Positions 1 through 64,000 of a stretch of DNA of 64,000 bases are shown one piece after another. Both the position numbers and the translations under genes were made by a program. The notes beneath the pieces are model-generated. The model was not told the origin of the DNA, searched no databases, and worked only from the letters and a program-made list of their open reading frames with translations. The first letter of the stretch is position 1, and each line of letters starts with the position of its first letter. Origin of the DNA: an uncultured Pseudomonadota bacterium (GTDB lineage: Bacteria > Pseudomonadota > Gammaproteobacteria > Burkholderiales > Eutrophovitaceae); contig CALJLA010000068.1 of assembly GCA_937983055.1 (NCBI GenBank), forward strand, positions 784 to 64,783. Direction: 5' to 3'.

Positions 1-56
1 CCATGATGTGCCGATCCCGAACACGGCTTACATTTTTCGTGTGAACCAGCAGGCCT

Positions 57-1115
57 CTATTCACGCTGCGCAACGAGCGGCCGTGTCGGTGCCGGACGAT
101 GACTGAACAGGAACTGAAACGGGAGATGGCTGCGCAGGGCCCACGCCTTTTCGTTGTGGTGCGCGCCGGGGAACGCGAAATACTGAAGGTTGCCACCATG
201 GGAGTAGCCCCGGGTCGATAGCAGCGCTTGCATGTCGCGGGTGACCTCGTAGTTGTCCTGTGGCCAGCCGCTGTCGAGGTAGATGCGTATGTCGCGGGAC
301 GGTTCCGCAGCGATCCTCAAGAGCAGGTCGTCCCGCCAGCCGAAGGTGCTCGACAGACACGCGGCCATGCCGAAAACGCCTGGCCACTGCCAGGCCAGAT
401 ACAGTGATACGACGCCGCCGAGGGACGAACCCATCACGGCCGTATCTCGAGCGCTGTCGAGCGTGCGATAATCCCGGTCTATCCGCGCCTTCAGCGTCTG
501 TGCCACCACCTGGCCGTAGCTCTCGTATCCTGGCAGCGTGTAATCTTTCTCACGACTTTGCGGATAGATCCCGACGGCAATCACCTTGTCGATCACGTTC
601 ATGTCATTGAGCAACGACAGGGTCTCCCGGATTCGCCAGTCCGCACCACTGAACGATTCGCTGGGGAAGAACACATTCTGCCCGTCCTGCAAGTACAGCA
701 CAGGATAGCGCTTCAGCGTGTTCTCGCCGTAACCGGGCGGTGTGAATACGCGAAAGGCATAGTGCGCTGAGGCATCGGGTGTCGCCAGTTGTTCAACATC
801 GCAGACCGTGCAGCCGCGATCTTCGAAAAAGTAAGGGTAAACACTTTGCTCGCGCGGCCCATGCGCAAGCAACAAGTAATTTTTCCCCTGCGCCCATTGC
901 CGCGCGTTCCCCTGTGCCAGGACGGGCTTGTAGTAGCGGAAGGGTCTGTCCAGGCTGACGCGGAACACGGTGCATTGAGCGTCACTGGATAGGCTGCTGG
1001 CCTCGATGTCAGCGTCCCAGTCTGAATCGCAGCGCAACACGATACGCCCGTCAGTGATGGGGTAGTGAACGCGTAGCACCGTTTCCGTGTGTGCCGTGTC
1101 TCTTTTGGCGGTCAT
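57..1115 (-). CDS. putative esterase (alpha/beta hydrolase, esterase-D/enterochelin-esterase-like)
   Basis: 352-aa ORF with PVLYLQDGQNVF and the nucleophile elbow GSSLGG typical of the putative-esterase fold. It is the last gene of a four-gene minus-strand string. Confidence 0.7.
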   Translation of the reverse strand: MTAKRDTAHTETVLRVHYPITDGRIVLRCDSDWDADIEASSLSSDAQCTVFRVSLDRPFRYYKPVLAQGNARQWAQGKNYLLLAHGPREQSVYPYFFEDRGCTVCDVEQLATPDASAHYAFRVFTPPGYGENTLKRYPVLYLQDGQNVFFPSESFSGADWRIRETLSLLNDMNVIDKVIAVGIYPQSREKDYTLPGYESYGQVVAQTLKARIDRDYRTLDSARDTAVMGSSLGGVVSLYLAWQWPGVFGMAACLSSTFGWRDDLLLRIAAEPSRDIRIYLDSGWPQDNYEVTRDMQALLSTRGYSHGGNLQYFAFPGAHHNEKAWALRSHLPFQFLFSHRPAPTRPLVAQRE

Positions 1116-1127
1116 TGCATCCGTCGA

Positions 1128-1886
1128 TCAGTCATCGCGCGTCCTGCCGGCACCTGCGTTGTCATTTCCATCTGGCGCCGTTGATGGTGTGGCGGCGAGC
1201 GGTCGCGACCAGGTGATGTGTTCGTAGGCGCTTGACCAGAGGAAGCCAAGCGATAGCGCGAAGAGAATCTCTTCAATGGGAACACCCAGCAGCAGAATCC
1301 CGGAAATGCCGGTCAAGTTCCAGACGTGCTCGACGTATTCTGGGTAGGACAGAACGAGGGATAAGAAGAATACGAAATAGAAGAGCCCGAACAGCGCCGC
1401 TCCAGCCAGCATTCTGCGCCACAGATCTGGACGGCAGTAGCCGGCAAACAGACCACCGATGCCTAACGCCAGAATTGCCGAATAAATCGGATTGAACCAG
1501 TCCAGCGCATAGAGCACAAAGAAACTCACCATCGGAGAACTGATTGCGATACGATGCCAGCGATGTCCGGGCAGATGACGATGGTCCGACTCAATGGTGC
1601 CGTGATGCGCCGGGCGTATCCGATCGTACAGCGTGCTGGCGAGACCGCCGACGGCGAACGAAAAGCCCAGGCTCTCGAGATCGAAGCCGGTGGACTCAGC
1701 CAGGTCAAAAAGAGTCGGCGGATTCCAGTAGTCGGGTACAAACAGCGGTTCTGTCAGGCCGAGCGGCATAGTCAGCAGACTGGTGGTCAGCATCTTCCGC
1801 CGGCTCCAGCGATTGCGCAATCCCATGAACACAATCAACCACACGAGGCTCAGTATGGCGGTCCAAACGGCGTAGGCGTACGGCAT
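1128..1886 (-). CDS. polytopic membrane protein, lycopene-cyclase-domain-like
   Basis: 252-aa hydrophobic ORF. The PIEEILFALSLGF motif resembles the PxEE motif of CrtYc/d-type lycopene cyclase domains. The family assignment is tentative. Confidence 0.4.
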   Translation of the reverse strand: MPYAYAVWTAILSLVWLIVFMGLRNRWSRRKMLTTSLLTMPLGLTEPLFVPDYWNPPTLFDLAESTGFDLESLGFSFAVGGLASTLYDRIRPAHHGTIESDHRHLPGHRWHRIAISSPMVSFFVLYALDWFNPIYSAILALGIGGLFAGYCRPDLWRRMLAGAALFGLFYFVFFLSLVLSYPEYVEHVWNLTGISGILLLGVPIEEILFALSLGFLWSSAYEHITWSRPLAATPSTAPDGNDNAGAGRTRDD

Positions 1887-1921
1887 TACGTCTCAGCGCC
1901 CGCGCCGGCCAGTGCCCACGG

Positions 1922-2680
1922 TCATGCCCGCGATCCCGCCGCTGATGTGACGCTCGGCGCCTTGAGAAACCACAATTGCCACAGCGACACGACGATCTGT
2001 ACCAGCAGGCTCGCGCCGAGCAGACCGCCACCCACGACGACGACGTAGGCATACACCGGGTCCCACTTGGTCAGAAACCAGGCCAGGATGTCGGCGAGCA
2101 TCGCTGCAAACGGCAGTACGATCAGCGTCACTTTGAGCCAGCGCCGCATCAGGGACAATCTGAAGATCAAGCCGATCGCCAATGCCAGGATGCCGATACC
2201 GAACAGATGGATGTGCGACAGCCTCATCAGCGTGTGCAGTGACTGGCCCAGATCCACCTCGGCAACCTGCTGAACGGCGGCAAAGTTCGTCAGGTCCGGC
2301 ACGTCCAGGCCTGATTCCGGATTGTGGCACACGGTACAGGATGTGCTCAGGATCGGTTCAATCGTGGTGGCGTACTCGGCTTCGCCGGCACCGCCTTTCA
2401 GCCACGCGACGATTTCGTTCCGGTTATCCAACTGGATGTAGGCCGCCATGGGCCCGCGTAAGGCGGCCTCCAGGCGCGTTCCGCTCCGGTTGCCGTAATA
2501 CGTGTCGGCGATGTCTTGGATGGACACGCCCGGCCGCCCGTCGTGACCCTCGTGGCTCGTATACAGGTAGGTCATTGCCATCAGGTAGCCCATAGCGACA
2601 ATCAACAAGAAGCTGGTGAACAGCACTTTCTCGCTGAGCGTGCAGTCGTAGAATCGGCGGTCGCGCGGCGTCGCTTGCAT
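1922..2680 (-). CDS. membrane protein with a single CxxCH haem-c motif
   Basis: 252-aa ORF with an N-terminal TM segment, a soluble segment containing CTVCH, and then about 3 TM helices. I did not recognise a named family. Confidence 0.5.
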   Translation of the reverse strand: MQATPRDRRFYDCTLSEKVLFTSFLLIVAMGYLMAMTYLYTSHEGHDGRPGVSIQDIADTYYGNRSGTRLEAALRGPMAAYIQLDNRNEIVAWLKGGAGEAEYATTIEPILSTSCTVCHNPESGLDVPDLTNFAAVQQVAEVDLGQSLHTLMRLSHIHLFGIGILALAIGLIFRLSLMRRWLKVTLIVLPFAAMLADILAWFLTKWDPVYAYVVVVGGGLLGASLLVQIVVSLWQLWFLKAPSVTSAAGSRA

Positions 2681-2701
2681 GATTACCCGATGCTTCGCGG
2701 A

Positions 2702-3757
2702 CTAGGTTGGACCGGTCTGTGGCGTGGCGAAGAAGTCCGCGGTGACGCCGAGCGCACGGTCGGTCGCGGCGATGGAGCGAGCCGCGTCGCGCTCCATGCC
2801 GGTCAGCGCTCGGATGGCGTCGATGGTCTCCGGCACGACGATCGCCTGGTTGAAGACCTGGTAGGTGTAGAACGCCTCCTTGCCTTCGACGGCAACACCG
2901 TCCTCCCAGAGCGCGACTTCCCACAAATCGCCTCGCGGCCGGCCGATATCGAGCATGAGTTCGGTGGTGGCATTGAGCGCCACCAGCCCGTCGTCCATGC
3001 GCAGGAATGCAATCCGCGGCGCCGCGCGAAACGCGGCCAGAACCTCATCGCGCGTCGCTTCTTGCGTCAATTCGACCCACCAGGTGTGTAGATGGCTGGA
3101 GTTGTGCGCGGCTTTCACGGCCGTCGTCACGACGTCCAGGGACGGATCGACCGTTTGCGCGTCCGGGCCCTGATGGCTCGGAATCACTTTCTCGGGAACG
3201 ACCGTATTCATGATGCCTTCCGCGTGGCCTTCCCACGGATCCGAAGCACGTCGCACGAGGGTACCCCGGGCACGTTTCAGCAGCCCTGCGGACTTCAGCG
3301 CGCCCAGGGTCCGCACAATCGAGGTCGTATTACAGGAAACCACGCGCGTGCAGTCCCGGTCCAGCGCACTGGCATAGTTGGCCTGGGCGACGAAGGAGTG
3401 CCCGGTGAGCGCATGCGACTCACCGCCCTGGAAGATCGATTTGATCTTGGCCGCGTCGTATCTTGCCCGGTTGCCGGCCGCTACGTGCTTGGGCGTGCAG
3501 TCGACAACGACCGCGGCCTCCGCCAAGAGCTCGTCGAGGGTGCCCGCACTGGCGATATCGTGCGCCGCGAAGGTCGACCGGGCCTCCGGACTCGCCGCGT
3601 ACAGGGGGATGTCCAGGCGATTGGCGGTTCGGGTGCGGTAGTCGGCGACCACGTCGGCAACACCGACCAGCGTCATGTCCGCTTGTTGCTGAACGGCATC
3701 GGCGATGCGCTTGCCGATCACCCCGTATCCGTTGATTGCGACCTTGACTCGACTCAT
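2702..3757 (-). CDS. gap: type II (archaeal-type) glyceraldehyde-3-phosphate dehydrogenase
   Basis: MSRVKVAINGYGVIGKR Rossmann N-terminus and the VVSCNTTS active-site motif of class II GAPDH. The start was moved to the internal ATG at 3757 from the ORF-track start at 3823. Confidence 0.85.
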   Translation of the reverse strand: MSRVKVAINGYGVIGKRIADAVQQQADMTLVGVADVVADYRTRTANRLDIPLYAASPEARSTFAAHDIASAGTLDELLAEAAVVVDCTPKHVAAGNRARYDAAKIKSIFQGGESHALTGHSFVAQANYASALDRDCTRVVSCNTTSIVRTLGALKSAGLLKRARGTLVRRASDPWEGHAEGIMNTVVPEKVIPSHQGPDAQTVDPSLDVVTTAVKAAHNSSHLHTWWVELTQEATRDEVLAAFRAAPRIAFLRMDDGLVALNATTELMLDIGRPRGDLWEVALWEDGVAVEGKEAFYTYQVFNQAIVVPETIDAIRALTGMERDAARSIAATDRALGVTADFFATPQTGPT

Positions 3758-3832
3758 GTTGTTACTCGCTTGTCCGAATGGCGGTGAAGGCGCGCACCCG
3801 GACCATGCCCGGTGCCTGACCACGAAGGTTCA

Positions 3833-3865
3833 ACCGTACGACCTGTACCCAACTGTCAGGTCAAG
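3833..3865 (-). promoter_or_regulatory. MerR-type promoter/operator (TTGACC-N20-TACGGT) facing the gap operon
   Basis: The reverse complement reads CTTGACCTGACAGTTGGGTACAGGTCGTACGGT, with a 20-bp spacer and the dyad GACCTG-N11-CAGGTC. It is an exact inverted copy of the site at 3909-3937. Confidence 0.55.
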
Positions 3866-3908
3866 GCCCGGTGCTCGACGAGGATCGGGCGTCGTTCGAC
3901 CGCGTCGG

Positions 3909-3941
3909 CTTGACCTGACAGTTGGGTACAGGTCGTAGTCT
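3909..3941 (+). promoter_or_regulatory. MerR-type promoter/operator (TTGACC-N20-TAGTCT) facing the SDR-HMBD operon
   Basis: CTTGACCTGACAGTTGGGTACAGGTCGTAGTCT, located 59 bp upstream of the ATG at 4000. It has the same dyad as 3837-3865. Confidence 0.55.
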
Positions 3942-3999
3942 TCCCCGTTTAGCCATCGACGCTTGGCGCTCGATGTCGTTCTGGACCAGGGGATTCAAT

Positions 4000-5331
4000 A
4001 TGCCATCGCATACCGGCGCAGTCTTGATTACGGGCGCCAACGGCCGCATCGGCTCCGCCGTCATGAAGCGTCTTCGCCAACAATTCAGTGACGTGGTGGG
4101 CTTTGATCGACAAGCGTCGTCGCCGCCGCCGGCGGACTGTGTCTTCATACCGGTCGACATCACCTCGGACGCCGACGTGGAGGAGGGTCTTCGGACGCTC
4201 GGCGAGCACCATGGCCGTCGGATCGCGTCGGTGATTCACCTGGCGGCGTACTATGACTTTTTGGGCCGCGCGAGCCCAAAGTACGATGCGATTACCGTCG
4301 AGGGTACGCGACGCCTGTTGCGCGGCTTGAAGTCGTTCGAGGTCGAGCAGTTCATTTTTTCCAGCACCATGTTGGTGCACGCGCCGGGCGAACCCGGGGA
4401 GTTCATCAACGAAGATTGGCCCATTGGGCCAACCTGGGCCTACCCGGAATCCAAGGTGTGCACGGAAGCGGTGATCCATGAAGAGCGGGGCAGTATTCCT
4501 GCGGTGATCCTGCGGCTGGCCGGCGTGTACGACGATGTGTGTCATTCGCCGCCACTGGCGCACCAGATTCAGCGCATCTACGAGCGACAACTGGCCGGTC
4601 ACCTGTACTCCGGCGAGACCTCGCACGGCCAGGCATTCGTTCACCTCGACGACGTCGTGGACGCCATCGAGGCGGCGGTGATGCGACGATCGGAGCTGCC
4701 CGCCGAGGTCCCCATACTCATCGGTGAGCCGGATACGCTGAGCTACGACGAGCTGCAGCACACCTTCATGCGCCTGATCCATGGCAAGTCGTCGGAAACA
4801 CACAATGTGCCCGGGCTCATCGCCAAGGTCGGCGCCTGGCTTCAGAACCTGATGCCCGGCAAGAAACCGTTCATCAAACCCTGGATGATCGATCGCGCCA
4901 ACGACCACTACGCGCTCGACATCACGCGAGCTCGTTCATTGCTGGATTGGCTGCCCAAGCATACGCTGCGGCAAACCCTGCCGAGGATGGTTGCTGCCCT
5001 GCAGGCCGATCCGATCGCCTGGTATCGCGAGCACGGCCTCGAGCCGAGCACCGCCGTCAGAGAACAGGCGCGGCAGGCCGCGCCGGAACCCGTCGCCACA
5101 GCGGCAATCGACCGCAAAAAGCCGCACAGCTGCCCGCTGCACCCGGGAGTTTGTCAATCATCGCCCGGCAATTGTCCGCGTTGCGGGACGGCACTCGAAC
5201 CGCTTGGCGCGCCAGCGACTGCGTATAGCTGCCCCATGCATCCCGAGGTCGTGAGCAAGGAACCCGGTCGCTGCCCGAAGTGCGGCATGCCGCTGGAACG
5301 ATGTGACATCCCGGAGGAAGGCCATGCATGA
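4000..5331 (+). CDS. NAD(P)-dependent epimerase/dehydratase-family SDR fused to two C-terminal heavy-metal-binding (HMBD) zinc-ribbon-like motifs
   Basis: TGANGRIG Rossmann motif and YPESK catalytic YxxxK. The C-terminus carries [24 protein letters not shown] and [24 protein letters not shown]. The start was set at the ATG at 4000. Confidence 0.75.
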
Positions 5332-6913
5332 CCATCATGCCGGGCACGGACACACCACGGCGGCAGACTCCGCTGACGAGTACACCTGCCCCATGCACCC
5401 GGAGGTGGTGCAGAACGAACCGGGGGACTGTCCGAAATGCGGCATGACCCTGGTGTTGCGCGATTCGGCCAAACCGGCGGCTGGACACGGCGACATGATG
5501 GTCGAGAGCCACCGCAATATGCTCTGGCCGCATTATCTCAACCTGATGCTCGGCCTCTGGTTGCTGTTGAGCCCGTTCACGCTCGGTTACATGAGCGATT
5601 TCGTGCCCGATGCCAAGCAGCTCTGGGTTATGGCCGATCGCGGATTGCCGCCGTTCGAGCTGCGCAATCTGTGGATGACCTGGAGCGATGTGATCAGCGG
5701 CATCCTGGTCATCGTCTTCAGCGTCCTGTCAGCCGATGCCTGGCGGCGCAATCCCTGGGCGCAATGGGCCAACGCCTTCGTCGGCGTGTGGCTGTTGTTG
5801 GCGCCGCTGGTGTTCTGGACACCCCTGCCTGAGGCCTATGCCAACGGTACCCTGGTCGGCGGTCTGGTCATCGCGCTCTCGGTGCTCATCCCGATGATGC
5901 CGGGGATGAGCATGGCCGGCATGATGGGCAAGCCGGATGTGCCGCCGGGCTGGGCCTACACGCCGTCGAGCTGGTTGCAGCGCATGCCGATTGGTGTACT
6001 CGCCCTGATTGGCTTTCTTATCGCGCGCGTGCTCGGCGCCTATCAGCTCGGCCACATCGATACCGTCTGGGAGCCGTTTTTCGCCGGTGTCGGCGAGAAC
6101 AAGGACGTGATGAACGGCACCGAGTCCATCATCACCTCGGACGTCTCCAAGGCCTGGCCGATCGCCGACGGCGCGCTGGGCGCTATCGTCTACACGCTCG
6201 AACTGGCCATGACCTGGATGGCCGGCAAGGACCGCTGGCGCACCATGCCCTGGATGGTGCTCGGGCTGGCAGTGCTGATCGTACCGCTGGGCGTGGTCAG
6301 CATCTATTTCATTATCATCCAGCCGATCGATATCGGTACCTGGTGCACGTTGTGCCTGATTGCCGCACTGGCGATGGCGGTGATGATTCCGTATTCGCTC
6401 AACGAGTTCGTCGCCATGGGACAGTTCCTGGTCTGGTCGCGCAGGCAGGGCAAGCCGTTCTGGCGCACCTTCTGGACCGGCGACGCCATGGACGGCGGTA
6501 GCGACGATGATGCCAGGGGGCTTGTAGCCAGCCCGCGGGAGCAATGGGCGCAGGCCACGCGCGGCGTGACCTATCCCTGGACCTTGAATCTCAGCATCGG
6601 CATCGGTGTCTGGCTCACGTTCACGCGCCTGACCTTCGGCAATGCGGGCGCCATGGCCAATAGCGATCACCTGATCGGTGCGCTGGTGGTGACGTTCTCG
6701 ATCATGGCCTGGGCCGAGGTCGGACGCGCGGTGCGCTTCATCAACGTGCCCTTCGGCGCATGGTTGATCGCCGCGCCCTGGTTGCTCGACGGCGCAGGGT
6801 CGTCACTGGCTGCCTGGAACGGCGTTATTGCCGGCATACTGCTCATCGTGCTGGCCATCCCTCGAGGCACGATCAAGGAGTCTTACGCAGGCTGGGATCG
6901 GCACATTGTCTAG
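5324..6913 (+). CDS. membrane protein: N-terminal HMBD + SPW-repeat-like segments + VKOR-like core
   Basis: [24 protein letters not shown] is followed by [14 protein letters not shown] and [13 protein letters not shown] (SPW-like). A polytopic core carries WCTLCLIAA (CxxC in a TM helix, as in VKOR). A GGAGGAAG RBS lies before the ATG at 5324, and there is an 8-nt overlap with the upstream gene. Confidence 0.65.
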
Positions 6914-7036
6914 CGTCGACGGCTCCGGTACCGGCGTCCGGCTCGAACGCAAGTGTCTGGCCAGTCTCCCCGAACCGTTAACGCGCCGGCACTCAAGGCC
7001 GGGGCGGCGCCCGGATTCAGCAAAGGAGGATCCACA

Positions 7037-8047
7037 ATGCAACTAGGAATGTTTGGTCTGGGGCGCATGGGCAGCAACATGGTGCGGCGGCTCATGAACG
7101 ACGGGCACGAGTGCGTGGTCTACAACCGCAGCGAAGGCGCCGTTCGACAGCTGCAAAGCGAAGGCGCACTTGGGGTGTTTTCGCTCGAGGAACTGATTGT
7201 CCGCCTGGAGCGCCCCCGCCGCATCTGGTTGATGATTCCGGCTGCCGTCGTCGATGACGTTCTGGCGCGCCTGGTGCCGTTGCTCGACAGCGACGACATC
7301 GTGATCGACGGCGGCAACTCGAATTACCGCGACGATATACGCCGCGGTACCGAACTCGGACAGCAAGGTGTTCATTATCTCGACGTCGGCACCAGCGGCG
7401 GGGTGGCCGGGCTGGAACGCGGCTACTGCCTGATGATCGGCGGCGACACGGACGTCGTCTCGCAGCTCAGCCCGATTTTCGCAAGCCTCGCGCCGGGTGT
7501 CGCGGCGGCAACGAAGACCCCGGGCCGAGGCCCGGGCACGGCGGAGCAGGGCTATCTGCACTGCGGTCCGCACGGCGCAGGGCATTTCGTCAAGATGGTG
7601 CACAACGGCATCGAGTACGGCGTGATGCAGTCCTATGCGGAAGGCTTCAACATTTTGCGCAACGCCAATATCGGCAAGCGCCAGCACGATGTCGATGCTG
7701 AGACCGCGCCAACGCAGGATCCGGCACATTACGCCTACGACTTCGACCTGGCAGAGATCGCCGAGTTGTGGCGCCGCGGCAGCGTTATCGCCTCCTGGCT
7801 GCTCGATCTCACGGCGGCCGCGCTGTTGCGTGATCCGGCCTTGCAGCGTTACGCGGGCCGGGTTTCGGACTCCGGCGAAGGCCGCTGGACCATCACTGCG
7901 GCGATCGAAGAAGGCGTTCCGGCGCCCGTGTTGAGTGCGGCGCTTTATGCCCGGTTCAGCTCACGCGGTGAGGCGGAGTTCGCAAACCAGGTGCTCTCGG
8001 CAATGCGCGAGGGCTTTGGCGGTCACGTCGAAAAGCCGGACGATTGA
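7037..8047 (+). CDS. gnd: 6-phosphogluconate dehydrogenase, decarboxylating (short form)
   Basis: MQLGMFGLGRMGSNMVRRL NAD(P)-binding N-terminus, with YLDVGTSGG and HFVKMVHNGIEYG motifs. An AAAGGAGGA RBS lies upstream. Confidence 0.85.
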   Translation: MQLGMFGLGRMGSNMVRRLMNDGHECVVYNRSEGAVRQLQSEGALGVFSLEELIVRLERPRRIWLMIPAAVVDDVLARLVPLLDSDDIVIDGGNSNYRDDIRRGTELGQQGVHYLDVGTSGGVAGLERGYCLMIGGDTDVVSQLSPIFASLAPGVAAATKTPGRGPGTAEQGYLHCGPHGAGHFVKMVHNGIEYGVMQSYAEGFNILRNANIGKRQHDVDAETAPTQDPAHYAYDFDLAEIAELWRRGSVIASWLLDLTAAALLRDPALQRYAGRVSDSGEGRWTITAAIEEGVPAPVLSAALYARFSSRGEAEFANQVLSAMREGFGGHVEKPDD

Positions 8048-8049
8048 GC

Positions 8050-9432
8050 ATGGACACCCACGACGCCGATGCACTGGTCATATTCGGGGTCACCGGCGAC
8101 CTGGCGTACAAGAAGATCTTTCCGGCCCTGCAGGCGTTGTTCGAGCGCGGCGATCTGAGCCTGCCCGTCGTCGGCGTGGCACGGGGCGGCTGGACCCTGG
8201 AGCGGCTGCGCGAGCGGGTGCGGGCGAGCCTTCGGGAGCATGGCAGCGTCGATGCTGACGCGTTCGCGCGCCTGTCGGCGCAACTGCGCTACGTCGACGG
8301 CGACTATCGCGATCCAGCCACCTACGACCGACTGAAGCAGGCACTGCACGACAGCCAGCGGCCACTGCACTACCTGGCGATCGCGCCGGGGATGTTCGAG
8401 ACCGTGGTGCGGGGGCTGGCGAGCGCCGACTGTTCCCGCCACGCACGCGTCGTGGTCGAGAAGCCGTTTGGCCGCGACCTGGCCTCAGCCCGTGCGCTCA
8501 ACCGCACGCTGCATCAGGTATTCCCGGAAACCGCGGTGTTTCGCATCGATCATTACCTGGGCAAGGAGGCGGTTCAAAACCTGTTGTACTTCCGCTTTGC
8601 CAACACCTTCCTCGAGCCGATTTGGAATCAGCATCACGTCGCTGCTATTCACGTGACCATGGCCGAACGGTTCGGCGTGCAGGGTCGTGGCAAATTTTAC
8701 GAGGAGGTGGGCGCCATTCGCGACGTGGTGCAAAACCACCTGCTGCAGGTCATCGCGCTGCTGACGATGGATGCGCCGACGGGTCGCGATCCGCAAGCGA
8801 CGCGCGCGGAGAAGCTGCGCATTTTGCGTGCGATGCGGCCGGTCGATCCCTCGCAGCTCGTGCGCGGGCAATATCGTGGCTATCGTGACGAGCCCGGCGT
8901 CGCGGGCGACTCCGACGTTGAGACCTTCGCCGCATTTCGCTTGTACATCGACACCTGGCGCTGGTCCGGTGTGCCGATCGTGGTGCGTACCGGCAAATGC
9001 CTGCCGCTGACGGTCACGGAGGTGATCGTGCAGCTGTGCCAGCCGCCGCTCGCCATTTTCGATCCAGTCACGCCGGCAGCGGCAAACTACTTTCGCTTCC
9101 GCTTGAGCCCGGAGGTCGTCATCGCGGCCGGCACGCGCGTCAAGCAACCGGGGGACACCATGCGGGGCGAAGCCGCGGAGTTGATCGCCCGTCACGCACG
9201 CGCCGGGGCCGACCTGCCCTATGAACGGCTATTACGCGATGCCATCCGCGGTGACCCGGCACTGTTTACCCAGGACGAAAGCGTGGAGGCGGCCTGGCAG
9301 GTCGTCGAACCGATGCTCAGGGCGGGTGTGTCGGTAACGGAGTACGAGCCGGACACCTGGGGACCGACCAGGCTGGCGCCACAACCGGAGGGATGGCGAA
9401 ATCCCGAAGCGGAGGCGAGCAAACCGTGTTAA
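8050..9432 (+). CDS. zwf: glucose-6-phosphate 1-dehydrogenase
   Basis: IFGVTGDLAYKKIFPAL and RIDHYLGKE signature motifs. The start overlaps or abuts the gnd stop. Confidence 0.9.
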   Translation: MDTHDADALVIFGVTGDLAYKKIFPALQALFERGDLSLPVVGVARGGWTLERLRERVRASLREHGSVDADAFARLSAQLRYVDGDYRDPATYDRLKQALHDSQRPLHYLAIAPGMFETVVRGLASADCSRHARVVVEKPFGRDLASARALNRTLHQVFPETAVFRIDHYLGKEAVQNLLYFRFANTFLEPIWNQHHVAAIHVTMAERFGVQGRGKFYEEVGAIRDVVQNHLLQVIALLTMDAPTGRDPQATRAEKLRILRAMRPVDPSQLVRGQYRGYRDEPGVAGDSDVETFAAFRLYIDTWRWSGVPIVVRTGKCLPLTVTEVIVQLCQPPLAIFDPVTPAAANYFRFRLSPEVVIAAGTRVKQPGDTMRGEAAELIARHARAGADLPYERLLRDAIRGDPALFTQDESVEAAWQVVEPMLRAGVSVTEYEPDTWGPTRLAPQPEGWRNPEAEASKPC

Positions 9433-9507
9433 TCACGAAGACACAACACGCGCGGGCTCGGGTTCGCGGCCGGCGTGGGTAAGCGGTAGTTGAGTTAAGG
9501 AGTCAAG

Positions 9508-9672
9508 ATGGACTGGCTGGCAGAGAATTGGTTTTGGGTGCTGATCGGTATTGTGTTTGTCGCGATGCACCTGTTCGGACATGGTGGCCATGGTGGCCGC
9601 GGCGGGCATGCCGGTCACGGCGGCTCGCGGGATGCTGAGCGCGGCGATCAGAAGCAGCAACACCGGCATTGA
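9508..9672 (+). CDS. small membrane/His-rich peptide, DUF2933-like
   Basis: 54-aa ORF below the ORF-track cutoff: MDWLAENWFWVLIGIVFVAMHLFGHGGHGGRGGHAGHGGSRD.... An AAGGAG RBS sits 6 nt upstream. It lies immediately 5' of a P1B ATPase, which is the usual DUF2933 context. Confidence 0.5.
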   Translation: MDWLAENWFWVLIGIVFVAMHLFGHGGHGGRGGHAGHGGSRDAERGDQKQQHRH

Positions 9673-9690
9673 CCGGTCAACGGGACAATC

Positions 9691-12060
9691 ATGAGCAAAT
9701 CTACTATTGAAGTCGCGGGACTGCTGTCCGCGTCAAGCGCGGCCGGCGTCGAAAAGCAATTGATGCGACTGCGCGGCGTACGCAAAGCCGAAGTCAATTA
9801 TGTGGCTGGCAGCGCGACCGTCACCTACGACGAAAACGTCATCGATCTCGCGGCAATCAAGGCACAAATTCATGCCTGCGGGTACCACTGCCGGGGGGAG
9901 ATGGTGCCGAAACACATCTGCGCCCCGGCCAATCCGGCCGACGGGCCAACGGCTGCGGTCGCCGATCATCCGGCAACCCATCATCATGACACGCACGCTG
10001 CGCCCGAAGCACAAGGCGACGAGACGGCGGGCATGGCGCACGAAATGGGCCACGGTGGCGGGATGGACATGCAGGCCATGGTGCGCGATATGCGCAAGCG
10101 CTTCTGGGTCTGTTTGGCGTTCACCGTGCCGATCTTCATTTACTCGCCGATGGGGGGGCTGTTCACACCGCCAGCGCCGCCCTTCGGCCTGGACCTCAAC
10201 CTGTGGCTTTTCTTGTTGGCCAGTATCGCGGTCATCTGGCCAAGCTGGCCATTCTTCGTGGCCGCCTGGCGGGCGCTGAAAAACGGTGTCCTCAACATGG
10301 CGGTGCTGGTGGTGCTGTCGGTCGGTACCGGCTACTTGTTCAGTCTCGGGGCGACGTTTTTTTTCGACGGTGTGCAATTCTTCGAGGCGGTGGCGGTACT
10401 GCTGGTGTTCATCCTGCTCGGGCACTGGTTGGAGATGCGCGCTCGCGCCGGCGCCTCCGATGCGATTCGCTCTCTGATGGATCTCGCGCCGCCCAAGGCC
10501 ACCGTGCTGCGCGATGGCCGGGAACTGGAGATACCGACGGCGGAGGTGGCCAAAGACGACATCGTCGTGATCCGGCCCGGCAACAAGATCCCGGTGGACG
10601 GCGAGGTGCTCGAAGGCGAATCCCAGGTGGATGAGTCCATGCTCACCGGCGAATCCATGCCGGTCGGCAAGAAGCCCGGCGACACGGTGATCGGCGCCAC
10701 GATCAACAAAAGCGGCAGTTTCAAGTACCAGGCGACCAAGGTGGGCGCCGATACCGCCCTGGCACAGATCGTCAAGCTGGTACAGGAAGCACAGAACTCC
10801 AAGGCCCCCGCCCAGTTGCTGGCGGACAAAGCCTCGCAATGGCTGGTGGTGATCGCGATTGTCATTGGTCTGCTGACGTTTGCGGCCTGGTTCTGGTGGC
10901 TCGGTCAGACCTTGCTGTTTGCCGTCACTCTTACGATCACGGTATTCGTCATCGCCTGCCCGGATGCTCTGGGCCTCGCCACACCCATGGCGGTGATGGT
11001 AGGCACGGGCCTTGGTGCGAAGAACGGCATTCTGTTCAAGAATGCTTCCGCCCTCGAAGAGGCCACCAAGCTCGATATCGTCGTTTGCGACAAGACCGGT
11101 ACGTTGACCATGGGTGAACCGCAAGTCGTGGAGGTCGTCGCCGGCGATGCCGGCGAGGATGCCGTTCTTAGCCTCGCCGCCACCGTGGAACAAGGCTCGG
11201 ACCATCCACTGGCCCAGGCCATTCAGCGTCGCGCCGAGGGACTCACGCTCTCGCCGCTGCGTGGCTTTGAGAACATTGAGGGCAAGGGTGCGCGCGCCGA
11301 GGTGGACGGTCAAACCGTGTTCCTCGGTAATCGGCGTTTGATGGACGAGGAGGGTGTTGACCTGGCAAGCCTCGCAGACGAGGCGGCTCGCCTGCAGGGC
11401 GCCGGTCAGACCGTGGTGCACATTGCCCACGGCGGCCGCCTGGTGGGACTGATCGCGATCGCCGATGCGCCACGACCGACGGCGGCAGCGATGGTGGCAA
11501 AAATGCGCGAGCGGGGTGTGGAGGTTGCCATGCTCACCGGCGACAATCAGGCGACCGCCGAGCGTATTGCGGGGGAACTCGGTATACAGACGGTGATAGC
11601 CGACGTGTTACCCGCGCAAAAAGCCGACAAGATCAAGGAACTGCAAGCGCAAGGCAAGAAGGTCGGGATGGTCGGCGACGGCGTCAACGATGCGCCAGCA
11701 TTGACCCAGGCGGAGGTTGGATTCGCGATCGGCGCCGGTACCGACGTTGCCATGGAAAGCGCTGACGTCGTGCTCATGAAAAGCGATCCCTATGACGTGC
11801 TTGGCGCTATCGAACTGTCGCGTGCCACGCTGCGCAAGATGCACCAGAATTTGTTCTGGGCGGTGGCGTACAACGTGATTGCCTTTCCGGCGGCGGCTGG
11901 GGTTTTCTATCCACTGGTGATCAGTCCTGAAGTGGCGGCACTTGCGATGTCGGGCAGCTCGGCGTTGGTGGCAGTGAACGCGTTGCTGCTGAAACGCACG
12001 CGCCTGGAGGGCATCCGAACCGTGCGGTCCGCTACCAGCATAGATCCGCAAAGCGACTGA
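9691..12060 (+). CDS. heavy-metal P1B-type ATPase, CopB-like (His-rich N-terminus, CPD transmembrane motif)
   Basis: [15 protein letters not shown], YNxxxxP and MSGSS motifs. The TM motif reads [12 protein letters not shown]. The N-terminal HMA-like fold has SASS in place of CxxC and is followed by a His/Met-rich stretch. Confidence 0.9.
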
Positions 12061-12090
12061 AGATTGCACCGTCAATTCCCTGGTCACCGC

Positions 12091-12122
12091 TTGACGTGTG
12101 TCGGACATACACGTTGTAGAGT
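12091..12122 (+). promoter_or_regulatory. candidate MerR-type promoter (TTGACG-N20-TAGAGT) with ACGTGT/ACACGT dyad
   Basis: TTGACGTGTGTCGGACATACACGTTGTAGAGT lies between the ATPase stop and pgm. It has a long spacer and a dyad ACGTGT-N9-ACACGT. Confidence 0.4.
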
Positions 12123-12281
12123 CCGCGGGTAGACCGAAGAAGCGTACTCGAGGCTGGCCATGACTCCTGTAAGTTCAGTATCTTGCTGCCGCTACTGCGT
12201 TCCATCGCAGGGTGCCACCGAATTAGCGAGTTGCCGCGGCGGCATCGACACGCGCGCCGTCGGTCTGCACGAGATTGATTC

Positions 12282-13997
12282 GTGAGTGGCGTCGCCGAGT
12301 CAGCCACAGACACGAGCGTAGTCGCAGGGAAACCCGCGTCACGCGAGATGCTGATTGACGTATCGAAGCTCGTAGAGGCGTACCACGCCGAGCGGCCCAA
12401 TCCTCGTGTTGCGGCCGAACGAGTCGCGTTCGGGACGTCGGGCCACCGGGGTTCGGCGCTTTCCAGGAGTTTCAACCAGAACCACATTCTCGCCATCAGC
12501 CAGGCCATTTGTGACTACCGACGGACACAGGAGTTCGACGGGCCACTGTTTATTGGCATGGACACCCATGCCCAGTCCGAGCCAGCGTTTGCCACGGCGC
12601 TCGAGGTGCTGGCGGCGAATGGCGTCCAGGCTATGATCGCCGGCGACGAAAAATACACTCCTACGCCCGCCATCTCTCACGCTATCTTGCAGTACAATCG
12701 CACCGGCCCAGCAGGTCTGGCCGACGGCATCGTCATTACCCCATCACACAACCCGCCCGACAGCGGCGGCTTCAAGTACAACCCACCGACCGGCGGACCG
12801 GCGAACACGTCAGTGACGGACTGGATCGAAGCCAGGGCCAACGAGCTGTTGCAACAGGACCTGGTCGGCGTGCAGCGGATGCCGATCGAAAAGGCGCTGC
12901 GTGTCAGCACAACCCATCGCTACGATTACCTCAATACCTATGTCAACGACCTCGATCAGGTCGTTGACATGGCAACAATCCGCGCCGCCGGGATCCGCAT
13001 CGGGGTCGACCCCCTGGGCGGCGCCGGGGTCAACTACTGGCCGGCAATTGCGGAGCGATATGGCCTGGATCTGGACGTCGTCAATGCGGTCGTGGACCCG
13101 ACCTTTAGTTTCATGACGCTGGATTGGGATGGGCAGATCCGTATGGACCCGTCGTCAGAGTACGCGATGCAACGGCTAATCGCGTTCAAGGACCACTACG
13201 ACGTTGCGCTCGGCTGCGATCCTGACCATGACCGGCACGGCATCGTCGTGCCGGATGAGGGTTTGATGCCGGCAAATCACTATCTGGCGGTTGCCATCGC
13301 CTATCTTTACCGTCACCGGCCGGGCTGGCGCTTCCCCGCAGCCGTGGGCAAAACCATCGTCAGCAGCCAGATGATTGACCGGGTGGCCGAGAGTGTCGAG
13401 CGGCGCGTCTATGAAGTGCCGGTCGGCTTCAAGTGGTTCGTGGCAGGCCTCAAGGATGGATCGCTGGGGTTTGCCGGCGAAGAGAGTGCCGGGGCGTCAT
13501 TCGCGCGACGTGACGGACACGTCTGGACCACGGACAAAGATGGCCTGGTGCCGGCGCTGCTCGCCGCCGAGATGACTGCGCGAAGGGGTCGAAACCCTGG
13601 CGAAGCCTATCGCGAACTGGTGCAGGCGTTCGGTGCTTGCGCCTACACCCGCATTGAAGCCCCGGCTACGGCCGCGGAGAAATCGATCATCGCCAACCTC
13701 ACAGCGGAACAGGTTCAAGCGACCGAGCTCGCCGGCACAGCTGTCGACGGCGTCCTGACCCGTGCGCCGGCCAACAACGCATCCATCGGCGGCTTGAAGG
13801 TTACGACGGCACAGGGCTGGTTTGCTGCGCGTCCGTCCGGCACAGAAGCCCTGTACAAAATCTACGCCGAGAGTTTTCGCAACACGGATCACCTGCAACG
13901 TATCGTCAACGAAGCACAACATCTGATTGGCGAAGTACTCGCAGCCGCCGCAGGGTCCGGCCCGTCGGCTGCGACATCGGCAAGGAAGGCCCCGTGA
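12282..13997 (+). CDS. pgm: phosphoglucomutase (alpha-D-glucose phosphate-specific)
   Basis: FGTSGHRGSA and TPSHNPPDSGGFKYN motifs. By recall it is collinear with E. coli Pgm along its whole length. Confidence 0.9.
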   Translation: MSGVAESATDTSVVAGKPASREMLIDVSKLVEAYHAERPNPRVAAERVAFGTSGHRGSALSRSFNQNHILAISQAICDYRRTQEFDGPLFIGMDTHAQSEPAFATALEVLAANGVQAMIAGDEKYTPTPAISHAILQYNRTGPAGLADGIVITPSHNPPDSGGFKYNPPTGGPANTSVTDWIEARANELLQQDLVGVQRMPIEKALRVSTTHRYDYLNTYVNDLDQVVDMATIRAAGIRIGVDPLGGAGVNYWPAIAERYGLDLDVVNAVVDPTFSFMTLDWDGQIRMDPSSEYAMQRLIAFKDHYDVALGCDPDHDRHGIVVPDEGLMPANHYLAVAIAYLYRHRPGWRFPAAVGKTIVSSQMIDRVAESVERRVYEVPVGFKWFVAGLKDGSLGFAGEESAGASFARRDGHVWTTDKDGLVPALLAAEMTARRGRNPGEAYRELVQAFGACAYTRIEAPATAAEKSIIANLTAEQVQATELAGTAVDGVLTRAPANNASIGGLKVTTAQGWFAARPSGTEALYKIYAESFRNTDHLQRIVNEAQHLIGEVLAAAAGSGPSAATSARKAP

Positions 13998-16540
13998 GCG
14001 AGCAAATTATTGCTGACGATCTGGCTTACAGTCTGTTGCCCTTCGGCATCGAGGGTGTGGATGCGCTGGTTGAGTTGGCCCTGGATTTACGGTCCTCGTG
14101 GCATCACGGCACCGATACGCTGTGGCAGCAGCTCGATCCTGAGCTTTGGCAAGCCACCCAGAATCCCTGGGTCGTGCTGCAGACAGTCTCGCGGGAGCGG
14201 CTGGAACGCTGTCTGGCCGACGATGCTTTTCGTAAACACGTCGATAAGCTGGTCCGGAGCAGACGGGATGCGGCACGCGCCCCCGCGTGGTTCCAACAAC
14301 ACCATGCGCAAGCCCCGTTGAACGCCGCTGCCTATTTCAGCATGGAGTTCATGTTGAGCGAGGCGCTCCCCATCTACTCGGGCGGGCTCGGCAACGTGGC
14401 GGGCGATCAGCTGAAAGCGGCGAACGATCTCGGCGTGCCCGTGATTGGCGTGGGCTTGCTATACCAACAAGGCTATTTTCGCCAACTGATAGGCCCGGAC
14501 GGCATCCAACAGGCGGCGTATCCCTACAACGATCCCGGACAGCTGCCTGTGACGCCGTTGCGCCATGCCAACGGTGAGTGGCTGCGACTGAAGCTGGACC
14601 TGCCGGGTCATTCGATCTGGCTGCGTGCCTGGCAAGCCCGGGTCGGTCGTTTGAAACTGTATTTGTTGGACACCAACGATGCGGCCAATCATCCGCCCTA
14701 TCGCGGCATTACCAGCGAACTGTATGGCGGGGGATCGGAATTGCGCCTGATGCAGGAAATGGTGCTGGGCATCGGCGGTTGGCGTTTGCTGTCGACGCTC
14801 GGTGTCCAACCCGACGTCTGCCACCTCAATGAAGGGCACGCGGCACTGGTGGTGCTCGAACGCGCGCGCCAGTTCATGCTTGACACCGGTGCGAGCTTCG
14901 CTGTGGCGCTCGCCGCAACGCGCGCCGGTAACCTGTTCACCACGCACACGGCGGTGCCCGCTGGCTTCGACCGCTTCACCTCGGCGCAGATGGAGCACTG
15001 CCTGGGCACCTACGCCGAGACGCAGCTCGGTATTGCTCGCGATGAGTTGTTGGCTCTGGGCCGTCAGCGTCCCGATGACGTTACCGAGCCGTTCAATATG
15101 GCCTATCTCGCGATTCGCGGTTGCGGCGCGGTCAACGGGGTAAGCTGGCTGCACGGCCGGGTCAGCCGTCGCTTGTTCGCTGCCTTGTTTCCGCGCTGGG
15201 CCGAGCCGGAAGTGCCGATCGGACACATCACCAATGGTGTGCACACACCGACCTGGGATTCCGCGCAGGCGGACGCCTTGTGGACCGAGGCCTGCGGCCA
15301 GGAACGCTGGCTGGGCACCACCGAAGCGCTGGGGCGCGACATCTGCTGTGTCTCGGATGCGGAGCTTTGGCAGTTCCGCAGCGCCGCCAGCGCAGCGCTG
15401 GTTGATTACGTTCGCGAGCGTCTGTCGCAACAACGGGCTGCCGCCGGCCCGACACCGAATGCGATCGAGAGCGGCGCGCAGCCGCTCGATCCGGGGACGC
15501 TCACCATCGGCTTCGCGCGCCGTTTTGCGACCTACAAGCGACCGGACCTGCTGCTGCACGATCCGGCGCGATTGTTGAAGTTGCTCACGGACCCCGAGTG
15601 CCCGGTGCAACTGGTCATTGCCGGCAAGGCGCATCCGGCAGACGCCGCCGGGCAGGCGCTGATCCGGCGCTGGATCGAATTCGCACAGTGGCCCGACGCG
15701 AAGGATCGCGTGGTCTTTCTCAGCGACTACGACATGCACATGGCTGAGCATCTGGTGCAGGGCGTTGACGTCTGGCTCAACACGCCGCGACGGCCGTGGG
15801 AAGCCAGCGGCACGAGCGGCATGAAGGTGTTGGTGAACGGTGGGCTCAATATCTCCGAACTGGATGGCTGGTGGGCGGAAGCCTACACGCCGGAGGTGGG
15901 CTGGGCGCTGGGCGACGGTCAGGAACACGGTGACGATCCGGCCTGGGATGCGACTGAGGCCGAAGCGCTTTATGACCTTCTGGAACACAAGGTCGCTCCA
16001 GAATTCTACCAGCGAGACGAGCACGGCATCCCGCGCGCCTGGGTGGCGCGCATGCGCAACAGCATGGCGGAGTTGACGCCGCGGTTTTCCACCAATCGCA
16101 CGGTACGCGAATACACCGAACGCTATTACCTACCGGCTGCCGCCGCGTACCGCGCCCGCGCGGCGAATTCGGGGCAGTTGGCGGAGAGCATCGTGAACTG
16201 GCGTCGCCGGCTGGACGATCACTGGCCGACCCTGCAATTCGGCGAACTCACCGTTGCAACGAGCCACGAGCAGCACGACTTTTCGATTGAGCTCGATCTG
16301 GGCGAGTTGGGTGCGGACGATATCACGGTCGAACTTTACGCCGAGCCGCAGGAGGACCAGGCACCGGTGCGTGTACCCATGACACCCGGTGAGACGTCGA
16401 ACGGTACCGACAAGCGTTGGCTGTACGCCGCCTCGGTACCCGCCGAACGACCACCCGAGCACTACACAGCACGAGTGGTGCCGCGGTATCCCGACGTGGC
16501 GGTGCCGCTGGAAGCGCTGCCTATCCTTTGGCAGCGATGA
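13994..16540 (+). CDS. glgP: alpha-glucan (glycogen/maltodextrin) phosphorylase, GT35
   Basis: 848-aa ORF with GGLGNVAGDQLKA and EASGTSGMK (PLP-lysine region). The GTG start overlaps the pgm stop (GTGA). Confidence 0.9.
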   Translation: MSEQIIADDLAYSLLPFGIEGVDALVELALDLRSSWHHGTDTLWQQLDPELWQATQNPWVVLQTVSRERLERCLADDAFRKHVDKLVRSRRDAARAPAWFQQHHAQAPLNAAAYFSMEFMLSEALPIYSGGLGNVAGDQLKAANDLGVPVIGVGLLYQQGYFRQLIGPDGIQQAAYPYNDPGQLPVTPLRHANGEWLRLKLDLPGHSIWLRAWQARVGRLKLYLLDTNDAANHPPYRGITSELYGGGSELRLMQEMVLGIGGWRLLSTLGVQPDVCHLNEGHAALVVLERARQFMLDTGASFAVALAATRAGNLFTTHTAVPAGFDRFTSAQMEHCLGTYAETQLGIARDELLALGRQRPDDVTEPFNMAYLAIRGCGAVNGVSWLHGRVSRRLFAALFPRWAEPEVPIGHITNGVHTPTWDSAQADALWTEACGQERWLGTTEALGRDICCVSDAELWQFRSAASAALVDYVRERLSQQRAAAGPTPNAIESGAQPLDPGTLTIGFARRFATYKRPDLLLHDPARLLKLLTDPECPVQLVIAGKAHPADAAGQALIRRWIEFAQWPDAKDRVVFLSDYDMHMAEHLVQGVDVWLNTPRRPWEASGTSGMKVLVNGGLNISELDGWWAEAYTPEVGWALGDGQEHGDDPAWDATEAEALYDLLEHKVAPEFYQRDEHGIPRAWVARMRNSMAELTPRFSTNRTVREYTERYYLPAAAAYRARAANSGQLAESIVNWRRRLDDHWPTLQFGELTVATSHEQHDFSIELDLGELGADDITVELYAEPQEDQAPVRVPMTPGETSNGTDKRWLYAASVPAERPPEHYTARVVPRYPDVAVPLEALPILWQR

Positions 16541-16574
16541 GCGCGGCAGGACAGACAAGAAGGGGCTACTGACA

Positions 16575-17252
16575 ATGCAAGACTACATCGCCCATTCGGG
16601 TACCTGGGCCTTGGCGCTGATCATGATCGTAATCGCCTCCTGGCTGCTGTATCGCTTCCTGGCGCCGAAGAGCTGGCGGGAGTGGGCAAGCGCCGGTCTG
16701 GTGCAGGCCTTCATCATCGCCCTGTACGCGGAAATGTACGGCTTCCCGCTGACGATTTATCTGCTGGTCCGCTTCTTTGGCATGGACAGAATCAATCTGA
16801 ACGCCAATTTGTGGTCGACATTACTCGGTATGGGTGAGACCGGCATGATGATCGCGATGCTGCTGGGCTACGGCCTGCTGTTTATCGGCATCGGCCTGTT
16901 TATCCAGGGGTGGCGCGAGCTCTACCGCGCACGCAAGGAAAACCGGCTCGCAACGGATGGCCTGTACGGCCTAGTGCGCCATCCACAGTACTCGGGACTG
17001 TTTCTCGCATTATTCGGCGAGGGGGTCGTGCATTGGCCGACCGTGTTTTCCATTACCGTGTTTCCGTTGATCGTCGTGGCTTACGTGCTGCTCGCACGAC
17101 GCGAGGAGAAAAAAGTGATCGCCGAGTTCGGCGATGCGTACCGCGCCTATCGGCGCCAGGTACCGATGTTCTTTCCGCGTGCGGGCCAGTGGAAGCAACT
17201 CATTGCGCGCTCCAATATTTCAGAGCCAGGACGCCATGACCGTCCAGGATGA
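16575..17252 (+). CDS. isoprenylcysteine carboxyl methyltransferase (ICMT)-family membrane methyltransferase (CzcN-like)
   Basis: LATDGLYGLVRHPQYSGLFLALFG motif and a polytopic profile. The start was set at the ATG at 16575 (MQDYIAH). Confidence 0.7.
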   Translation: MQDYIAHSGTWALALIMIVIASWLLYRFLAPKSWREWASAGLVQAFIIALYAEMYGFPLTIYLLVRFFGMDRINLNANLWSTLLGMGETGMMIAMLLGYGLLFIGIGLFIQGWRELYRARKENRLATDGLYGLVRHPQYSGLFLALFGEGVVHWPTVFSITVFPLIVVAYVLLARREEKKVIAEFGDAYRAYRRQVPMFFPRAGQWKQLIARSNISEPGRHDRPG

Positions 17253-17296
17253 GGCTTGTCGACGGTGTCGGTGACCACGGCAGGCTAACGTCGCGC

Positions 17297-17328
17297 TTGA
17301 CTTGAGTCCGGCATACAGGTCCTAAAGT
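17297..17328 (+). promoter_or_regulatory. MerR-type promoter (TTGACT-N20-TAAAGT)
   Basis: TTGACTTGAGTCCGGCATACAGGTCCTAAAGT with dyad GACTTG-N11-CAGGTC, located 55 bp upstream of the HMA gene. Confidence 0.5.
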
Positions 17329-17382
17329 TACCAAGAATCGCACGGCTTGCGCGCAACCTTTCCGGCAACCAGGAGTCTCACG

Positions 17383-17634
17383 ATGCAAACCGAACGCTTG
17401 TCCATTCGCGGCATGACGTGCAGTGGCTGCGTGAATACGGTGACCCGCGCTCTGCGCACGATTGATGGCGTCCACGATACCGATGTCTCGCTCGAATCGG
17501 GCACGGCGGTCGTACAGTTCGACCCGGCGTCGATTTCGATCGAGGACCTGGGCCTCGCCGTGCGGCACGCGGGCTACGACACCACAGGCGAGCCCGGTCC
17601 GCCGCAATCCGACCGTCGTTGTTGCTGCGGATAG
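17383..17634 (+). CDS. heavy-metal-associated (HMA) domain protein with a C-terminal CCCG tail
   Basis: IRGMTCSGCVNTVTRAL HMA motif. The C-terminus ends in RRCCCG. Confidence 0.8.
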   Translation: MQTERLSIRGMTCSGCVNTVTRALRTIDGVHDTDVSLESGTAVVQFDPASISIEDLGLAVRHAGYDTTGEPGPPQSDRRCCCG

Positions 17635-17689
17635 CGCTAATCGATCATCCTCTGTTGCGGTCGGCGCCGCGCTGCGAGCCGCATCACTA

Positions 17690-18154
17690 TCACGAGTCTC
17701 GATGATCCAGAGGATGGCGCTGCGTTTCCAGTGGCCAGTAACGACGCATCGCGAGGAACGTGAACGACGTTGACCAGCCGATGAGCACCAGGCCGTTCAA
17801 TGCCTCAATGCCGCTGATCACGCGCAGATGTCCATCCGGAAATACATCGCCGAGACCCAGCGATGTATACATGACCGTGGAGTAATACAGGTAGTCCATG
17901 AAGCCTTCGGCCGGTTGACCGAGAATTGTTCCCACCGCAAAGCCGCGTTCCAGGACAAAAAAGGCCCCGGCGTACAGGCTGACCTCAAGCATGTGGGCTG
18001 AGAAGGCACCGATCACCACGACCAGCACCCGCGATTGTCCGGCCGGCCTGCACCGCGGCAACAATGCCGAGGTACGACGCAAGACCTCAAAGTGAATCAG
18101 CATGGTGGCGAGCACCAGCAGAAAACTCAAGCTCATGGCGATCAGCATCAACAC
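17690..18154 (-). CDS. two-TM ion channel family protein (K+-channel-like pore)
   Basis: 154-aa ORF whose pore-loop-like YSTVMYTSLGLGD resembles the TxGYGD filter region. Confidence 0.55.
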   Translation of the reverse strand: MLMLIAMSLSFLLVLATMLIHFEVLRRTSALLPRCRPAGQSRVLVVVIGAFSAHMLEVSLYAGAFFVLERGFAVGTILGQPAEGFMDYLYYSTVMYTSLGLGDVFPDGHLRVISGIEALNGLVLIGWSTSFTFLAMRRYWPLETQRHPLDHRDS

Positions 18155-18200
18155 ATCTCCTGGCTAACAATGACGGGGAAGCTCCCCCGAGGTCCTGCGC

Positions 18201-18232
18201 TTGACTTGTTAGTTACGTGCAGGTTTTACGCT
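18201..18232 (+). promoter_or_regulatory. MerR-type promoter (TTGACT-N20-TACGCT)
   Basis: TTGACTTGTTAGTTACGTGCAGGTTTTACGCT with dyad GACTTG-N11-CAGGTT, in the divergent gap between the channel gene and cfa. Confidence 0.45.
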
Positions 18233-18317
18233 TGCAATGCAACGACGCGGCCAGGGGTCGCACTGATTTCGATTGTCAAGGATACATGGGCGAGATTATG
18301 AGCGTAGGAGCAGCATC

Positions 18318-19550
18318 ATGAGCACCTCAACCACACACCTCACGCACGCGTTGGAAAAAGCACCACGGGGACGGCTACAGGCGCTGCTGGCTGATTGCGG
18401 CGTGACCGTGAACGGCACCCGCGCGTTCGATATTCAGGTTCACGAGCCGCAAGCCATGCAGCGTATGCTTCGCCATGGATCGCTTGGGCTGGGTGAGTCG
18501 TACATGGACGGCCAGTGGGACTGCGAGCGTATTGATCAACTGGTCGAACGCCTGCTCCGCGGCGCCCTGAATCAACGCTTTGCGAATACGCGCGCCTCTC
18601 GCTGGCTGACCTGGGTGTCGCGTGTGCAAAACCTGCAGACACGCGCGCGGGCGCGAATCGTCGGTGAACAGCATTACGATGTGGGCAATGCATTATTCGA
18701 GTCGATGCTGGACCCGTACATGAACTACTCCTGTGCGTACTGGGAACGGGCCGAGTCGCTGGAGCAGGCGCAACTCGACAAAATGGAGCTCATTTGTCGA
18801 AAACTCGAGTTAGAGCCGGGCATGACGCTGCTCGACATTGGTTGTGGCTGGGGCGGCCTGGCCCGGTATGCCGCCGAGCAGTACGGTGTGAGCGTGGTCG
18901 GTCTTACTATCTCAAAACAGCAACACGCATGGGCGGTATCGCGTCTGCAGGATCTACCGGTCGAGATTCGCTGCCAGGACTACCGGGATGTGCGCGGCCG
19001 ATTCGACCGCGTGGTATCGGTCGGCATGTTTGAACACGTTGGCTACAAGAACTACGACACGTTCTTTCGCAAGTGCCGTAGCGTGTTGCGGGACGATGGG
19101 CTCATGCTGTTGCACACGATCGGCAGCAATACATCGGTGCATTCGACGGATCCGTGGCTGCACCGGTACATATTTCCCTATGGCATGCTGCCGTCTATCG
19201 CGCAGATTGGCCAGGCTATCGAACCCTGCTTTGTGATGGAGGACTGGCACAATTTCGGGACCGACTACGATCGGACCTTGATGGTGTGGCATGAACGCGT
19301 CAATAGAGCCTGGAATGGGCTTGGCGACCGCTACGACGATCGATTTCGACGCATGTGGAATTTCTACCTGCTCGCCTGTGCGGGCGCATTCCGCGCGCGC
19401 AACGTGCAATTGTGGCAAATCGTACTCGGCAAGGGCGATCGCGCGCGCAGCTACCGACGGCCCGCACTGTCGGCTTCTGCGGTCGACCAGGCGGTTGCGC
19501 GCCGCGGCGCCACGGCGCATGACGAATCCCGGAATGCTCTCAGAGATTGA
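18318..19550 (+). CDS. cfa: cyclopropane-fatty-acyl-phospholipid synthase
   Basis: LGLGESYMDGQWDC N-terminal region and LLDIGCGWGGLA SAM motif. AGGAG RBS upstream. Confidence 0.85.
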   Translation: MSTSTTHLTHALEKAPRGRLQALLADCGVTVNGTRAFDIQVHEPQAMQRMLRHGSLGLGESYMDGQWDCERIDQLVERLLRGALNQRFANTRASRWLTWVSRVQNLQTRARARIVGEQHYDVGNALFESMLDPYMNYSCAYWERAESLEQAQLDKMELICRKLELEPGMTLLDIGCGWGGLARYAAEQYGVSVVGLTISKQQHAWAVSRLQDLPVEIRCQDYRDVRGRFDRVVSVGMFEHVGYKNYDTFFRKCRSVLRDDGLMLLHTIGSNTSVHSTDPWLHRYIFPYGMLPSIAQIGQAIEPCFVMEDWHNFGTDYDRTLMVWHERVNRAWNGLGDRYDDRFRRMWNFYLLACAGAFRARNVQLWQIVLGKGDRARSYRRPALSASAVDQAVARRGATAHDESRNALRD

Positions 19551-19658
19551 TCCGCGGCGTCTGGGTTTACGTAGATCGTTCCCCGATATGCCTTGAAGGA
19601 TCCACAAGAACTAGTGGCAGAAACATCTCGCTGTGCGTCTTTGATCAATGCAGTCTTT

Positions 19659-19682
19659 GCGTTCGATCGACGATGCGAACGC
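19659..19682. terminator. candidate bidirectional hairpin between convergent cfa and the sensor kinase
   Basis: GCGTTCG-N10-CGAACGC, flanked by T-rich (TCTTT / TTATTG) sequence. Confidence 0.35.
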
Positions 19683-19693
19683 TTATTGCGGCT

Positions 19694-21130
19694 TTATTCG
19701 CTACTTAGGTCGGACACCGAATGCGCCGGTAGCGTAATCACGAACTGTGTACAGCCGTTGTCAGACACGACATCGATTCGCCCATCGTGCGCGTTGACGA
19801 TCGACTTGACGATGGCGAGCCCCAACCCGACACCTTCATCGCTTTGTTGACGGGACCGATCGATGCGATAGAAGCGATCGAACAATCTCGGCAAATGCTC
19901 CGCGGGTATCGTCGGACCTGGGTTGGCGATAGAAATGCGGGTTTCACCGGTCTCGGTCACATTGAGGTTGACGCGAATCGTGGCGCCCGGCGGCGAGTGA
20001 CGGATAGCGTTTGACAGCAGATTGCTCAAGGCCCGTCGTAGCATCCGACGGTCGCCGGTGGTTTTGGCGGTACCCGTTAAGTCCAACTTCACATCACACT
20101 CATCTGCCCAACCCTCGTAGAATTCGAACAAGTCGTGGAACTCGTTCGTCAGCTCAAACTCGGCAATGCTTCCTTCCTGCTGACGATTGTCCGATTGCGC
20201 GAGAAACAGCATATCGCCAACCATCTGCGCCATACGCTGATATTCTTCCATGTTCGAATAGAGTATTTCGCGGTACTCATCGGCTGTGCGGGCGCGGGAC
20301 AGACCCACCTCAGTTTGGGTCATCAGATTCGCTATGGGCGTACGCAGCTCATGAGCAATATCGGCATTGAAATCCGAGAGTCGGTGAAAGGCCTCATCCA
20401 CACGCTCCAGCATCTCATTAAAGGAGATGGCCAGTTCAGTGAGTTCGGCCGGCACGTCATCCGGCGACAGGCGAACGGCCAATTCATCCGCTCGGATATG
20501 GCGGATTTGCTCGACGATGCCATGCAGCGGAACATGCCCCTGGCGCACTGCAATCCAGCCCATCAGGCTCATGAGCGCAATGCTTCCCACGATCAGTAAC
20601 GATAGGTTGCGGCGGAAGCTCGCGAGAAACCGCACATGGTCATCGATTGGTACGGCAACCGCAAAAGCATACGGTCCGCTGGTAGTTTCCGCACGCTTGT
20701 ACACGGACTCGGTTAGCACGCGGTAGCTGCGATCGGCGTCGTTCCATGCGCGTACGCTGTTGGCTGCGGACCCATTGGGTACCGGACGAAGGACAGCGGA
20801 CAGGTCCGGGCCTTCGCTTGCGTAGAGGGCCTTCCCATCGGGTCCAGCGACATACAGCGAGGCGTCATGGTGCCCAACCAGGATATCGGCGAATCGCGGT
20901 TCGAGGAACGTAATGTCTTGCGGCGTACGGATTTCCAATAACGCTGCTTGAACGGCATCTGCAATGACCACGAGTTCGTCGCCGTCTTGCTCTTTGAAGT
21001 GATTTTCCGTCGACTGGACGATGACCCAACCGAAAGCCGAGAAGGCGATGGCCGCGGAGATGCTGAACAGCAGTGTCAGACGTAGAGCAAGCGATAACGG
21101 ACGGCGCACAGTGGGTTCAAGTCCCGTCAT
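19694..21130 (-). CDS. cusS: heavy-metal sensor histidine kinase (CusS/CopS family)
   Basis: Two N-terminal TM segments, a HAMP-like region, the H-box [13 protein letters not shown], and the N/G boxes [10 protein letters not shown] and [10 protein letters not shown]. Confidence 0.85.
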
Positions 21131-21800
21131 TGGATTCGAGCATGTAGCCCATACCGCGCACCGTGTGGATCAACTTGCGCTCGAACGCATCGTCGATCTT
21201 GGCCCGCAACCGGCGAATCGCCACATCGATGACGTTCGTGTTGCTATCGAAGTTCATGTCCCAAACCTGGGAGGCGATCAGGGAGCGGGGCAGCACCTCG
21301 TTTTGATGGCGTATCAGCAATTCCAGCAGCGCAAACTCCTTGGCCGTGAGTGAGATGCGCTGCCCGGCCCGCGTCACCCGTCGACGCATCAGGTCGAGTT
21401 CAAGGTCGGCCACTATTAGACTCGTTTCGATCGCGGGAGCCGCCCCGCGCCGCAGCAGCGTCCGCACGCGCGCCAGCAACTCAGCGAAGGCAAACGGTTT
21501 GATGAGATAGTCGTCGGCACCCAATTCCAGTCCCTTGACGCGATCATCGACGCCGTCGCGGGCGGTAAGAAACAACACGGGAACCGTGTTTCCGGCATCG
21601 CGCATCGCTTCCAGTATTTTCCAACCGTCAATGCGCGGCAGCATCACGTCGAGGATCACTAAATCGTACGACTCGGTCATGGCCCGGTGATGGCCATCCA
21701 GGCCGTTGCGGGCGAGATCGACCATGAAACCGGCTTCGCTCAGGCCCTGGCGAAGATATTCACTGATTTTGGTCTCGTCTTCGACGATCAGTATTTTCAT
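21117..21800 (-). CDS. cusR: heavy-metal response regulator (CusR/CopR, OmpR family)
   Basis: MKILIVEDE receiver domain with [10 protein letters not shown], and a winged-helix C-terminus ending TVRGMGY. It overlaps the kinase gene by 14 nt. Confidence 0.9.
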
Positions 21801-21906
21801 ACACGGTGTGCCTATTGCGTGGTGCGTCAGGCGCGGCGAACTCCGCGTATCACCCCACTCCTTGACCCAGACTACTCCTCGCCGGCTGGCACCAACATGA
21901 CGCCAT

Positions 21907-21924
21907 CATTACGACATTGTAATG
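21907..21924. promoter_or_regulatory. palindrome CATTAC-N6-GTAATG, candidate CopR/CusR box
   Basis: CATTACGACATTGTAATG lies in the cusR / MerR-paralog intergenic region. It contains the TGTAAT half-site that I recall from cop/pco boxes. Confidence 0.35.
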
Positions 21925-22191
21925 GTTATGTCACGTTTGAGTCAGGGCTCGCTGGCTAGAGTGTGAACAGGCTAGCTGCCGGGCGGCGTGTTAGGCCGGC
22001 GAGTGATCCGGGGCGCACTCAATCCGCGGCATGGCGATTCCCTGGGCCATTGGTGCCGAAGAACTGGATCGGTTCGACGTGCTTCGCCCCCGGTGATCGG
22101 CCGGGCTCGTGGCCAGGCTGTGCATGTCACTGGGAGCGGCCGAAAAACAACGTGGCGTTCAAGTCTCAATCAAGAAACCGCGAGGGACAAC

Positions 22192-22746
22192 ATGCTTAAC
22201 CAATCAACCAAGCCTTTAGGCTCGTTACATGTGGGAGAATTGGCCCGCAAGGCCAACGTGACACCCGCCGCCGTTCGATATTATGCGCGTACCGGACTGA
22301 TTCATCCCGGCCGCGAACCCGACAATGGCTATCGGTGTTTCTCCGGAGGTGATGTTCGGCGGATCGCGTTCATTCGGCGGGCTCAAGCGCTCGGTCTCAC
22401 TATCGGCGACATCAAGGCCATTCTGGATGCTGCGGACCAGGGTGAGGTGCCCTGTGATGAGGTGAAGACAATGGTGGAGCGACGGCTTACGCGGGTCAGA
22501 GACCATATCGCCGAGCTTGAAGCGAAGGAAGCGCGTATCCGCCGTGCGATTTCAGCGTGGGAGACAATGGACGAGCCGACACCCGTCGATGGAGAACTGT
22601 GCCCGCTCATCGAACGTCTGGATCGGCATAACGGCGAAGCACGGATCCAAGCACGTCGGCAACAGTCAACCGCAAACGGCGCTGGTCATCGGGGCGCTGG
22701 TCATCGGGTACGCATCAGTGACAACGCCGCGGGTGCGTCGGCTTGA
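22192..22746 (+). CDS. MerR-family regulator, paralog 1 (PCDEV / CPLIER cysteines)
   Basis: HVGELARKANVTPAAVRYYARTGL HTH, a dimerisation helix, and one Cys each in PCDEV and ELCPLIERL. The start was set at the ATG at 22192. Confidence 0.8.
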   Translation: MLNQSTKPLGSLHVGELARKANVTPAAVRYYARTGLIHPGREPDNGYRCFSGGDVRRIAFIRRAQALGLTIGDIKAILDAADQGEVPCDEVKTMVERRLTRVRDHIAELEAKEARIRRAISAWETMDEPTPVDGELCPLIERLDRHNGEARIQARRQQSTANGAGHRGAGHRVRISDNAAGASA

Positions 22747-23006
22747 GGGAAGGCCAACGCGAGCGTGATCGTTGAGGCGACAAAGCCGGACTCAGAACGA
22801 CCGTAAATTGAACGGGTCAAATTTCGGCGGCATCCGATAGAGTTCGACCACAAGATCCTTTGTTTGAAGGAAGGGACGCCGCTGGGAAAAGTTGGAGGAT
22901 CAAACGCAACACGCGATACGTGAACCCGCCAGAGACCCGCGTGATCCCGTTGTGCCCACCGTTGGATCGCGATCGAATCGGGACCGACGCCGGACCAAGA
23001 GACCTT

Positions 23007-24761
23007 ATGGACGCGATCCAATCCACGTATTCGGAACTCAATCAATCTCCGGGCCTCGAGAACTACAACACGTTCTTGAGCGACAACGCGCTGCGCGCGG
23101 CTCTGCGGCGTGAGGGTGCCGGTTGGGCTACGGATGAACTGACCGTTTACGGCGCATTGACGGGGCGCGGCGAATTCATTCGCCTGGGATTTCAAGCGAA
23201 TGAATATCGACCGCGATTGAGCACCCATGACGCCAAGGCACGTCGCGTTGATCTGGTGGAATACCATCCCGCCTACCACGAACTCCTCGGTGGTGCGATC
23301 CGTCACGGGCTACATTCACGACCTTGGACTGAGCAACGAGCGGGCTCGCACGTGGCGCGCGCTGCGTTCAATTATTTGCAGACGCAGGTAGAGGCAGGCC
23401 ACGGCTGTCCGCTGACGATGACGTTTGCGGCAATGCCGACGCTCAGAAAACAGCCGAAACTGGCGGCGCTGTGGGAGCCGTTGGTGACGGCGCGTGAGTA
23501 CGATCCGCGCAATGTGCCGGTGAGCGAAAAACCGGGGGTCACCATTGGTATGGCCATGACGGAGAAGCAGGGCGGATCGGACGTGCGCGCGAACACAACG
23601 CAGGCAACGCCGCTTGCATCGGCGGGGCCGGGCGAGCGCTACGTGCTCCGGGGTCACAAGTATTTCGTTTCCGCGCCGATGAGTGATGCCTTTCTGGTGC
23701 TGGCGCAAGCACCGGGTGGACTATCTTGTTTCCTGCTGCCGCGTTGGCTGCCCGACGGCACCAAAAACGCCATCGAGCTGCAGCAACTCAAACGCAAAAT
23801 GGGCAACGTCTCCAACGCGTCGGCGGAAGTGGAGTTGCGGGATGCCCATGCTTGGTTGGTGGGCGATGAAGGGCGCGGTGTCGCGAATATCCTGGAGATG
23901 GTCGCGCTTACCCGGTTCGATTGCATGGTGGCCTCCGCAGCGGGTATGCGCCAGGCGGTGGCACAGGTGACGCATCATGCGGCGTATCGACAGACCTTTG
24001 GCAAGCGCCTGGATCAGCACCCATTGATGCAGAACGTTCTGGCGGATCTGGCCATGGAGTCGGAGGCCGCGCTGGCGTTGAGCTTTAGAACGGCGCGTGC
24101 ATTAGATCACTTGGCAGACGATAGCGAAGCCGCGCTGTTTCGGCTGTTGACGCCGATCGGTAAATACTGGGTTTGCAAACGAGCCCCGGCACATGCGTAT
24201 GAGGCCATGGAATGTCTGGGTGGTAGCGGCGCCATCGAAACGTCAATCCTGTCGCGGCTCTACCGGGAAGCCCCGATCAACGCGATTTGGGAGGGAAGCG
24301 GCAATATCCAGTGCCTGGATCTGTTTCGCGCCATTCAGCGTCAACCCGATGGATTGGACGCCGTGATCGAGGAGCTGAATGCGGCGGCGGGGATGAACGA
24401 CCTATACGATCGCCACCGCCGGCACCTGGGCACGCTACTGATGAGCGCCAGACAGCATAGCGATGCACCCAGGTCGGTCTATGAAGGACGTCAGCTGATG
24501 CAGTCACTGGCACTCGGCTTACAGGCAAGCCTGCTGTTGCGCGGCGACAACGCCGCGGTGGCCGAGGCTTTCTGCCAGGGGCGTTTGTCCTCAGGTGCCT
24601 CGGGATTGTTCGGTGCGTTGCCGCAGGGCGTGCCGAGTGCGGCGATTATCGAGCGTGCCCGGCCGCTGCTGTCCGCCAAACAAGAGCCGTCGGCGGTGGC
24701 GGTCGAGCCCGACACGCCGCCGCCTCACGGAGTCGCAGGACGCTGCGGGAACCGGGACTGA
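23007..24761 (+). CDS. AidB-like acyl-CoA dehydrogenase family protein
   Basis: The N-terminus NQSPGLENYNTFLSDNALR and MTEKQGGSDV are typical of AidB-type ACADs. A C-terminal extension of about 40 aa is present. Confidence 0.8.
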   Translation: MDAIQSTYSELNQSPGLENYNTFLSDNALRAALRREGAGWATDELTVYGALTGRGEFIRLGFQANEYRPRLSTHDAKARRVDLVEYHPAYHELLGGAIRHGLHSRPWTEQRAGSHVARAAFNYLQTQVEAGHGCPLTMTFAAMPTLRKQPKLAALWEPLVTAREYDPRNVPVSEKPGVTIGMAMTEKQGGSDVRANTTQATPLASAGPGERYVLRGHKYFVSAPMSDAFLVLAQAPGGLSCFLLPRWLPDGTKNAIELQQLKRKMGNVSNASAEVELRDAHAWLVGDEGRGVANILEMVALTRFDCMVASAAGMRQAVAQVTHHAAYRQTFGKRLDQHPLMQNVLADLAMESEAALALSFRTARALDHLADDSEAALFRLLTPIGKYWVCKRAPAHAYEAMECLGGSGAIETSILSRLYREAPINAIWEGSGNIQCLDLFRAIQRQPDGLDAVIEELNAAAGMNDLYDRHRRHLGTLLMSARQHSDAPRSVYEGRQLMQSLALGLQASLLLRGDNAAVAEAFCQGRLSSGASGLFGALPQGVPSAAIIERARPLLSAKQEPSAVAVEPDTPPPHGVAGRCGNRD

Positions 24762-24780
24762 ATTGCCTCAGCGATTGGCC

Positions 24781-24812
24781 TTGACCTGGCAGTAGGGTAC
24801 AGCTTGCACAAT
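24781..24812 (+). promoter_or_regulatory. MerR-type promoter (TTGACC-N20-CACAAT)
   Basis: TTGACCTGGCAGTAGGGTACAGCTTGCACAAT shares the GGGTACAG core with the 3.9-kb, 28.7-kb and 37.1-kb sites. It lies 73 bp upstream of hflK. Confidence 0.5.
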
Positions 24813-24884
24813 AGCCATTACGGTTGGCGCTCGGATGCCATCGAGCGCCGAGCCATCATTGCAAGATTTTTTGAGAGTCACGAC

Positions 24885-25871
24885 ATGGCCACGCAGCGCG
24901 GCGCGCCCGACCTGAGTCAGATACCCCTACCACGCGGGATCGTCCCGCTGGCGATCGCCGGCGCACTGGTAGTGTGGCTGCTGTATTCAGCCCTGTTTAC
25001 CGTGCCGGCCGAATCCGTGGGTGTGATTCAGCGCTTTGGGCACTACCACAGTGAGGTTGAGCCCGGCTTGCACATCAAGTGGCCATTCGGCATTGACCGG
25101 GTCACTTTGGTGCCCGTGAAACGGCAGCTGAAAGAGGAGTTCGGCTTCAGTACGCCGGGCGCCACATTTGGCGATCAGGCGTCCGCACCCAACCAGTGGG
25201 TACTCGAGACCACCATGGTCACCGGTGACCTCAACACCGCTTTGGTCGAGTGGATCATTCAATTTCGTATCGAGGTGCCATTCGATTTTCTGTTCAATGT
25301 TCGCGATCCGGGTGACACGCTCCGCGATGTGTCCGAATCAGTGATGCGCGAAGTCATCGGCGACCGAACGGTCGATGAAGTGCTCACGATTGGGCGCCAG
25401 GACATCGAATCCACCGCCCAAGTCAAGCTCCAGGACGTGGTAAACAAGTACGAAATGGGGCTTCGGATCGACCAGATTCAGCTGAAGAACGTCAATCCTC
25501 CGGAGCCCGTGCAGGAATCATTCGACCGGGTGAACGAAGCGCAGCAAGAACGTGAGCGGATGATCAACGATGCACGCGGTGAATACAACAAAGCGGTGCC
25601 GCGCGCACGCGGTGAAGCCGATCAGGGCATTCAGGCGGCGGAGGGCTATGCCATCCAGCGAGTGAACAAAGCCGAGGGCGACGTGCAACGATTCAACGCG
25701 TTGCTGGCCGAGTACCTCAAAGCCCCCGAGGTCACCAAACGACGGCTGTACCTGGAGACCCTGAATGAGGTGCTACCACGGGTGGACGCCAAGGTCATCG
25801 TTGATGAATCGGCGTCCTCGGTCTTGCCGCTGTTGCAGTTGGACACCGCGAAGTCGAGGGTCGAGCAATGA
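24885..25871 (+). CDS. hflK: FtsH protease modulator HflK (band-7/SPFH)
   Basis: An N-terminal TM segment followed by an SPFH domain (VGVIQRFGHYHSEVEPGLHIKWPFGID). ATGA overlap with hflC. Confidence 0.85.
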   Translation: MATQRGAPDLSQIPLPRGIVPLAIAGALVVWLLYSALFTVPAESVGVIQRFGHYHSEVEPGLHIKWPFGIDRVTLVPVKRQLKEEFGFSTPGATFGDQASAPNQWVLETTMVTGDLNTALVEWIIQFRIEVPFDFLFNVRDPGDTLRDVSESVMREVIGDRTVDEVLTIGRQDIESTAQVKLQDVVNKYEMGLRIDQIQLKNVNPPEPVQESFDRVNEAQQERERMINDARGEYNKAVPRARGEADQGIQAAEGYAIQRVNKAEGDVQRFNALLAEYLKAPEVTKRRLYLETLNEVLPRVDAKVIVDESASSVLPLLQLDTAKSRVEQ

Positions 25872-26830
25872 AAAGTCTGAACATGGCGTCCGCGGTGATC
25901 CTGGTGTTGCTGGTGCTGGCCGGCATCGTGGCGAGCCAGGCGCTCTACACCGTGGATGAAACAGAACGCGTCATCATTACTCAATTTGGTCGACCCGTCG
26001 GCGACGTTATCGATGAGGCCGGCTTGAAAATGAAGGTGCCGTTTATCCAAACCGTAAATCGAATCGAGAAACGTATTCTCGTTTGGGACGGCTCGGCCAA
26101 CGACATGCCCACCAAAGACAAACTCTACATCACGGTGGACACCTTCGGTCGGTGGCGTATCAAAGACTCCTTGCAGTACTTTTTGCGCCTGCGCGATGAG
26201 CGCAGTGCGCAATCACGCCTCGAAGATATTCTCGGTAGCGAAACCCGCAATGCCGTCGCGAAACACGAACTCATCGAGATTGTGCGTACCAGCAAAGACC
26301 GATCGCCCGAAGTTGACCCGATGCTGGCTGACGTGGATATCAGTACGCTGCTGCCGATCACCAAAGGCAGACAGAGTATCGAAGCAGACATCTTTGATGC
26401 GGCGTCCGGTAAGTTGGCCGAATTTGGCATCGAGCTGCTGGACATCCGCTTCAAGCGGATCAATTACAACGAGAGTGTGCGGCAGAAGATTTACGCGCGC
26501 ATGATCAGTGAACGCGATCAAATCGCTGAGCGGTTTCGATCGGAAGGCGCTGGTGAGGCCGCCCGCATCAACGGAGACAAAGAGCGTGATTTGCAGAAAA
26601 TCACCTCCGAGGCCTATCGCAAAATTCAAACAATACAAGGCCAAGCGGATGCCAAAGCCACCGATATTTATGCGCGTAGCTACAATCAGTCACCAGCGGC
26701 TGCCGACCTGTATGAATTTGTGAAGACTCTGGAAACGTATCAATCGGTGATCGACTCGAACACCACGCTGGTATTGTCAACCGACAGTGACCTGATGCGA
26801 CTCGTCAAGACGATGGGGGCGGCAGAGTGA
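25868..26830 (+). CDS. hflC: FtsH protease modulator HflC (band-7/SPFH)
   Basis: SPFH domain (LYTVDETERVIITQFGRPV). Translationally coupled to hflK. Confidence 0.85.
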   Translation: MKSLNMASAVILVLLVLAGIVASQALYTVDETERVIITQFGRPVGDVIDEAGLKMKVPFIQTVNRIEKRILVWDGSANDMPTKDKLYITVDTFGRWRIKDSLQYFLRLRDERSAQSRLEDILGSETRNAVAKHELIEIVRTSKDRSPEVDPMLADVDISTLLPITKGRQSIEADIFDAASGKLAEFGIELLDIRFKRINYNESVRQKIYARMISERDQIAERFRSEGAGEAARINGDKERDLQKITSEAYRKIQTIQGQADAKATDIYARSYNQSPAAADLYEFVKTLETYQSVIDSNTTLVLSTDSDLMRLVKTMGAAE

Positions 26831-26953
26831 CCGGTACGGCGTTGCCCGTGACCGTCAGAATCGGTCACTGCAGTCGTTTAACGACGCTAAACGAGCGATA
26901 GAGGCAGCGTGCAGCCCGCATGCCGTTGCTGCCCCTGACGTTACTGCGTGGCG

Positions 26954-27430
26954 CTAAATATCGCGGATTCGGTTGCTCTGTTGGGCCAGCCGGATGGTTT
27001 CGTGTTGCTCCATCTCCAGTAACGATTCGATCAAGTCCCGTGCCTCCGGTATCTCGGCTCTGCCCAACAGGTAACGATACAGCTCCGTTACCTGGTTGTG
27101 CAGATCAAATACCGATTGGTATATCTCCTCGAAGGTCATGCTCGCATAGGGCGCGTCACACGCCCGATGGGGGTCAATCGGTTCATGCTTGAGATAATCG
27201 TACACCCACGTATTTAACGCCTTTGGGTCGGCGCGCTTCTCGAAGCCTTCGACGATTTTTTCCAAATTCGATTCGTGTTCGGCCAGATAAGTCAGAAGCC
27301 ACTGAGCCTGAAGCCGCTCGGCGTGTGTCGAGCAGTGCGACAGACACTCGGCCAGGCGATGGTGAAGCGCTCGAGTCCAATCGATAAGATCCGCAAAGGT
27401 TGTCACTTTCATCGTACGCAGTTTCTCCAC
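26954..27430 (-). CDS. hypothetical helical cytoplasmic protein
   Basis: 158-aa ORF with no recognised family. It is preceded by a long-spacer promoter-like element. Confidence 0.5.
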   Translation of the reverse strand: MEKLRTMKVTTFADLIDWTRALHHRLAECLSHCSTHAERLQAQWLLTYLAEHESNLEKIVEGFEKRADPKALNTWVYDYLKHEPIDPHRACDAPYASMTFEEIYQSVFDLHNQVTELYRYLLGRAEIPEARDLIESLLEMEQHETIRLAQQSNRIRDI

Positions 27431-27445
27431 ACAGGTTGCGGCGTA

Positions 27446-27476
27446 AGTCTAGCGGTGTATCCAAGGTACAGGTCAA
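27446..27476 (-). promoter_or_regulatory. candidate MerR-type promoter (TTGACC-N19-TAGACT)
   Basis: The reverse complement reads TTGACCTGTACCTTGGATACACCGCTAGACT, located 16 bp upstream of the ORF start at 27430. Confidence 0.35.
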
Positions 27477-27649
27477 CGTGTTCTGCGCGTCGCCGCGGGA
27501 TTTCCGATTGGAGTGCGGCGAAAACCGCCGATTCTCGCGGTATCCCACGGGTGCCTACGCAGTATTACGTATGGAACGTGTTGTCACGGTTGAGATACTG
27601 ACCGTGCAGTAGTGGGTTATCCACGACCACCAACGGAACGGCACGCCAC

Positions 27650-28045
27650 ATGACCCTATTGGCCAGCATCAGACACCAGCATCGCTCGGCGGCCGTGCTC
27701 AGCGTGATGGTGCTGGCGTGGTTCGGAATCCTCGTCACGCCCTGTGCGACAACCTTCGCTGCGGTTGCACCGCCGGCGGAATTGGCGGCTGCCCCGCACG
27801 ATGACTGCCCGAATGCCGACGCGCAGGCGCCAATGTCCGAGGCGGATTGCTGTTGCGATCTGGGCGCCGTTCTGACAGCTCGAAAGCCAGAACTGCCCAA
27901 GCTCGACCTGAATTTGGCCCTACCGGTCGCACCTGATGTGCTGAGACCGGTGGTGTTGGTTGACGGCGCGCCTCCACTACCGACGACACTGCGACACAGA
28001 GCCGCACCGCCAGTCTATCTCTTGACGGAACGCCTGCGCATTTAG
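27650..28045 (+). CDS. exported Cys-rich protein (DUF2946/CopL-like), paralog A
   Basis: Signal-like N-terminus with DDCPNADAQAPMSEADCCCD. It resembles 45704-46129 in architecture. Confidence 0.5.
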   Translation: MTLLASIRHQHRSAAVLSVMVLAWFGILVTPCATTFAAVAPPAELAAAPHDDCPNADAQAPMSEADCCCDLGAVLTARKPELPKLDLNLALPVAPDVLRPVVLVDGAPPLPTTLRHRAAPPVYLLTERLRI

Positions 28046-28139
28046 GCCACCTTCAGTGCAACCACTGCCGCCACAGGGCGGATGAGAGTGACAGGGCTTA
28101 GACCTGCCGTTCAGCTACCCATTGAAGGAGTCCCAAATC

Positions 28140-28694
28140 ATGTCAACCCAATCCTTGTCGGCACCACCGTACGGCGCATTGCACGTTGCCGACGTTGCCA
28201 AACGCGCCAATGTAACCCCCGCGACCGTTCGCTATTACGCGCGGTCCAAGTTGTTAAGTCCAAGACGTGACCCGGAAAATGGCTATCGTTGTTTTTCATT
28301 GGCCGACGTACATCGCGTCGAGTTTATCCGCCAGGCGCAAGCGCTCGGACTTACGATTGGTGACATCAAGGGCATCCTCGAAACCGTGGATCGGGGTGCG
28401 ACGCCGTGTGACGAGGTCAAGTCGCTCGTCAAGCGGCGGCTTGAGCGCGTACAAACGCAGATCGCTGAATTGCAAGCAACGGAAGCCCGTATGACCAAGG
28501 CAGTCAGGCTGTGGCGGACCATGGACGAGCCGGTGCCGCAGGACGGGGAATACTGCCCCCTGATTGAGCGGGTCGAGGTCGAGATCTGCGGCAGTCCGGA
28601 TAGCGCCCGGCGTCAGACGCGCCGAAACCCACAACCAACCCCCTGTCATTGTCCACAGCCCAGCGAGGCGAGTCGACAGGCCTTGTCTGACTAG
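28140..28694 (+). CDS. MerR-family regulator, paralog 2
   Basis: HVADVAKRANVTPATVRYYARSKL HTH, with PCDEV, YCPLIERV and a Cys-containing tail (ICGSP, PCHCP). An AAGGAG RBS precedes the ATG at 28140. Confidence 0.8.
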   Translation: MSTQSLSAPPYGALHVADVAKRANVTPATVRYYARSKLLSPRRDPENGYRCFSLADVHRVEFIRQAQALGLTIGDIKGILETVDRGATPCDEVKSLVKRRLERVQTQIAELQATEARMTKAVRLWRTMDEPVPQDGEYCPLIERVEVEICGSPDSARRQTRRNPQPTPCHCPQPSEASRQALSD

Positions 28695-28699
28695 CACCC

Positions 28700-28734
28700 G
28701 CAAGCTCTGCTGGCGCTGATCAGCATGAGCTTGC
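28700..28734 (+). terminator. hairpin after MerR paralog 2
   Basis: GCAAGCTCTGCTG-gcgctgat-CAGCAtGAGCTTGC (13-bp interrupted stem). No T-tract follows. Confidence 0.35.
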
Positions 28735-28759
28735 CCATCGCCGCCGTGTCCGCCGAATC

Positions 28760-28791
28760 TTGACCTTGATGTTGGGTACAGGTTGCAGACT
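28760..28791 (+). promoter_or_regulatory. MerR-type promoter (TTGACC-N20-CAGACT) upstream of copAB
   Basis: TTGACCTTGATGTTGGGTACAGGTTGCAGACT matches the 37086 site at 29 of 32 positions. Confidence 0.55.
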
Positions 28792-29053
28792 GACGGCACG
28801 GTGATCTGCTAGGCCCACACGACTCAGGGATTCGACGTGACGGTGGAGTTCCCCCGCCACGGGTACGGTACGTCTATCGGAAAACCAATACGGGTCGGCG
28901 TATCCGTTGGTTTTTCGCAGCCGTCCTGAGGCGCCGGCGCAGCTGCGGACCGCGTCGGCGCGGCATGTATTGCGTCCGGATTCACTAATCTTACGGACCA
29001 CACCCCACCACGCCTTGCTGTTGATCTTGACGACACGACGAAAAAGGAGACTC

Positions 29054-30853
29054 ATGCCACAACAACACCGACCAGGACGTCGCCAATTCTTGAAAAGTGC
29101 CGGCGCAGCGGGCGTCGTATTGGCCTTTGATGCGTGGATACCCGCCTGGGCGAGAAACACGGCGGTCACGCGATCCGAACCCGCCGATGCGCAATCAGCA
29201 CTGGTCTTCGATCTGGCCATTCGCGAACAGGCGTTCGATATCGCCGGTGGTCGAGGCAATGCCATGACCATCAACGACAGTGTGCCGGGACCGCTACTGG
29301 AATGGTACGAAGGGCGGGACGTGGTGCTGAATGTCACCAATCACATGCGCCACTCCACGTCGATTCATTGGCACGGCATCCTGTTGCCGTTCGAGATGGA
29401 CGGTGTGCCGGGCGTCACCTTTCGCGGCATTGAGCCGGGCACCACGTTCCAGTATCGCTTTCCGGTCAAACAAAGCGGCACGTACTGGTACCACAGTCAT
29501 TCCGGCCTGCAGGAGCAGTCCGGTGTCTATGGCCCGCTGGTCGTACATCCGCAGACTGCGGATCCCATGCATTACGACCGCGACTACGTCGTAATGCTCT
29601 CGGACTGGACGTTCGAGGACCCGCATGACGTAATGGCCAAGCTCAAGAAAATGAGCGACTACTACAACTACCAGCAGTTCACGCTGACGGATTTGTATGG
29701 CAAGCCCCGAATGTCGCGAAGTGAGGCCTGGTCGCAGAAACTCGCCTGGGACCGCATGCGCATGATGCCGACGGACATTGCCGACATCACCGGCGCCACC
29801 TACACCTACCTGATGAACGGGTTGCATCCGGCTGGCAACTGGACTGGCCTTTTCGAGCACGGTGAGCGTGTGCGTCTGCGTTTCATCAATGGTTCGGCGA
29901 TGTCGTACTTCAACGTCCGCATCCCCGGACTGCCAATGACCGTGGTGGCCGCAGACGGCCAGAACGTCAAGCCCGTCGAGACCGATGAGTTTCAGATCGG
30001 GGTTGCCGAGACCTATGACGTCATTGTCGAGCCCGGAACCGACCAAGCTTATACCGTGATGGCGGAGTCCATGGATCGCAGCGGTTATGCCGCCGGCACT
30101 CTGGCGACCCGGCCCGGTCTTCGTGCCCCTGTTCCCCCGCTTCGCGAGCGACCGCTATTGACGATGGTGGACATGGGCATGGACATGGCGGACATGGACG
30201 GCATGGATCACGCCGCGATGGGTGCGATGAACAGCGCCGGCGGGAGTGGGCAGGATTCGAGCCACGGCATGGCCCACGGCGACCATGGCGCCGGCGCCAA
30301 CATGGTCATGCAAGGCTCGACCGGACCGATCATTGCGCGCCACGGACCGGATACCCACGGCCCGGGCAACATCAGTGTCGCCCAGGTGCAGCGCGACCGG
30401 CTCGGCGAACGCGGCACGGGCCTCGCCGAAGTCGAACACCGGGTGCTGGTCTACAACGACCTTAAACGACTGGACGATGACTATGACGATCGGCCACCGG
30501 CACGAGAAATCGAATTGCATCTGACAGGCCACATGGAGCGTTACATGTGGTCCTTCGACGGCAAGCAGTTCCACGAAGTGGACGGACCGATCGAGTTTCA
30601 CTACGGCGAGCGGCTGCGGCTGATCATGGTGAACGACACCATGATGAATCATCCGATTCATCTGCACGGCATGTGGATGGAGCTCGACAACGGGCACGGT
30701 CGGGAGATTCCGCGCAAGCACACCATCAATCTGATGCCGGCGGCTCGGGTCTCGGCCTTGATTACCGCCGATGCGCCGGGCCGTTGGGCGTTTCATTGTC
30801 ATCTGCTCTATCACATGGACATGGGTATGTTCCGTGTGGTCCGCGTCAGCTAG
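29054..30853 (+). CDS. copA: copper-resistance multicopper oxidase CopA/PcoA
   Basis: Tat signal RRQFLKSAGAAG; copper ligand motifs HWHG, HSH, HPIHLHGM and HCHLLYHMDMGM; and a Met/His-rich insert MVDMGMDMADMDGMDH. Confidence 0.9.
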   Translation: MPQQHRPGRRQFLKSAGAAGVVLAFDAWIPAWARNTAVTRSEPADAQSALVFDLAIREQAFDIAGGRGNAMTINDSVPGPLLEWYEGRDVVLNVTNHMRHSTSIHWHGILLPFEMDGVPGVTFRGIEPGTTFQYRFPVKQSGTYWYHSHSGLQEQSGVYGPLVVHPQTADPMHYDRDYVVMLSDWTFEDPHDVMAKLKKMSDYYNYQQFTLTDLYGKPRMSRSEAWSQKLAWDRMRMMPTDIADITGATYTYLMNGLHPAGNWTGLFEHGERVRLRFINGSAMSYFNVRIPGLPMTVVAADGQNVKPVETDEFQIGVAETYDVIVEPGTDQAYTVMAESMDRSGYAAGTLATRPGLRAPVPPLRERPLLTMVDMGMDMADMDGMDHAAMGAMNSAGGSGQDSSHGMAHGDHGAGANMVMQGSTGPIIARHGPDTHGPGNISVAQVQRDRLGERGTGLAEVEHRVLVYNDLKRLDDDYDDRPPAREIELHLTGHMERYMWSFDGKQFHEVDGPIEFHYGERLRLIMVNDTMMNHPIHLHGMWMELDNGHGREIPRKHTINLMPAARVSALITADAPGRWAFHCHLLYHMDMGMFRVVRVS

Positions 30854-30863
30854 GGAGGCCATC

Positions 30864-31604
30864 ATGAGACGACGACATCTATTGGCCGCCGCAGCGCTCC
30901 TCGCGAGCCCATGGGCGTGGGGCTACGAACCGGCCGGCACGCCCGAGGACTGGCCCAATCCGATTCCGGACCAGAAACCCTTCTGGATGGTCTTGAGCGA
31001 TCGTCTCGAGACGCGCTTTGCCGACGAGGTCGATACCTACGTCTGGGACTTGCAGGGGTGGTACGGCGGCGATTTCAATCGCCTGTGGATCAAGACCGAG
31101 GGCGAGGGTGAACAAGGCAAGTCGCCGGAAAGTGCTGAGCTGCAGGCACTCTTCAGCCGGCGATTCGCCCCGTTCTGGGACTGGCAGCTCGGCGTGCGTC
31201 ACGATTTCGAGCCGAATCCGTTCCGCAGCCATCTGGTACTCGGCCTACAGGGCGTCGTGCCCTACGAATTCGAATGGGACAGCGCGTTGTTCGTCAGCGA
31301 CGAAGGCGATGTCACGGCGCGCATTGAGGCAGAGTACGACCTCAGGATCACGCAGCGCCTGATCGTGCAGCCGCGCCTCGAACTGAATGCGGCGGGCTCC
31401 GACATTCCCGAACTGGGGCTCGGCAGCGGTCTCAACAGCACGGAGCTGGGTATTCGGTTGCGCTATGAGTTCAAGCGCGAATTCGCACCCTACATCGGTG
31501 TGTCCTGGGAAAAACTCTACGGCGATACCGCCGATTTCTCGCGACTCGACGGCGAACCGACGTCGGTGACGTCGCTGGTCATCGGCATTCGCGCTTGGTT
31601 TTAG
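30864..31604 (+). CDS. copB: copper-resistance protein B (outer membrane) CopB/PcoB
   Basis: Signal peptide, the REFAPYIGVSWEKLYGDTAD motif of the CopB family, and a C-terminal aromatic residue (AWF). Confidence 0.85.
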   Translation: MRRRHLLAAAALLASPWAWGYEPAGTPEDWPNPIPDQKPFWMVLSDRLETRFADEVDTYVWDLQGWYGGDFNRLWIKTEGEGEQGKSPESAELQALFSRRFAPFWDWQLGVRHDFEPNPFRSHLVLGLQGVVPYEFEWDSALFVSDEGDVTARIEAEYDLRITQRLIVQPRLELNAAGSDIPELGLGSGLNSTELGIRLRYEFKREFAPYIGVSWEKLYGDTADFSRLDGEPTSVTSLVIGIRAWF

Positions 31605-31645
31605 TACATTGACACAGAGGGAGGCACAAGGAGAGGAGATCCAAA

Positions 31646-31720
31646 ATGCGTGAATACTTGGCCCAAGCCCGATATGTTGCGACGATGATCACCGGAAACT
31701 ACCGCGGCGGACCGCCATGA
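31646..31720 (+). CDS. candidate 24-aa upstream small ORF
   Basis: GGAGAGGAG RBS 6 nt upstream. The peptide is MREYLAQARYVATMITGNYRGGPP. ATGA overlap with the next small ORF. Confidence 0.2.
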   Translation: MREYLAQARYVATMITGNYRGGPP

Positions 31721-31842
31721 GTCCCCTCGCGCAATACGCTATCTTGTTCGGGTTGATGCTCAGTACTGTCGGACTGGTGGTTCCCTGGGCTAAGTATCGG
31801 CGGCAAAGCACCCTCGCTCTCCGACAATCAATACGCCACTAG
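31717..31842 (+). CDS. candidate 41-aa single-TM small protein
   Basis: MSPLAQYAILFGLMLSTVGLVVPWAKYRRQSTLALRQSIRH, with one hydrophobic helix and a basic tail. It is coupled to the preceding small ORF. Confidence 0.3.
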   Translation: MSPLAQYAILFGLMLSTVGLVVPWAKYRRQSTLALRQSIRH

Positions 31843-31890
31843 CGTGGCATAAGGCGCAGAGCGCACGACGAACAGTAAAGTATCAATCGC

Positions 31891-33222
31891 ATGAGCAGTA
31901 CATACGAATCGGGGAGCCTTAGCCTGACCGCCACGGTAGCCATGGGCACTGGGGTCATGATCGGCGCCGGAATTTTCGCACTCACCGGACAGGTCGCCGA
32001 GTATGCCGGCGATCTGTTTCCATTGGCCTTTCTGCTCGCCGCGATCATCAGCGGCTTCAGTGCCTACACCTATATAAGAGTCACGAGCAAATACCCGTCT
32101 GCCGGCGGGATCGCGATGATCCTTGAGAAGGCCTACGGCAATACCATGATGACCGGCGCCTGTGCGCTGTTGATGGCCTTCTCGATGATCATCAACGAAA
32201 GCCTGGTGGCGCGAACCTTCGGCACTTACACTCTGCAATTGTTCAGAGTGGACAACCCCGCCTGGCAGGTGCCGGTGCTTGCCGTCGGCCTGATCGTGCT
32301 CGCTTTTCTGGTCAACATCGCCGGCAACAAGCTGATCGGTGCCATTTCGAAGATCACCGCGGCGATCAAGATTTTCGGGATTCTAGGGTTTGCGCTTGCA
32401 GCGCTATGGGCGGCAGGCTGGTCATTCCAGCCGGCCGCGGGTGGGCTGGCCGATAATACGTCCGCTACCGGCTTTCTGGCCGGCGTGGCGCTCGCCATTC
32501 TGGCTTACAAAGGCTTCACGACGATCACGAACAGTGGCGGCGAGGTGGAGAATCCGCACAAGAACGTGGGGCGGGCGATCATGATCTCGCTCGTCATTTG
32601 TGTCGTGGTGTACATGCTGGTGGCACTCGGTGTCGGCTCTACTTTGACCGTCGATCAAATCGTGAAGGCCAAGGATTACTCCCTGGCAGAAGCATCCCGG
32701 CCGGCGCTCGGCGATTACGGTGTCTGGTTTACCGTCGCCATCGCCATTGTGGCGACCTCATCCGGCGTGCTGGCAAGCATTTTCGCCGTGTCCCGAATGC
32801 TTGCCATGTTGACGGACATGAACATCATTCCGCACCGCCACTTCGGCATGCCCGGGGATATTCAGAAGCATACGCTGGTTTACACGGTGGTGACTGCAGC
32901 GTTTCTGGCGGCGTTTTTCGATCTAAGTCGCATCGCCTCGCTGGGTGCGATCTTCTATCTGGTCATGGACATTGCCATTCACTGGGGGGTCTTGCGACAT
33001 CTGCGTGAGGATGTGCAAGCGAAGGCTTGGGTGCTCATGTCCGCCATTGCAATGGACGCGGCGGCGCTGGTTGCATTCTTGATCATCAAAGGCGCCGCCG
33101 ACCCGATGATCGTGGTGATTGCCGTTGCCGCGATTGCGGCGATATTTGTCTTTGAGAGGTTCTACCTGGCGCGGCGCCGCAGCGTCGAGCCGGCGCACGA
33201 GACCGGCGCGCATGGTCACTGA
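31891..33222 (+). CDS. APC-superfamily amino acid permease, paralog A
   Basis: 443-aa polytopic ORF with the GTGVMIGAGIFALTGQ motif. It is highly similar to 44308-45612. Confidence 0.85.
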   Translation: MSSTYESGSLSLTATVAMGTGVMIGAGIFALTGQVAEYAGDLFPLAFLLAAIISGFSAYTYIRVTSKYPSAGGIAMILEKAYGNTMMTGACALLMAFSMIINESLVARTFGTYTLQLFRVDNPAWQVPVLAVGLIVLAFLVNIAGNKLIGAISKITAAIKIFGILGFALAALWAAGWSFQPAAGGLADNTSATGFLAGVALAILAYKGFTTITNSGGEVENPHKNVGRAIMISLVICVVVYMLVALGVGSTLTVDQIVKAKDYSLAEASRPALGDYGVWFTVAIAIVATSSGVLASIFAVSRMLAMLTDMNIIPHRHFGMPGDIQKHTLVYTVVTAAFLAAFFDLSRIASLGAIFYLVMDIAIHWGVLRHLREDVQAKAWVLMSAIAMDAAALVAFLIIKGAADPMIVVIAVAAIAAIFVFERFYLARRRSVEPAHETGAHGH

Positions 33223-33331
33223 CTCCGTCCTGTACAACGCAGCAGACACGTTGAGTCGTCGGAAGAGAACGCTGCGATTGCGCGCAACCGGCACATGAAC
33301 AGCCTGCACCGTCGTGGTTATCGCGTTGCCA

Positions 33332-34036
33332 TTAGCGTTTGTTCGTTAGCCACTGACGGTACAACGGCGGCAGAACGGTCAAGTGGTCTTCCACCGCAGC
33401 AACACCGGCGACCGATTCCGTCGCGATACGAATTTCGTCTTTCTGCGCCTCGGAAAGCGCCGTCCCCCACAGATGGACAACGCGATCGGAAACCGTCGCG
33501 TTCAGTGAGGCCAGCCCTACCCCCGCTTCGTTGCGCAGCCGGTTCAATACGGCCGCACGAAGTTCGCGATCGTCCTCGCTGGGCGGTGACGTCGGATCTG
33601 CAGACGCCAAGCCATGCAGCAAATTCGCGCGGCTCACAATGCCAACAACGCTGGAATGACGGAGGACCGGTACCCGCTTGATACGGTGTGCCTCCAGCAG
33701 ATTGGCGATGTCCGCCACGCTGGTGTCTTCTTCCACCGTCACCACCGATCGTGTCATGACGTCCTTGGCAAGATGACCGTGCGATTTCACATAGTCGGTT
33801 GCGCGCTCATCCGCATCGCCCAACGCCGCAAGCCACCAGGGCAGTGCCCGGTCGGTCTGCGTTTCAACACGACGCACGAGATCCCCCTCGCTCACGATCC
33901 CGACGAGGCGTTCCTTCGCATCGACGACAGGCACGGCGCTGATGCGCCACTTTAGCAAGGTGGTTGCGATTTCGGGCACCGTAGTGTCTTCGCTGACTGA
34001 AATCACGTTGGGCGTCATGACATCTTGCGCTTTCAC
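33332..34036 (-). CDS. CBS-pair + BON domain protein
   Basis: Two CBS repeats (DVMTPNVISV..., DVMTRSVVTV...) and a C-terminal BON-like segment (VSDRVVHLWGTALSEAQKDE). Confidence 0.8.
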   Translation of the reverse strand: MKAQDVMTPNVISVSEDTTVPEIATTLLKWRISAVPVVDAKERLVGIVSEGDLVRRVETQTDRALPWWLAALGDADERATDYVKSHGHLAKDVMTRSVVTVEEDTSVADIANLLEAHRIKRVPVLRHSSVVGIVSRANLLHGLASADPTSPPSEDDRELRAAVLNRLRNEAGVGLASLNATVSDRVVHLWGTALSEAQKDEIRIATESVAGVAAVEDHLTVLPPLYRQWLTNKR

Positions 34037-34126
34037 TGCATCCTCCTTGGGGGTCCACCGTTTTTTCCTGGCGGAGAGTTCGCTTTGGCTGTAACTTCTT
34101 ATGGCCTGGTTAGAGCCGGCCAGTGA

Positions 34127-34552
34127 TCAATGTCGGGACTCTTCGGGCCACGCCGCGATCAATTTCGCAATGCCACGGCCTGTGGGCGCCCCTCGCGGCA
34201 ACGATTCCCATTCGTGAATGAAGCGCGTTAAGCGGTGCTCAACCCGTTTCAGCGCTCTTATTCTTTTTCGCAATGCGCCAAGACGTGCTTGAAACAACGC
34301 AACGATCTCCGGATGTGATACGCGAGATTTGTGTGCAGCCCTGATTATCGTCTGCACATCATTGATGGACATCCCCAGCGCGCGGGCGTCGCGGATGAAC
34401 AGCAGTTGGGTATAGTCCTCCTCGTTGAACAGTCTGTACGAGGATCGATGATCGCGAGTCGGCGTCAGAAGTCCCAATCGTGTGTAGTAGCGGACGGTTT
34501 CCGGTGAGACGTCCGCTCGTCGCGCAATATCGATGACGCGCATGTCGGTCAA
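34127..34552 (-). CDS. MerR-family regulator without cysteines
   Basis: IDIARRADVSPETVRYYTRLGLL HTH. The protein contains no Cys at all. Confidence 0.8.
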   Translation of the reverse strand: MTDMRVIDIARRADVSPETVRYYTRLGLLTPTRDHRSSYRLFNEEDYTQLLFIRDARALGMSINDVQTIIRAAHKSRVSHPEIVALFQARLGALRKRIRALKRVEHRLTRFIHEWESLPRGAPTGRGIAKLIAAWPEESRH

Positions 34553-34575
34553 TCCTGTGTCGGCATCCTTTACGC

Positions 34576-34607
34576 ATCTTAAAAGGTATGTGCTGCATAT
34601 AGGTCAA
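34576..34607 (-). promoter_or_regulatory. candidate MerR-type promoter (TTGACC-N20-TAAGAT) with TATATGC-A-GCACATA dyad
   Basis: The reverse complement reads TTGACCTATATGCAGCACATACCTTTTAAGAT, about 24 bp upstream of the MerR start. Confidence 0.35.
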
Positions 34608-34641
34608 TCATTGTCCAGGACATCACGCGGCTAGGCAGCGC

Positions 34642-35445
34642 CTAGGGTTGATCGTCAACGATGACGACGGACTTCGGCCGGTCGGTCGAAAACAGCGCCG
34701 ACGGCGCAAAACCGAACATGCGGCGAAACGCGTGACTCATATGCGCAGAATCCGAGAATCATGCGGCATGAGCCGCCTCGGTCAGACTGGAACCCTTGAG
34801 CGCGTCTTCTATGACGGCCCGCAATCGCGACCAAACGATGAAACGGCGAACCGGTACACCCAAATCGCGCTTGAACAAGTGGCGCAAGCGGCTGGGTGAC
34901 AGACTGACAAGGTCCGCAAGCTCTTGACCGGTGTAGGTCCGATGGGGTTGGCTGCGAATCCGTTCGACCACGGTTTGGATGCGGGCATCCGTGAGGATCG
35001 ATTGGTGATGTGTGCTGAGGCGGAGTGCCGATGCGCATACCGACCACGCGCGGTCAGCATCGACTTGACGATCTATCAGCGACCGGAGCGTGTCACATGC
35101 ACTGGTGGTCAACGAGAGGGGCTGCACCGTGTGCGCCGCGTCCTTCAGTGGATAGTCGTCGCTTTCAGGTTCCCAATACAACGCCAGAATACGTGCGCTG
35201 CCGGAGTCGAGTTGGTGCGGATGGTCCGGCGGGATAAGGACGCCCAAACCGGTTGACCAGCGCGAATGCGAATCGGTACGGTAACGAAGCGGTTCACCCA
35301 ACGAGACGCACAGTTGCGCCGCGTGATGACTGTGTACATCGTTGTCCGGACTCAACCCTAGATAAAGGGCACGGTGAGACCACAGGTAGAGACGAAAGGC
35401 GGGCGGGGCTGTCATCGTGCGCGCAGCCTTGCCTGCGACAGACAC
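34642..35445 (-). pseudogene. AraC-family regulator interrupted by one in-frame TGA in the second HTH
   Basis: The ORF stops at ...LTEAAHAA(TGA). The same frame then continues FSDSAHMSHAFRRMFGFAPSALF... to TAG at 34642-34644. The stop sits where AraC proteins carry the conserved Gly of GFxDxSHF. Confidence 0.7.
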
Positions 35446-35518
35446 CGCTATTCACCGGCTGCCGTCAAGCTCGAGGACGTCACCACAATGTGATCAAGAC
35501 CGGTCAACACGGCCCCCG

Positions 35519-36772
35519 TCAGTCAAATAACGCGATTGGAAAGGCCGCCGTGTTGACGGTAGAGTCATCCTCCGAGGTGTCGGTCCAGGCGAACACGAGA
35601 CGATCACCGTGGCGCACCATTTGTGGAAACCCCGACGGCCGTGCGGCGCTGGTTTCAGCGATCACTTGCAGATCACCCAGGTCGCCGTCGCGGGATATTG
35701 ACCGCGCGACCACCTCGCCTTGACCACGCGCGTCTTTGCGCAGCCAGCTGACCACGGCCTGGTTATCGGCTAGGAACTCAACGTCCACGCGCCCAATGGG
35801 CTGCTCGACATCGAGATCGATGGGCGCGGAGAAGGTGGCCCCACCGTCCGTTGAACGGGCCATACGTACTTGAGCGGCGTTGTTGGCGGCGGTAAACCAC
35901 GCAACGGCCACCGCGTCCCCGTTAGCGGTAATCGCCGGCCCGTTGACCGGACAACCGCTGATATCCCAGCCATCGTCGGCCACGGGCATGCCGGTTTGCC
36001 AGCTCCCGTCGACGTACCGCGCGACATAGATATCGCGGATTTCGTCCTGGGTCCGATTCCGGTAGACGGTGACCGGCCCGTCTGCGGTCATGGCTATGTC
36101 CGTTTGGCAGCAGTCGCACACCAGTTCATCGATCAGTTGGGGCTGAGTGACCACGGCAGCCGGTGTGATCAGGGCAGAGCGCAAGGTCATTCCGCCTGCC
36201 TGGGTGCCGTGGCCACCTTCGGTCATGTTGCGCCCGTCCAGCCAGATCGCACCGACGCCGTCCTCCCAGGGGAAAAGGCTCACGAAACCGTGCTCGGTGG
36301 CGGTGTCATCATCATGAGGCGTGATGGATTGATTCCAGGACCGACCCCCATCGTTGGAGAGGGCAACGGCGACATCGTACGCGTAGCTGCCACCGGGTCG
36401 CTTGACCAGCCAGTGGGCTGCCCAGAAATCGCGTGAAACGGGCGTCACGGACGGAAAGTCGGCCCAATTGACGAACCAGTTCGCGCCTTGTGCCACCGTC
36501 CGGGCAGGACCCCATTGATCATCGGCGAGGATGGAATAGCGTAGTGCATGCTCGTCCCCCTCGGGTTCCAGCCAGCTCAGGACCAAGGTGTTGGCATCGG
36601 GGCTGTGCGCGAGGTGCGGTTCTGCGCTGCCGGGACCGGCCGGCGATGCGATGACCGTGACGGCCGGCGGTTCGCTGCAAGCGGTCAACGTATGGGCGGT
36701 AACAAGCAACCCAAGCATTAGGCTCCAGGTAGGTTGGCAGTCTGCCTGGGCCAGGGGTCTGTTTTTTCTCAT
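35519..36772 (-). CDS. BNR/Asp-box repeat (exo-alpha-sialidase-like) lipoprotein
   Basis: Lipobox LTAC and Asp-boxes SNDGGRSW and STDGGATF. Confidence 0.7.
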   Translation of the reverse strand: MRKNRPLAQADCQPTWSLMLGLLVTAHTLTACSEPPAVTVIASPAGPGSAEPHLAHSPDANTLVLSWLEPEGDEHALRYSILADDQWGPARTVAQGANWFVNWADFPSVTPVSRDFWAAHWLVKRPGGSYAYDVAVALSNDGGRSWNQSITPHDDDTATEHGFVSLFPWEDGVGAIWLDGRNMTEGGHGTQAGGMTLRSALITPAAVVTQPQLIDELVCDCCQTDIAMTADGPVTVYRNRTQDEIRDIYVARYVDGSWQTGMPVADDGWDISGCPVNGPAITANGDAVAVAWFTAANNAAQVRMARSTDGGATFSAPIDLDVEQPIGRVDVEFLADNQAVVSWLRKDARGQGEVVARSISRDGDLGDLQVIAETSAARPSGFPQMVRHGDRLVFAWTDTSEDDSTVNTAAFPIALFD

Positions 36773-37085
36773 AAGGGTCTGGCTCTAAGGACTGGGATCG
36801 CGGTCATTTAGCAGGATCACGTCCAGCATACAAGACATTAGCGACGGCGTGGGGCGCTCAGCGTCGCGCGGTTCTTCAGACTCGACGAGGCGGAGGTTGC
36901 TGCAGCAGTGGCGAACTGACGTCACCTGGCCCGTGTTCACCGGTACCCCGCCGGCGAGATTGCCCGTATGGCGAGCGTGTTCGAGCACGACGACATTGAA
37001 CTCGGGACCAGTGCGTTACTCCCAGAACGGTCGGCGCGGTTCAGTATTGCATGGGTCGGCACCAGTTGTCGGGTTATGCCAAAGT

Positions 37086-37117
37086 TTGACCTTGATGCGG
37101 GGTACAGGTTGTAGGCT
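37086..37117 (+). promoter_or_regulatory. MerR-type promoter (TTGACC-N20-TAGGCT)
   Basis: TTGACCTTGATGCGGGGTACAGGTTGTAGGCT. About 297 nt of leader lie before the cytochrome c ATG. Confidence 0.55.
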
Positions 37118-37414
37118 GCCGCAAAAGGGTTCCTGGCTTGAAATCGACGAATCCACCCATCGACGACTGACACGCAGCGATCGATCGTCGTGCCAGCCGG
37201 GACGGACCAGGTAATCGGGCCACAGTATGATGGCACCTGGACAACCTGGAATCAGCTGGCGCCGCCCGGACGTGAATGACATGCGGGTGTCGTGCCCATT
37301 GGCACTAGTGACACGCAGCCCGCACAAACGAGGGTGTTCTCGCGGGCGGTTTGTGGTGCGGGGTGGAGGTCCCATGATCACGAATACAGCAGAACAACAA
37401 CCGCGGAGAAGTCA

Positions 37415-38125
37415 ATGAAACTACTGATGACACTACTTGGTGTGATCGTGCTCATCGCCGTCGGAGCCATAGGGTTCGCGCATTCCGGCATCTATGATGT
37501 CAGCGCCAGCGCGTCTCACAGTGGTCCTGTTAGCTGGCTGCTATCGACGACGTCACATGCCTCTATTAAACGACGCGCCGGCGCAGTGGACGTTCCGGAT
37601 TTGACTGACGAATCACTCGTGCGCGCTGGCGTGAACGACTTTGATACGATGTGTGCGGGCTGTCATGGCGCCCCCGGTCGGGTACCCGAGGCGGTGGGTC
37701 AGGGTCTCAATCCACCGGCACCGGATCTAGCCGAATCCGCGGCGCATATGAGTTCCGCAGAGCTTTTCTGGGTCACAAAGCACGGCATCAAGATGACCGG
37801 CATGCCTGCTTGGGGGGCGACACACGACGATGACGCCTTGTGGCCGGTGGTCGCCTTCATGAGCTCACTTCCCGATCTTGACGCCGAAGGCTATCAGGCG
37901 CTCCTCGCCAGTGCGCAAGGGATGGGGCACCATGCGGCAGACGACAACGGCCCACATGCCCACGGTGAGAATGACTCCGTATCGCCGGCGGATGAGCACG
38001 ACCATGGGGGTTCAACCACCGAGCACAACCCCACCAGCGACGGTCACGACGATCACACCCACGACGAACCAATGGCTGATCAGACAGAGCCTCCAGATGA
38101 TGACGGACACGACCATGAGCACTGA
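37415..38125 (+). CDS. membrane-anchored mono-haem c-type cytochrome with His/Asp-rich tail, paralog A
   Basis: N-terminal TM segment, CAGCH haem motif, a GMPAWG Met-ligand region, and a tail ending GHDHEH. Confidence 0.75.
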   Translation: MKLLMTLLGVIVLIAVGAIGFAHSGIYDVSASASHSGPVSWLLSTTSHASIKRRAGAVDVPDLTDESLVRAGVNDFDTMCAGCHGAPGRVPEAVGQGLNPPAPDLAESAAHMSSAELFWVTKHGIKMTGMPAWGATHDDDALWPVVAFMSSLPDLDAEGYQALLASAQGMGHHAADDNGPHAHGENDSVSPADEHDHGGSTTEHNPTSDGHDDHTHDEPMADQTEPPDDDGHDHEH

Positions 38126-38251
38126 CCGCCGGTTTGTGCCAAGCGGCTGGGCAATCTGACGCCGCCCGGTACCCGCCCGGTCCGCTCAAGACACAAAGCT
38201 TGATCGTGAAAGGCGCGCCGTTTCGATGACTTGTACAGCGAGAGGAAAAAG

Positions 38252-38641
38252 ATGAGTTACTATTTTGCGAAGATTCTGTCTGAGGAGCACTTTGACGACG
38301 TGGTTGCCCGCGTGACCGACGCTCTGCGGGACGAGGGATTTGGCATCCTGACCGAGATAGACGTTCGTGCCACGATGAAAAAGAAGCTCGACAAGGACGT
38401 CCACGACTACCGTATCCTTGGTGCTTGTAATCCGCCGCTGGCGTATCAGGCGCTACAGGCGGAGGACAAAATTGGCACCATGCTGCCCTGCAACGTCATC
38501 GTAAGAACAACCGACGACGGCCATGTCGAGGTTGCTGCGGTCGATCCCGCAGCATCGATGCAGGCGGTCGACAATGCTGATCTGACGGCCATCGCAGAAA
38601 CGGTTCGCGACAAGCTCAAACGCGTCATCAACGCACTCTAG
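38252..38641 (+). CDS. DUF302 domain protein
   Basis: GFGILTEIDVRATMKKKL and YRILGACNP motifs typical of DUF302. Confidence 0.75.
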   Translation: MSYYFAKILSEEHFDDVVARVTDALRDEGFGILTEIDVRATMKKKLDKDVHDYRILGACNPPLAYQALQAEDKIGTMLPCNVIVRTTDDGHVEVAAVDPAASMQAVDNADLTAIAETVRDKLKRVINAL

Positions 38642-38840
38642 CCGCGGTTACGGACGATCAGAAAAGCCGCAGGCCCTGCCGATCCCCAGTATTGTGAAGG
38701 CCTCTCAGCAATGCAGGCCCCATGTTGGCGGTTCTTCAGATATTACACCTGCGGCCCTGGCGGGAAATGCCAGTGACAATAGGTCGGTGACGTCGACGAT
38801 GCATAGTACAGATGCTTGTTCTTTAGCGCGCCGTAGCCAT

Positions 38841-39497
38841 TCAATTCGTGTGTGGTTTGCTCGCGGTAAGCAATGTCAACGTGCCGAAAACGGTCGCAAA
38901 CCTCGCTGTTTCATCCACACTGTCTGCACCCGCTTCCTTGAGCATCGCCGCAATCCGGCCTTGGACGTTGTCGCGGGTATTGGCAAAACCATCCAAGACT
39001 CTGACGGGAAAGAATAGCAGGCGCATGAGCCAATTCTCCGGCGTGCCCCAGTCTGCGATGTGCAATTCGCCCCCGGGCGCCAGCACGCGCATGATCTCAA
39101 TAAACGCTCGGCGTTTTCCGTCGCGCTGCAGATGATGGAAGAACAAACTGGACACCACGCGGTCGGCGAACGCGTCGTCAAACGGCAAGGCAGTGGCGTT
39201 GCCTTCGACCAATGTAATATTGACAGCTGCTTTACGGGCCTTGACCTCGGCCAGCCGTAGAATGGCCGGATCTGCATCGAGCCCGATCACCTGCGCCGAT
39301 GGATGCCGCTGTTTCAAGCGGATGGCAAGTGTGCCGGTACCACAGCCAACATCGATCACGGTTGCGTTCTCAGGTACCTGCGCGGCATCGATGAGCGCTT
39401 GCTTCACCGTTGAGTCGCGGGTGGTGAGTTGCACGATGGGATCGTAGAATCGCGTCAATGCCTTGAACCGGAGCGCGGGTATAAAGTCACCGGTCAT
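38841..39497 (-). CDS. class I SAM-dependent methyltransferase
   Basis: VIDVGCGTGTLAIRL motif I and LAPGGELHIAD post-II region. Confidence 0.8.
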   Translation of the reverse strand: MTGDFIPALRFKALTRFYDPIVQLTTRDSTVKQALIDAAQVPENATVIDVGCGTGTLAIRLKQRHPSAQVIGLDADPAILRLAEVKARKAAVNITLVEGNATALPFDDAFADRVVSSLFFHHLQRDGKRRAFIEIMRVLAPGGELHIADWGTPENWLMRLLFFPVRVLDGFANTRDNVQGRIAAMLKEAGADSVDETARFATVFGTLTLLTASKPHTN

Positions 39498-39799
39498 ACC
39501 GAATCCCCTGATTGTTACCAGGAAAGAGGGTATCGCACGGCGCCGACGGAGGCTTGTAACAACTGGCTGTATTCAAGATCTTTCACCCACTGGGTATCGC
39601 CGCCGGCCAAGCGACCTCCCGCCAAATTCCGGGCAGTTTCCAACCTGTCCGGGCTGGCGACTCTCGGCAGTTGCTTTACAACAATAATCTGCTGCAAGAC
39701 GACGAAGTACTAGATATCTCAACAGACCCACGAGCGCGGGTCTAGTGCTTGTTAGGATACGACTTCTGCTTTAATCAATGATCGAACAAAGGAAGGGCA

Positions 39800-40720
39800 G
39801 TGCACACTCATGATTTAGCCGCGTGGCAACACGACCATATCTTTCGACACGACGAAGAGAAGTCCGGTGAACGGCCCACCCTGTGGGTGGTGGTGCTAAC
39901 GGCCATCATGATGGTGATCGAGCTCGTCACCGGTGTGGCGTACGGATCCATGGCATTGCTCGCCGATGGCTTGCATATGGCTTCGCACACAACGGCGCTC
40001 GGTATCGCGCTGCTCGCCTATGTGCTCGCAAGACGGTTTGCAGCAGACCCCCGGTTTGCCTTTGGCGTTGGCAAGGTCAACAGCTTGGCCGGTTTCGCCA
40101 GTGCCGTATTACTTTTGGGGTTCGCTGGCATCATGGTGACGGAGAGCGTGAGCCGCTTCATTGCGCCGCGCGCGATCGCATTCGACCAGGCATTGATCGT
40201 TGCGGTCGTTGGTCTGGTCGTGAACGGAGTCAGCGCCTGGATACTGATGTCCACGCCACATGACCATGGTCATGGTGATTCGCACGACCACCATCATCAT
40301 GACCACAATCTCCGAGCGGCATATTTGCATGTGATCGCGGACGCTCTGACATCCTTGCTGGCGATCGCCGCGCTCTTGGCCGGCAAGCACTGGGGCGCCA
40401 ACTGGCTCGATCCCGCCATGGGCATCGTCGGGGCGATACTGGTGGCGCGTTGGTCTCTTGGACTAATCCGCGAATCATCACGGGTACTCTTAGACCGACA
40501 AGCAGATGATGCTGTCTTGTCTTCCGTCCGGAGATCTGTCGAGGTCGAGTCGTCGGATCGAGTGACCGACCTACACGTTTGGCGGATTGGTCATGGGATC
40601 TACTCAATTGAACTGGCCGTGGTCAGCCACGATCCACAACCACCCGAACACTACAAAGGTCTGATCCCGTCTGCACTGAACGTAGTGCACGCTACGGTCG
40701 AAGTGCATCGGTGTTCGTAA
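39800..40720 (+). CDS. cation diffusion facilitator, DmeF/CzcD-like
   Basis: LLADGLHMASH and AYLHVIADALTS motifs, a His-rich loop HDHGHGDSHDHHHHDHN, and a GTG start. Confidence 0.85.
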   Translation: MHTHDLAAWQHDHIFRHDEEKSGERPTLWVVVLTAIMMVIELVTGVAYGSMALLADGLHMASHTTALGIALLAYVLARRFAADPRFAFGVGKVNSLAGFASAVLLLGFAGIMVTESVSRFIAPRAIAFDQALIVAVVGLVVNGVSAWILMSTPHDHGHGDSHDHHHHDHNLRAAYLHVIADALTSLLAIAALLAGKHWGANWLDPAMGIVGAILVARWSLGLIRESSRVLLDRQADDAVLSSVRRSVEVESSDRVTDLHVWRIGHGIYSIELAVVSHDPQPPEHYKGLIPSALNVVHATVEVHRCS

Positions 40721-41196
40721 CGAAGAACTTTCCGACATATTGTGAATTGGACGGCGCGACGGAAGCACTGCGGACCGCAACAAACCGAGCTGATCTCGTC
40801 TTCATCGCAGAAGCATATGTTTCGGTCGCAGACACGCAGCACGCCTCTGCTCTATACATCACCCCACCAGTCGCACGGCCACGGCAAATCGAGCGGTGAG
40901 CAGCGAAAAGGTCGGCACGGGCGGAAAGTAGCTAACCATCAACGGTGTTTAACGAAAGCGTTTCAAGTGCTGCGCCTCCAATTGGTCAGTTGGGTGCAGC
41001 GGGCCGACCGGACAATGATGCACCTTCATCGGAATGGAGCGACAGGAATCTAAAGGGCATCAGGTCTGGCGACTGGGCATGGAAAATACTGGGACAGCTG
41101 ACGGATCAACGCAGCGATCTCGCCGCATACGCAACTCAACGGAACAACGGACCTCGTGACGTCTTCTGACCTTGCCTATCACCCGCCTGCCCTAGG

Positions 41197-41529
41197 GTAC
41201 AGCTGGATATCGTCGATGCAGGGGCGATGCCTTGCGACAAGGTGAGATCGCTGGTCAAGCGACGCCTCGAGCGTGTGCGGGCCCGGATTGCCGAATTGCA
41301 GACGATGGAATCCCGAATGGCCGATGCAGTCCAGCAGTGGCGGACCATTGACGACCCGGCAAGGCGCGACGACGAGTTGTGCCCGTTGATCGAAAGGGTT
41401 GAAGTGCGTGATTGCGGTGGCCCGGAGACCGGTCGCCGCGAAACGCGCCGCAACCCGAACCCGACCGCCTGCCATTGCGCGCGACCGGGAGCAGCGAGTC
41501 AGCCGGCCGAGTCCGGTCAGCGCTATTGA
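41197..41529 (+). pseudogene. 5'-truncated MerR paralog 3 (C-terminal effector half only)
   Basis: LDIVDAGAMPCDKVRSLVKRRLERV...ELCPLIERVEVRDCGGP...TACHC aligns with residues about 80 to the end of the 28140 paralog. No HTH-encoding sequence lies upstream. Confidence 0.6.
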
Positions 41530-41600
41530 CGTTGCGCAACTCGTCGGAGCATGGACGGCCAATTACGAGTGTCGCGCAGCGTGTCATGCACAAAAAAAGC

Positions 41601-41631
41601 TTGACCTTCCCATAAGGGGAAGGTTTATCGT
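41601..41631 (+). promoter_or_regulatory. CueR-type promoter/operator (TTGACC-N19-TATCGT)
   Basis: TTGACCTTCCCATAAGGGGAAGGTTTATCGT, with the dyad ACCTTCCC-N5-GGGAAGGT as in E. coli PcopA. Confidence 0.7.
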
Positions 41632-41671
41632 AATGCCTGCCCTACCAGGGCTTTTTCTGGAGGATCAGGCC

Positions 41672-42067
41672 ATGAACATTGGTCAGGCGGCGGCCGCCAC
41701 CGGCGTTACCGCCAAGCGTATTCGTTATTACGAGCAGATCGGCCTCATCGAGCCGGCCGGGCGCACGGGCTCGGGTTACCGCCATTTCGACGAACGCGAC
41801 CTGCACACCTTGCGCTTCATCCAGCGTGCGCGACATCTCGGCTTCCCGATGCCGAAGATCGCGAACCTGCTGGCGCTGTGGCGCGACCAGAATCGCAGCA
41901 GCGCCGACGTCAAGCGGCTGGCCAAGGAACACATTGCAGAACTCGAGCAAAAGATCGCCGAGCTGCAGTCAATGGTCGACACGCTGAAGCACCTGGCGCA
42001 CCAGTGCAGCGGCGACGAGCGGCCCGATTGCCCGATCATCGCCGGCTTCGAAGGAGAACAATCATGA
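41672..42067 (+). CDS. cueR: Cu(I)-responsive MerR-family regulator CueR/HmrR
   Basis: [28 protein letters not shown] and the C-x8-C metal loop [16 protein letters not shown] overlap with copA. Confidence 0.85.
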
Positions 42068-44286
42068 GCGCGACCTGGACCTGCCCGATGCACCCCGAGG
42101 TGCAGTCGGACAAACCGGGCTCCTGCCCCAAGTGCGGTATGGCGCTCGAGCGCGCCGATGTGCCGGTACGCAAGACGCAGTACACGTGCCCGATGCACCC
42201 GGAAATCGTTCGCGATCATCCCGGCAGCTGCCCGATCTGCGGCATGGCGCTGGAACCGGTCGTCGCGAGCGCCGAGGAAGACACCAGCGAACTCGACGAC
42301 ATGACGCGGCGCTTCTGGGTCAGCGCAGTGCTGACCTTGCCGCTGTTCGTCTACGCGATGGCCGAGATCATCCCTGGCCACCCGCTGGAGCACCTGTTGC
42401 CGGGCGCGTGGCGCCAGTGGGCGCAACTCGCATTGGCAGCGCCCGTGGTGCTTTGGGGCGGTTGGCCGTTCTTCGTGCGTGGCTGGAACTCGGTTCGAAC
42501 GATGAACCTGAACATGTTCACGCTGATTGCGCTCGGCGTCGGCGTCGCCTTTGTCTACTCGGTCGTCGCAGTCGCAATGCCGGGCATCTTTCCGCAGGCA
42601 TTTCAGAATGCCGCGGGCGAGGTGGCCGTGTACTTCGAGGCGGCCGCCGTCATCACGACGCTGGTGTTGCTCGGCCAGGTGCTCGAACTGAGGGCTCGCA
42701 GCCAAACGTCGGGCGCGATACGTGCGTTGCTCGAACTCGCGCCGCCAACCGCGCTCAGGATTTCACCCGATGGTAGCGAGCAGGAAGTATCGCTCGACGA
42801 TCTCGCACCGGGTGACCGCCTGCGCGTCAAGCCGGGCGAGAAGGTTCCGGTCGACGGATCGGTCGTCGACGGTCACAGTTCTGTCGACGAGTCGATGGTC
42901 AGTGGTGAGCCTATTCCGGTCGAGAAGCGTGCGGGCGACAAGCTTATCGGCGGTACCGTCAACGGGACCGGCAGCCTCATCATGGAGGTTACCCGGGTCG
43001 GGGACGATACCTTGTTGTCACAGATCGTGCGCATGGTCGCCGAAGCGCAGCGCAGCCGGGCACCGATTCAGAAGCTGGCCGATCTCGTTGCGGCGTGGTT
43101 TGTACCGGCCGTCGTCGTCATCGCGATCATTACGTTCATCGTCTGGTCGATCTGGGGGCCCGCGCCCGCGATGGCTTACGCCATCGTCAACGCCGTTGCG
43201 GTTCTGATCATTGCCTGTCCCTGTGCGCTCGGCCTCGCCACACCGATGTCGATCATGGTCGGTACCGGCAAAGGTGCGCAGAACGGTATCCTGATCAAGA
43301 ATGCCGAAGCACTCGAGACCTTCGAGAAGGTGGACACCGTCGTCGTCGACAAGACAGGTACGCTGACGGAGGGCCGGCCGAAGCTGGTCATGGTCGAAGC
43401 GGCCGGTGGGCACGACGAGAATGAAATGTTGCGCCTCGTCGCATCTGTCGAGCGAGCCAGCGAACACCCGCTGGCCGAGGCCATCGTCGAGGGCGCCGCG
43501 GCTCGATCACTGGAGATCGCGTCCGCCAGCGACTTCGAATCGGTAACCGGCGAAGGCGTCAAGGCCCAAGTTGGCGGCGCCGCCGTTGCAATCGGCAACA
43601 GCAAGTTTATGAAGCGGCTCGGCGCCGAGGATTTCGCGCTCGCGGACGCCGCCGAAAAGCACCGTGCCGACGGTCAAACGGTCATGTTCGTCGCAATCGA
43701 CGGCAGGCCTGCCGGCATCGTTGGCGTGGCCGACCCGATCAAGGAGTCGACGCCGGAGGCCATACGCATGCTGCACCAGGCCGGCCTCAAGGTCGTGATG
43801 TTGACAGGCGACAGTCGTGGCACCGCCGAAGCCGTTGCACGCCAGATCGGCATCGACGAGGTGCATGCCGACGTCTCGCCGGAGGACAAGAATCGCGTCG
43901 TCCGCGAACTGCAGGCAGCCGGCTCTGTCGTCGCCATGGCTGGCGACGGCATCAACGACGCGCCGGCACTCGCACAAGCTGACGTTGGCATAGCGATGGG
44001 TACGGGTACCGATGTCGCAATGGAAAGCGCCGGCGTCACGCTCGTGCGCGGCGACCTGATGGGCGTCGCCAGGGCACGTTTGCTGAGCCGGGCAACCATG
44101 CGCAATATTCGAGAGAATCTTTTTTTCGCGTTCGCGTACAACACCGCCGGTGTGCCGATTGCGGCAGGCGTGCTGTACCCGGTCTTCGGATTGCTGCTGA
44201 GCCCGATGATTGCCGCCGCGGCGATGAGCCTGAGCTCGGTCTCGGTCATCGGCAACGCGCTTCGTCTGCGCAGGTTGAAGTTGTAG
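42064..44286 (+). CDS. copA: Cu(I)-translocating P1B-1 ATPase with two N-terminal HMBD motifs
   Basis: [24 protein letters not shown] and [24 protein letters not shown], with CPC ([12 protein letters not shown]), [15 protein letters not shown], YNxxxxP and MSLSS motifs. Confidence 0.9.
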
Positions 44287-44307
44287 CCGGAATAAAGAGA
44301 CAGGAAT

Positions 44308-45612
44308 ATGGAATCGAGCAACGACTACAAATCCGGCAGCCTGACGCTGACTGCGACGGTGGCAATGGGTACCGGGGTCATGATCGGTGCGGGCATCTTC
44401 GCGCTAACCGGACAGGTCGCGGAGTACGCGGGACCCATGTTCCCGCTGGCATTTTTGCTCGCTGCGGTTATCAGTGCCTTCAGCGCCTACACCTATATAA
44501 AGGTAACGAGCAAGTATCCGTCCGCCGGCGGCATCGCGATGATCCTGCAAAAAGCCTACGGCAAGACCATGATGACCGGCGCCTGCGCCCTGCTGATGGC
44601 ATTCTCGATGATCATCAACGAGAGCCTGGTCGCTCGAACCTTCGGTACCTATACCCTGCAGCTCTTCGACGCGGGAGATCAGGCATGGCTGGTTCCCTTG
44701 CTGGCCGTCGGCCTGATCGTCGTCGCGTTCCTGATCAATATCGCCGGCAATCGCCTGATCGGCGCGGTATCCAAGGTCACGGCAGCAATCAAGATCCTGG
44801 GCATCGTCGGGTTCGCGGCGGCAGCCTTGTGGGCCGCGGGCTTCACATTTGAGCCGGCAACGACGGGCGTCGTTGACGACACGTCGGCAACAGGATTTCT
44901 CGCCGGCGTTGCCCTCGCGATTCTCGCGTACAAGGGCTTTACAACAATCACTAACAGTGGCGGCGAAGTCGTCGAGCCGCACAAGAATGTCGGTCGAGCA
45001 ATAATGATATCGCTCGGAATCTGCGTCGCTGTTTACATGCTTGTAGCGTTCGGCGTGGGTTCTACGCTGACAATCGACGAGATCGTGCGAGCGAAGGACT
45101 ATTCGCTCGCCGAAGCAGCACGCCCAGCACTCGGTGACAATGGCGTCTGGTTCACGGTGGCCATTGCCATCATCGCCACCAGCTCGGGTCTGCTGGCGAG
45201 CGTTTTTGCGGTGTCGCGAATGCTCGCGATGCTGACGAATATGAATATCATTCCGCACCGGCATTTCGGCATGCCGGGCGGCATCCAGAAGCACACGCTG
45301 GTATATACCGTGGTACTTGCCGCTGTGCTGGCGGCGTTCTTCGATCTGAGCCGGATCGCGTCGCTCGGTGCGATTTATTACCTCGTCATGGACATCGCTG
45401 TTCACTGGGGCGTCTGGCGTCACCTTCGGGACGACGTCGGTGCCCGTGCCTGGGTGCTGATTGTCGCGATGCTTCTCGATGCACTGGCCCTGGTTGCCTT
45501 CCTGGTCATCAAGGGAGGAGCGGACCCGCTGATCGTTGGCATAGCCGCTGGTTCGATCGCCCTTATATTCGGATTTGAAAAATACTACCTGGCGAGGCGG
45601 CGCGGGCAGTGA
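44308..45612 (+). CDS. APC-superfamily amino acid permease, paralog B
   Basis: 434-aa ORF that is collinear and highly similar to 31891-33222. It starts 21 bp after the copA stop. Confidence 0.85.
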   Translation: MESSNDYKSGSLTLTATVAMGTGVMIGAGIFALTGQVAEYAGPMFPLAFLLAAVISAFSAYTYIKVTSKYPSAGGIAMILQKAYGKTMMTGACALLMAFSMIINESLVARTFGTYTLQLFDAGDQAWLVPLLAVGLIVVAFLINIAGNRLIGAVSKVTAAIKILGIVGFAAAALWAAGFTFEPATTGVVDDTSATGFLAGVALAILAYKGFTTITNSGGEVVEPHKNVGRAIMISLGICVAVYMLVAFGVGSTLTIDEIVRAKDYSLAEAARPALGDNGVWFTVAIAIIATSSGLLASVFAVSRMLAMLTNMNIIPHRHFGMPGGIQKHTLVYTVVLAAVLAAFFDLSRIASLGAIYYLVMDIAVHWGVWRHLRDDVGARAWVLIVAMLLDALALVAFLVIKGGADPLIVGIAAGSIALIFGFEKYYLARRRGQ

Positions 45613-45703
45613 AATCAATGATATACAAACTGTGTAAAATGCCAGGAAGAATTCGTAAGCACCCCGTTTGTGCTCTGCAATCGAAAGAGCTAGCCTTATA
45701 GCA

Positions 45704-46129
45704 ATGATGCGAGCGCGAAAATCCATTGCCGGCCTGTTCGCCATAGTCCTCGTCTTGTCTGCTTGGACCGGGGCAGGGGCTATGTGCGAAATGGATGCGG
45801 CGCTGACCACCGCGTCCGCCTCCGCAAGTACGGATGCCCACGCGCATCACGCCACCAACACGGCTTCGCAAGATCACCAGGGCATGGATCACAGCAAACA
45901 TCTCGCTGCTAGCGGCGGCGAGGCAGAACAGGGATCCTCGGTCGAGTGCCCGTGTTGCGGCAGTTGCGCCTCGATGTGTGTACTTTCGAGCGGCAGCCCG
46001 ATCGTAACGTCGGTCGCTACCGGCCTTTTTTCGGTTGGCGCAGGCGCTGAGCGTTCACCGAAGGCAGATGCGTTTCGGGCTGGCCCGACGCCTCACGCAC
46101 CCTACCGACCTCCAATTCTCTCTGCGTAG
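45704..46129 (+). CDS. exported Cys/His-rich protein (DUF2946/CopL-like), paralog B
   Basis: Signal peptide with DAHAHHATN, VECPCCGSCASMC and a C-terminal PYRPPILSA. Confidence 0.5.
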   Translation: MMRARKSIAGLFAIVLVLSAWTGAGAMCEMDAALTTASASASTDAHAHHATNTASQDHQGMDHSKHLAASGGEAEQGSSVECPCCGSCASMCVLSSGSPIVTSVATGLFSVGAGAERSPKADAFRAGPTPHAPYRPPILSA

Positions 46130-46253
46130 TTAAGCCGCCCTCCGGGGCCGGCTGGCCGTTCATCGTTTGATAACGATGAATGGTCGTGGGTTCTCGCATT
46201 CGACTCCGGCCGAATGCGAATCAGCGACACCATTTAACTCTCAGAGATTTGCC

Positions 46254-46937
46254 ATGAAAACTCTACTCAAGCTCGCCGCCGTGCTGGTGATCGGTGTCGT
46301 CGGCATTATCGCGTTCGCGTATTCCGGCCTTTACGATGTCAGCGCAAGCGCACCGCATAGCGGCGCAGTCCACTGGCTGCTGTCGACGACCTCCCATGCA
46401 TCCATCGAACGGCGTGCAAGGAAAATCGATGTGCCCGACCTGAGCGATGAGTCACTCGTTCGTGCGGGCGTAAACGACTTCGAAGCCATGTGCGTCGGCT
46501 GCCATGGCGCGCCGGGCAAGGCCGCCGAAGCTATGGGCCAGGGCCTCAATCCACCGGCGCCGGATCTCGCCGAGTCGGCTGCGCGCATGACCCCGGCGGA
46601 ATTGTTCCAGGTGACGAAGCACGGCATCCGGATGACCGGCATGCCGGCCTGGGGCGCGACACACGACGACGATGCGATCTGGCCCGTGGTTGCATTCATG
46701 ACCCGGCTCCCGACACTCGACGCTGACGAATACGACGCGTTTTTGGCTAGCGCTGCCGGCATGGGCCACCACGCGGGTGACGAGCACGGCGCCGGTGCTC
46801 ATGACCACGCAATGGAACCCGCGTCCGGGCAGGCTGACAAAGCCGTTGAGCACGACCACAGCACGCACTCGCATGGTGACGATCCACCACAACCCGACGC
46901 AGACGAATCCCATGACGGCCACGATCATGAGCACTGA
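46254..46937 (+). CDS. membrane-anchored mono-haem c-type cytochrome with His/Asp-rich tail, paralog B
   Basis: CVGCH haem motif and GMPAWG, with a tail ending HDGHDHEH. It is collinear with 37415-38125. Confidence 0.75.
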   Translation: MKTLLKLAAVLVIGVVGIIAFAYSGLYDVSASAPHSGAVHWLLSTTSHASIERRARKIDVPDLSDESLVRAGVNDFEAMCVGCHGAPGKAAEAMGQGLNPPAPDLAESAARMTPAELFQVTKHGIRMTGMPAWGATHDDDAIWPVVAFMTRLPTLDADEYDAFLASAAGMGHHAGDEHGAGAHDHAMEPASGQADKAVEHDHSTHSHGDDPPQPDADESHDGHDHEH

Positions 46938-48606
46938 ATTGCGCAACGACATTTCTGCAGAGCGCCGTCCCCTGGCGCGTGAATCGCAACGGACCGGTGT
47001 GCGATTCCGGCGCCCGTTCGCATTGGTTGCGGTCGTACTGCTCGGCGGCTGTAGCAGCATCCCGGCAGACCTGGGACGCGGCGAGGTCAACGAACTGGTT
47101 ACGGCACGCGGCCAGCCCGTCGATGCGAGAACCGACGAATTGCTCGCGAGATTGACGTCAGCCCCTTTGTCGGCGGAGAGCGCGATCCGCATTGCGCTCA
47201 TCAACAATCCGGAGCTGCAGGCCAGTTATGCAAGCCTCGGTTTCGCTGCAGCCGACGTGTACGAAGCCGGCCGCATAAGAAACCCGATCCTGAGTGGCGT
47301 ATTCCTGGATACGAACGCCGCCGGCGAGCGGGACCAGGTAACGTATGGCCTGGTCGTGTCGTTCACCGACCTGATCACGCTGCCGGCACGCAAGCGCCTG
47401 TCGCGCGGCGCATTCGCGGCGATGAAGCACCGGGTTGGCGCCGATGTGCTCGGCGTGTCGGCGGCTGCCGAGAAGGTTTATTACGACTACGTCGGCGCAC
47501 AGCAGGTGGCAGCCCTCAGGGCCCAGATCGCCAAAGCCGGCGAACTTTCCGCACGGCTGGCGCAGCGATTCTTCGATGCCGGCAATCTTGCGCCACGCGA
47601 GTTGGCGATGGAGCGAGCGACGGCGTCGGAGGCGCGACTGAACGCGCTGGAGGCGGCCAAAGCATCCTTCGCTGCGAGGACCGCCCTGGCAACCGTGCTG
47701 GGGTTGTCGGTCGGCGAGCCCTGGACGGCACCGGCGGCATTGCGGTTGCCGGTCGCCACCGAAGACGATCTCGATGAGTTGCTGGCGCTCGCCCGTAATT
47801 CCCGGCTCGACCTTGCTGCCGCACACACGAATGCCGATGTACTGGCGGATCGCCTCGGCGTCGTGAACTGGACCCGATGGCTGGGCGATCTCGACGTCGG
47901 TTTCGAGCGCGAGCGGGACACTGACGGCTCGCGGCTTTCGGGTCCTACGGTCGACTGGGAGGTACCGATCTTCAACCAGCATCGCGACGCACTGCTGCGA
48001 GCCGACGCGGAATTACAGGTAGCAGTCAGCAACGTGCGTCGCGTGACACTCGACGTCGACAACAGTGTGCGCCTTGCACACGCAGCGCTGCAGAACGCGC
48101 GCGCAAGAATCGACGAGTACCGAACGACACTGTTACCGCAACGAGTCGAAACGGTCGCGCGCGCACAAGAGGAAGTGAACTTCATGTTGATTGGCATTTT
48201 CGAGCTGATCGCCCTGAAGCAGGACGAGTATGACGCTTACCAGGGCTATCTCGAAGCCATACGTGACTATTGGCTGGCACGCGCAGAGCTGGCGCTCGCC
48301 GTCGGCACGTCACTGCCGAGTGCGGCCAGCATCGGCGACGAACGCATCGACGTGGAGGAATTCGTCCGGCCGGCAGAGAGCGGCGGTGATCACACTGGAC
48401 ATGGCGGCATGCACGACGACATGGCAATGCCGGAGAACGGCGAAAAAGAGTCGGCCATGCCGATGGATCATTCCGGTCACCGGATGAATAAGGACGACGG
48501 CGCGCACCAGTCGCCGCAGCACGAAAAGCCGAAAGACAACCGACCCGACCCGGGCAGTAGCGCAGATCAAAATCAGCACGAGCACGATCACGGAGGTGCA
48601 CAATGA
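46927..48606 (+). CDS. TolC/CusC-family outer-membrane lipoprotein with His/Met-rich C-terminal extension
   Basis: Lipobox LLGGCSS and two OEP-type repeats. About 90 aa of tail follow (HTGHGGMHDDMAMP...MPMDHSGH...QHEHDHGGAQ). The start overlaps the cytochrome stop by 11 nt. Confidence 0.8.
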   Translation: MSTELRNDISAERRPLARESQRTGVRFRRPFALVAVVLLGGCSSIPADLGRGEVNELVTARGQPVDARTDELLARLTSAPLSAESAIRIALINNPELQASYASLGFAAADVYEAGRIRNPILSGVFLDTNAAGERDQVTYGLVVSFTDLITLPARKRLSRGAFAAMKHRVGADVLGVSAAAEKVYYDYVGAQQVAALRAQIAKAGELSARLAQRFFDAGNLAPRELAMERATASEARLNALEAAKASFAARTALATVLGLSVGEPWTAPAALRLPVATEDDLDELLALARNSRLDLAAAHTNADVLADRLGVVNWTRWLGDLDVGFERERDTDGSRLSGPTVDWEVPIFNQHRDALLRADAELQVAVSNVRRVTLDVDNSVRLAHAALQNARARIDEYRTTLLPQRVETVARAQEEVNFMLIGIFELIALKQDEYDAYQGYLEAIRDYWLARAELALAVGTSLPSAASIGDERIDVEEFVRPAESGGDHTGHGGMHDDMAMPENGEKESAMPMDHSGHRMNKDDGAHQSPQHEKPKDNRPDPGSSADQNQHEHDHGGAQ

Positions 48607-49904
48607 CTTCACGACGCGAGTTCCTTGGGTACACGGGCGCTGTCGCGACCGCAGTGGGTACGGTAGCCAACGGGGTAAACGCCCAGGAAGCGCCGCGGGC
48701 TCCGGTGGCAGGAAACAGTTCCTCGTATCGGCCTGTGAGAACCCTCAACGGCTGGACGCTGCCATACACGATGAAAAACGGCGTAAAAGAGTTTCACCTG
48801 GTCGCCGAGGAGGTCGAGCACGAGTTCGCGCCGGGCAGCCGCGCCAAGTGCTGGGGTTATAACGGCACGACGCCGGGCCCGACGATCGAGGCTGTCGAGG
48901 GCGACCGGGTGCGCATACTCGTTACGAACAATCTGAAGGAGCACACGACCATACACTGGCACGGCCTGATCCTGCCGAGCGGGATGGACGGAGTCGGCGG
49001 CCTTAACCAGCCGCACATCAATCCGGGGGAGACCTTCGCCTACGAGTTCACGCTGAAGCAACACGGCAGCCACATGTATCACCCGCACGCGGACGAAATG
49101 GTGCAGATGGCTGTCGGCATGATGGGCATGTTTATCATTCACCCGAAGAACGGCGAAGCGGTACCTGTCGATCGCGACTACTGTTTCCTGCTGCACAACT
49201 GGGCAATGCACCCGGGTACGTACCGGCCGGACCCTGCGATCATGCAGGACTTCGATCTATGGACGTTCAACAGCAAGGTTTTTCCGGCTATTGACCCGGT
49301 GGTCGCCCGCACCGGCGAGCGTGTGCGGGTGCGCATGGCCAACCTGTCGATGTGGAACCACCCGATACACATGCACGGCGTGCAGTACTGGGTGACCGGG
49401 TCCGACGGAGGGCGCTGGCCGAGAAGCCAGTGGCGCACGGAAACGACGGAAATCGTCGGCGTCGGCCAGATTCGCGACATCGAGTTCGTCGCGGTGCCGG
49501 GCGACTGGGCGTTCCACTGCCACATGGCGCACCACACGATGAATGCGATGGGCCACGACGTCCCGAACCCGATCGGCGTCGACCAGCGCGGTATAGAAAA
49601 CGAGATCAAGAAGATTCTGCCGGGCTACCTAGCGATGGGCGAATACGGCATGGCCGAACACCAGGACCACATCGACATGGGTCATCACGGCGGCCCGCGA
49701 AACACGCTGCCGATGATGACCGGCAAAGGTCCGTACGGAAATATCGAAATGGGCGGCATGTTCACGACCGTCAAGGTCCGCGACAACCTGGCGCGCAACG
49801 ATTTCAGTGACCCGGGCTGGTATGAACCGCCACAGGGAACAGTTGCGTACCGTATCAGCGAGGACCCGGAGTTTGGAACACCACACCGGCGGAAGCCGGC
49901 CTGA
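48603..49904 (+). CDS. multicopper oxidase (compact, Tat-exported)
   Basis: Tat signal SRREFLGYTG, with HWHG, HPHADE, HPIHMHG and HCHMAHHTMNAM copper ligand motifs. ATGA overlap with the TolC-like gene. Confidence 0.85.
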   Translation: MTSRREFLGYTGAVATAVGTVANGVNAQEAPRAPVAGNSSSYRPVRTLNGWTLPYTMKNGVKEFHLVAEEVEHEFAPGSRAKCWGYNGTTPGPTIEAVEGDRVRILVTNNLKEHTTIHWHGLILPSGMDGVGGLNQPHINPGETFAYEFTLKQHGSHMYHPHADEMVQMAVGMMGMFIIHPKNGEAVPVDRDYCFLLHNWAMHPGTYRPDPAIMQDFDLWTFNSKVFPAIDPVVARTGERVRVRMANLSMWNHPIHMHGVQYWVTGSDGGRWPRSQWRTETTEIVGVGQIRDIEFVAVPGDWAFHCHMAHHTMNAMGHDVPNPIGVDQRGIENEIKKILPGYLAMGEYGMAEHQDHIDMGHHGGPRNTLPMMTGKGPYGNIEMGGMFTTVKVRDNLARNDFSDPGWYEPPQGTVAYRISEDPEFGTPHRRKPA

Positions 49905-49975
49905 TGAATTGGGTGCCGAAAAACCCAACTGGATTGGGGAGCCGATGCCCGGTTTCAAGACAAGCGAGGTGAACT

Positions 49976-50488
49976 ATGAACAAGATGTACGCACGTAGAT
50001 TATCGAATTACTTGGCAACGCTGGTACTCGTCCCGTGCTTGTTTGTGTCGGCTGAACTGCGGGCCGATTCCACGGACGAGTCACGCATCGTCGAGATCAT
50101 CGATGCGATAGAGCGGGGCTGGGAGACCGCGGACGGTACGCCGTTTCGGGAGCATTTTCTCGATTTCGATGGCGCCCGATACATAGAAAGCGGCGGCCAG
50201 AACGCCGGCCTGAGCGATCTCATCGACAATCATGTCGAACCGGAAGGCGACGCGCTCGATTCGCTGGAGCTGAACTTTTCGAACATCGAGGTGCATTGGG
50301 AGGGGCCCTTCGCCTGGGCTGTCGCCGATACGGAAGTGATCGCCGTCGTCAAAGCCGACAAGCGGCGCATTCACAATCGTGGCTATCAGACATTTCTGTT
50401 TCGTGCCGTCGACGACGACTGGAAGGTAATTCACACGCACAGCTCGTCGCGACCGGTCAAAAAAGAGGGCGACAATCATGAACACTGA
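49976..50488 (+). CDS. exported SnoaL/DUF4440-like (NTF2-fold) protein with C-terminal NHEH
   Basis: Signal peptide, and the pattern IIDAIERGWETAD...WKVIHTHSS typical of DUF4440/SnoaL-like proteins. The tail reads EGDNHEH. Confidence 0.55.
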   Translation: MNKMYARRLSNYLATLVLVPCLFVSAELRADSTDESRIVEIIDAIERGWETADGTPFREHFLDFDGARYIESGGQNAGLSDLIDNHVEPEGDALDSLELNFSNIEVHWEGPFAWAVADTEVIAVVKADKRRIHNRGYQTFLFRAVDDDWKVIHTHSSSRPVKKEGDNHEH

Positions 50489-50566
50489 AGTTCGGCGATA
50501 TGTGTGACGAGCCTGTTCGGAACCTAGCCAAGCCGTCGATGCAGCAGAACTCGAGGAGGGCAACGA

Positions 50567-51166
50567 ATGAGAAACAAGCCCAAGCAATTGAGTAGCCCAT
50601 CCGGGCTGACGGCCGTGTCGGCCGCCTTCGTGGAACACAGCGCGTTCCTCAGGAAGTACCTGGCGCGCTACTTCTCGGATCGGCAGGATATTGAAGATGT
50701 GGCGCAAGAGGCCTATTTGCGTGCCTACGTCGCCGAGCAGCAAAAGGACATCGAGCAGCCGAAAGCCTTTCTCTTTCGTATCGCGAAGAACGTTGCGCTT
50801 ACGAAACTGACCAGGAAGTCAAGACAAATCACCGATTATCTTGAGGAAACGGGCGCTTCGCTGGTTATAGACTGTGAAAGTTCCGCGGAACAGGCGGCGA
50901 CGGCCGAAGAATCGCTGGGCCTTTACTGCGAGGCGGTGGCATCGCTGCCAGACAAGTGCAGGCAGGTATACTTGCTGCGCAAAGTCCATGGCCTGGCTCA
51001 CAAGGAGATTGCGGAAAGAATGTCCCTGTCGGTAAGTTCAGTGGAGAAGTACCTGCTGCGCGGCGTTCTGGAGTGCCGGGCGTTCGTGCTGGCTCGTGGA
51101 GGCGATGAGACATTGGTAGGCAGGAATCAGGGTGTACCGACCAGGTGCAAGAAGGGTGCGCAATGA
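50567..51166 (+). CDS. ECF sigma factor (FecI-like)
   Basis: Region 2 (DIEDVAQEAYLRAY; FLFRIAKNVAL) and region 4 (HKEIAERMSLSVSSVEKYL). Confidence 0.85.
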   Translation: MRNKPKQLSSPSGLTAVSAAFVEHSAFLRKYLARYFSDRQDIEDVAQEAYLRAYVAEQQKDIEQPKAFLFRIAKNVALTKLTRKSRQITDYLEETGASLVIDCESSAEQAATAEESLGLYCEAVASLPDKCRQVYLLRKVHGLAHKEIAERMSLSVSSVEKYLLRGVLECRAFVLARGGDETLVGRNQGVPTRCKKGAQ

Positions 51167-52290
51167 CTGACCGAATTGTCGAGTTTCCCGATCGCCGCGC
51201 AATTGCCGAGGAGGCTGCGACATGGCTGATTCGCCTGGATGCCGACGATGCGCCGACCCAGGTAGACATCGCGGCGCTTCAGGAGTGGCTGAGCCGCAGT
51301 CCCGTGCATCGCGAGGAACTCCAGAGCCTCGCGGTACTGTGGGAAAAGATGAACGTCCTGACCGAGCTTGCTGTGCCGCTGGCCAGGCCCGCCGGCCAAT
51401 CGGCGAGCCATACTCGATTGTTGTCTGTGCAGGCTGCGCTGGCGTCAGTGGCATTCGTCGCATTTGTGATATCGATCGGGATTGCTGCCCTGTTCTGGCA
51501 AAGCACGTCATCTTTTCACGAATCGAACGGCCTGTTCGCGACCGCGATCGGCCAGCAGCAGACGACAACACTGTCCGACGGCTCCGTCGTTGTCCTCAAT
51601 ACCGACAGCCAGATCGAGGTCAACTATCATGCAGAATTCCGCGACATTCGCTTGCTGCGTGGCGAAGCGCATTTTACGGTTGCTGATAACAGCGACCAAC
51701 CGTTTCGTGTATTCGCCGGCACCGGCCGGGTGCAGGCGATTGGCACGGCATTCTCTGTGTATCTGAAAGAACAGAGCATTGATGTAACCGTTACGGACGG
51801 TCGGGTTTCGTTGGCTACACTAAACGAACACCGCGCCGCTAGCGGGTTGTCGACAGTTGTTGATCATGTGGAACCACAGGCGTCAGGATCGGTTGAGACA
51901 GAGATCGACGACTACCTCGAGGCGGTTGTAGCGCTGAGCGCCGGGCAAAGCGCGACGATAAAGACCGGTCCGGACTCCGAATCGAACGCCCGGAGTATTC
52001 AGGAAAGCGTGCGGACGATCCCATCTCAGGATCTGGCCAAGAAACTGGCGTGGCGCGATGGCATGCTGTCCTTCGCAGGAGATCCACTGGAATTGGTCGT
52101 CAGCGAGATCAGCCGATACACGCCAATCACGATCGAAATTGCCGATCCGGCAATCCGTGCAACGCGCATCGGTGGGCAGTTTCCGGTCGGACAGACGGAG
52201 GCCATGTTCGACGCGCTCGAGGCAAATTTCGGGTTGCGTGTTACGCGTTTGAGCCGTGATCGTGTCGTGCTATCTGCCGCAAACGAGTAA
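51163..52290 (+). CDS. FecR-family anti-sigma factor
   Basis: The N-terminus AATWLIRLDADD...LQEWL, one TM segment and a periplasmic FecR domain. ATGA overlap with the sigma gene. Confidence 0.85.
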   Translation: MTDRIVEFPDRRAIAEEAATWLIRLDADDAPTQVDIAALQEWLSRSPVHREELQSLAVLWEKMNVLTELAVPLARPAGQSASHTRLLSVQAALASVAFVAFVISIGIAALFWQSTSSFHESNGLFATAIGQQQTTTLSDGSVVVLNTDSQIEVNYHAEFRDIRLLRGEAHFTVADNSDQPFRVFAGTGRVQAIGTAFSVYLKEQSIDVTVTDGRVSLATLNEHRAASGLSTVVDHVEPQASGSVETEIDDYLEAVVALSAGQSATIKTGPDSESNARSIQESVRTIPSQDLAKKLAWRDGMLSFAGDPLELVVSEISRYTPITIEIADPAIRATRIGGQFPVGQTEAMFDALEANFGLRVTRLSRDRVVLSAANE

Positions 52291-52411
52291 CACCGGGTCG
52301 TCGAACGATACGGAGCTGCGTCCGGCTCGCCAGCCGCGGACCTTGTCGCGTCTGCACATCGACGGCTGGCGAACGGTCAAGAACCCTGGTTCCTGGGCTC
52401 GCAGAGAAAAA

Positions 52412-55400
52412 ATGTTCAAGTTTTATTGCGGCTTTCCGGTCCTCGGTAGTTATCTGATTGACAAGTCCGATCGGGTACATCGACAGAGGAACTGCGTGTC
52501 CGGACGGGTTGTTGGGGGAACGCAACATCGGGCTGCCCGCGTGACGCGATGGTTGGCGAGTTGGCTGATGGTGGCCATGCTGAGTACCGCGAGCATCGCC
52601 GCCGAGCCGTCCGGTGAGCCGTTGTTTGACATTGACATACCGCCCTTGAATGCGGCGGAGGCGTTGAACCGCCTTGCCAAACAAACCGGCGCAATCATGC
52701 TTTTCCCCTACGACCTGGCTGAATCTCGACAAGCCAACGCAGTATCGGGTCGATATTCGTTGAGCGATGCTTTGGAGCTGCTCCTGCGGGACTCGGGACT
52801 CTCGAGCGGACTGTCGGACAAACGTGTGATTCAGATCTACGTTGCTGAAGAGACAGAACGTGACACCGAGGTGGGGGACGACATGAATACGAGAAAGAAG
52901 ACAGGTTTGGTAGCGATGCTGGCGAGCGTGTTCAGCGTCAGTGCGAGCGCACAGGATTCGGGGACCCTGGCGGGCGATGGCAATACCGTCGAAGAAGTGG
53001 TCGTGACGGGCAGTCGCATTGCCCGAAAAGACCTCAACAGCGTCGGGCCCATGACGATAATCGGCGCTCCGGAAATCGAAGCGACGGGCGTCACGTCGCT
53101 CGAAGTGCTGCTGCAGCGACTACCGTCATCGGCTGGCTTTGGCGGCAATCAGACATCGGCGTACTGGGTGTCGAACGGCTGGGGTACGCCACAGATCAAC
53201 CTGCGGGGCATGGGCATCAACCGCACGCTGGTTCTGCTGAACGGAAGACGAATCGTCGCCGGCGGGACCGGTGCGAATACCTCCGTGGATCTGAGCATGA
53301 TCCCGGTTTCGATCATCGAGCAGATCGAGGTGCTCAAGGACGGCGCATCGGCCATCTATGGCGCTGACGCGGTCGCCGGCGTTGTCAATATCATTACCAA
53401 GAAGAACTTCGAGGGCGTCGAAGCCGCGGTCAAGGCCGGTGCGGCGTTCGAGGGCGATGGCGAGGAGTTACAGCTCGACCTGACCTGGGGCGTCACAAAC
53501 GAACGTGGCAGCCTGATGGCCAACATCAGCTATCAGGATGCAGACGAGGTTTACATGCCTGACCGTGTCGACTGCCCCCGGTCCGAGGTCAATGGCCAGC
53601 TCGTTTGCTTCGGCAGCAGCAGTACTACGGGCGGCCGGGCGCTCTTGCCCGACGGAACGCGCATAAACTTCAACCAGGATCCCAATGGCAGCGGTGACGA
53701 TTTCGCAATTTACGATCCGTTGATTCACAACTTCGACTTCAATCAGTCGTTCAACGCCGTCAATCCCCTGGAACGCCTGTCGTTTTCGGCATTCGGCAAT
53801 CACGAGTTGACGGACCGGGTCGGCATATTCGGCGAGGTCATGTACACAAATCGACAGACCGACCAGCCTGCCTCACCGACCACTATCAGGAACATCTTTT
53901 TCGACGCCAGCCACCCGACCAATCCGACCGGCGAGGACGTATTCCTGGAAAATCGGCGCATCGCCGAAAGTGGCGACCGGCAGTTTTTCCAGGAAACAGA
54001 TACCTGGCGCGTGGTTGCCGGGCTCGATGGCGAGTTCTCCGATACGTGGAGCTGGGATGTTTCCTACAACTGGGGGCGCAATACCGGTATCGATGGCTCA
54101 ACGAACATCGTCAATCTGCTAAGGCTCAACGAAACGCTGGATACCTCGATCTGTGGAACGGGCGGTATCCCCTGTGCCGATATCCTGGGCCTCGGCGACG
54201 TAACACAGGAGGTCATGGACTACATTCTGTTCACGATGGTCGGTACCGGTGGCAACGAGCAGACGAGCATCTCGGCCAACGTGTCGGGCGAATTGTTCGA
54301 TCTGCCGGCCGGCCCGGTATTGCTCGCCGCTGGCTACGAGAACAGGAACGACAAGGGCTGGCGCAACCCGGATTCACTGGTAATTATTGGCGCCGCCAAT
54401 ACGAATGCGGCCGACCCGATTTCGGGTACGGTCAAGTCCGACGAGTTCTACGTGGAAGCGAGCTTGCCGATTCTCGTCGATGCGCCGCTTGCCCGAAACC
54501 TCAACCTCGACTTGGCGTTTCGATTCTCGGACTATGAAACCTTTGGCAGCGACGACAACTTCAAGATCGGCCTCAACTGGCAGATCATTGATGATCTGAA
54601 GATTCGTGCGAATCTGTCGACCGCGTTCAGAGTGCCGAACGTCAATGAACTGTTCGGCGGCGTCGCTGAGGGCAACCTGACGACGACCGATCCATGTTCG
54701 GGCTGGAGCGATCTGGATCCCAGTAACGTCGTCTACCAGAATTGCCAGGCCGACGGCGTTCCTGTGGGCTTCATGCAGCTCGGCAACACGATCCTGACAA
54801 CGGTGGGTGGCAATACTGCGCTCGAACCCGAGAGTGCCGACACGTTTACTCTTGGAGTCGTCTATGAACCGTCGTTCCTGGAAGGTCTGGCGCTGACACT
54901 CGACTACTATGACATCGAAATCGAGGACGCGATTACGCAAATTCCCGGTTCGACCAAGCTCGATGTTTGCTACAACACGCCGAATCTTGCGCATGAATTT
55001 TGTTCGCCAGCGCACTTTACGCGGAGCTCGTTGAGCGGAGACGTCAATTTCCTGTCGGCGCAACCCGTCAACTCGGGGCTGGAAACCATCAAGGGCATTG
55101 ATTTCGGGCTGACCTACAACTTCGACCTGATGGATTTGCCTGCTGCTTTCGATTTCAAGACGACGCTGTTGAACGAGTACGAGATCACGCCGTTTTCCGG
55201 TGCGGCACCTATCGTTCTGGATGGACACATTGGTGGCGGTAACGGAGGCTATTCTCGTTTTCGCTCTTACATGTCGCTGAATGTCGGTGCGGAAAGATGG
55301 GGCGGAACCTATTCCGTACAGGTCATCGGTGATGGTGACGACTTCAATGCTGAGCCACCAGCGATCGGTGCGGAGATCGATTCCGTTGTCTACCATTATT

Positions 55401-55573
55401 TGCAGGCGACGTATGAATTCTCTGACAGCATGCGGCTTGCAGTCGGAATCGACAATCTGTTCGACGAGGGCGCCCCTTACGTCGCGTCCTGGACGGATGC
55501 CAATACCGATACGATGACCTACGACCTCACCGGGCGGCGTGGCTACGCTCGGCTGACGTACCGCTGGCAGTAA
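52412..55573 (+). CDS. TonB-dependent transducer (STN signalling domain + plug + 22-strand barrel)
   Basis: STN region (IPPLNAAEALNRLAKQTGAIMLFPYD) and plug (VVVTGSRI...IEVLKDGASAIYGADAVAGVVNIITKK), with a C-terminal barrel ending TYRWQ. The start is uncertain. Confidence 0.85.
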   Translation: MFKFYCGFPVLGSYLIDKSDRVHRQRNCVSGRVVGGTQHRAARVTRWLASWLMVAMLSTASIAAEPSGEPLFDIDIPPLNAAEALNRLAKQTGAIMLFPYDLAESRQANAVSGRYSLSDALELLLRDSGLSSGLSDKRVIQIYVAEETERDTEVGDDMNTRKKTGLVAMLASVFSVSASAQDSGTLAGDGNTVEEVVVTGSRIARKDLNSVGPMTIIGAPEIEATGVTSLEVLLQRLPSSAGFGGNQTSAYWVSNGWGTPQINLRGMGINRTLVLLNGRRIVAGGTGANTSVDLSMIPVSIIEQIEVLKDGASAIYGADAVAGVVNIITKKNFEGVEAAVKAGAAFEGDGEELQLDLTWGVTNERGSLMANISYQDADEVYMPDRVDCPRSEVNGQLVCFGSSSTTGGRALLPDGTRINFNQDPNGSGDDFAIYDPLIHNFDFNQSFNAVNPLERLSFSAFGNHELTDRVGIFGEVMYTNRQTDQPASPTTIRNIFFDASHPTNPTGEDVFLENRRIAESGDRQFFQETDTWRVVAGLDGEFSDTWSWDVSYNWGRNTGIDGSTNIVNLLRLNETLDTSICGTGGIPCADILGLGDVTQEVMDYILFTMVGTGGNEQTSISANVSGELFDLPAGPVLLAAGYENRNDKGWRNPDSLVIIGAANTNAADPISGTVKSDEFYVEASLPILVDAPLARNLNLDLAFRFSDYETFGSDDNFKIGLNWQIIDDLKIRANLSTAFRVPNVNELFGGVAEGNLTTTDPCSGWSDLDPSNVVYQNCQADGVPVGFMQLGNTILTTVGGNTALEPESADTFTLGVVYEPSFLEGLALTLDYYDIEIEDAITQIPGSTKLDVCYNTPNLAHEFCSPAHFTRSSLSGDVNFLSAQPVNSGLETIKGIDFGLTYNFDLMDLPAAFDFKTTLLNEYEITPFSGAAPIVLDGHIGGGNGGYSRFRSYMSLNVGAERWGGTYSVQVIGDGDDFNAEPPAIGAEIDSVVYHYLQATYEFSDSMRLAVGIDNLFDEGAPYVASWTDANTDTMTYDLTGRRGYARLTYRWQ

Positions 55574-55587
55574 GGACACGGGTAGCG

Positions 55588-55613
55588 TGCGGGGCGGCGG
55601 CTGCCGCCCCGCA
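55588..55613 (+). terminator. GC-rich hairpin after the receptor gene
   Basis: TGCGGGGCGGC-ggct-GCCGCCCCGCA, an 11-bp perfect stem with no clear T-tract. Confidence 0.45.
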
Positions 55614-55681
55614 GTGAGCGAAGTGCGCTCTGCTGCGTGGGTACCAAGCGTGAGTCACACAATGCAATCAGGAATAAAATC

Positions 55682-56446
55682 ATGAAAGCGCCGTTTCTTG
55701 CGCGCAAGGCCCACAAGTGGCTCGCATTGATTGTCGGTATTCAGGCCATGTTCTGGATGGTCAGCGGCGCTTACATGGCAACGGTGGACATCGACTTCAT
55801 CCATGGCGATCCCCTGGTCAAGAACGTCGTTGAGCCTGTCGGAAAGGATCTGGCCGAGCTCTATCCCATGAGCGACATTCTCGAACGATATCCGCAGGCC
55901 ACCCGGGTTCAGTTCATAGCGCGACGCGGCGACCCGCACTATATCGTCAAGACTGCGCAGGGCAGTACCCTTCTGGACGCCACAACTGGAGCGGAACGCA
56001 CGCCGATCGATCGCAGTGAGGCCATGGCGCTGGCCACGCACTACTACGCCGGCGATGGCGAGATCATTGCTGCTGTATTGCTTGACGACAGTGATGCCCG
56101 GCCAACCGAGATCCAGTCACGGCCATTGCCGCTCTGGCAGGTGCGATTCGACGACCGGATTGAAACGACTTTCTATGTATCGCCGACGACAGGAGAGCTG
56201 ATTACTCGCCGCCACACATTCTGGCGGCTATACGATTTCTTGTGGATGTTCCACATCATGGATTACGAGAATCGAACGGACTTCAATAATAATTTACTCA
56301 GAGTGGCCGCGTTCGTCGGACTCCTGTTTGCGTTGACCGGTGTCTGGCTCCTGTTCTACAGCCTGAAGAAGCGCCAGCAGGCGGTCATACCGGTCGATGA
56401 CTCGAACATTGGTGATAGAAGTGATCTGGTTCCGAAGACTCCATAA
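55682..56446 (+). CDS. PepSY-domain membrane protein (PepSY_TM-like, 2 TM)
   Basis: N-terminal AHKWLALIVGIQAMFWMVSG helix, a periplasmic domain of about 170 aa, and a C-terminal FLWMFHIMDY...TGVWLLFYSL helix. Confidence 0.65.
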   Translation: MKAPFLARKAHKWLALIVGIQAMFWMVSGAYMATVDIDFIHGDPLVKNVVEPVGKDLAELYPMSDILERYPQATRVQFIARRGDPHYIVKTAQGSTLLDATTGAERTPIDRSEAMALATHYYAGDGEIIAAVLLDDSDARPTEIQSRPLPLWQVRFDDRIETTFYVSPTTGELITRRHTFWRLYDFLWMFHIMDYENRTDFNNNLLRVAAFVGLLFALTGVWLLFYSLKKRQQAVIPVDDSNIGDRSDLVPKTP

Positions 56447-58274
56447 GTGGATCGGACTTGCGATCGGAATCCAGGTGGGCATCTGGATGTTGAGTGGTCT
56501 TATGATGGGCCTGCTCGACCACGAACACGTTCAGGGACATCACTACCAGGCGGTCGCCGACGTCATGCCGGTTTCGGCATCTTCGCGCAATGTGCTGAGC
56601 GTCGGCGATATTCTCGAGCGAGCCGCTTCGGCTGCGCCGATCTTCGATATTTCACTGAGATCGCATCTTGGTCGTGCTGCATACCAGGTAAAAAATGCCG
56701 GCGGATCGCAGCTGTTCGATGCAACGTCCGGCAGCCGAATCGTCGTTACAGCCGAGGATGCCGCGGCACTGGCGGGGCAGGACTACTCGGGGCCCGGACA
56801 GATCGTGTCGATCGAACCGGTTCAGGCACCGAGCATGGAGATCCGCCGGCATTCGGGCGACGCATGGCGCGTTGCGTTCGACGACGATGACGCGACGACG
56901 TTATACATCGCGGCCGATGACGGGAGAATTCTCGAGCGTCGCAATGATACGTGGCGACTTTTTGATGTGTTCTGGATGCTGCACATCATGGACTACAAGG
57001 AGCGGGAAGATTTCAATAATGCCCTCGTCATTCTGGTTTCACTGATTGCTGCCTGGTTCTCGATCACGGGCGTGGTCCTGTTCTTCGATAGCTTTCGACG
57101 CGAGGATTTTCTTGCATTGGTGCCGGGCGGTTGGTGGCGATCTCCGGCGCAAATCGCGGTGTGCGCGCCGCACGGCGAGGTTGTCGCACGCGTGAGTTCG
57201 CACGTCGGTGGCCGTCTCTACGACGAATTGGCCAGGGACGACATTGTATTGCCGTCAAACTGCGGAGGTGGCGGAACGTGCGGGCTCTGCGTCGTAAACC
57301 TCGGACCGGACTGGCCTGAGTCGGCGGCCGATCGTCGCTTGTTGTCAGAGTCGCAACGAAAAAAGGGAATCCGGTTGTCCTGTCAAGCCGAAGTTGCGAG
57401 CGATATGGTTGTTGGAATATCCGACGACGTGCTGTCGGCACAGGAACTCACAGCCGAGGTAGCCGAATGTCGTTTCCTGACGCCGTTTATCCGCGAAATT
57501 CGTCTGCGGCTACCTGAGAACGACTTTGACTATGCGGCCGGTTCCTATGTCCACGTAATAATTCCACGGTACAAGCTTGAGTACGCGAAGCTAGGGTTGA
57601 CGTCCGAAGCTAGCAGATCGTGCGAGGCGGTCGGTGCCCAGGTCACCAACGTCAACAAGTCCGAAACTCGGCGGGCATACTCTTTGGCGACACCGTGCGA
57701 GCAGGAGCGCGGAACGATCGTGCTCAATGTACGACTGATGGTGCCGCCGGAGGGTAGCCAGGCGCTGCCGGTGGGCGTCGGATCCACATATATGTGGTCA
57801 CTCCAGCCCGGGGACAAATTGGACATCGTCGGCCCACTGGGCGATTTCAGGGCTCGAGAGTCCAATGCGGATATGATCTTTGTTGGTGGCGGCGCCGGCA
57901 TGGCACCGCTTCGTGCCATTATACGAAGCGAGCTCCTGTACAAGCAGAGCGGCAGAAAAATTGACTTCTGGTACGGTGCCCGCACCCGGGCAGATCTATT
58001 CTACGCAAGAGAATTCGATGAGCTACAAGGTCAACACCCGAATTTCCGATGGCAACCCGTGCTGTCGGAGCCACTGTCGGTGGACGGCTGGCAGGGCCCC
58101 ACAGGATTCGTCCATGCCGTTGCCCTGCAGGATCTGATCGGCCAGGACCGGGACTTCGGAGCCTGTGAATTCTATGTTTGCGGCCCGCCGCCGATGCTCG
58201 CGGCAACCCGTAGAATGCTGGCTGAAAAAGGGGTTCCAGAGAACAGCGTCTTTTTCGACGATTTCGGGATCTAG
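56397..58274 (+). CDS. fusion protein: PepSY_TM-like module + plant-type 2Fe-2S ferredoxin + FAD/NAD(P)H reductase (NqrF-like)
   Basis: The N-terminal half is paralogous to 55682-56446 (LHKWIGLAIGIQVGIWMLSG; VFWMLHIMDY). It is followed by CGGGGTCGLC...LSCQ, RAYSLAT and FVGGGAGMAPL. The true start may be a GTG around 56412-56421. Confidence 0.75.
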   Translation: MTRTLVIEVIWFRRLHKWIGLAIGIQVGIWMLSGLMMGLLDHEHVQGHHYQAVADVMPVSASSRNVLSVGDILERAASAAPIFDISLRSHLGRAAYQVKNAGGSQLFDATSGSRIVVTAEDAAALAGQDYSGPGQIVSIEPVQAPSMEIRRHSGDAWRVAFDDDDATTLYIAADDGRILERRNDTWRLFDVFWMLHIMDYKEREDFNNALVILVSLIAAWFSITGVVLFFDSFRREDFLALVPGGWWRSPAQIAVCAPHGEVVARVSSHVGGRLYDELARDDIVLPSNCGGGGTCGLCVVNLGPDWPESAADRRLLSESQRKKGIRLSCQAEVASDMVVGISDDVLSAQELTAEVAECRFLTPFIREIRLRLPENDFDYAAGSYVHVIIPRYKLEYAKLGLTSEASRSCEAVGAQVTNVNKSETRRAYSLATPCEQERGTIVLNVRLMVPPEGSQALPVGVGSTYMWSLQPGDKLDIVGPLGDFRARESNADMIFVGGGAGMAPLRAIIRSELLYKQSGRKIDFWYGARTRADLFYAREFDELQGQHPNFRWQPVLSEPLSVDGWQGPTGFVHAVALQDLIGQDRDFGACEFYVCGPPPMLAATRRMLAEKGVPENSVFFDDFGI

Positions 58275-58764
58275 CGGGGTTCGAAATTTGGCCGGCGCTG
58301 GAAGATGCGTCCCTCAAATTTCGCGGAATGTCCGAAGCCCAAAAGCTGCAGAGTAGGGCAGTCGTATCGTGAATCAGCCCGCAACAAGCGGAACCCCGTT
58401 TGCTCGTGGGCGAACCGGTGCGTGAGATTTGCTTGGTTTGGTCATGCAGTTATGTGCACAATGCCGCGATTGCAACGGGCGTCCTGCCACATAATGGTAA
58501 ACAAAACATTTACTTACTGTTGATCTGGCGAACTCCGAAGGCAGGGGTCATAGGTTCGATCGGAGCGCGACGCAGTCGCGCGACAGACGCACGAACGCAG
58601 TGAGTGCGCCCGAAGGGCGAGGGCCGCAGATCCGAGTCAATCCTGTCGAGCGCGCCATTCTCTTCATGTAGGGCCTTAAGACCACGGTGACACGTCAGCT
58701 CGAGATTCCTCCGCCTCACTGCGAATGCCCTATGCGTAGATCGGAGAACTGCAAAGGAGCCTCC

Positions 58765-58795
58765 TTGACATGGAGTGAACTCCAGGTTGTAGGCT
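58765..58795 (+). promoter_or_regulatory. MerR-type promoter (TTGACA-N19-TAGGCT) with TGGAGT-GA-ACTCCA dyad
   Basis: TTGACATGGAGTGAACTCCAGGTTGTAGGCT. The -10 element ends 7 nt before the ATG at 58803. Confidence 0.5.
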
Positions 58796-58802
58796 GTTTC
58801 CA

Positions 58803-59192
58803 ATGAATATGGAGACACGAGAAACTCGCGTGACTTGGTTGGCGTTATTTGCGTCAACCGGCACCCTGATCTGTTGTGCGCTGCCAATCGCATTCGTTGC
58901 ACTCGGTCTCGGGGCGACAGTCGCGGCAATTTCATCCAGCTTTCCGATATTGGTTTCGATAGCCCAACACAAGGCCTGGGTCTTTACCGGCGCCGCCGTG
59001 CTTCTTGTATTGACGGGCTGGCTCCTGTTCCGCTCGGGTCGCGAGTGCCCCGCAGATCCAGAACTTCAGGCTGCGTGCGATCGAGTCCTGATGTGGAATC
59101 GTCGAATTTTCTGGATAGCCGTTGCCATCTGGGCGATCGGGTTTTTCGCGGCCTATGCAGCACTACCGCTGCGGATCTGGTTGGAAGGCTGA
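58803..59192 (+). CDS. MerT-like three-TM metal transporter
   Basis: TM1 carries a vicinal pair in LICCALP, as in the MerT CC motif. The loop between TM2 and TM3 has a second Cys pair (RECPADPELQAAC). Confidence 0.55.
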   Translation: MNMETRETRVTWLALFASTGTLICCALPIAFVALGLGATVAAISSSFPILVSIAQHKAWVFTGAAVLLVLTGWLLFRSGRECPADPELQAACDRVLMWNRRIFWIAVAIWAIGFFAAYAALPLRIWLEG

Positions 59193-59230
59193 TGACTCGA
59201 ATGAAAATCGAAATCGTATTGGAGAGTGAG

Positions 59231-59533
59231 ATGCGGAAGATAGTGCCGTTGGTGTTGAGTCTTGTCTTCATGTCGACGGTTGCCTTTGCCACAGAGCATC
59301 AGGTCGTGGAGATCGAGGTGACTGGGCTTGCGTGCCCGTTTTGTGCCTACAGCGTGGAGAAAAGCATCAAGAAGTTGCCGGGAGTTAATTGCGTCCAGGT
59401 TGATCTGGCAAACGGTGAGGTTCGAATTGAAATGCGGGCCGACCATACAGTCGATCTCGAGCAGGTCAAGCACGCGATCCTCAACGCCGGGTTCACTCCC
59501 GGTGAGGCGACAATGTCTACGGTCGACGAGTAG
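59231..59533 (+). CDS. periplasmic HMA-domain protein (MerP-like)
   Basis: Signal peptide followed by VTGLACPFCAYSVEKSI (CxxC HMA motif). A GGAGAG RBS lies upstream. Confidence 0.75.
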   Translation: MRKIVPLVLSLVFMSTVAFATEHQVVEIEVTGLACPFCAYSVEKSIKKLPGVNCVQVDLANGEVRIEMRADHTVDLEQVKHAILNAGFTPGEATMSTVDE

Positions 59534-60429
59534 TGCGCTACCGGAACACGTTGCTCGGAATTGCGCTTGGCCTGATTATCTTCGGCCCGGCTGTCGGCGC
59601 ACCGGTGACCTTTAATACGGCGTTGCCGGTCGGCGGCGACGAATTCGTTGCCCGAGGTCTGGTGGTGGTGAGTCAGTCGGGGGACGGTCCTGGTGCGGAC
59701 GACAGGGATCTGGCGAGCACGTCAGTCATCGCCGTATTGGGATATGGTCTGAATCACAGGCTCGCATTGTTTGGGGTTCTGCCCTATGTCGACAAGGAGC
59801 TCGATATCACGATGAACGGCAGTCGCGTCAACCGTTCGTCCAGTGGCCTCGGTGATGCAAGTGCTTTTCTTCGATACACGCTAGTGCAACGGGACCAGCC
59901 GGGGCACACGTTTCGTGTCGCGCCTTTCGCCGGACTCAAGGCGCCGACAGCCGACGATAACAGGAGCGACTCAATCGGTCGGTTGCCGCCTGGCCTGCAA
60001 TCCGGTTCCGGCGCGTGGGACGTGTTCGGCGGTGTTACCGCGACTTACCAAACACTGGACTTTCAGGCTGATGCACAGGCGAGTTATCGCGTAAGAAATG
60101 AAGCGAACGGCTTCGACCCGGGCGACGAATTCCGCCTGGATGGTTCCCTCCAATACCGATTGTGGCCCCAGTCGTTAGGCGACGGGGTTCCGGATTTCTT
60201 GTATGCGGTACTCGAAGCTAATCTCGTCCGTCGTGACAACAACCGTGTTAACGGCGCCGATGACCCGAACTCTGGCGGTACAACAATCTACCTGTCGCCC
60301 GGCGTACAATACGTGACAAGACGCTGGATTGTGGAGGGTGTCGTGCAATTACCTGTAGTACAGAATCTTCACGGCACGGCACTTGAAAACGACTATGTTG
60401 TTCGTGCCGGATTTCGATTCAATTTTTGA
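59533..60429 (+). CDS. outer-membrane beta-barrel, MetA-pathway/'transporter' family-like
   Basis: Signal peptide, alternating beta-strand pattern, GLGD and GSGAWD motifs, and a C-terminal RAGFRFNF. Confidence 0.6.
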   Translation: MRYRNTLLGIALGLIIFGPAVGAPVTFNTALPVGGDEFVARGLVVVSQSGDGPGADDRDLASTSVIAVLGYGLNHRLALFGVLPYVDKELDITMNGSRVNRSSSGLGDASAFLRYTLVQRDQPGHTFRVAPFAGLKAPTADDNRSDSIGRLPPGLQSGSGAWDVFGGVTATYQTLDFQADAQASYRVRNEANGFDPGDEFRLDGSLQYRLWPQSLGDGVPDFLYAVLEANLVRRDNNRVNGADDPNSGGTTIYLSPGVQYVTRRWIVEGVVQLPVVQNLHGTALENDYVVRAGFRFNF

Positions 60430-60431
60430 AT

Positions 60432-60695
60432 ATGACCGTTACGGTAGAATTGTTTACCTCGGGCGGCTGCCCTCACTGCGCCAGGGCAATGAAGCTATTG
60501 GCGCGAGTCGGTGAGTCTTTTGGTGCCGACCGGGTTGTGCTGCGACAGGTCGACGTCGTGACTGAAATCGACTATGCAGTGGCGCTCGGAGTGCTGTCCA
60601 CACCGGCGGTCGCGGTGGACGGAGAACTACTATTTACATCGCTGCCGCCTGAGAAAAAGCTACATGCGGAACTACTGAAACGAGTATCAACTTAA
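60432..60695 (+). CDS. small thioredoxin/glutaredoxin-like protein (CPHC)
   Basis: VELFTSGGCPHCARA...LSTPAVAVDGELLF matches the pattern of small thioredoxin-fold proteins. No signal peptide is present. Confidence 0.7.
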   Translation: MTVTVELFTSGGCPHCARAMKLLARVGESFGADRVVLRQVDVVTEIDYAVALGVLSTPAVAVDGELLFTSLPPEKKLHAELLKRVST

Positions 60696-60739
60696 CCTCG
60701 TAGTTCCGAGCAGCGATTTACTTGAACGAGCGTAATCAG

Positions 60740-61132
60740 ATGAACGAATACCTGATCGGTCAAGCAGCAAGTCGTGTTGGCCTGAGTGCCGACACGTTGC
60801 GTTACTACGAGAAGATTGGATTGTTGCCCACGGTGTCGCGCAACAGTGCCGGGCGACGAATGTACATAGATAGAGATATTTCGCGACTGAATTTCGTAAA
60901 GCGCGCCCAGCGAATGAACTTCACTTTAGCGGAGATCGCCCAGTTGCTGGAAATGCGAGAGAATCCACAGGGGGCACGAGAAGCAGTGCGGGCTGTAAGT
61001 CAACAAAAGTTGGTTCAGATTGAGGAGCAGCTCGAAGAATTGATGGTTTTAAAGAATGAGATGCAATTACTCATTAATCTTTGCCACGGAGCGGAAGACG
61101 GCTGTCCGATTATCGAGAGACTGGAAGGTTGA
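60740..61132 (+). CDS. MerR-family metal-responsive regulator (C-x6-C loop, CueR/CadR-like)
   Basis: IGQAASRVGLSADTLRYYEKIGLL HTH and the loop LCHGAEDGCPIIERL. There is no Cys at the helix-5 (position-79-like) site. Confidence 0.8.
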   Translation: MNEYLIGQAASRVGLSADTLRYYEKIGLLPTVSRNSAGRRMYIDRDISRLNFVKRAQRMNFTLAEIAQLLEMRENPQGAREAVRAVSQQKLVQIEEQLEELMVLKNEMQLLINLCHGAEDGCPIIERLEG

Positions 61133-61196
61133 ATCGATACTGGTCTTGCGCAGTCGCAGGGAGTTGTAATTGCACCTGCGTGACGGATCGTGGTGC

Positions 61197-61622
61197 TTAC
61201 ACTCGCGCTTCGGTATCCGGATCGAGTAGCGCATCGATAATTGGGCATTCGGGCACTTTGCTCCCCGTGCACTTCGCAGCTATCGAACGCAATGTAGCCC
61301 CAAGGCGTTGAAGGTCAGCTATCTTCGATTCCACGATGGCGGCGTGACCGAGCGTCAAATCGCGCACATCCGCACACGTGTAATCGTGTTCATCGACGAG
61401 CTCGAGCAGATTACCGATATCCCGCATCGAGAAGCCCAGTTGCCGGCACCGGACAATGAAGTTCAGTCGATTAAGGTCATCCTCTCTATAGACACGGTAG
61501 CCACCGGCCGTGCGCGGCGGCTTTGGCAGGATGCCGCTCTTCTCGTAGTAGCGGATCGTATCGACCTTGACGCCGGTTCGCTTCGATAGCTCACCGATCT
61601 GCATTTCGCCGGAATTCTTCAT
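61197..61622 (-). CDS. merR: Hg(II)-responsive MerR
   Basis: IGELSKRTGVKVDTIRYYEKSGIL HTH. Three Cys at positions 83, 118 and 126 (TCADV, KCTGS, ECPII) match the C82/C117/C126 spacing of MerR. The gene is divergent from a mer operon. Confidence 0.8.
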   Translation of the reverse strand: MKNSGEMQIGELSKRTGVKVDTIRYYEKSGILPKPPRTAGGYRVYREDDLNRLNFIVRCRQLGFSMRDIGNLLELVDEHDYTCADVRDLTLGHAAIVESKIADLQRLGATLRSIAAKCTGSKVPECPIIDALLDPDTEARV

Positions 61623-61631
61623 CGCTGACCC

Positions 61632-61662
61632 TTGACTCTGGAGTCACTCCAGGGTTGATACT
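61632..61662 (+). promoter_or_regulatory. mer operator/promoter (TTGACT-N19-GATACT) with CTGGAGT-C-ACTCCAG dyad
   Basis: TTGACTCTGGAGTCACTCCAGGGTTGATACT lies between divergent merR and orfX-merB. Confidence 0.6.
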
Positions 61663-61698
61663 CGGTCCATGCAACAACAATTGCAAGGAGGGATCGGC

Positions 61699-62211
61699 AT
61701 GGTTCGGATGATTTTCCTGAGTTGGATTATTGCGGCTGGCGCGCTGCTCGCGGGCCTTCCAGGCACGTCACATTCGGCTACTGCCGTTCCTGTGTTGGCG
61801 CTGGAGTTCGTGTACCAGCAATCCGAGCGTCGCTGGTTCCGGGACCGACCGGCGTTTTTCGAGACTTACCTGGGAACGGGCAACGGCCAGGCGACAGGCA
61901 GGCTCGAGGGCTGGGTCGGATGGGATTTGTACGAAGACCAAAAGCGCGACGACTTTCATCCGGCCCATTTCCACGGCTTCATCGAGCAGGACGGCCAACG
62001 ACACGAGTTTCAGATCATCGGCATCTATACGCCGATCAGCGACGACTCCGCCGTCACGCCAGACGGCAAGACACATCCAAAGCTCTGGGCACTGTCCGGC
62101 GCAATCGTGTTCGAGGATACGACAGTGCTGGGCGCACGGCATCTGCCCGTCACCGGCGTCGCCAACCTGGAAACCTGGACCGCATCCTACGAAGTGTGGG
62201 AAACGTCATGA
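61699..62211 (+). CDS. exported Cys-free hypothetical protein (first gene of the mer operon)
   Basis: An AAGGAGGG RBS precedes the ATG at 61699. It has a signal peptide (LLAGLPGTSHSA) and an ATGA overlap with merB. I did not recognise a family. Confidence 0.55.
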   Translation: MVRMIFLSWIIAAGALLAGLPGTSHSATAVPVLALEFVYQQSERRWFRDRPAFFETYLGTGNGQATGRLEGWVGWDLYEDQKRDDFHPAHFHGFIEQDGQRHEFQIIGIYTPISDDSAVTPDGKTHPKLWALSGAIVFEDTTVLGARHLPVTGVANLETWTASYEVWETS

Positions 62212-62894
62212 GTGCCAAATCAATCAGTCACCGGCTGACAACACTGTTTCCGCCACTTGATGCGACCGACGCGCGCATCGCTCTGAGCATTTATCGCTTG
62301 CTTGTAGGCAATGCGCCTGTCAATCCAGGCAATATCGCGAACGAGTCTGGTGAAGCGGAGGCGCATGTGCGTTATCTGCTCAATCACTGGCCTGGGGTAT
62401 ATCGCGATGACGATTCCAACATCATCGGCTTCTGGGGACTGGCTCGACCGGAAATGGGTTACGAACTATCGATCGCCGGTCAGGCGCGATTCGCCTGGTG
62501 CGCGTGGGATACGTTATTTCTTCCAGAGCTCCTGAACGCCGAAGTGCGAGTCGACGCGGCGACCGGCCTCGCACAAAAACCCGTTCATTTGACGGTCACG
62601 CCTGACGCCGTCATGCGCGAAATGCCAATCGATGACGAACTTTACGTCTCGTTCAACTTGCCGACCGACGAAAACTGGGAGGACAACGTCGTCGCGTCAT
62701 TTTGTCACCATGTCCATTTCCTTTATGCCGACGAAGTAACTGCCTGGCGTGAGCGAAACACCGGGGGAGTGGTCTTGACACTTCGGGAGGCATTCAGTGC
62801 GGGGAAATCCAAGAACCGGCATCAGTTCGGCTCGGTCATGCTCGATGCGGAATCCGATGCCGCATCGCCGGCTTCGCAATTACATCAGGCCTGA
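62208..62894 (+). CDS. merB: organomercurial lyase MerB
   Basis: AWCAWDTLFLPELL and SFCHHVHFL correspond to the catalytic Cys96/Asp99 and Cys159 regions of MerB (AWCALDTLIFP, SFCCHVHFF). Confidence 0.85.
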   Translation: MSAKSISHRLTTLFPPLDATDARIALSIYRLLVGNAPVNPGNIANESGEAEAHVRYLLNHWPGVYRDDDSNIIGFWGLARPEMGYELSIAGQARFAWCAWDTLFLPELLNAEVRVDAATGLAQKPVHLTVTPDAVMREMPIDDELYVSFNLPTDENWEDNVVASFCHHVHFLYADEVTAWRERNTGGVVLTLREAFSAGKSKNRHQFGSVMLDAESDAASPASQLHQA

Positions 62895-62897
62895 ATC

Positions 62898-63302
62898 ATG
62901 AATGAAACGAATCGAAACGCAGCAATGACGAACGGAAGCGCTACTCCGGAAACTGGCAACGGTCGGCAGAAGTTTCTCGCTGCCGGTAGCGTTCTCGGCG
63001 GTGTCCTCGCGTCAACGTGCTGCATCGCGCCACTGCTGCTCGTCACACTCGGCGTCGGCGGCGCGTGGATGGGCAGACTGACTGCGCTGGCGCCGTATCA
63101 ACCCTATTTCGTCGCTGCCACGCTGGCGTTCCTTGCCGGCGGTTTCTGGTATGTCTACTGGAAACCGCGGCGAGCCTGTGACGCAGATGGATACTGTGCG
63201 ACCGACACGGCCGACAGGGTCGTGAAAGTCGCACTCTGGGTCGCCACCGGCCTCGTCGCTCTGGCGCTCGGAGTGACCTACCTATTGCCTTACTTTTTGT
63301 AG
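62898..63302 (+). CDS. merT: mercuric ion transporter MerT
   Basis: LASTCCIAPLLLVTLG (CC in TM1), LAPYQPYF, and the cytoplasmic pair RACDADGYC. Confidence 0.85.
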   Translation: MNETNRNAAMTNGSATPETGNGRQKFLAAGSVLGGVLASTCCIAPLLLVTLGVGGAWMGRLTALAPYQPYFVAATLAFLAGGFWYVYWKPRRACDADGYCATDTADRVVKVALWVATGLVALALGVTYLLPYFL

Positions 63303-63312
63303 GAGAACTGCA

Positions 63313-63600
63313 ATGAATAGAATACTTCTGACGACGTCCGTTGTGCTGCTCATACTGGTGTCGGCTTTTGCCGTCGCCGAAGAGCGCACCGTCGTACTGA
63401 ACGTCGAGAAGATGCACTGCGCGCTGTGTCCTGTGACTGTGCGCAAAGCGATCGAGAAAGTCGATGGCGTCAAAAACGTTGTCGTGGACTTCGATCGCAA
63501 GACAGCAACTGTAATCTACGATGATGATGCGACGACGATCGAGAGGATCGCCGATGCATCAACAAACGTAGGCTATCCGGCTGCGCCGTCCCGGGAGTAA
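63313..63600 (+). CDS. merP: periplasmic mercury-binding protein MerP
   Basis: Signal peptide followed by VEKMHCALCPVTVRKAIE (HMA CxxC). Confidence 0.85.
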   Translation: MNRILLTTSVVLLILVSAFAVAEERTVVLNVEKMHCALCPVTVRKAIEKVDGVKNVVVDFDRKTATVIYDDDATTIERIADASTNVGYPAAPSRE

Positions 63601-63621
63601 CCTTCCGGTTGCTAACATTGA

Positions 63622-64000
<379 letters not shown>

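Follow-up and report, generated by a model that had tools for sequence, protein, structure and literature searches.

The 64,000-nucleotide stretch of DNA analysed here (the window) carries genes for glycogen breakdown and for the oxidative pentose phosphate steps interleaved with those of a metal-resistance island, which raises the question of whether this carbon metabolism serves metal resistance or is its neighbour by chance. A preliminary description had assigned gnd, zwf, a DUF2933 gene and an ATPase gene to one block and pgm and glgP to a second, and had read the two as a dedicated, stress-inducible supply of reducing power.

Carbon genes and their cofactor motifs

All six genes were recovered at or near the positions first given for them (Table 1), with scores above the curated cut-offs and with catalytic motifs intact. 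Gnd (NAD_binding_2 and 6PGD in Pfam; TIGR00872, 413 bits, cut-off 297.2; NF007161, 459 bits) retains the GLGRMG and HNGIEY motifs and, with 336 aa and a match to PDB 4e21 (E = 4e-147), is a short-chain 6-phosphogluconate dehydrogenase (TIGR00872 gnd_rel, ∼300-340 aa). Zwf scored 458.7 bits with TIGR00871 (cut-off 400.6) and shows EKPFG at residue 139 and RIDHYLGKE at residue 167; its start is likely the ATG at 8050, giving 460 aa as in the relatives. Pgm (TIGR01132, 838.5 bits, cut-off 778; phosphoserine loop TPSHNP at residue 153) and GlgP (TIGR02094, 785.8 bits, cut-off 191.7; PLP-lysine motif EASGTSGMK at residue 603) likewise belong to their families; GlgP may act on glycogen or on maltodextrin. 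The gnd and zwf genes overlap or abut, pgm and glgP overlap by 4 bp, the gap between the VKOR gene and gnd is ∼28 bp in one relative (L089), and no terminators were seen in the intergenic gaps of the operon. As had been claimed, the window holds no recognizable pgl (6-phosphogluconolactonase) gene, since Pfam scans of ∼60 ORFs across the 64 kb returned no Glucosamine_iso or Lactonase match; a copy may lie elsewhere in the genome, or hydrolysis of the lactone may be spontaneous.

Table 1. Genes and predicted promoter or operator sites of the window
Feature	Position	Strand	Evidence or remark
Type II (archaeal-type) phosphorylating GAPDH	2702-3823	-	NF003251, 430.5 bits (cut-off 185)
Promoter/operator, exact inverted twin of 3910 site	3841-3864	-	Faces divergent GAPDH operon
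Promoter TTGACC, 20-bp spacer, dyad ACCTG-N11-CAGGT, TAGTCT	3910-3941	+	Motif scans; conserved in L084, L089
Extended SDR (epimerase/dehydratase fold), two C-terminal HMBD motifs (CPMHP...CPKCG)	4000-5331	+	Pfam, sequence
Membrane protein: His-rich N-terminus, HMBD, SPW repeats, VKOR domain	5324-6913	+	Pfam, sequence
gnd, short-chain 6-phosphogluconate dehydrogenase, NADP-type NRS motif	7037-8047	+	Pfam, NCBIfam, motifs
zwf, glucose-6-phosphate dehydrogenase	8044-9432	+	Pfam G6PD_N + G6PD_C, TIGR00871, motifs
DUF2933 small His/Gly-rich membrane protein	9508-9672	+	21.3 bits (cut-off 21)
P1B-type ATPase, CPD clade	9691-12060	+	TIGR01511, motifs
Promoter TTGACG, 20 bp, TAGAGT, dyad ACGTGT-N9-ACACGT	12091-12122	+	For pgm-glgP-ICMT
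pgm, phosphoglucomutase	12282-13997	+	TIGR01132, motif
glgP, alpha-glucan phosphorylase, DUF3417 type, GT35	13994-16540	+	TIGR02094, motif
ICMT-like membrane methyltransferase	16575-17252	+	Commonest neighbour of CPD ATPase clade
Regulon promoter	17297-17328	+	Ahead of HMA metallochaperone gene
HMA metallochaperone gene	17383-17634	+	
Regulon operator/promoter	18201-18224	+	Upstream of CFA synthase gene
MerR-family regulator paralogue A	22192-22746	+	Candidate regulator of nine promoters
Regulon operator/promoter	24781-24804	+	Upstream of SPFH (HflK/C-like) gene pair
158-aa protein	26954-27430	-	Also recurrent neighbour of CPD ATPases
Regulon operator/promoter	27453-27476	-	Upstream of 158-aa protein gene
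MerR-family regulator paralogue B, 61% identical to A	28140-28694	+	Just upstream of site 28760 and multicopper oxidase gene
Regulon operator/promoter	28760-28783	+	Upstream of CopA-type multicopper oxidase gene
CopA-type multicopper oxidase gene	28907-30853	+	
Regulon operator/promoter	37086-37109	+	Upstream of cytochrome c gene
Cytochrome c gene	37292-38125	+	

A yield of two NADPH had been proposed for this route. Short-chain Gnd is named NAD+-dependent in NCBI's model, and the window enzyme carries N30-R31-S32 instead of the Asp of NAD-type members (VVYNRSEG, where PDB 4e21 reads YDLN). Asp occupies this position in ∼48 of 62 short Gnd homologues; NR was found in the window, in all five metal-linked relatives (L084, L088, L089, L094 and L133) and in a Thiogranum MAG (L030). 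The NRS motif predicts the use of NADP+ by the window Gnd, and the enzyme of the metal-linked clade appears to have switched to an NADP-type motif. In Zwf, the Arg of GVARGGW is invariant across the clade and would be compatible with NADP+. Given the name of the short-chain type, the yield of two NADPH is inferred, if with backing from the NRS motif. A similar arrangement is known from the zwf1-gnd2 pair of M. tuberculosis (Rv1121-Rv1122), a secondary oxidative pentose phosphate pair in which a short-chain Gnd (Gnd2, 8ihe; E = 7e-134) also adjoins Zwf; Gnd2 is deposited as NAD+-dependent, however, and reads YDHD in place of the YNRS of the window enzyme. No metal context is known for the mycobacterial pair.

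An operator shared by carbon and metal genes

The first block had been placed downstream of a MerR-type promoter at 3910, and pgm-glgP had been given a long-spacer promoter of their own at 12091; spacer, dyad and operator agree with the former proposal, and the sequence of the latter site is likewise of the MerR type. Both promoters follow the scheme TTGACN, a 20-bp spacer holding the dyad, and TAnnnT. The 25-mer at 3910 was found again, exact and inverted, at 3864 (zero matches expected by chance), and the GAPDH gene directly downstream of this second site is the first of a divergent operon that continues with two membrane proteins and an esterase (57-2680). With at most one mismatch, the operator pattern TTGACNTG-N9-TACASST occurs at nine sites in the window against 0.06 expected, and all nine are placed upstream of genes and combine a 20-bp spacer with a TAnnnT or CAnnnT −10 element, so that by sequence they conform to the MerR-type architecture of 19-20 bp spacing and a dyad in the spacer. 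A standard scan for 16-18 bp spacers detected none of them. The promoter at 3910 serves the genes for the HMBD-tagged SDR, the VKOR protein, Gnd, Zwf, DUF2933 and the ATPase. As the nine promoters share one operator, these in silico data support the view that the carbon genes form part of the metal regulon, beyond mere adjacency.

Both MerR paralogues retain the Cys79 equivalent and the C-terminal CP(L/I)IE cysteine, as in metal-sensing MerR and CadR proteins. The middle cysteine is absent from both, and they remained below every NCBIfam equivalog cut-off (best scores of 88-90 bits vs 143-168 for CueR, ZntR, CadR/PbrR and MerR); the SoxR model gave 37-47 bits (cut-off 117). In E. coli, zwf belongs to the SoxRS regulon, and there too a MerR-family activator ultimately raises glucose-6-phosphate dehydrogenase for NADPH under stress. 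The window differs in that the predicted operator lies within the operon promoter itself, without SoxS in between, in that gnd, pgm, glgP and metal-handling genes are added to the regulon, and in that the regulators resemble metal-sensing MerR/CadR/ZntR and not SoxR.

The synteny on which the preliminary description had staked its proposal is conserved in relatives. The order HMBD-SDR, HMBD-VKOR, gnd, zwf, (DUF2933), ATPase, pgm, glgP, ICMT is kept at 72-78% Zwf identity together with both promoters, that of the SDR-gnd-zwf operon in L084 and L089, and the 12091 type in L084 and L088, where it precedes pgm, and in L089, where it precedes glgP; pieces of the gene order recur on shorter or rearranged contigs (L094, L133). 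Within 2.49 Mb of fetched loci, the operator motif was confined to close relatives and L106. In L089, glgC, which serves glycogen synthesis, also has a regulon site ahead of it, a finding at odds with a purely catabolic switch. The Thiogranum MAG (L030) carries gnd, a MerR gene, a palindromic TTGACCTGTGTGCGCACACAGGTC promoter, CFA synthase, zwf, tal, pgm, HMA, tkt and glgP, apparently an independent pentose-phosphate/glycogen operon under MerR control that encloses a metallochaperone gene. Pairs of gnd and zwf as such are widespread, a gnd homologue lying at most 10 kb from zwf in 54 of 80 loci and directly upstream in about 45.

The CPD ATPase and its genomic company

The ATPase had been called CopB-like, a name that had to be abandoned. 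It scored 609 bits with TIGR01511 (cut-off 397) and has the His/Met-rich N-terminus of P1B-3 CopB, but CPD in TM4 and MSGSS in TM6 replace CPH and MSxST and rule out this class; a true CPH neighbour, in L041, has MSIST. Of the solved structures, Legionella CopA (PDB 3rfu, 553 bits) is the nearest, and the window enzyme is like such P1B-1 Cu(I) ATPases in the YN of TM5 and the MxxSS of TM6, although with CPD instead of CPC, and with an N-terminal HMA-like domain lacking CxxC, it falls outside P1B-1 as well. All 80 of the metagenome loci have CPD, as have the plasmids examined. The enzyme thus appears to belong to an undescribed P1B clade with a conserved CPD motif; more speculatively, the acidic Asp in place of the second Cys of CPC may mean that its substrate is other than Cu(I).

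Among 53 metagenome loci of at least 9 kb with a CPD ATPase, ppk2 was present in 11, xfp in 10, ackA in seven, pgm in six and type II GAPDH in five; a central-carbon gene occurred in 23, or in 32 when ppk2 was counted, mostly on the same strand. Plasmids gave a similar picture, with ppk2, ATPase, FBA, glgX, pgm, pgi, tkt, glgP and ackA in Methylophaga, ppk2, xfp and ackA in Polaromonas, xfp, glk and ackA in Nitrobacter, ATPase, YfcC, arginine deiminase, OTC, carbamate kinase, SDR and type II GAPDH in Roseovarius, ATPase, MFS and DUF344 (PPK2) in Xanthobacter, and type II GAPDH, ATPase and a PfkB-family kinase in Methylocystis. Across the wider clade, the usual partners are genes for substrate-level ATP generation or for the mobilisation of reserves, and not for NADPH production.

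An ATPase, DUF2933 and ICMT under MerR are also found together in copper-resistance islands or plasmids of Alteromonas and other marine Gammaproteobacteria (PMC8478169), in a MerR-Cu-ATPase-cupredoxin-DUF2933-ICMT module that has no carbon-metabolism genes, whereas the window interleaves gnd-zwf and pgm-glgP and has no cupredoxin. By functional analogy only, the window may be likened to lxa of B. cenocepacia (PMC3721108) and to the FixK2/microoxia regulon of B. diazoefficiens (PMC6515984, PMC9104804), accessory loci in which a cation ATPase and fermentative or reserve-turnover enzymes (acetate kinase, phosphoketolase, an MBL/PRPP-synthetase/thymidine-phosphorylase triad, DUF2933-ICMT) are induced at limited respiration; their regulators are of the CRP/FNR type in contrast to the MerR type in the window, and lxa has no gnd, zwf or glgP. 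In Bradyrhizobium, the triad and phosphoketolase are induced by microoxia (PMC6515984), and DUF2933-ICMT is FixK2-dependent (PMC9104804). Tentatively, and with considerable doubt, the CPD ATPase might define an undescribed mobile 'self-fuelled pump' island, with DUF2933, ICMT, DUF6629 and interchangeable modules that use reserves to form ATP or NADPH independently of respiration (glycogen-to-pentose-phosphate, phosphoketolase with acetate kinase, arginine deiminase, PPK2 on polyphosphate, RNA-to-pentose), here wired to a new MerR-family sensor via at least nine promoters and with Gnd re-tuned from NAD+ to NADP+.

Reducing power, ATP or replacement enzymes

We consider it somewhat probable that gnd-zwf and pgm-glgP form an accessory glycogen-to-pentose-phosphate module that a metal-resistance island has drawn into its MerR-type regulon, which probably responds to metal. 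The sequence analysis establishes which genes are present, how the operons are built, the common operator and the conservation of synteny and promoters; the module's inducibility, signal, cofactor use and physiological role we infer as follows. One or both MerR paralogues would bind the operators of the nine promoters and activate them on a signal, co-inducing the CPD ATPase, DUF2933, the HMBD-tagged redox proteins, the HMA chaperone, the multicopper oxidase, the SPFH proteins, CFA synthase and type II GAPDH along with GlgP, Pgm, Zwf and Gnd. Stored glucan would then pass through glucose-1-phosphate, glucose-6-phosphate and 6-phosphogluconate to ribulose-5-phosphate, with NADPH formed by Zwf and, if the NRS motif is a guide, by Gnd, and the pentose phosphate would enter lower glycolysis, where type II GAPDH acts, so that reserves supply reducing power and some energy during metal stress. 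The resistance island would appear to carry its own fuel supply, switched on with the metal-stress regulon around an unusual ion pump. In C. metallidurans CH34, a zwf region is listed among those upregulated by a metal mix (PMC11647585).

For the dedicated supply of reducing power proposed earlier, the shared operator, the conserved promoters and gene order and the Gnd motif argue in favour, whereas the lack of an evident NADPH consumer nearby, the absence of pgl from the scanned ORFs, the occurrence of the base carbohydrate module without metal genes and the partners of the ATPase clade do not. The HMBD-tagged SDR, from our reading of its sequence, has an NAD-type Asp after the second beta strand, and therefore no NADPH consumer is evident next to the carbon genes; in the VKOR domain, CTLC is present and no loop cysteines were seen.

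ATP supply rivals NADPH supply because the CPD clade repeatedly accompanies ATP-yielding or reserve-mobilising genes, in metagenome loci as well as on plasmids. The module would then mobilise reserves for respiration-independent ATP and so power the P-type ATPase at times when the respiratory chain is crippled by metal stress or low oxygen. The oxidative pentose phosphate steps would chiefly give pentose phosphates and triose for substrate-level phosphorylation. This reading is also favoured by the low-oxygen induction in Bradyrhizobium of the genes named above (PMC6515984, PMC9104804), by a ppk2 remnant in the window and by the co-regulated type II GAPDH. We nevertheless judge it rather unlikely: the window is without xfp, ackA, tal, tkt or arc genes, and retains exactly two NAD(P)H-yielding steps, and ATP supply alone would not select for an NADP-type Gnd switch specific to the metal-linked clade.

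Copper inactivates Fe-S dehydratases and GAPDH, and the carbon genes could instead encode metal-tolerant replacements or bypasses for poisoned housekeeping enzymes, Gnd bypassing the [4Fe-4S] 6-phosphogluconate dehydratase of the Entner-Doudoroff pathway and the archaeal-type GAPDH, whose gene has the identical operator, replacing the copper-sensitive type I enzyme. All four carbon enzymes and GAPDH were counted as non-canonical types for Proteobacteria (short-chain Gnd, Zwf1-like, DUF3417-type GlgP, type II GAPDH), but Pgm, GlgP and Zwf are not known to be targets of metals and the NADP-motif switch is left unexplained, which makes this explanation improbable.

That island mosaicism fused the gnd-zwf...pgm-glgP operon and the ATPase-DUF2933-ICMT copper module as passenger DNA, with no functional coupling, is least probable of all: the base operon gnd-zwf-(tal/tkt/HAD)-pgm-glgP does stand alone, free of metal genes, in L036, as does the MerR-ATPase-cupredoxin-DUF2933-ICMT module in Alteromonas (PMC8478169), and GC content is 0.62-0.64 at 2-16 kb vs 0.55-0.61 over most of the rest of the window, but the dedicated regulon-type promoter upstream of pgm or glgP is conserved in three lineages, synteny is kept at the identity given above, Thiogranum has its independent version, and the ATPase clade has repeatedly and independently become associated with carbon or energy genes.

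Gene content and the cofactor of Gnd

Gene content of the 7037-16540 region was as claimed in the preliminary description: the open reading frames were placed by Pfam and NCBIfam families, the family scores of the enzymes exceeded the curated cut-offs and the catalytic motifs are intact. The genes overlap or abut within both the gnd/zwf and the pgm/glgP pair, and no terminator was found in the intergenic gaps of the first operon. The reported absence of pgl was borne out as well, since none of the ORFs scanned over the 64 kb matched a 6-phosphogluconolactonase family; a beta-propeller-like ORF at 35519-36772 was rejected as pgl, having a weak BNR match and no Lactonase match.

Coordinates of the carbon genes, the ATPase and the candidate regulators
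Feature	Position	Remarks
Type II GAPDH	2702-3823 (-)	divergent; its operator is identical to that at 3910 but inverted
gnd, short-chain 6-phosphogluconate dehydrogenase	7037-8047	Pfam and NCBIfam
zwf, glucose-6-phosphate dehydrogenase	8044/8050-9432	Pfam and NCBIfam
DUF2933	9508-9672	Pfam and NCBIfam
P1B ATPase	9691-12060	Pfam and NCBIfam
pgm, phosphoglucomutase	12282-13997	Pfam and NCBIfam
glgP, DUF3417-type alpha-glucan phosphorylase	13994-16540	Pfam and NCBIfam
MerR-family paralogues, candidate regulators	22192-22746 and 28140-28694	61% identical

Outside the 7037-16540 region, the window represents a metal-resistance island with cusRS, two multicopper oxidases, a second, HMBD-type ATPase, a CDF transporter, an outer-membrane efflux protein, several MerR regulators and merT; no tRNA genes that could mark an island border were found in the window. 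The module (2000-16000) has a GC content of 0.62-0.64 versus mostly 0.55-0.61 at 18000-64000, which is consistent with a mosaic origin of the island. Two gene remnants were observed, namely a 38-aa polyphosphate kinase 2 fragment (22860-22973, 55% identity) joined in frame to the beginning of the AidB ORF, and a C-terminal piece of a MerR paralogue (41203-41403, 52% over 67 aa) near a CueR-type promoter.

The short-chain Gnd family is named NAD+-dependent by NCBI, and about 48 of 62 short Gnd homologues from the fetched loci carry an Asp at the Gnd motif, as in the YDHD of Mycobacterium tuberculosis Gnd2, which was deposited as NAD+-dependent. The window Gnd reads VVYNRSEG, versus YDLN in 4e21, which like Gnd2 is a solved homologue, and N-R was also present in all five metal-linked relatives and in the Gnd of a Thiogranum MAG. 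In long-chain 6PGDH, an Asn-Arg-Thr/Ser triplet contacts the 2'-phosphate of NADP+. Given this contact, the N-R motif predicts a switch from NAD to NADP, consistent with selection for NADPH production.

A common operator and its candidate regulators

The 3910 promoter is composed of TTGACC, a 20-bp spacer containing a dyad, and TAGTCT. An exact inverted copy of a 25-mer from this site is located at 3864, facing a divergent operon whose first gene encodes a type II (archaeal-type) GAPDH, and a related promoter lies at 12091, 5' of pgm; the two long-spacer promoters proposed earlier (3910 and 12091) both exist. A standard sigma-70 scan of positions 3600-17600 with 16-18 bp spacers yielded no relevant promoter, and the promoters appear solely when spacers of 19-20 bp are allowed. 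The operator pattern generalized from these sites, TTGACNTG-N9-TACASST, was detected, when no more than one mismatch was allowed, at nine sites in the window versus 0.06 expected, all of them with a 20-bp spacer, a -10-like hexamer and a position upstream of genes. These sites precede the GAPDH operon, the operon running from an SDR with HMBD motifs and a VKOR membrane protein through gnd, zwf and DUF2933 to the ATPase, pgm-glgP-ICMT, and the genes for an HMA chaperone, a CFA synthase, an SPFH pair, an uncharacterized 158-aa protein, a CopA-type multicopper oxidase and a cytochrome c. Further MerR-type promoters, whose operators differ from that of the regulon, were observed at 41601 (+), a CueR-like ACCTTCCC-N5-GGGAAGGT promoter with a 19-bp spacer 5' of the HMBD-type ATPase (41878), and at 61632 (+), a CTGGAG-N3-CTCCAG promoter beside the merR/merT end of the window.

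Two paralogous MerR-family proteins are the candidate regulators of the nine promoters. Of the cysteines of MerR and CadR, both possess the Cys79-equivalent and that of the terminal CP(L/I)IE but not the middle one; neither reaches any of the equivalog cut-offs.

The best-supported reading of these sequence data is that gnd-zwf and pgm-glgP would be members of a MerR-type stress-response regulon. GlgP, Pgm, Zwf and Gnd would convert stored glucan to NADPH and pentose phosphate, the co-regulated type II GAPDH would offer a route to ATP-yielding triose, and the pump, oxidase and chaperone would be induced while glucan conversion runs. The earlier suggestion of a stress-inducible supply of reducing power is thus largely upheld in silico, by the predicted regulon membership and by the promoters and gene order kept in relatives, except that the neighbouring SDR seems to be NAD-type, which leaves no evident NADPH consumer nearby; the module may provide energy as much as reducing power.

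Metal-resistance islands are usually seen as pumps, oxidases and chaperones; here the regulon seems to include central-carbon enzymes as genuine members, in which case resistance would have a metabolic arm, with stored glycogen paying the redox and energy cost of detoxification. Escherichia coli SoxRS offers a precedent for stress-inducible Zwf. A zwf region of C. metallidurans CH34 is listed among metal-upregulated regions (PMC11647585). A literature search for pentose phosphate genes within MerR or copper regulons found none, and to our knowledge three features are undescribed in the searched literature: direct MerR control of a glycogen-to-oxidative-pentose-phosphate module that is interleaved with an efflux operon, the apparent change of Gnd from NAD to NADP, and the membership of the module in a nine-promoter regulon. 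The defined operator, the two candidate regulators, the predicted cofactor switch and the uncharacterized CPD-type ATPase clade described below provide testable handles.

Conservation and origin of the module

The preliminary description had made its proposal depend on synteny with the metal genes in relatives, and this synteny was kept down to 73% Zwf identity. The order HMBD-SDR, HMBD-VKOR, gnd, zwf, (DUF2933), ATPase, (pgm), glgP, ICMT is shared by relatives whose Zwf is 97%, 78% and 73% identical to that of the window, among them a Wenzhouxiangellaceae MAG and one on a 2.5-Mb contig (L089), and parts of it are present in two metagenome loci (L094 and L133). These lineages keep both promoters 5' of the corresponding genes, the second being placed directly 5' of glgP in L089, where pgm is missing. 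The operator pattern was limited to these relatives and one further locus, L106, when fetched loci totalling 2.49 Mb were searched. A regulon-type promoter was also observed in L089 (1369, +) 5' of glgC and a CBM48 protein, with glycogen branching or debranching genes just upstream. In L089 the regulon may govern both the synthesis and the breakdown of glycogen, and this site is hard to reconcile with a switch that is purely catabolic.

The two HMBD proteins are likewise kept as the first two operon genes in relatives. In the window (4000-6913) they bear HMBD metal-binding motifs (CPMHP...CPKCG), the first being an extended SDR with two C-terminal HMBDs and the second a membrane protein with a His-rich stretch, an HMBD, SPW repeats and a VKOR domain in which the CTLC active site is present and the loop cysteines are absent.

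As background we used the matches listed from a Zwf search of genome contigs, with relatives 49-66% identical. Among these listed matches, a gnd homologue lay within 10 kb of zwf in 54 of 80 distant-genome loci, directly upstream in about 45, and an ATPase was almost never near gnd-zwf; the operon gnd-zwf-HAD-tkt-pgm-glgP of one fetched locus (L036) contains no metal genes. Such common pairs without an ATPase and metal-free operons indicate that the carbohydrate module pre-existed and would have been recruited to the metal regulon in one lineage group. An arrangement independent of that in the window was found in the Thiogranum MAG (L030, 583-14283), where gnd, MerR, a perfect-palindrome version of the operator, CFA synthase, zwf, tal, pgm, HMA, tkt and glgP occur together; the HMA gene, encoding a metallochaperone with CxxC, lies within the pentose-phosphate/glycogen operon. 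No plasmid DNA relatives covering the region were found, the matches being limited to the ATPase and fragments.

The CPD ATPase clade and its neighbours

The designation of the window ATPase as 'CopB-like' did not hold, as its defining motifs differ (CPD in TM4, YN in TM5, MSGSS in TM6). Its N-terminal HMA-like fold lacks CxxC, and Legionella CopA is the nearest structure. CPD was present in 80/80 metagenome loci, which were found with a TM4 probe, and also in aligned plasmid homologues. In this clade, carried by the window, L092-L171 and plasmid loci L002, L091 and L172-L176, CPD replaces the CPC/CPH of TM4, the HMA-like domain is Cys-less, and CGYHC and a further 12-residue motif are conserved. 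Clade ATPases with at least 60% amino-acid identity occur on about 27 sequenced plasmids and are common in marine and soil metagenomes; the exact window sequence had a single match, a 6-kb Logan contig. A literature search for CPD-type P1B ATPases found no description of the clade, which is apparently undescribed.

Of the 53 CPD-ATPase loci that measured 9 kb or more, 23 had a gene of central carbon or glycogen metabolism within 10 kb of the ATPase, or 32 when ppk2 was included, mostly on the same strand. Unbiased clustering added ICMT, MFS, CFA synthase, LemA, DUF6629 and PLD, as well as a triad of thymidine-phosphorylase-like, PRPP-synthetase-like and beta-CASP (MBL) RNase proteins that adjoins CPD ATPases in 10-11 loci (L104, L110, L134, L147, L173 and others) and may constitute an RNA/nucleotide-to-pentose salvage route. 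A Methylophaga plasmid carries ppk2, the ATPase, FBA, glgX, pgm, pgi, tkt, glgP and ackA, and a Polaromonas plasmid shows the same pattern; the neighbours are phosphoketolase, glk and ackA in Nitrobacter, ppk2 and the triad, adjoining copRS/copABCD, in Ralstonia pickettii, DUF344 (PPK2) in Xanthobacter, and type II GAPDH with a PfkB-family kinase in Methylocystis. On a Roseovarius plasmid (L176, 9798-18699) the ATPase, YfcC, arginine deiminase, ornithine carbamoyltransferase and carbamate kinase share one strand, representing a complete ATP-yielding arginine deiminase pathway, followed by an SDR and a type II GAPDH; the latter enzyme also adjoins CPD ATPases in five metagenome loci.

The clade may thus travel with energy modules that are interchangeable and independent of respiration. 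The lxa locus of B. cenocepacia was rejected as a homologue, its regulators being of the CRP/FNR kind and gnd, zwf and glgP being absent (PMC3721108), and its likeness to these accessory modules is by analogy only. In Bradyrhizobium, some of these modules are induced at low oxygen (PMC6515984, PMC9104804), including the triad under microoxia (PMC6515984); common accessory modules would link loci for survival of metal stress with those for survival at low oxygen.

What the first reader, a model, noticed from the sequence alone, without database searches (positions are those of the whole stretch)
46254..49904. Tightly coupled cytochrome c / TolC-like / multicopper oxidase operon with no RND pump or membrane-fusion partner
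Three genes overlap: the cytochrome stop and TolC start by 11 nt, and TolC and the MCO by ATGA. The outer-membrane factor has a lipobox and an unusual His/Met-rich C-terminal extension of about 90 aa. No RND, ABC/MFS or adaptor (MFP) gene exists anywhere in the 64 kb. TolC/CusC-type channels are normally useless without an inner-membrane partner. Coupling one to a periplasmic oxidase and a membrane-anchored c-type cytochrome therefore suggests a different logic. Cu(I) could be oxidised with electrons passed to or from the respiratory chain, and the product could be released through, or sequestered on, the metal-binding tail of the outer-membrane channel. In that reading the TolC-like protein plays the role CopB/PcoB plays for CopA.
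Basis: partly seen in the sequence, partly recalled or inferred. Interest (0 to 1): 0.65.

Follow-up and report, generated by a model that had tools for sequence, protein, structure and literature searches.

The report
Outer-membrane channel paired with copper oxidase
A TolC-type outer-membrane channel gene is welded to a small two-domain copper oxidase gene, a pair found across many bacterial phyla with no efflux pump attached; it most likely acts as a copper-detoxifying "oxidise and let out" unit whose mechanism has never been worked out.

Summary
Cytochrome c (46254-46937), a TolC-family lipoprotein (46927-48606) and a multicopper oxidase (48603-49904) overlap by 11 nt and by ATGA. I found no RND or adaptor gene in the 64 kb or in 10 kb beyond each end.

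The invariant unit is the channel-oxidase pair, not the triad. In 75 of 75 genome loci found through the channel alone that had downstream DNA, the same oxidase follows directly. These loci span Gamma-, Beta- and Alphaproteobacteria, Myxococcota, Planctomycetota and others. On plasmids the two genes occur about 1:1 (348 and 355 records). RND pumps lie within 10 kb in 6 of 41 fully flanked loci, and all seven tested have their own channel gene.

The oxidase has two cupredoxin domains plus a family-specific Met-rich C-terminal extension. The cytochrome is a lineage-specific accessory; a His-rich CopI-like cupredoxin replaces it elsewhere. The His/Met tail is disordered, periplasmic by topology and found only in the gamma clade.

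The pair is not unknown. Sinorhizobium meliloti omp-cueO and probably Acidovorax citrulli tolC-cueO are the same module, copper-induced and needed for tolerance. Pump-free channel function is inferred, not shown. Verdict: a moderately interesting new variant of a known kind.

The parts
41672..42067 (+). CueR-type MerR regulator, 131 aa, with the C-terminal motif C-x7-C. Its stop overlaps the ATPase start (ATGA).
   Evidence: Pfam MerR, MerR_1 and MerR-DNA-bind. Translation, junction. The same gene precedes the ATPase in L001 and L004.
42064..44286 (+). Cu(I)-exporting P1B-type ATPase (CopA type) with two N-terminal HMBD domains. It is the presumed source of periplasmic Cu(I).
   Evidence: Pfam and NCBIfam matches to TIGR01511 and TIGR01525. 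A P1B-ATPase lies within 10 kb of the pair in 17 of 41 fully flanked loci.
44308..45612 (+). APC-family permease of unknown role. An 83%-identical paralogue follows the canonical copAB pair at 31891-33222.
   Evidence: Pfam AA_permease_2. Paralogy from blastp. Also present in L001 and L002.
45704..46129 (+). CopL/CzcI-like secreted His/Cys-rich protein, with an MDHS motif, CPCCGSC and a C-terminal YRPP.
   Evidence: NCBIfam CopL_fam E 1.6e-8, below the curated cut-off. Look-alikes sit upstream of the pair in L003 and S. meliloti (weak CopL_fam hits), in Ralstonia (weak CzcI hit), and in Massilia and Phaeobacter (by sequence motifs only; Massilia had no family hit, Phaeobacter was not scanned).
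46254..46937 (+). Monoheme c-type cytochrome (CVGCH at 46491-46505). It has an N-terminal hydrophobic segment, either an anchor or a signal peptide, and a C-terminal tail with 13 His in 68 aa.
   Evidence: PF13442 at E 3.6e-15. Tail composition. Conserved just upstream of the channel in close gamma relatives and downstream of the oxidase in the Arenimonas clade.
46927..48606 (+). TolC-family outer-membrane factor lipoprotein, 559 aa. An alternative ATG lies at 46912.
   Evidence: PF02321 in two stretches. The AF2 model has four strands plus long helical hairpins with core pLDDT above 90. Foldseek gives probability 1.0 to TolC, OprM/N/J, CmeC, CusC and SilC at 15-18% identity.
47038..47052 (+). 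Lipobox L-L-G-G-C (residues 38-42).
   Evidence: Read directly from the sequence. C42 is invariant in A1 and A3.
48334..48603 (+). Disordered His/Met/Asp-rich C-terminal tail of the channel, with MDHSGH-type motifs.
   Evidence: Composition. pLDDT is below 50 from residue 484. The motif is conserved but the length varies in gamma relatives, and the tail is absent in beta relatives.
48603..49904 (+). Tat-exported multicopper oxidase with two cupredoxin domains, 433 aa. The copper ligands are H118/H120, H160/H162, H253/H256/H258 and H305-C306-H307-x3-H311-x4-M316.
   Evidence: Pfam finds Cu-oxidase_3 and Cu-oxidase_2 only, with no middle domain. Residues 60-335 align end to end with the two-domain MCOs 3g5w, 2zwn and 3gdc. 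Identity to the partner gene in 75 loci is 49-85%.
49560..49901 (+). Family-specific Met-rich C-terminal extension of the oxidase (…MMTGKGPYGNIEMGGMFTTVKVR…DPGWY…).
   Evidence: No Pfam hit. Solved two-domain MCOs lack it. It matches 675 representative clusters; where the hits are full-length oxidases it sits at the C-terminal end. It is conserved in the S. meliloti, Burkholderia and Phaeobacter oxidases.
49976..50488 (+). Secreted SnoaL_3/DUF4440-like protein of unknown role, a gamma-clade accessory.
   Evidence: Pfam SnoaL_3 at E 2.4e-5. It follows the oxidase in L001, L002, L004, L005, L012 and L013.

Best explanation
This is a copper-detoxification module. Its invariant core is a two-gene unit: a TolC-family outer-membrane lipoprotein translationally coupled to a Tat-exported, two-cupredoxin-domain multicopper oxidase.

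Proposed working, with inferred steps marked:
1. The CueR-controlled P1B-ATPase pumps Cu(I) into the periplasm (family knowledge).
2. Cu(I) is collected on His/Met-rich arms (inferred). These arms are the oxidase's own C-terminal Met-rich extension, the cytochrome's His tail and the channel's MDHSGH tail.
3. The oxidase turns Cu(I) into Cu(II) using O2. The His-rich one-electron carrier, cytochrome c here and a CopI-like cupredoxin elsewhere, relays electrons from bound Cu(I) to the oxidase's T1 site (inferred).
4. The dedicated channel lets copper leave across the outer membrane without an RND pump or adaptor (inferred). It would thus do for this oxidase what CopB/PcoB is thought to do for CopA/PcoA.

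Shown here: gene identities, folds, overlaps, strict pairing, absence of pump genes nearby, and copper context. Shown in the literature for homologues: copper induction and copper sensitivity of mutants. Not shown anywhere: that the channel conducts copper, how it opens, or the direction of electron flow.
For: - Strict pairing. 75 of 75 genome loci retrieved with the channel alone carry the oxidase directly downstream on the same strand. On plasmids there are 348 channel records and 355 oxidase records with near-identical counts per genus.
- Conservation. The oxidase is much better conserved than the channel, mean 65% against 38% identity.
- No pump nearby. No RND or MFP was found in the window or within 10 kb of either end. 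RND lies within 10 kb in only 6 of 41 fully flanked loci. Seven of seven tested neighbouring pumps have their own OEP gene overlapping or abutting the adaptor gene.
- Copper context. The neighbours are a CueR-like MerR, a Cu-ATPase and a CopL-like protein here, and CopRS, CusF-like, CopC/CopD and CopI-like proteins elsewhere.
- Operon architecture. Burkholderia and Massilia have TolC-like - oxidase - CopC - CopD.
- Channel fold. The protein has an OMF fold with a lipobox.
- Oxidase features. It has a Tat signal, all four copper motifs and Met-rich segments.
- Experimental homologue. S. meliloti pSymA carries the same operon, with 56% oxidase identity. Published work shows 646- and 243-fold Cu induction and Cu-hypersensitive omp mutants (PMC4932525, PMC6266702).
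- Second likely homologue. In A. citrulli, tolC (Aave_1811) lies next to cueO (Aave_1810), and its deletion lowers Cu tolerance more than the cusCBA-like deletions do (PMC11052375).
Against: - No OMF is known to open or transport without an adaptor. The resting periplasmic tip of TolC-type channels is closed (established knowledge).
- A passive duct would also let external copper in.
- Only about 84 kb of this genome was seen, so a pump encoded elsewhere cannot be excluded.
- In A. citrulli the tolC deletion is milder than the cueO deletion (PMC11052375), so the oxidase does most of its job without the channel.
- The His/Met tail and the cytochrome are absent in many lineages, so they cannot be essential to the core mechanism.
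- The oxidase structure prediction failed (pLDDT 45), so the domain count rests on sequence alone.
Confidence: 0.5

Rival explanations
1. The TolC-like protein is an ordinary OMF that docks with an adaptor and an inner-membrane pump (RND, ABC or MFS) encoded elsewhere in the genome. It is merely co-regulated with the oxidase so that oxidation and pump-driven efflux rise together.
For: The protein has the canonical OMF fold and a conserved tip motif. E. coli TolC itself is unlinked to its pumps (established knowledge). Some relatives have Cus/Czc-type pumps within 10 kb. The authors of the A. citrulli study assume an unknown partner pump (PMC11052375).
Against: A general-purpose OMF would not be expected to sit next to one oxidase family in 75 of 75 loci across phyla, or to travel with it 1:1 on plasmids. 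The neighbouring pumps tested all carry their own OMF. No adaptor gene was found in the roughly 84 kb seen here.
Confidence: 0.25
2. The channel protein does not conduct copper. It serves as an envelope scaffold or sink. It would hold the oxidase and its redox partner under the outer membrane and bind copper on its periplasmic tail, so protection comes from sequestration plus oxidation.
For: The tail is disordered and rich in His, Met and Asp, with MDHSGH motifs like those of copper-binding proteins. By OMF topology it lies in the periplasm outside the barrel. No conserved Met/His/Cys site exists in the barrel core (invariant columns).
Against: The tail is missing in the beta relatives aligned, which keep the strict pairing, and the S. 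meliloti channel ends without a His/Met-rich stretch. A full 12-strand channel with a long helical barrel is an expensive scaffold. Sequestration capacity would be only a few ions per protein.
Confidence: 0.12
3. The unit is not primarily for copper detoxification. In this reading the oxidase is a terminal oxidase for the cytochrome or cupredoxin, or it oxidises another substrate such as Mn(II), Fe(II) or a phenolic, and the product or substrate passes through the channel.
For: A one-electron carrier (cytochrome c or CopI-like cupredoxin) is a recurrent neighbour. One database source names a homologue 'manganese oxidase'. The two-domain MCO of Nitrosomonas sits in an operon with cytochromes c (from memory, not tested).
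Against: The neighbours are consistently copper-specific: CueR, CopRS, a Cu-ATPase, CusF, CopC/D, CopL and CopI. Homologues are copper-induced and their mutants are copper-sensitive (PMC4932525, PMC11052375).
Confidence: 0.05

Closest known systems
S. meliloti CCNWSX0020 'MCO operon' (omp SM0020_18792 - cueO SM0020_18797 - azurin-like protein - Cu chaperone), and probably A. citrulli tolC (Aave_1811) - cueO (Aave_1810)
   Same: The core is homologous and in the same order. S. meliloti pSymA carries CopL-like - small lipoprotein - TolC family protein - copper oxidase (56% identical to the window oxidase, including the C-terminal extension) - CopI-like cupredoxin - CusF-like. It is copper-induced and required for tolerance (PMC4932525, PMC6266702, PMC11052375).
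   Different: The window version has a His-tailed c-type cytochrome overlapping the channel start instead of a cupredoxin after the oxidase. It has no CusF-like gene, carries a roughly 90-aa MDHSGH tail on the channel, and is followed by a SnoaL-like protein. Channel identity to S. meliloti is only 27%. My equation of the published genes with the pSymA genes rests on gene order and product names, not on accession numbers. The A. citrulli genes were not checked by sequence.
CopA/CopB (PcoA/PcoB) periplasmic oxidase plus outer-membrane protein
   Same: It is also a Tat-exported copper oxidase paired with an outer-membrane protein, both with Met/His-rich copper-binding stretches. In some genomes the pair is followed by CopC and CopD and controlled by CopRS. 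The presumed logic is the same: oxidise Cu(I) in the periplasm, then release it.
   Different: Neither protein is orthologous. The oxidase has two cupredoxin domains rather than three. The outer-membrane partner is a TolC-fold channel, not a PF05275 barrel. A true copA-copB pair sits elsewhere in the same window. Gene order is reversed, with the outer-membrane gene first.
CusC/SilC/CzcC outer-membrane factors of heavy-metal RND pumps
   Same: It shares the OMF fold, the N-terminal lipid anchor and the metal-resistance context.
   Different: It is not linked to cusBA or czcBA. It is only 15% identical to CusC and SilC in structure-based alignment and gives no PDB hit by sequence. Where Cus/Czc pumps are nearby they have their own OMF. 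CusC has no metal-binding tail.
Two-domain multicopper oxidases (SLAC type, N. europaea 3g5w, mgLAC 2zwn)
   Same: It has two cupredoxin domains that align end to end at E of about 1e-34, with all trinuclear-cluster histidines. This implies, from family knowledge, a homotrimer with clusters at the subunit interfaces.
   Different: The T1 ligands (HCH…H…M) lie in domain 2, where 3g5w and 2zwn have HDH. It carries an extra conserved 110-aa Met-rich C-terminal extension and a copper-resistance context. The oligomeric state is untested.

Membership tests
Outer-membrane factor (TolC/OEP, PF02321) | Two tandem OEP repeats | tested here: met
   PF02321 at E 1.3e-22 in two stretches.
Outer-membrane factor (TolC/OEP, PF02321) | Protomer with four beta-strands and long alpha-helical hairpins | tested here: met
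   AF2 places strands at 121-127, 137-143, 321-327 and 339-345 and helices of 36 to 72 residues, with core pLDDT above 90. Foldseek gives probability 1.0 to 44 OMF chains.
Outer-membrane factor (TolC/OEP, PF02321) | Works with, and is usually encoded beside, a periplasmic adaptor and an inner-membrane pump | tested here: not met
   No MFP or RND was found in the window or within 10 kb of either end. None was found in 35 of 41 fully flanked relatives, and nearby pumps have their own OMF. Only linkage was tested. A partner encoded elsewhere is not excluded.
Outer-membrane factor (TolC/OEP, PF02321) | Homotrimer forming one duct | not testable with these tools
   Only a monomer could be predicted.
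CusC/CzcC-type heavy-metal OMF | Part of a cusCBA or czcCBA operon | tested here: not met
   It is no closer in structure to CusC or SilC than to TolC or OprM.
CopB/PcoB (PF05275) | Homology to the CopB barrel | tested here: not met
   No PF05275 hit for the channel. The window's true CopB is at 30771-31604.
CopB/PcoB (PF05275) | Encoded beside a periplasmic copper oxidase and, in some operons, CopC and CopD | tested here: met
   This is a functional analogy only: 75 of 75 adjacency, and TolC-like - oxidase - CopC - CopD in Burkholderia and Massilia.
Two-domain multicopper oxidase | Only two cupredoxin domains | tested here: met
   Pfam finds Cu-oxidase_3 and Cu-oxidase_2 but no PF00394, unlike the window's CopA. 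It aligns collinearly with 3g5w (4-281 of 318) and 2zwn (4-261 of 339). The structure model was too poor to confirm this.
Two-domain multicopper oxidase | Complete T1 and trinuclear copper ligand set | tested here: met
   HWH, HPH, HPIHMH and HCHMAHHTMNAM are invariant in 36 homologues.
Two-domain multicopper oxidase | Homotrimer | not testable with these tools
   Inferred from family knowledge only.
CueO/CopA/PcoA three-domain cuprous oxidases | Three cupredoxin domains | tested here: not met
   The middle domain is absent.
CueO/CopA/PcoA three-domain cuprous oxidases | Tat export and a Met-rich region | tested here: met
   TAT_signal_seq scores 19 bits against a cut-off of 16.7. The C-terminal 114 aa hold 7 Met.
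S. meliloti omp-cueO type module | Homologous TolC-family gene directly followed by a homologous oxidase of roughly 430-450 aa | tested here: met
   The oxidase is 56% identical over 432 aa. The channel is 27% identical at E 9e-26. The order is the same.
S. meliloti omp-cueO type module | Copper induction and copper-sensitive mutants | not testable with these tools
   Known for the homologues only (PMC4932525, PMC6266702, PMC11052375).
Copper-cluster-associated PF13442 cytochrome c (MXAN_3414 type) | Monoheme CcoP-like domain encoded among copper-resistance genes | tested here: met
   PF13442 at E 3.6e-15 with CVGCH. The linkage is seen. The published synteny survey is PMC3707914. Direct homology to MXAN_3414 was not tested.

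The most novel reading that the evidence does not exclude
The two-domain oxidase is a homotrimer that docks directly, three-fold axis on three-fold axis, onto the periplasmic tip of the trimeric TolC-like channel. It would take the place of the adaptor and pump. Oxidation of Cu(I) at the mouth of the duct would then drive one-way release of Cu(II) through the outer membrane, forming a redox-ratcheted exit with no ATP or proton-driven pump. The conserved C-terminal extension of the oxidase would be the docking or gating element, and the cytochrome or cupredoxin an electron relay.
Probability: 0.15. Interest if true: 0.85.

Novelty: new variant of a known kind. Interest (0 to 1): 0.55.

Why it matters
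TolC-family channels are textbook parts of tripartite pumps. A family that has co-inherited with a periplasmic oxidase, and not with any pump, across at least six phyla and hundreds of plasmids would be a second way of using such a channel. It would also give a concrete, testable answer to an old loose end in copper biology: how copper oxidised in the periplasm leaves the cell. The module is common on conjugative plasmids of rhizobia, roseobacters and Burkholderia. It therefore also matters for the spread of copper tolerance in farmed soils and on antifouling surfaces.

Tried and rejected
- The AlphaFold2 model of the oxidase failed (mean pLDDT 44.6). The alignment available was shallow in diversity, at 78-92% identity, so I did not run a fold search on it. 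Both prediction jobs were then spent.
- A sequence search of the PDB with the channel found nothing. The fold search was needed to place it.
- The promoter and terminator scan of 41.0-50.8 kb gave no more sites than shuffled sequence, so operon boundaries remain inferred from overlaps.
- I rejected the idea that the channel is the missing OMF of nearby OMF-less cusBA genes (L001, L011, L022, Ralstonia). Seven of seven such clusters have an OEP gene just upstream of the adaptor. In L001 and L075 the DNA upstream of the adaptor is cut off, so those two are unresolved.
- I rejected the idea that the tail is a CopB-like feature shared with the window's own CopB. That CopB has no Met/His stretch.
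- I tried to tie the A. citrulli cueO gene to this family by searching its published qPCR primer in the fetched loci and found no match. The link rests on adjacent locus tags only.
- Two key S. meliloti papers (PMC3957630, PMC5626999) are not held. Their content is cited second-hand from PMC6266702 and PMC4932525.
- The 11.5-kb Rhizobium 'plasmid' carrying the pair without any pump may be an assembly fragment, so I gave it no weight.

Full report
**1. Observation**

- Cytochrome c runs from ATG 46254 to the stop at 46937.
- The TolC-like gene starts at ATG 46927, an 11-nt overlap, and ends at 48606. An in-frame ATG at 46912, used by database gene callers, would give a 26-nt overlap.
- The oxidase starts at 48603 within ATGA and is preceded by GGAGG.

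Pfam calls them Cytochrome_CBB3 (one CVGCH), OEP in two stretches, and Cu-oxidase_3 plus Cu-oxidase_2. The oxidase has a Tat signal.

The channel has the lipobox LLGGC, and its Cys is invariant in homologues. Its last 90 residues hold 10 His, 6 Met and 12 Asp. AlphaFold2 predicts them as disordered.

I scanned every plausible ORF of the window against Pfam. I also ran tblastn with three RND and three adaptor queries. There is no RND pump and no adaptor.

Sister contigs carrying the window's end genes extend the view by 10 kb on each side, and these hold none either.

The window as a whole is a metal-resistance island. It carries:
- a second P1B-ATPase;
- CusRS;
- a canonical three-domain copA with copB;
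- a CDF transporter;
- a mer operon;
- a CueR-like MerR and a Cu-ATPase just upstream of the finding.

**2. What is conserved**

A protein search with the channel gave hundreds of relatives. Neighbourhood look-ups showed the oxidase directly downstream each time.

I then scanned one genome per species with a channel alignment and fetched 80 loci. These loci were chosen by the channel alone.
- tblastn found the same oxidase immediately downstream on the same strand in every locus with enough downstream DNA. The count was 74 of 75, and the remaining locus, L061, has it by inspection.
- All 41 loci with full flanks have it.
- The loci cover many Gammaproteobacteria, Beta- and Alphaproteobacteria, Myxococcota, Planctomycetota, Acidithiobacillus, a Parachlamydiales MAG and others.
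- The oxidase is far better conserved than the channel, mean 65% against 38% identity.

On plasmids, 348 records carry the channel and 355 carry the oxidase at E ≤ 1e-100. Their per-genus counts are almost identical. The two genes therefore travel as a unit.

By contrast, the cytochrome is present in only 13 of 80 loci. It sits upstream of the channel in the closest gamma relatives and downstream of the oxidase in the Arenimonas group.

In locus L003 a His-rich CopI-like cupredoxin sits immediately upstream of the channel, where the cytochrome sits here (NF047895, E 8e-45). A similar protein follows the oxidase in S. meliloti and Phaeobacter. The conserved theme is 'a His-rich one-electron carrier', not a cytochrome as such.

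A CopL/CzcI-like secreted Cys/His protein lies upstream of the pair in every lineage I read. This rests on weak family hits in four cases and on sequence motifs alone in two.

**3. Is a pump hiding nearby?**

RND genes lie within 10 kb in 6 of 41 fully flanked loci. For seven such clusters I tested the ORF just upstream of the adaptor. All seven are OEP proteins. These are complete cusCBA or czcCBA sets that do not need the oxidase-linked channel.

This argues against the simplest rival, but it does not exclude a partner encoded far away.

**4. The proteins**

Channel:
- The model is good in its core (pLDDT above 90) and shows the OMF topology.
- Foldseek matches TolC, OprM/N/J, CmeC, CusC and SilC with probability 1.0 at 15-18% identity. 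It is no closer to CusC than to TolC. A sequence search of the PDB finds nothing.
- The tail carries MDHSGH-type motifs conserved in the gamma clade. Its length varies, and the beta relatives lack it.
- By the known topology of OMFs both termini are periplasmic. The tail therefore hangs outside the helical barrel and cannot line the duct.

Oxidase:
- Residues 60-335 align end to end with solved two-domain MCOs, and the middle domain of three-domain enzymes is absent.
- All copper ligands are present. The T1 set (HCH…H…M) lies in domain 2, where 3g5w and 2zwn have HDH.
- A further 110 residues are Met-rich and highly conserved even in S. meliloti and Burkholderia. They have no Pfam match. They hit 675 representative clusters, and where the hits are full-length oxidases they sit at the C-terminal end.
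- The structure prediction of the oxidase failed. The domain count therefore rests on sequence.
- From family knowledge, two-domain MCOs are homotrimers.

**5. What is already known**

S. meliloti pSymA carries CopL-like - small lipoprotein - TolC family protein - copper oxidase - CopI-like cupredoxin - CusF-like. Its oxidase is 56% identical to the window's.

This matches the published 'MCO operon' of strain CCNWSX0020 (omp, cueO, azurin-like protein, chaperone). There, omp and cueO are induced 646- and 243-fold by copper and the omp mutant is hypersensitive. The authors proposed oxidation followed by export across the outer membrane (PMC4932525, PMC6266702).

In Acidovorax citrulli, tolC (Aave_1811) lies next to cueO (Aave_1810). 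Its deletion lowers copper tolerance more than deleting the cusCBA-like genes does, but less than deleting cueO (PMC11052375). I could not verify those genes by sequence.

A Myxococcus study noted that PF13442 cytochromes are often linked to copper genes, including OEP genes (PMC3707914).

In Burkholderia and Massilia the order is CopRS - TolC-like - oxidase - (CusF-like) - CopC - CopD, the place of copABCD.

I found no paper that recognises the pair as a conserved, pump-independent unit, notes that the oxidase is of the two-domain type, or addresses the mechanism. A large 2020 review does not mention it.

**6. Mechanism and verdict**

Best supported is a copper-detoxification unit that works like CopA/CopB but is built from different parts:
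- a P1B-ATPase delivers Cu(I);
- His/Met arms collect it;
- the two-domain oxidase oxidises it, with a one-electron carrier as helper;
- a dedicated TolC-fold channel lets copper out.

The copper role is very likely. The pump-free channel function is an inference from linkage, and I rate it at about one in two.

The main rival is a trans-encoded pump. A scaffold or sink role and a non-copper role rank lower.

The boldest reading still allowed is that a trimeric oxidase docks on the trimeric channel in place of adaptor and pump.

Its interpretation is partly supported: the CopB analogy holds, while the triad, the tail and the respiratory link are not core or not testable. The finding is a new variant of a known, thinly studied kind.

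Noticed in passing
window 28122-33222: A second, canonical copper unit: MerR (28122-28694), three-domain CopA oxidase (28907-30853), CopB PF05275 (30771-31604), then an APC permease (31891-33222). That permease is 83% identical to the one following the Cu-ATPase at 44308-45612. A duplicated 'amino-acid permease' attached to two different copper units suggests a copper-related role for this transporter.
   Followed up: partly
window 37292-38125 (probable ATG near 37415): A paralogue of the cytochrome c, 64% identical and with the same His/Asp-rich C-terminal tail, stands alone 9 kb upstream with no channel or oxidase beside it.
   Followed up: partly
window 3922-6913: Two unusual fusions carry the heavy-metal-binding HMBD domain (PF19335). 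One is an NAD-dependent epimerase/dehydratase with two C-terminal HMBDs (3922-5331). The other has an HMBD, a VKOR domain and SPW repeats (5303-6913). Both are next to pentose-phosphate and glycogen genes and a second P1B-ATPase (9691-12060).
   Followed up: no
window 50567-58274; also L001, L002, L004: An ECF sigma, FecR, TonB-dependent receptor, PepSY_TM protein and a PepSY_TM-ferredoxin-reductase fusion follow the module here and in L001 and L002. The receptor and PepSY genes also lie beside the pair in the more distant L004. This may be a linked metal uptake or reduction system.
   Followed up: no
window 49976-50488: A secreted SnoaL_3/DUF4440-like protein ending in …GDNHEH directly follows the oxidase in the gamma relatives L001, L002, L004, L005, L012 and L013. 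Its function is unknown.
   Followed up: partly
window 45704-46129; L003 8727-9098; L007 4932-5345; L009 5566-5922; L090 5242-5622; L091 5259-5651: CopL/CzcI-like proteins with a signal peptide, a His-rich stretch, a Cys cluster and a C-terminal …RPP motif precede the channel-oxidase pair in gamma, beta and alpha lineages. All score below the curated family cut-offs, and two were recognised by motifs alone.
   Followed up: partly
L007 5457-5912; L008 5711-6010; L090 5717-5944; L091 5735-5959: In beta and alpha lineages a small secreted or lipoprotein of 74-151 aa, with no family match in the two cases scanned, overlaps or abuts the channel start, where the cytochrome sits in the window. The four share a loose motif (GY/F…P…W(R/Q)).
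   Followed up: no
window 61197-64000; L092: A mercury resistance cluster lies at the window end: merR, an unknown ORF, a merB-like gene, merT and merP, with merA just beyond the window. A second merR and a merT fragment follow in the sister contig.
   Followed up: partly
L091 2310-4741: The Phaeobacter plasmid carrying the module also carries a CBASS anti-phage system (cGAMP synthase and phospholipase) 1 kb upstream.
   Followed up: no

What the first reader, a model, noticed from the sequence alone, without database searches (positions are those of the whole stretch)
55682..58274. A PepSY_TM-like protein and a paralogous PepSY_TM::2Fe-2S::FAD/NAD(P)H (NqrF-like) fusion form a candidate NOX/FRE-style transmembrane reductase
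The two adjacent proteins share the same two-helix plus periplasmic-domain module. The first has xHKWLALIVGIQAMFWMVSG ... FLWMFHIMDYENRTDFNN and the second has LHKWIGLAIGIQVGIWMLSG ... VFWMLHIMDYKEREDFNN. Each helix carries a conserved His. The second protein continues on the cytoplasmic side into a plant-type ferredoxin (CGGGGTCGLC...C), an FAD-binding RAYSLAT motif and an NAD(P)H-binding GGGAGMAPL motif. This is the NqrF/FNR arrangement. The topology would allow NAD(P)H to feed FAD, then 2Fe-2S, then possibly His-ligated haem in a four-helix PepSY_TM heterodimer, and finally a periplasmic substrate. PepSY_TM proteins such as FoxB have been proposed as periplasmic ferric-siderophore reductases whose electron donor is unknown. 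A covalent fusion to a complete NAD(P)H reductase would supply that missing donor. The location directly after a TonB-dependent transducer fits reduction of an imported metal chelate (Fe(III), or Cu(II) given the island context).
Basis: partly seen in the sequence, partly recalled or inferred. Interest (0 to 1): 0.75.

Follow-up and report, generated by a model that had tools for sequence, protein, structure and literature searches.

The report
Split NADH-driven PepSY membrane metal reductase
Two adjacent genes after an outer-membrane import receptor most likely encode the two halves of a haem-carrying membrane enzyme with its own NADH-reductase module, which would pass electrons from NAD(P)H inside the cell to an imported metal (copper or iron) in the periplasm; it is an uncharacterised variant of a known reductase family and is widely mislabelled as a sodium-pump subunit.

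Summary
P1 (55682-56446, 254 aa) and the first ~240 aa of P2 (56397/56421-58274) are paralogues (38% identity, E 3e-48). Each is TM, PepSY domain, TM, and each carries the PepSY_TM signature of a His before each TM helix and an (S/T)G motif within it. P2 continues into a complete NqrF-type 2Fe-2S/FAD/NAD module with invariant cofactor motifs.

The fusion is not an artefact; it has over 1000 homologues. About 840-aa relatives are colinear P1+P2 single chains, which supports a P1:P2 heterodimer equivalent to the four-helix, two-haem FoxB. Gene order receptor, P1, P2 is conserved across phyla: P1 directly upstream in 75/75 loci, receptor in 58/71.

The substrate is unresolved. There is no Fur-box signal. 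Copper-homeostasis genes lie within 10 kb in 36/61 loci, sometimes as cusCBA-copA-P1-P2 operons, and the window is a copper/mercury island. I therefore rate Cu(II) slightly above Fe(III) chelate.

PepSY proteins with NAD-binding domains have already been noted bioinformatically (Meheust 2021; Josts 2021). This is a new, uncharacterised variant, not a new kind. Haem binding and activity are untested, and the Foldseek match to FoxB is weak.

The parts
49976..50488 (+). SnoaL-like 170-aa protein with a signal-like N-terminus. It precedes the sigma factor gene and recurs near copper genes in 7 related loci. Its membership of the system is uncertain.
   Evidence: Pfam SnoaL_3; cluster c16; same gene order on the public contig L081.
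50567..51166 (+). ECF sigma factor.
   Evidence: Pfam Sigma70_r2, Sigma70_r4_2 and Sigma70_ECF. Present only in the Woeseiaceae-type loci L001 and L004.
51145..52290 (+). FecR-type anti-sigma / signal transducer.
   Evidence: Pfam DUF4880 + FecR.
52412..55573 (+). TonB-dependent receptor with an N-terminal signalling extension (1053 aa by the public gene call; the maximal ORF starts at 52256). It belongs to one strongly conserved orthologous family.
   Evidence: Pfam Plug + TonB_dep_Rec_b-barrel, with a weak STN hit. P0241 is 100% identical at 1053 aa. 51-77% identity across phyla and adjacent to P1-P2 in 58 of 71 loci. Four invariant Cys pairs, plus H553, H913, H1047 and M1087.
55582..55636 (+). 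GC-rich stem-loop between the receptor gene and P1, with no T-tract. It may act as an mRNA stabiliser or attenuator that sets the receptor:reductase expression ratio (inferred).
   Evidence: RNA fold -42.1 kcal/mol, z = -3.1, with 0 of 200 shuffles folding as well; sequence.
55682..56446 (+). P1, the first PepSY_TM half: TM1 (about aa 14-32), a periplasmic PepSY domain, then TM2 (about aa 204-229). Proposed haem ligands are H11 (cytoplasmic face) and H191 (periplasmic face). (S/T)G motifs are S28-G29 and T219-G220. Invariant periplasmic residues include H41 (IHGD), E143 and H178.
   Evidence: AF2 model with pLDDT 84 shows helix, alpha/beta domain, helix. The PepSY fold is confirmed by Foldseek (2gu3, prob 0.99).
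56397..57116 (+). P2 N-terminal part, the second PepSY_TM half. The likely true start is GTG 56421. TM1 is about aa 18-40 and TM2 about aa 205-233. Proposed haem ligands are H16 and H196. (S/T)G motifs are S33-G34 and T224-G225.
57201..57395 (+). P2 plant-type 2Fe-2S ferredoxin domain (aa 269-333), tethered to TM2 by a linker of about 30 aa. Cluster ligands are C289, C295, C298 and C329.
   Evidence: Pfam Fer2. The four Cys are 100% conserved and align with the NqrF cluster cysteines. Variants carrying only this domain exist in L013 and L059.
57429..57848 (+). P2 FAD-binding domain (about aa 345-484) with an invariant R426-x-Y428-S429.
   Evidence: Pfam FAD_binding_6; NqrF alignment; conservation.
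57879..58274 (+). P2 NAD(P)H-binding domain (aa 495-625) with an invariant G497-G-G-A-G501 and C595-G-P.
   Evidence: Pfam NAD_binding_1, 68 bits; conservation. Foldseek on the single-chain relative gives NqrF FAD/NAD domains at TM-score 0.83-0.85 normalised to the target.

Best explanation
P1 and P2 are the two halves of a split FoxB-type (PepSY_TM) membrane reductase that carries its own electron-input module.

Each half contributes two transmembrane helices and one periplasmic PepSY domain. Together they would form the four-helix bundle that holds two b-type haems in FoxB. One haem would sit near the cytoplasmic face, ligated by P1-H11 and P2-H16. The other would sit near the periplasmic face, ligated by P1-H191 and P2-H196.

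The C-terminus of P2 is the soluble part of an NqrF-type reductase, tethered to the cytoplasmic end of its second helix. Electrons would flow NAD(P)H, FAD, 2Fe-2S, cytoplasmic haem, periplasmic haem, and then to a metal substrate held under the PepSY domains.

The substrate is delivered by the co-conserved TonB-dependent receptor. It is most likely a single chemically conserved species. I rate Cu(II) or a Cu(II) complex slightly ahead of an Fe(III) chelate. In this window, expression is probably switched on by the receptor's own ECF-sigma/FecR signalling pathway.

Shown: domain content, conservation of ligand and cofactor residues, topology, paralogy, the existence of single-chain relatives, and the gene linkage.

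Inferred: heterodimer formation, haem binding, direction and path of electron flow, and the substrate.
For: Domains and cofactor motifs.

PepSY_TM signature of a His before each TM helix and an (S/T)G motif within it, as defined in PMC10866019, is met on all four helices. PF03929 is hit by 52/55 P1-type and 16/16 P2-type members.

Basic residues flank the cytoplasmic His (R8/K12 in P1, R13/K17 in P2). This resembles the R10/K373 pair that holds the cytoplasmic haem propionates in FoxB.

Rosetta-stone evidence: 12 relatives of about 840 aa are P1-like followed by P2-like, colinear. Their AF2 model (pLDDT 86) has the order TM, PepSY, TM, disordered loop, TM, PepSY, TM, Fer2, FNR. The third-helix His lies about 10 residues after the loop, as H198 does in FoxB.

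P1 lies directly upstream of P2 in 75/75 loci with overlapping ends, and the receptor is adjacent in 58/71.

The C-terminal extensions are modular (none, Fer2 only, or Fer2-FAD-NAD), which places the 2Fe-2S domain next to the membrane part.

Topology by hydropathy and the positive-inside rule.

Copper lean: Cu-homeostasis genes lie within 10 kb in 36/61 loci. The pair follows cusC-cusB-cusA(-copA) directly on the same strand in L013, L056, L045, L027 and L047. The window is a Cu/Hg island. There is no Fur-box enrichment. Invariant Met residues surround the periplasmic His on both halves. There is published precedent for receptor + PepSY_TM pairs in copper handling: OprC-PA3789 (PMC8610252) and CrtA-CrpH (PMC12914433, PMC13038864).
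Against: No experiment exists for any member of this family.

A sequence profile of the half-domain does not reach FoxB in the PDB. Foldseek with the P1 model finds FoxB only at rank 14 (E 0.14, prob 0.23). The link to FoxB therefore rests on Pfam PF03929, the motif signature and the domain order.

In the models the periplasmic His sits at the end of a short helix that precedes the TM helix by about 11 residues, with lower pLDDT. A periplasmic metal site, in place of a second haem, cannot be excluded.

The heterodimer could not be modelled, and no coordinates were available to measure cofactor distances.

The receptor lacks the OprC CxxxM-HxM copper site. Its database names are generic.

ECF/FecR/receptor signalling units are classically iron-uptake devices.

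A copper importer and reductase inside a resistance island lacks an obvious rationale.
Confidence: 0.65

Rival explanations
1. Same machine, but the substrate is an Fe(III) chelate or xenosiderophore imported by the receptor. Reduction releases Fe(II) in the periplasm for uptake by a ferrous transporter, as with FoxB, FpvG, FsrB, HiuB and FhuB.
For: All biochemically or genetically characterised PepSY_TM reductases act on ferric siderophores. ECF sigma / FecR / receptor-with-signalling-domain units are typical of iron uptake. JGI annotates some P1 homologues as 'iron-regulated membrane protein'.
Against: There is no Fur-box enrichment upstream of the receptor genes or in the window. No siderophore biosynthesis, ferrous transporter or other iron gene appears among the conserved neighbours. 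Copper and hut genes dominate the neighbourhoods instead. The receptor and the periplasmic residues are conserved across phyla, which suggests one universal substrate and not diverse siderophores.
Confidence: 0.28
2. The reductase serves copper efflux, not acquisition. It converts periplasmic Cu(II) to Cu(I), the only form that CusCBA exports.
For: P1-P2 directly follow cusC-cusB-cusA (and the copA ATPase) on the same strand, with abutting ends and no receptor, in L013, L056, L045, L027 and L047. The window and many loci are copper-resistance neighbourhoods.
Against: Most loci (58/71) pair the reductase with an importer. Cu(I) is the more toxic form, and the same islands encode multicopper oxidases that do the reverse reaction. 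No experiment supports the idea.
Confidence: 0.12
3. P2 is a genuine NqrF subunit of the Na+-translocating NADH:quinone reductase, as NCBI and JGI label its homologues.
For: It scores above the curated TIGR01941 cut-off (329.6 vs 295) and is about 40% identical to V. cholerae NqrF over the soluble part.
Against: The NqrF membrane anchor is replaced by a 240-aa PepSY_TM half. No nqrA-E genes lie in the window or in any of the 80 loci. The conserved partners are a receptor and a PepSY half.
Confidence: 0.02
4. P1 and P2 do not pair. P2 forms a homodimer (four helices, two reductase modules), and P1 is a separate homodimeric PepSY protein or a regulator.
For: The halves are paralogous, so homodimers are sterically conceivable. 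CrpH was suggested to possibly form homodimers.
Against: Single-chain relatives always join a P1-type half to a P2-type half in that order. The two genes are adjacent in 75/75 loci with overlapping ends. Each half has its own invariant periplasmic residues, such as IHGD in P1 only.
Confidence: 0.08
5. A NOX-like enzyme whose physiological acceptor is O2, producing periplasmic superoxide, and not a metal.
For: The electron path NAD(P)H, flavin, two haems, extracytoplasmic acceptor is analogous to NOX. The FNR domain resembles the SpNOX dehydrogenase domain in fold (rank 42).
Against: Strict linkage to a TonB-dependent importer and to metal-homeostasis genes. The conserved periplasmic PepSY cavity residues imply a bound substrate.
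Confidence: 0.04

Closest known systems
FoxB of Pseudomonas aeruginosa (PDB 7ABW) and other four-helix PepSY_TM / COG3182 reductases (FpvG, FsrB, HiuB, FhuB of Burkholderia)
   Same: Pfam PF03929. A PepSY domain flanked by two TM helices, repeated twice. A conserved His before each helix and an (S/T)G motif within it. Basic residues next to the cytoplasmic His. The gene sits next to a TonB-dependent receptor. The proposed role is periplasmic metal reduction through two b haems.
   Different: Here the unit is split into two genes, each a half. It carries a fused NAD(P)H/FAD/2Fe-2S input module, whereas the FoxB donor is still called unknown (PMC13038864). It is too divergent for a sequence profile to reach FoxB. 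It has a family-specific W-M-x-H-I-M-D-Y motif and a highly conserved periplasmic face. There is no iron-regulation signal.
PepSY-like genes with an NAD-binding domain (Meheust et al. 2021, PMC8238504) and COG3182-sulfite reductase fusions (Josts et al. 2021; PiuB/Brucella type with flavodoxin-FAD-NAD, PMC9045290)
   Same: The same concept: a PepSY_TM membrane part covalently joined to an NAD(P)H-dependent reductase, taken to mean that cytosolic NAD(P)H is the donor. It is described from sequence only.
   Different: Those reports give counts or one-line mentions. The CysJ-like type uses flavodoxin (FMN) as the last carrier, whereas here it is an NqrF-type 2Fe-2S ferredoxin domain. The Meheust set was defined by proximity to flavinylation genes (ApbE, DUF2271), which are absent here. 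In the held literature I found no description of the split two-gene form, its single-chain counterpart or its dedicated receptor.
NqrF, the NADH-oxidising subunit of Na+-NQR (e.g. PDB 8A1T chain F)
   Same: The 2Fe-2S ferredoxin, FAD and NADH domains are homologous end to end (E 1.7e-74). All cofactor motifs are kept. As in NQR, the ferredoxin domain would hand electrons to a redox centre inside the membrane.
   Different: The N-terminal anchor helix is replaced by a PepSY_TM half. There are no NqrA-E partners. The acceptor would be a haem, not the NqrD/E iron centre. The database label 'NqrF' is a misannotation.
OprC-PA3789 (P. aeruginosa) and CrtA-CrpH (Bordetella pertussis) copper receptor + PepSY_TM pairs
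   Same: A TonB-dependent receptor gene followed by a PepSY_TM gene, in a copper-homeostasis setting. Periplasmic Cu(II) reduction is proposed but unproven.
   Different: The receptor family is different: there is no CxxxM-HxM site, and there are eight invariant Cys, whereas CrtA has none conserved. The PepSY part is split and fused to a reductase. The CrpH periplasmic cavity is poorly conserved, while this one is strongly conserved.
Eukaryotic and bacterial NOX / FRE / STEAP-type transmembrane reductases
   Same: They work alike: cytosolic NAD(P)H, flavin, two stacked bis-His haems across the membrane, and an extracytoplasmic acceptor (O2, Fe(III), Cu(II)).
   Different: The membrane domain is unrelated (no Ferric_reduct six-helix domain). 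There is an extra 2Fe-2S step. The assembly has two chains. It is an analogue, not a homologue.

Membership tests
PepSY_TM / COG3182 (FoxB-type membrane reductases) | Match to Pfam PF03929 above the gathering score | tested here: met
   P1 scores 29.7 and P2 32.2 bits against a cut-off of 28.8. 52/55 P1-type and 16/16 P2-type family members match. The window proteins are only just above the cut-off.
PepSY_TM / COG3182 (FoxB-type membrane reductases) | A highly conserved His N-terminal to each TM helix and an (S/T)G motif near the C-terminal end of each helix (PMC10866019) | tested here: met
   P1 has H11...S28-G29 and H191...T219-G220. P2 has H16...S33-G34 and H196...T224-G225. His conservation is 94-100% and Gly 97-100%.
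PepSY_TM / COG3182 (FoxB-type membrane reductases) | Four TM helices and two periplasmic PepSY domains, each domain flanked by two helices | tested here: inconclusive
   Each window protein supplies one TM-PepSY-TM unit. The full 4-TM / 2-PepSY order is seen in single-chain relatives. Assembly of P1 with P2 is inferred, not tested.
PepSY_TM / COG3182 (FoxB-type membrane reductases) | Detectable sequence or fold similarity to the solved FoxB structure 7ABW | tested here: inconclusive
   The sequence profile gives no hit at E <= 10. Foldseek with the P1 model gives 7abw_B at rank 14, E 0.14, prob 0.23, while PepSY-domain proteins score prob 0.99. The search with the single-chain model was swamped by FNR hits.
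PepSY_TM / COG3182 (FoxB-type membrane reductases) | Binds two b-type haems and reduces a periplasmic metal substrate | not testable with these tools
   Needs spectroscopy and enzyme assays.
NqrF (TIGR01941), subunit F of Na+-NQR | HMM score above the curated cut-off, and the 2Fe-2S, FAD and NADH motifs | tested here: met
   329.6 bits against 295. C289/C295/C298/C329, RxYS and GGGxG are invariant.
NqrF (TIGR01941), subunit F of Na+-NQR | A single N-terminal anchor helix, and encoded in an nqrABCDEF operon | tested here: not met
   The match starts at NqrF residue 40-45. The N-terminus is a 240-aa PepSY_TM half. No nqr genes lie in the window or in the 80 loci. It is therefore not filed as NqrF.
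NOX / FRE ferric-reductase-domain superfamily | Six-helix Ferric_reduct domain (PF01794) with FAD_binding_8 / NAD_binding_6 | tested here: not met
   No such Pfam hits. The resemblance is functional only.
CysJ-type (sulfite-reductase-like) PepSY_TM fusions, PiuB type | Flavodoxin (FMN) domain between the membrane part and the FAD/NAD domains | tested here: not met
   There is no Flavodoxin_1 hit; a Fer2 domain takes that position.
OprC / NosA TonB-dependent copper receptors | CxxxM (plug) and HxM (barrel) copper site (PMC8610252) | tested here: not met
   The only conserved Cys are four pairs in the barrel region (C440/451, C633/640, C814/830, C905/916). There is no plug Cys. TIGR01778 is not among the top NCBIfam hits.
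Cell-surface-signalling receptor (FecA-type transducer) | N-terminal STN signalling domain, plus adjacent FecR and ECF sigma genes | tested here: inconclusive
   FecR and the ECF sigma are present and adjacent. STN scores 20.2 bits, below the 28.4 cut-off. A 74%-identical homologue carries a precomputed PF07660 hit (P0258). The extension is absent from most orthologues.

The most novel reading that the evidence does not exclude
The receptor-P1-P2 cassette is a phylum-spanning, self-powered copper module. The receptor imports one defined Cu(II) complex, possibly Cu(II)-histidine. The NADH-driven split PepSY reductase reduces it to Cu(I) at a Met/His-lined periplasmic site. The metal is then handed on, to cuproenzyme assembly or to CusCBA for export, and the released ligand is catabolised by the neighbouring hut genes. 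This would be the first defined electron donor for a PepSY_TM reductase and the first link between copper trafficking and histidine utilisation.
Probability: 0.15. Interest if true: 0.8.

Novelty: new variant of a known kind. Interest (0 to 1): 0.6.

Why it matters
PepSY_TM proteins number about 195,000 in NCBI (PMC13038864). They are now accepted as periplasmic metal reductases that act downstream of TonB-dependent import. Their electron donor is still described as unknown, and a copper-linked member (CrpH) could not be produced for biochemistry.

A natural version with the donor module covalently attached answers the donor question for this branch. It would be self-sufficient, needing only NAD(P)H, and would suit in vitro work on electron transfer and substrate specificity.

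The split and fused forms give a built-in test of how the four-helix haem bundle assembles.

In practical terms, at least 531 species genomes hold a relative of the PepSY half, and the fusion proteins in those that carry the reductase module are commonly labelled 'NqrF'. That label can mislead metabolic reconstructions into inferring a sodium-pumping NQR.

The recurrent linkage to copper-efflux and histidine-utilisation genes points to a metal-trafficking step that is not yet described.

Tried and rejected
- Sequence search of P1, and of a profile of the half-domain, against PDB sequences to obtain a residue-level alignment with FoxB. There was no FoxB hit at E <= 10.
- Foldseek with the 841-aa single-chain model. 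The top 50 hits were all NqrF/FNR-type proteins, so FoxB could not be assessed.
- Foldseek with the P1 half model. It confirmed the PepSY fold but gave only a weak FoxB hit.
- A first combined alignment (A2) placed the P2-type halves on the wrong half of the long forms and was discarded. A3, without the P1 family, aligned contiguously and was used.
- Fur-box scan upstream of the receptor genes and in the window. Mismatch counts matched background, so there is no support for iron regulation. Fur boxes do differ between lineages.
- Search for the OprC copper site in the receptor: absent.
- Homologue search with the receptor, hoping for an informative name: only generic names.
- Promoter and terminator consensus scans across the cassette were at chance level.
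- Assembly artefact or missing stop: rejected, because independent public contigs and over 1000 homologues have the same two-gene structure.
- Frameshifted long-form gene: rejected, because the two-gene form is the majority (89 of 120 best hits are 600-624 aa; 96 are 600-649 aa) and includes the closest relatives.
- Four literature searches for this specific NqrF-type or split architecture found only the general statements in PMC8238504 and the FoxB preprint.


Full report
THE OBSERVATION

The region holds two overlapping ORFs on the + strand. P1 runs 55682-56446 (254 aa). Its ATG follows an AGGAA ribosome-binding site, and the identical 254-aa protein is called on independent public contigs. 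P2 runs 56397-58274 (625 aa). Most homologues are 617 aa and begin MIWFRRLHKW, so GTG 56421 is the likelier start. Either start overlaps the end of P1, which suggests translational coupling.

P1 and the first 235 residues of P2 are 38% identical (E 3e-48), so the 'same module twice' observation is real.

Pfam finds PepSY_TM and PepSY in both proteins, and Fer2, FAD_binding_6 and NAD_binding_1 in P2. NCBIfam scores P2 residues 267-624 above the curated cut-off for NqrF (329.6 vs 295). The best solved relative is V. cholerae NqrF (E 1.7e-74), aligned from NqrF residue 40, which is everything except its membrane anchor.

Upstream on the same strand lie an ECF sigma factor, a FecR-type protein and a TonB-dependent receptor with an N-terminal extension.

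NOT AN ARTEFACT, AND THE TWO PROTEINS BELONG TOGETHER

The P2 architecture has over 1000 homologues. Most are about 615 aa and come from Woeseiaceae, Microbulbifer, Hyphomonas, Kordiimonas, Lysobacter, Pseudoxanthomonas, Massilia and others. NCBI and JGI usually name them 'NqrF'.

Twelve of the best 120 hits are about 840 aa. BLASTP shows that these are colinear fusions of a P1-like half (residues 1-230, 39-49% identity to P1) and a P2-like protein (35-44%). Each window protein matches its own half better than the other half. This is classic Rosetta-stone evidence that P1 and P2 act as one unit.

A scan of one genome per species found relatives in at least 531 species and returned 80 loci. In those loci:
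- P1 is directly upstream of P2 in 75 of 75 loci with enough sequence.
- An orthologous receptor (51-77% identical) is directly upstream in 58 of 71.
- The NqrF-type part follows the second half in 67 of 73.

No other gene is universally conserved.

ANATOMY AND CONSERVED RESIDUES

Hydropathy gives two TM helices per half. Lys/Arg cluster at the N-terminus and after the second helix, so both ends of each half, and the reductase module, face the cytoplasm.

Across more than 100 homologues each:
- P1 keeps H11 (97%) and H191 (100%).
- P2 keeps H16 (94%, the rest being N-terminally truncated gene calls) and H196 (99%).
- The 2Fe-2S ligands C289/C295/C298/C329, the FAD motif R426-x-Y-S and the NAD motif G497-G-G-x-G are invariant.

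The Burkholderia FhuB paper defines the PepSY_TM helix signature as a conserved His N-terminal to each helix and an (S/T)G motif near its C-terminal end (PMC10866019). All four helices here meet it (H11...S28-G29, H191...T219-G220, H16...S33-G34, H196...T224-G225).

Basic residues next to the cytoplasmic His (R8/K12 in P1, R13/K17 in P2) recall R10/K373, which hold the cytoplasmic haem propionates in FoxB.

Family-specific features:
- The invariant W-M-x-H-I-M-D-Y around the periplasmic His on both halves.
- A conserved Met at the periplasmic end of the first helix of each half (P1 M32, 99%; P2 M37, at least 90%).
- Many invariant periplasmic residues, such as P1 I-H41-G-D, E143, H178 and D185, and P2 E180-R-R and D190.

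STRUCTURE PREDICTION

An AF2 model of the single-chain relative P0054 has mean pLDDT 86. It shows helix 2-34, an alpha/beta domain, helix 202-231, a disordered loop 236-247, helix 248-281, an alpha/beta domain, helix 449-472, and then the ferredoxin and FNR domains. This is the domain order described for FoxB.

The third-helix His (H258, equivalent to P2 H16) lies about 10 residues after the loop, as H198 does in FoxB.

Foldseek on this model returns NqrF (E 4.5e-36 for full NqrF chains). For the isolated NqrF FAD/NAD-domain structures (E about 5e-29), the TM-score normalised to the target is 0.83-0.85. FNR-type hits fill the whole list.

The model of P1 alone (pLDDT 84) matches PepSY-domain structures (YpmB, prob 0.99). 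It matches FoxB only weakly (rank 14, E 0.14, prob 0.23). A sequence profile does not reach FoxB at all.

Membership of the FoxB-type family therefore rests on three things: Pfam PF03929 (52/55 and 16/16 family members), the motif signature, and the domain order. It does not rest on a direct match to 7ABW.

MODULAR EVOLUTION

A search of 1.84 billion representative proteins with the half-domain profile found 531 representatives at E <= 1e-30 and 1477 at E <= 1e-10.

Lengths and motifs show every combination of one or two halves with no extension, a Fer2 domain only, or Fer2-FAD-NAD. The Fer2-only forms (for example L013 and L059) show that the ferredoxin domain is the element that docks onto the membrane part. 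This fits the proposed order NAD(P)H, FAD, 2Fe-2S, haem, haem.

WHAT IS REDUCED

The receptor family is strongly conserved across Alpha-, Beta- and Gammaproteobacteria and Rhodothermales. It has four invariant Cys pairs and a few invariant His/Met residues, but not the OprC copper site. Its database names are generic.

I found no Fur-box enrichment upstream of the receptor genes, nor in the window.

The neighbourhoods are informative. Of 61 loci with at least 15 kb:
- 36 carry copper-homeostasis genes within 10 kb: CusA/CzcA-type RND, a CusB-like adaptor, an outer-membrane factor, a copper P-type ATPase, and a CopA-type multicopper oxidase with CopB.
- 24 carry histidine-utilisation genes. The annotations were checked with NCBIfam.

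Among the 13 loci without an adjacent receptor, the P1-P2 pair directly follows cusC-cusB-cusA (and copA in some) on the same strand, with abutting ends, in L013, L056, L045, L027 and L047.

The window itself is a copper/mercury island. It holds two P-type ATPases, CusS, two multicopper oxidases, an outer-membrane efflux protein, a CDF transporter, two MerR regulators, MerT and MerP.

Receptor + PepSY_TM pairs have already been proposed to handle copper: OprC-PA3789 (PMC8610252) and CrtA-CrpH (PMC12914433, PMC13038864).

I therefore put Cu(II) or a Cu(II) complex slightly ahead of an Fe(III) chelate. The evidence is contextual only. All biochemically characterised family members act on ferric siderophores, and ECF/FecR/receptor units are classically iron devices.

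COMPARISON WITH WHAT IS KNOWN

The general idea is published. Meheust et al. counted 1077 PepSY-like genes with a PF00175 NAD-binding domain and inferred cytosolic NADH as donor (PMC8238504). Josts et al. noted COG3182-sulfite reductase fusions. A Brucella flavoproteome survey lists a PepSY_TM + flavodoxin-FAD-NAD cluster.

As of 2026 the donor for FoxB-type enzymes is still called unknown.

In four literature searches I found no description of the following:
- the NqrF-derived (2Fe-2S) type of fusion;
- its split two-gene form and the matching single-chain form;
- its dedicated receptor family;
- its copper and hut neighbourhoods.

P2 is not an NqrF. It fails the anchor and operon criteria, so the common database label is a misannotation. 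It is not a NOX/FRE homologue either, because it has no Ferric_reduct domain. It only works like one.

VERDICT

This is a new, uncharacterised variant of a known kind of enzyme. Haem binding, the heterodimer, the nucleotide preference and the substrate remain to be shown.

Its main value is as a naturally self-sufficient model for PepSY_TM reductases and as a lead into an undescribed copper-trafficking (or iron-trafficking) step.

Noticed in passing
L003, L005, L006, L008, L009, L019, L020, L025, L029, L030, L033-L036, L052, L057, L058, L062 (and others); not in the window: Histidine-utilisation genes (hutC, hutU, hutH, hutI, hutF, hutG) flank the receptor-P1-P2 cassette in many unrelated lineages and in different arrangements. 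hutC is often directly adjacent. The count is 24 of 61 loci with at least 15 kb. In Hyphomonas L011, L017, L023 and L041, P1-P2 directly follow hutU with no receptor. This suggests a functional or regulatory link, for example a metal-histidine substrate.
   Followed up: partly
L013:1033-11032, L056:3289-10687, L045:3123-11794, L027:2349-11842, L047:181-11782: In loci that lack the receptor, P1-P2 sit at the end of an apparent cusC-cusB-cusA(-copA ATPase) operon, on the same strand with abutting or overlapping gene ends. This is operon-level linkage of the reductase to Cu(I) efflux.
   Followed up: partly
L013:10001-11032, L059:9992-11032; L056:9962-10687, L063:9992-10717; representatives P0361-P0503: Architectural series within the family: the second half alone (about 241 aa), the half + 2Fe-2S domain only (about 345 aa), the half + full NqrF module (about 615 aa), two fused halves with none, Fer2 or the full module (about 475 / 570 / 840 aa).
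   Followed up: yes
window 55582-55636: A very stable GC-rich stem-loop (-42.1 kcal/mol, z -3.1) with no T-tract lies between the receptor stop codon and P1. It may be an mRNA-processing, stability or attenuation element.
   Followed up: partly
window 3922-5331, 5303-6913, 6953-9432, 9691-12060: Unusual metal-island content. An NAD-dependent epimerase with C-terminal heavy-metal-binding domains, and a VKOR + SPW-repeat protein with an N-terminal heavy-metal-binding domain, are followed by 6-phosphogluconate and glucose-6-phosphate dehydrogenases (NADPH supply) and a copper-type P-type ATPase.
   Followed up: no
window 49976-50488; L001:856-1368; also L033, L050, L065, L077: A secreted-looking SnoaL-like 170-aa protein precedes the ECF sigma gene here. 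It recurs near copper genes in 7 loci. Its function is unknown.
   Followed up: no
window 58803-59192 and 59192-59533: Directly downstream of P2 lie a 129-aa membrane protein with no family hit and a 113-aa HMA-domain protein. The same pair follows P2 on public contigs L081 and L082.
   Followed up: no
L067, L071, L077 (Microbulbifer): Small Cys/His-rich proteins of about 145 aa (cluster c28) flank the cassette on both sides in Microbulbifer. M. magnicolonia carries two copies of the whole cassette (L071 and L077).
   Followed up: no
Homologues P0005, P0063-P0120 etc.: NCBI and JGI annotate most P2 homologues, and even one P1 homologue (P0160), as 'Na(+)-translocating NADH:ubiquinone reductase subunit F'. 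The TIGR01941 model scores them above its cut-off, so this is a systematic misannotation.
   Followed up: yes
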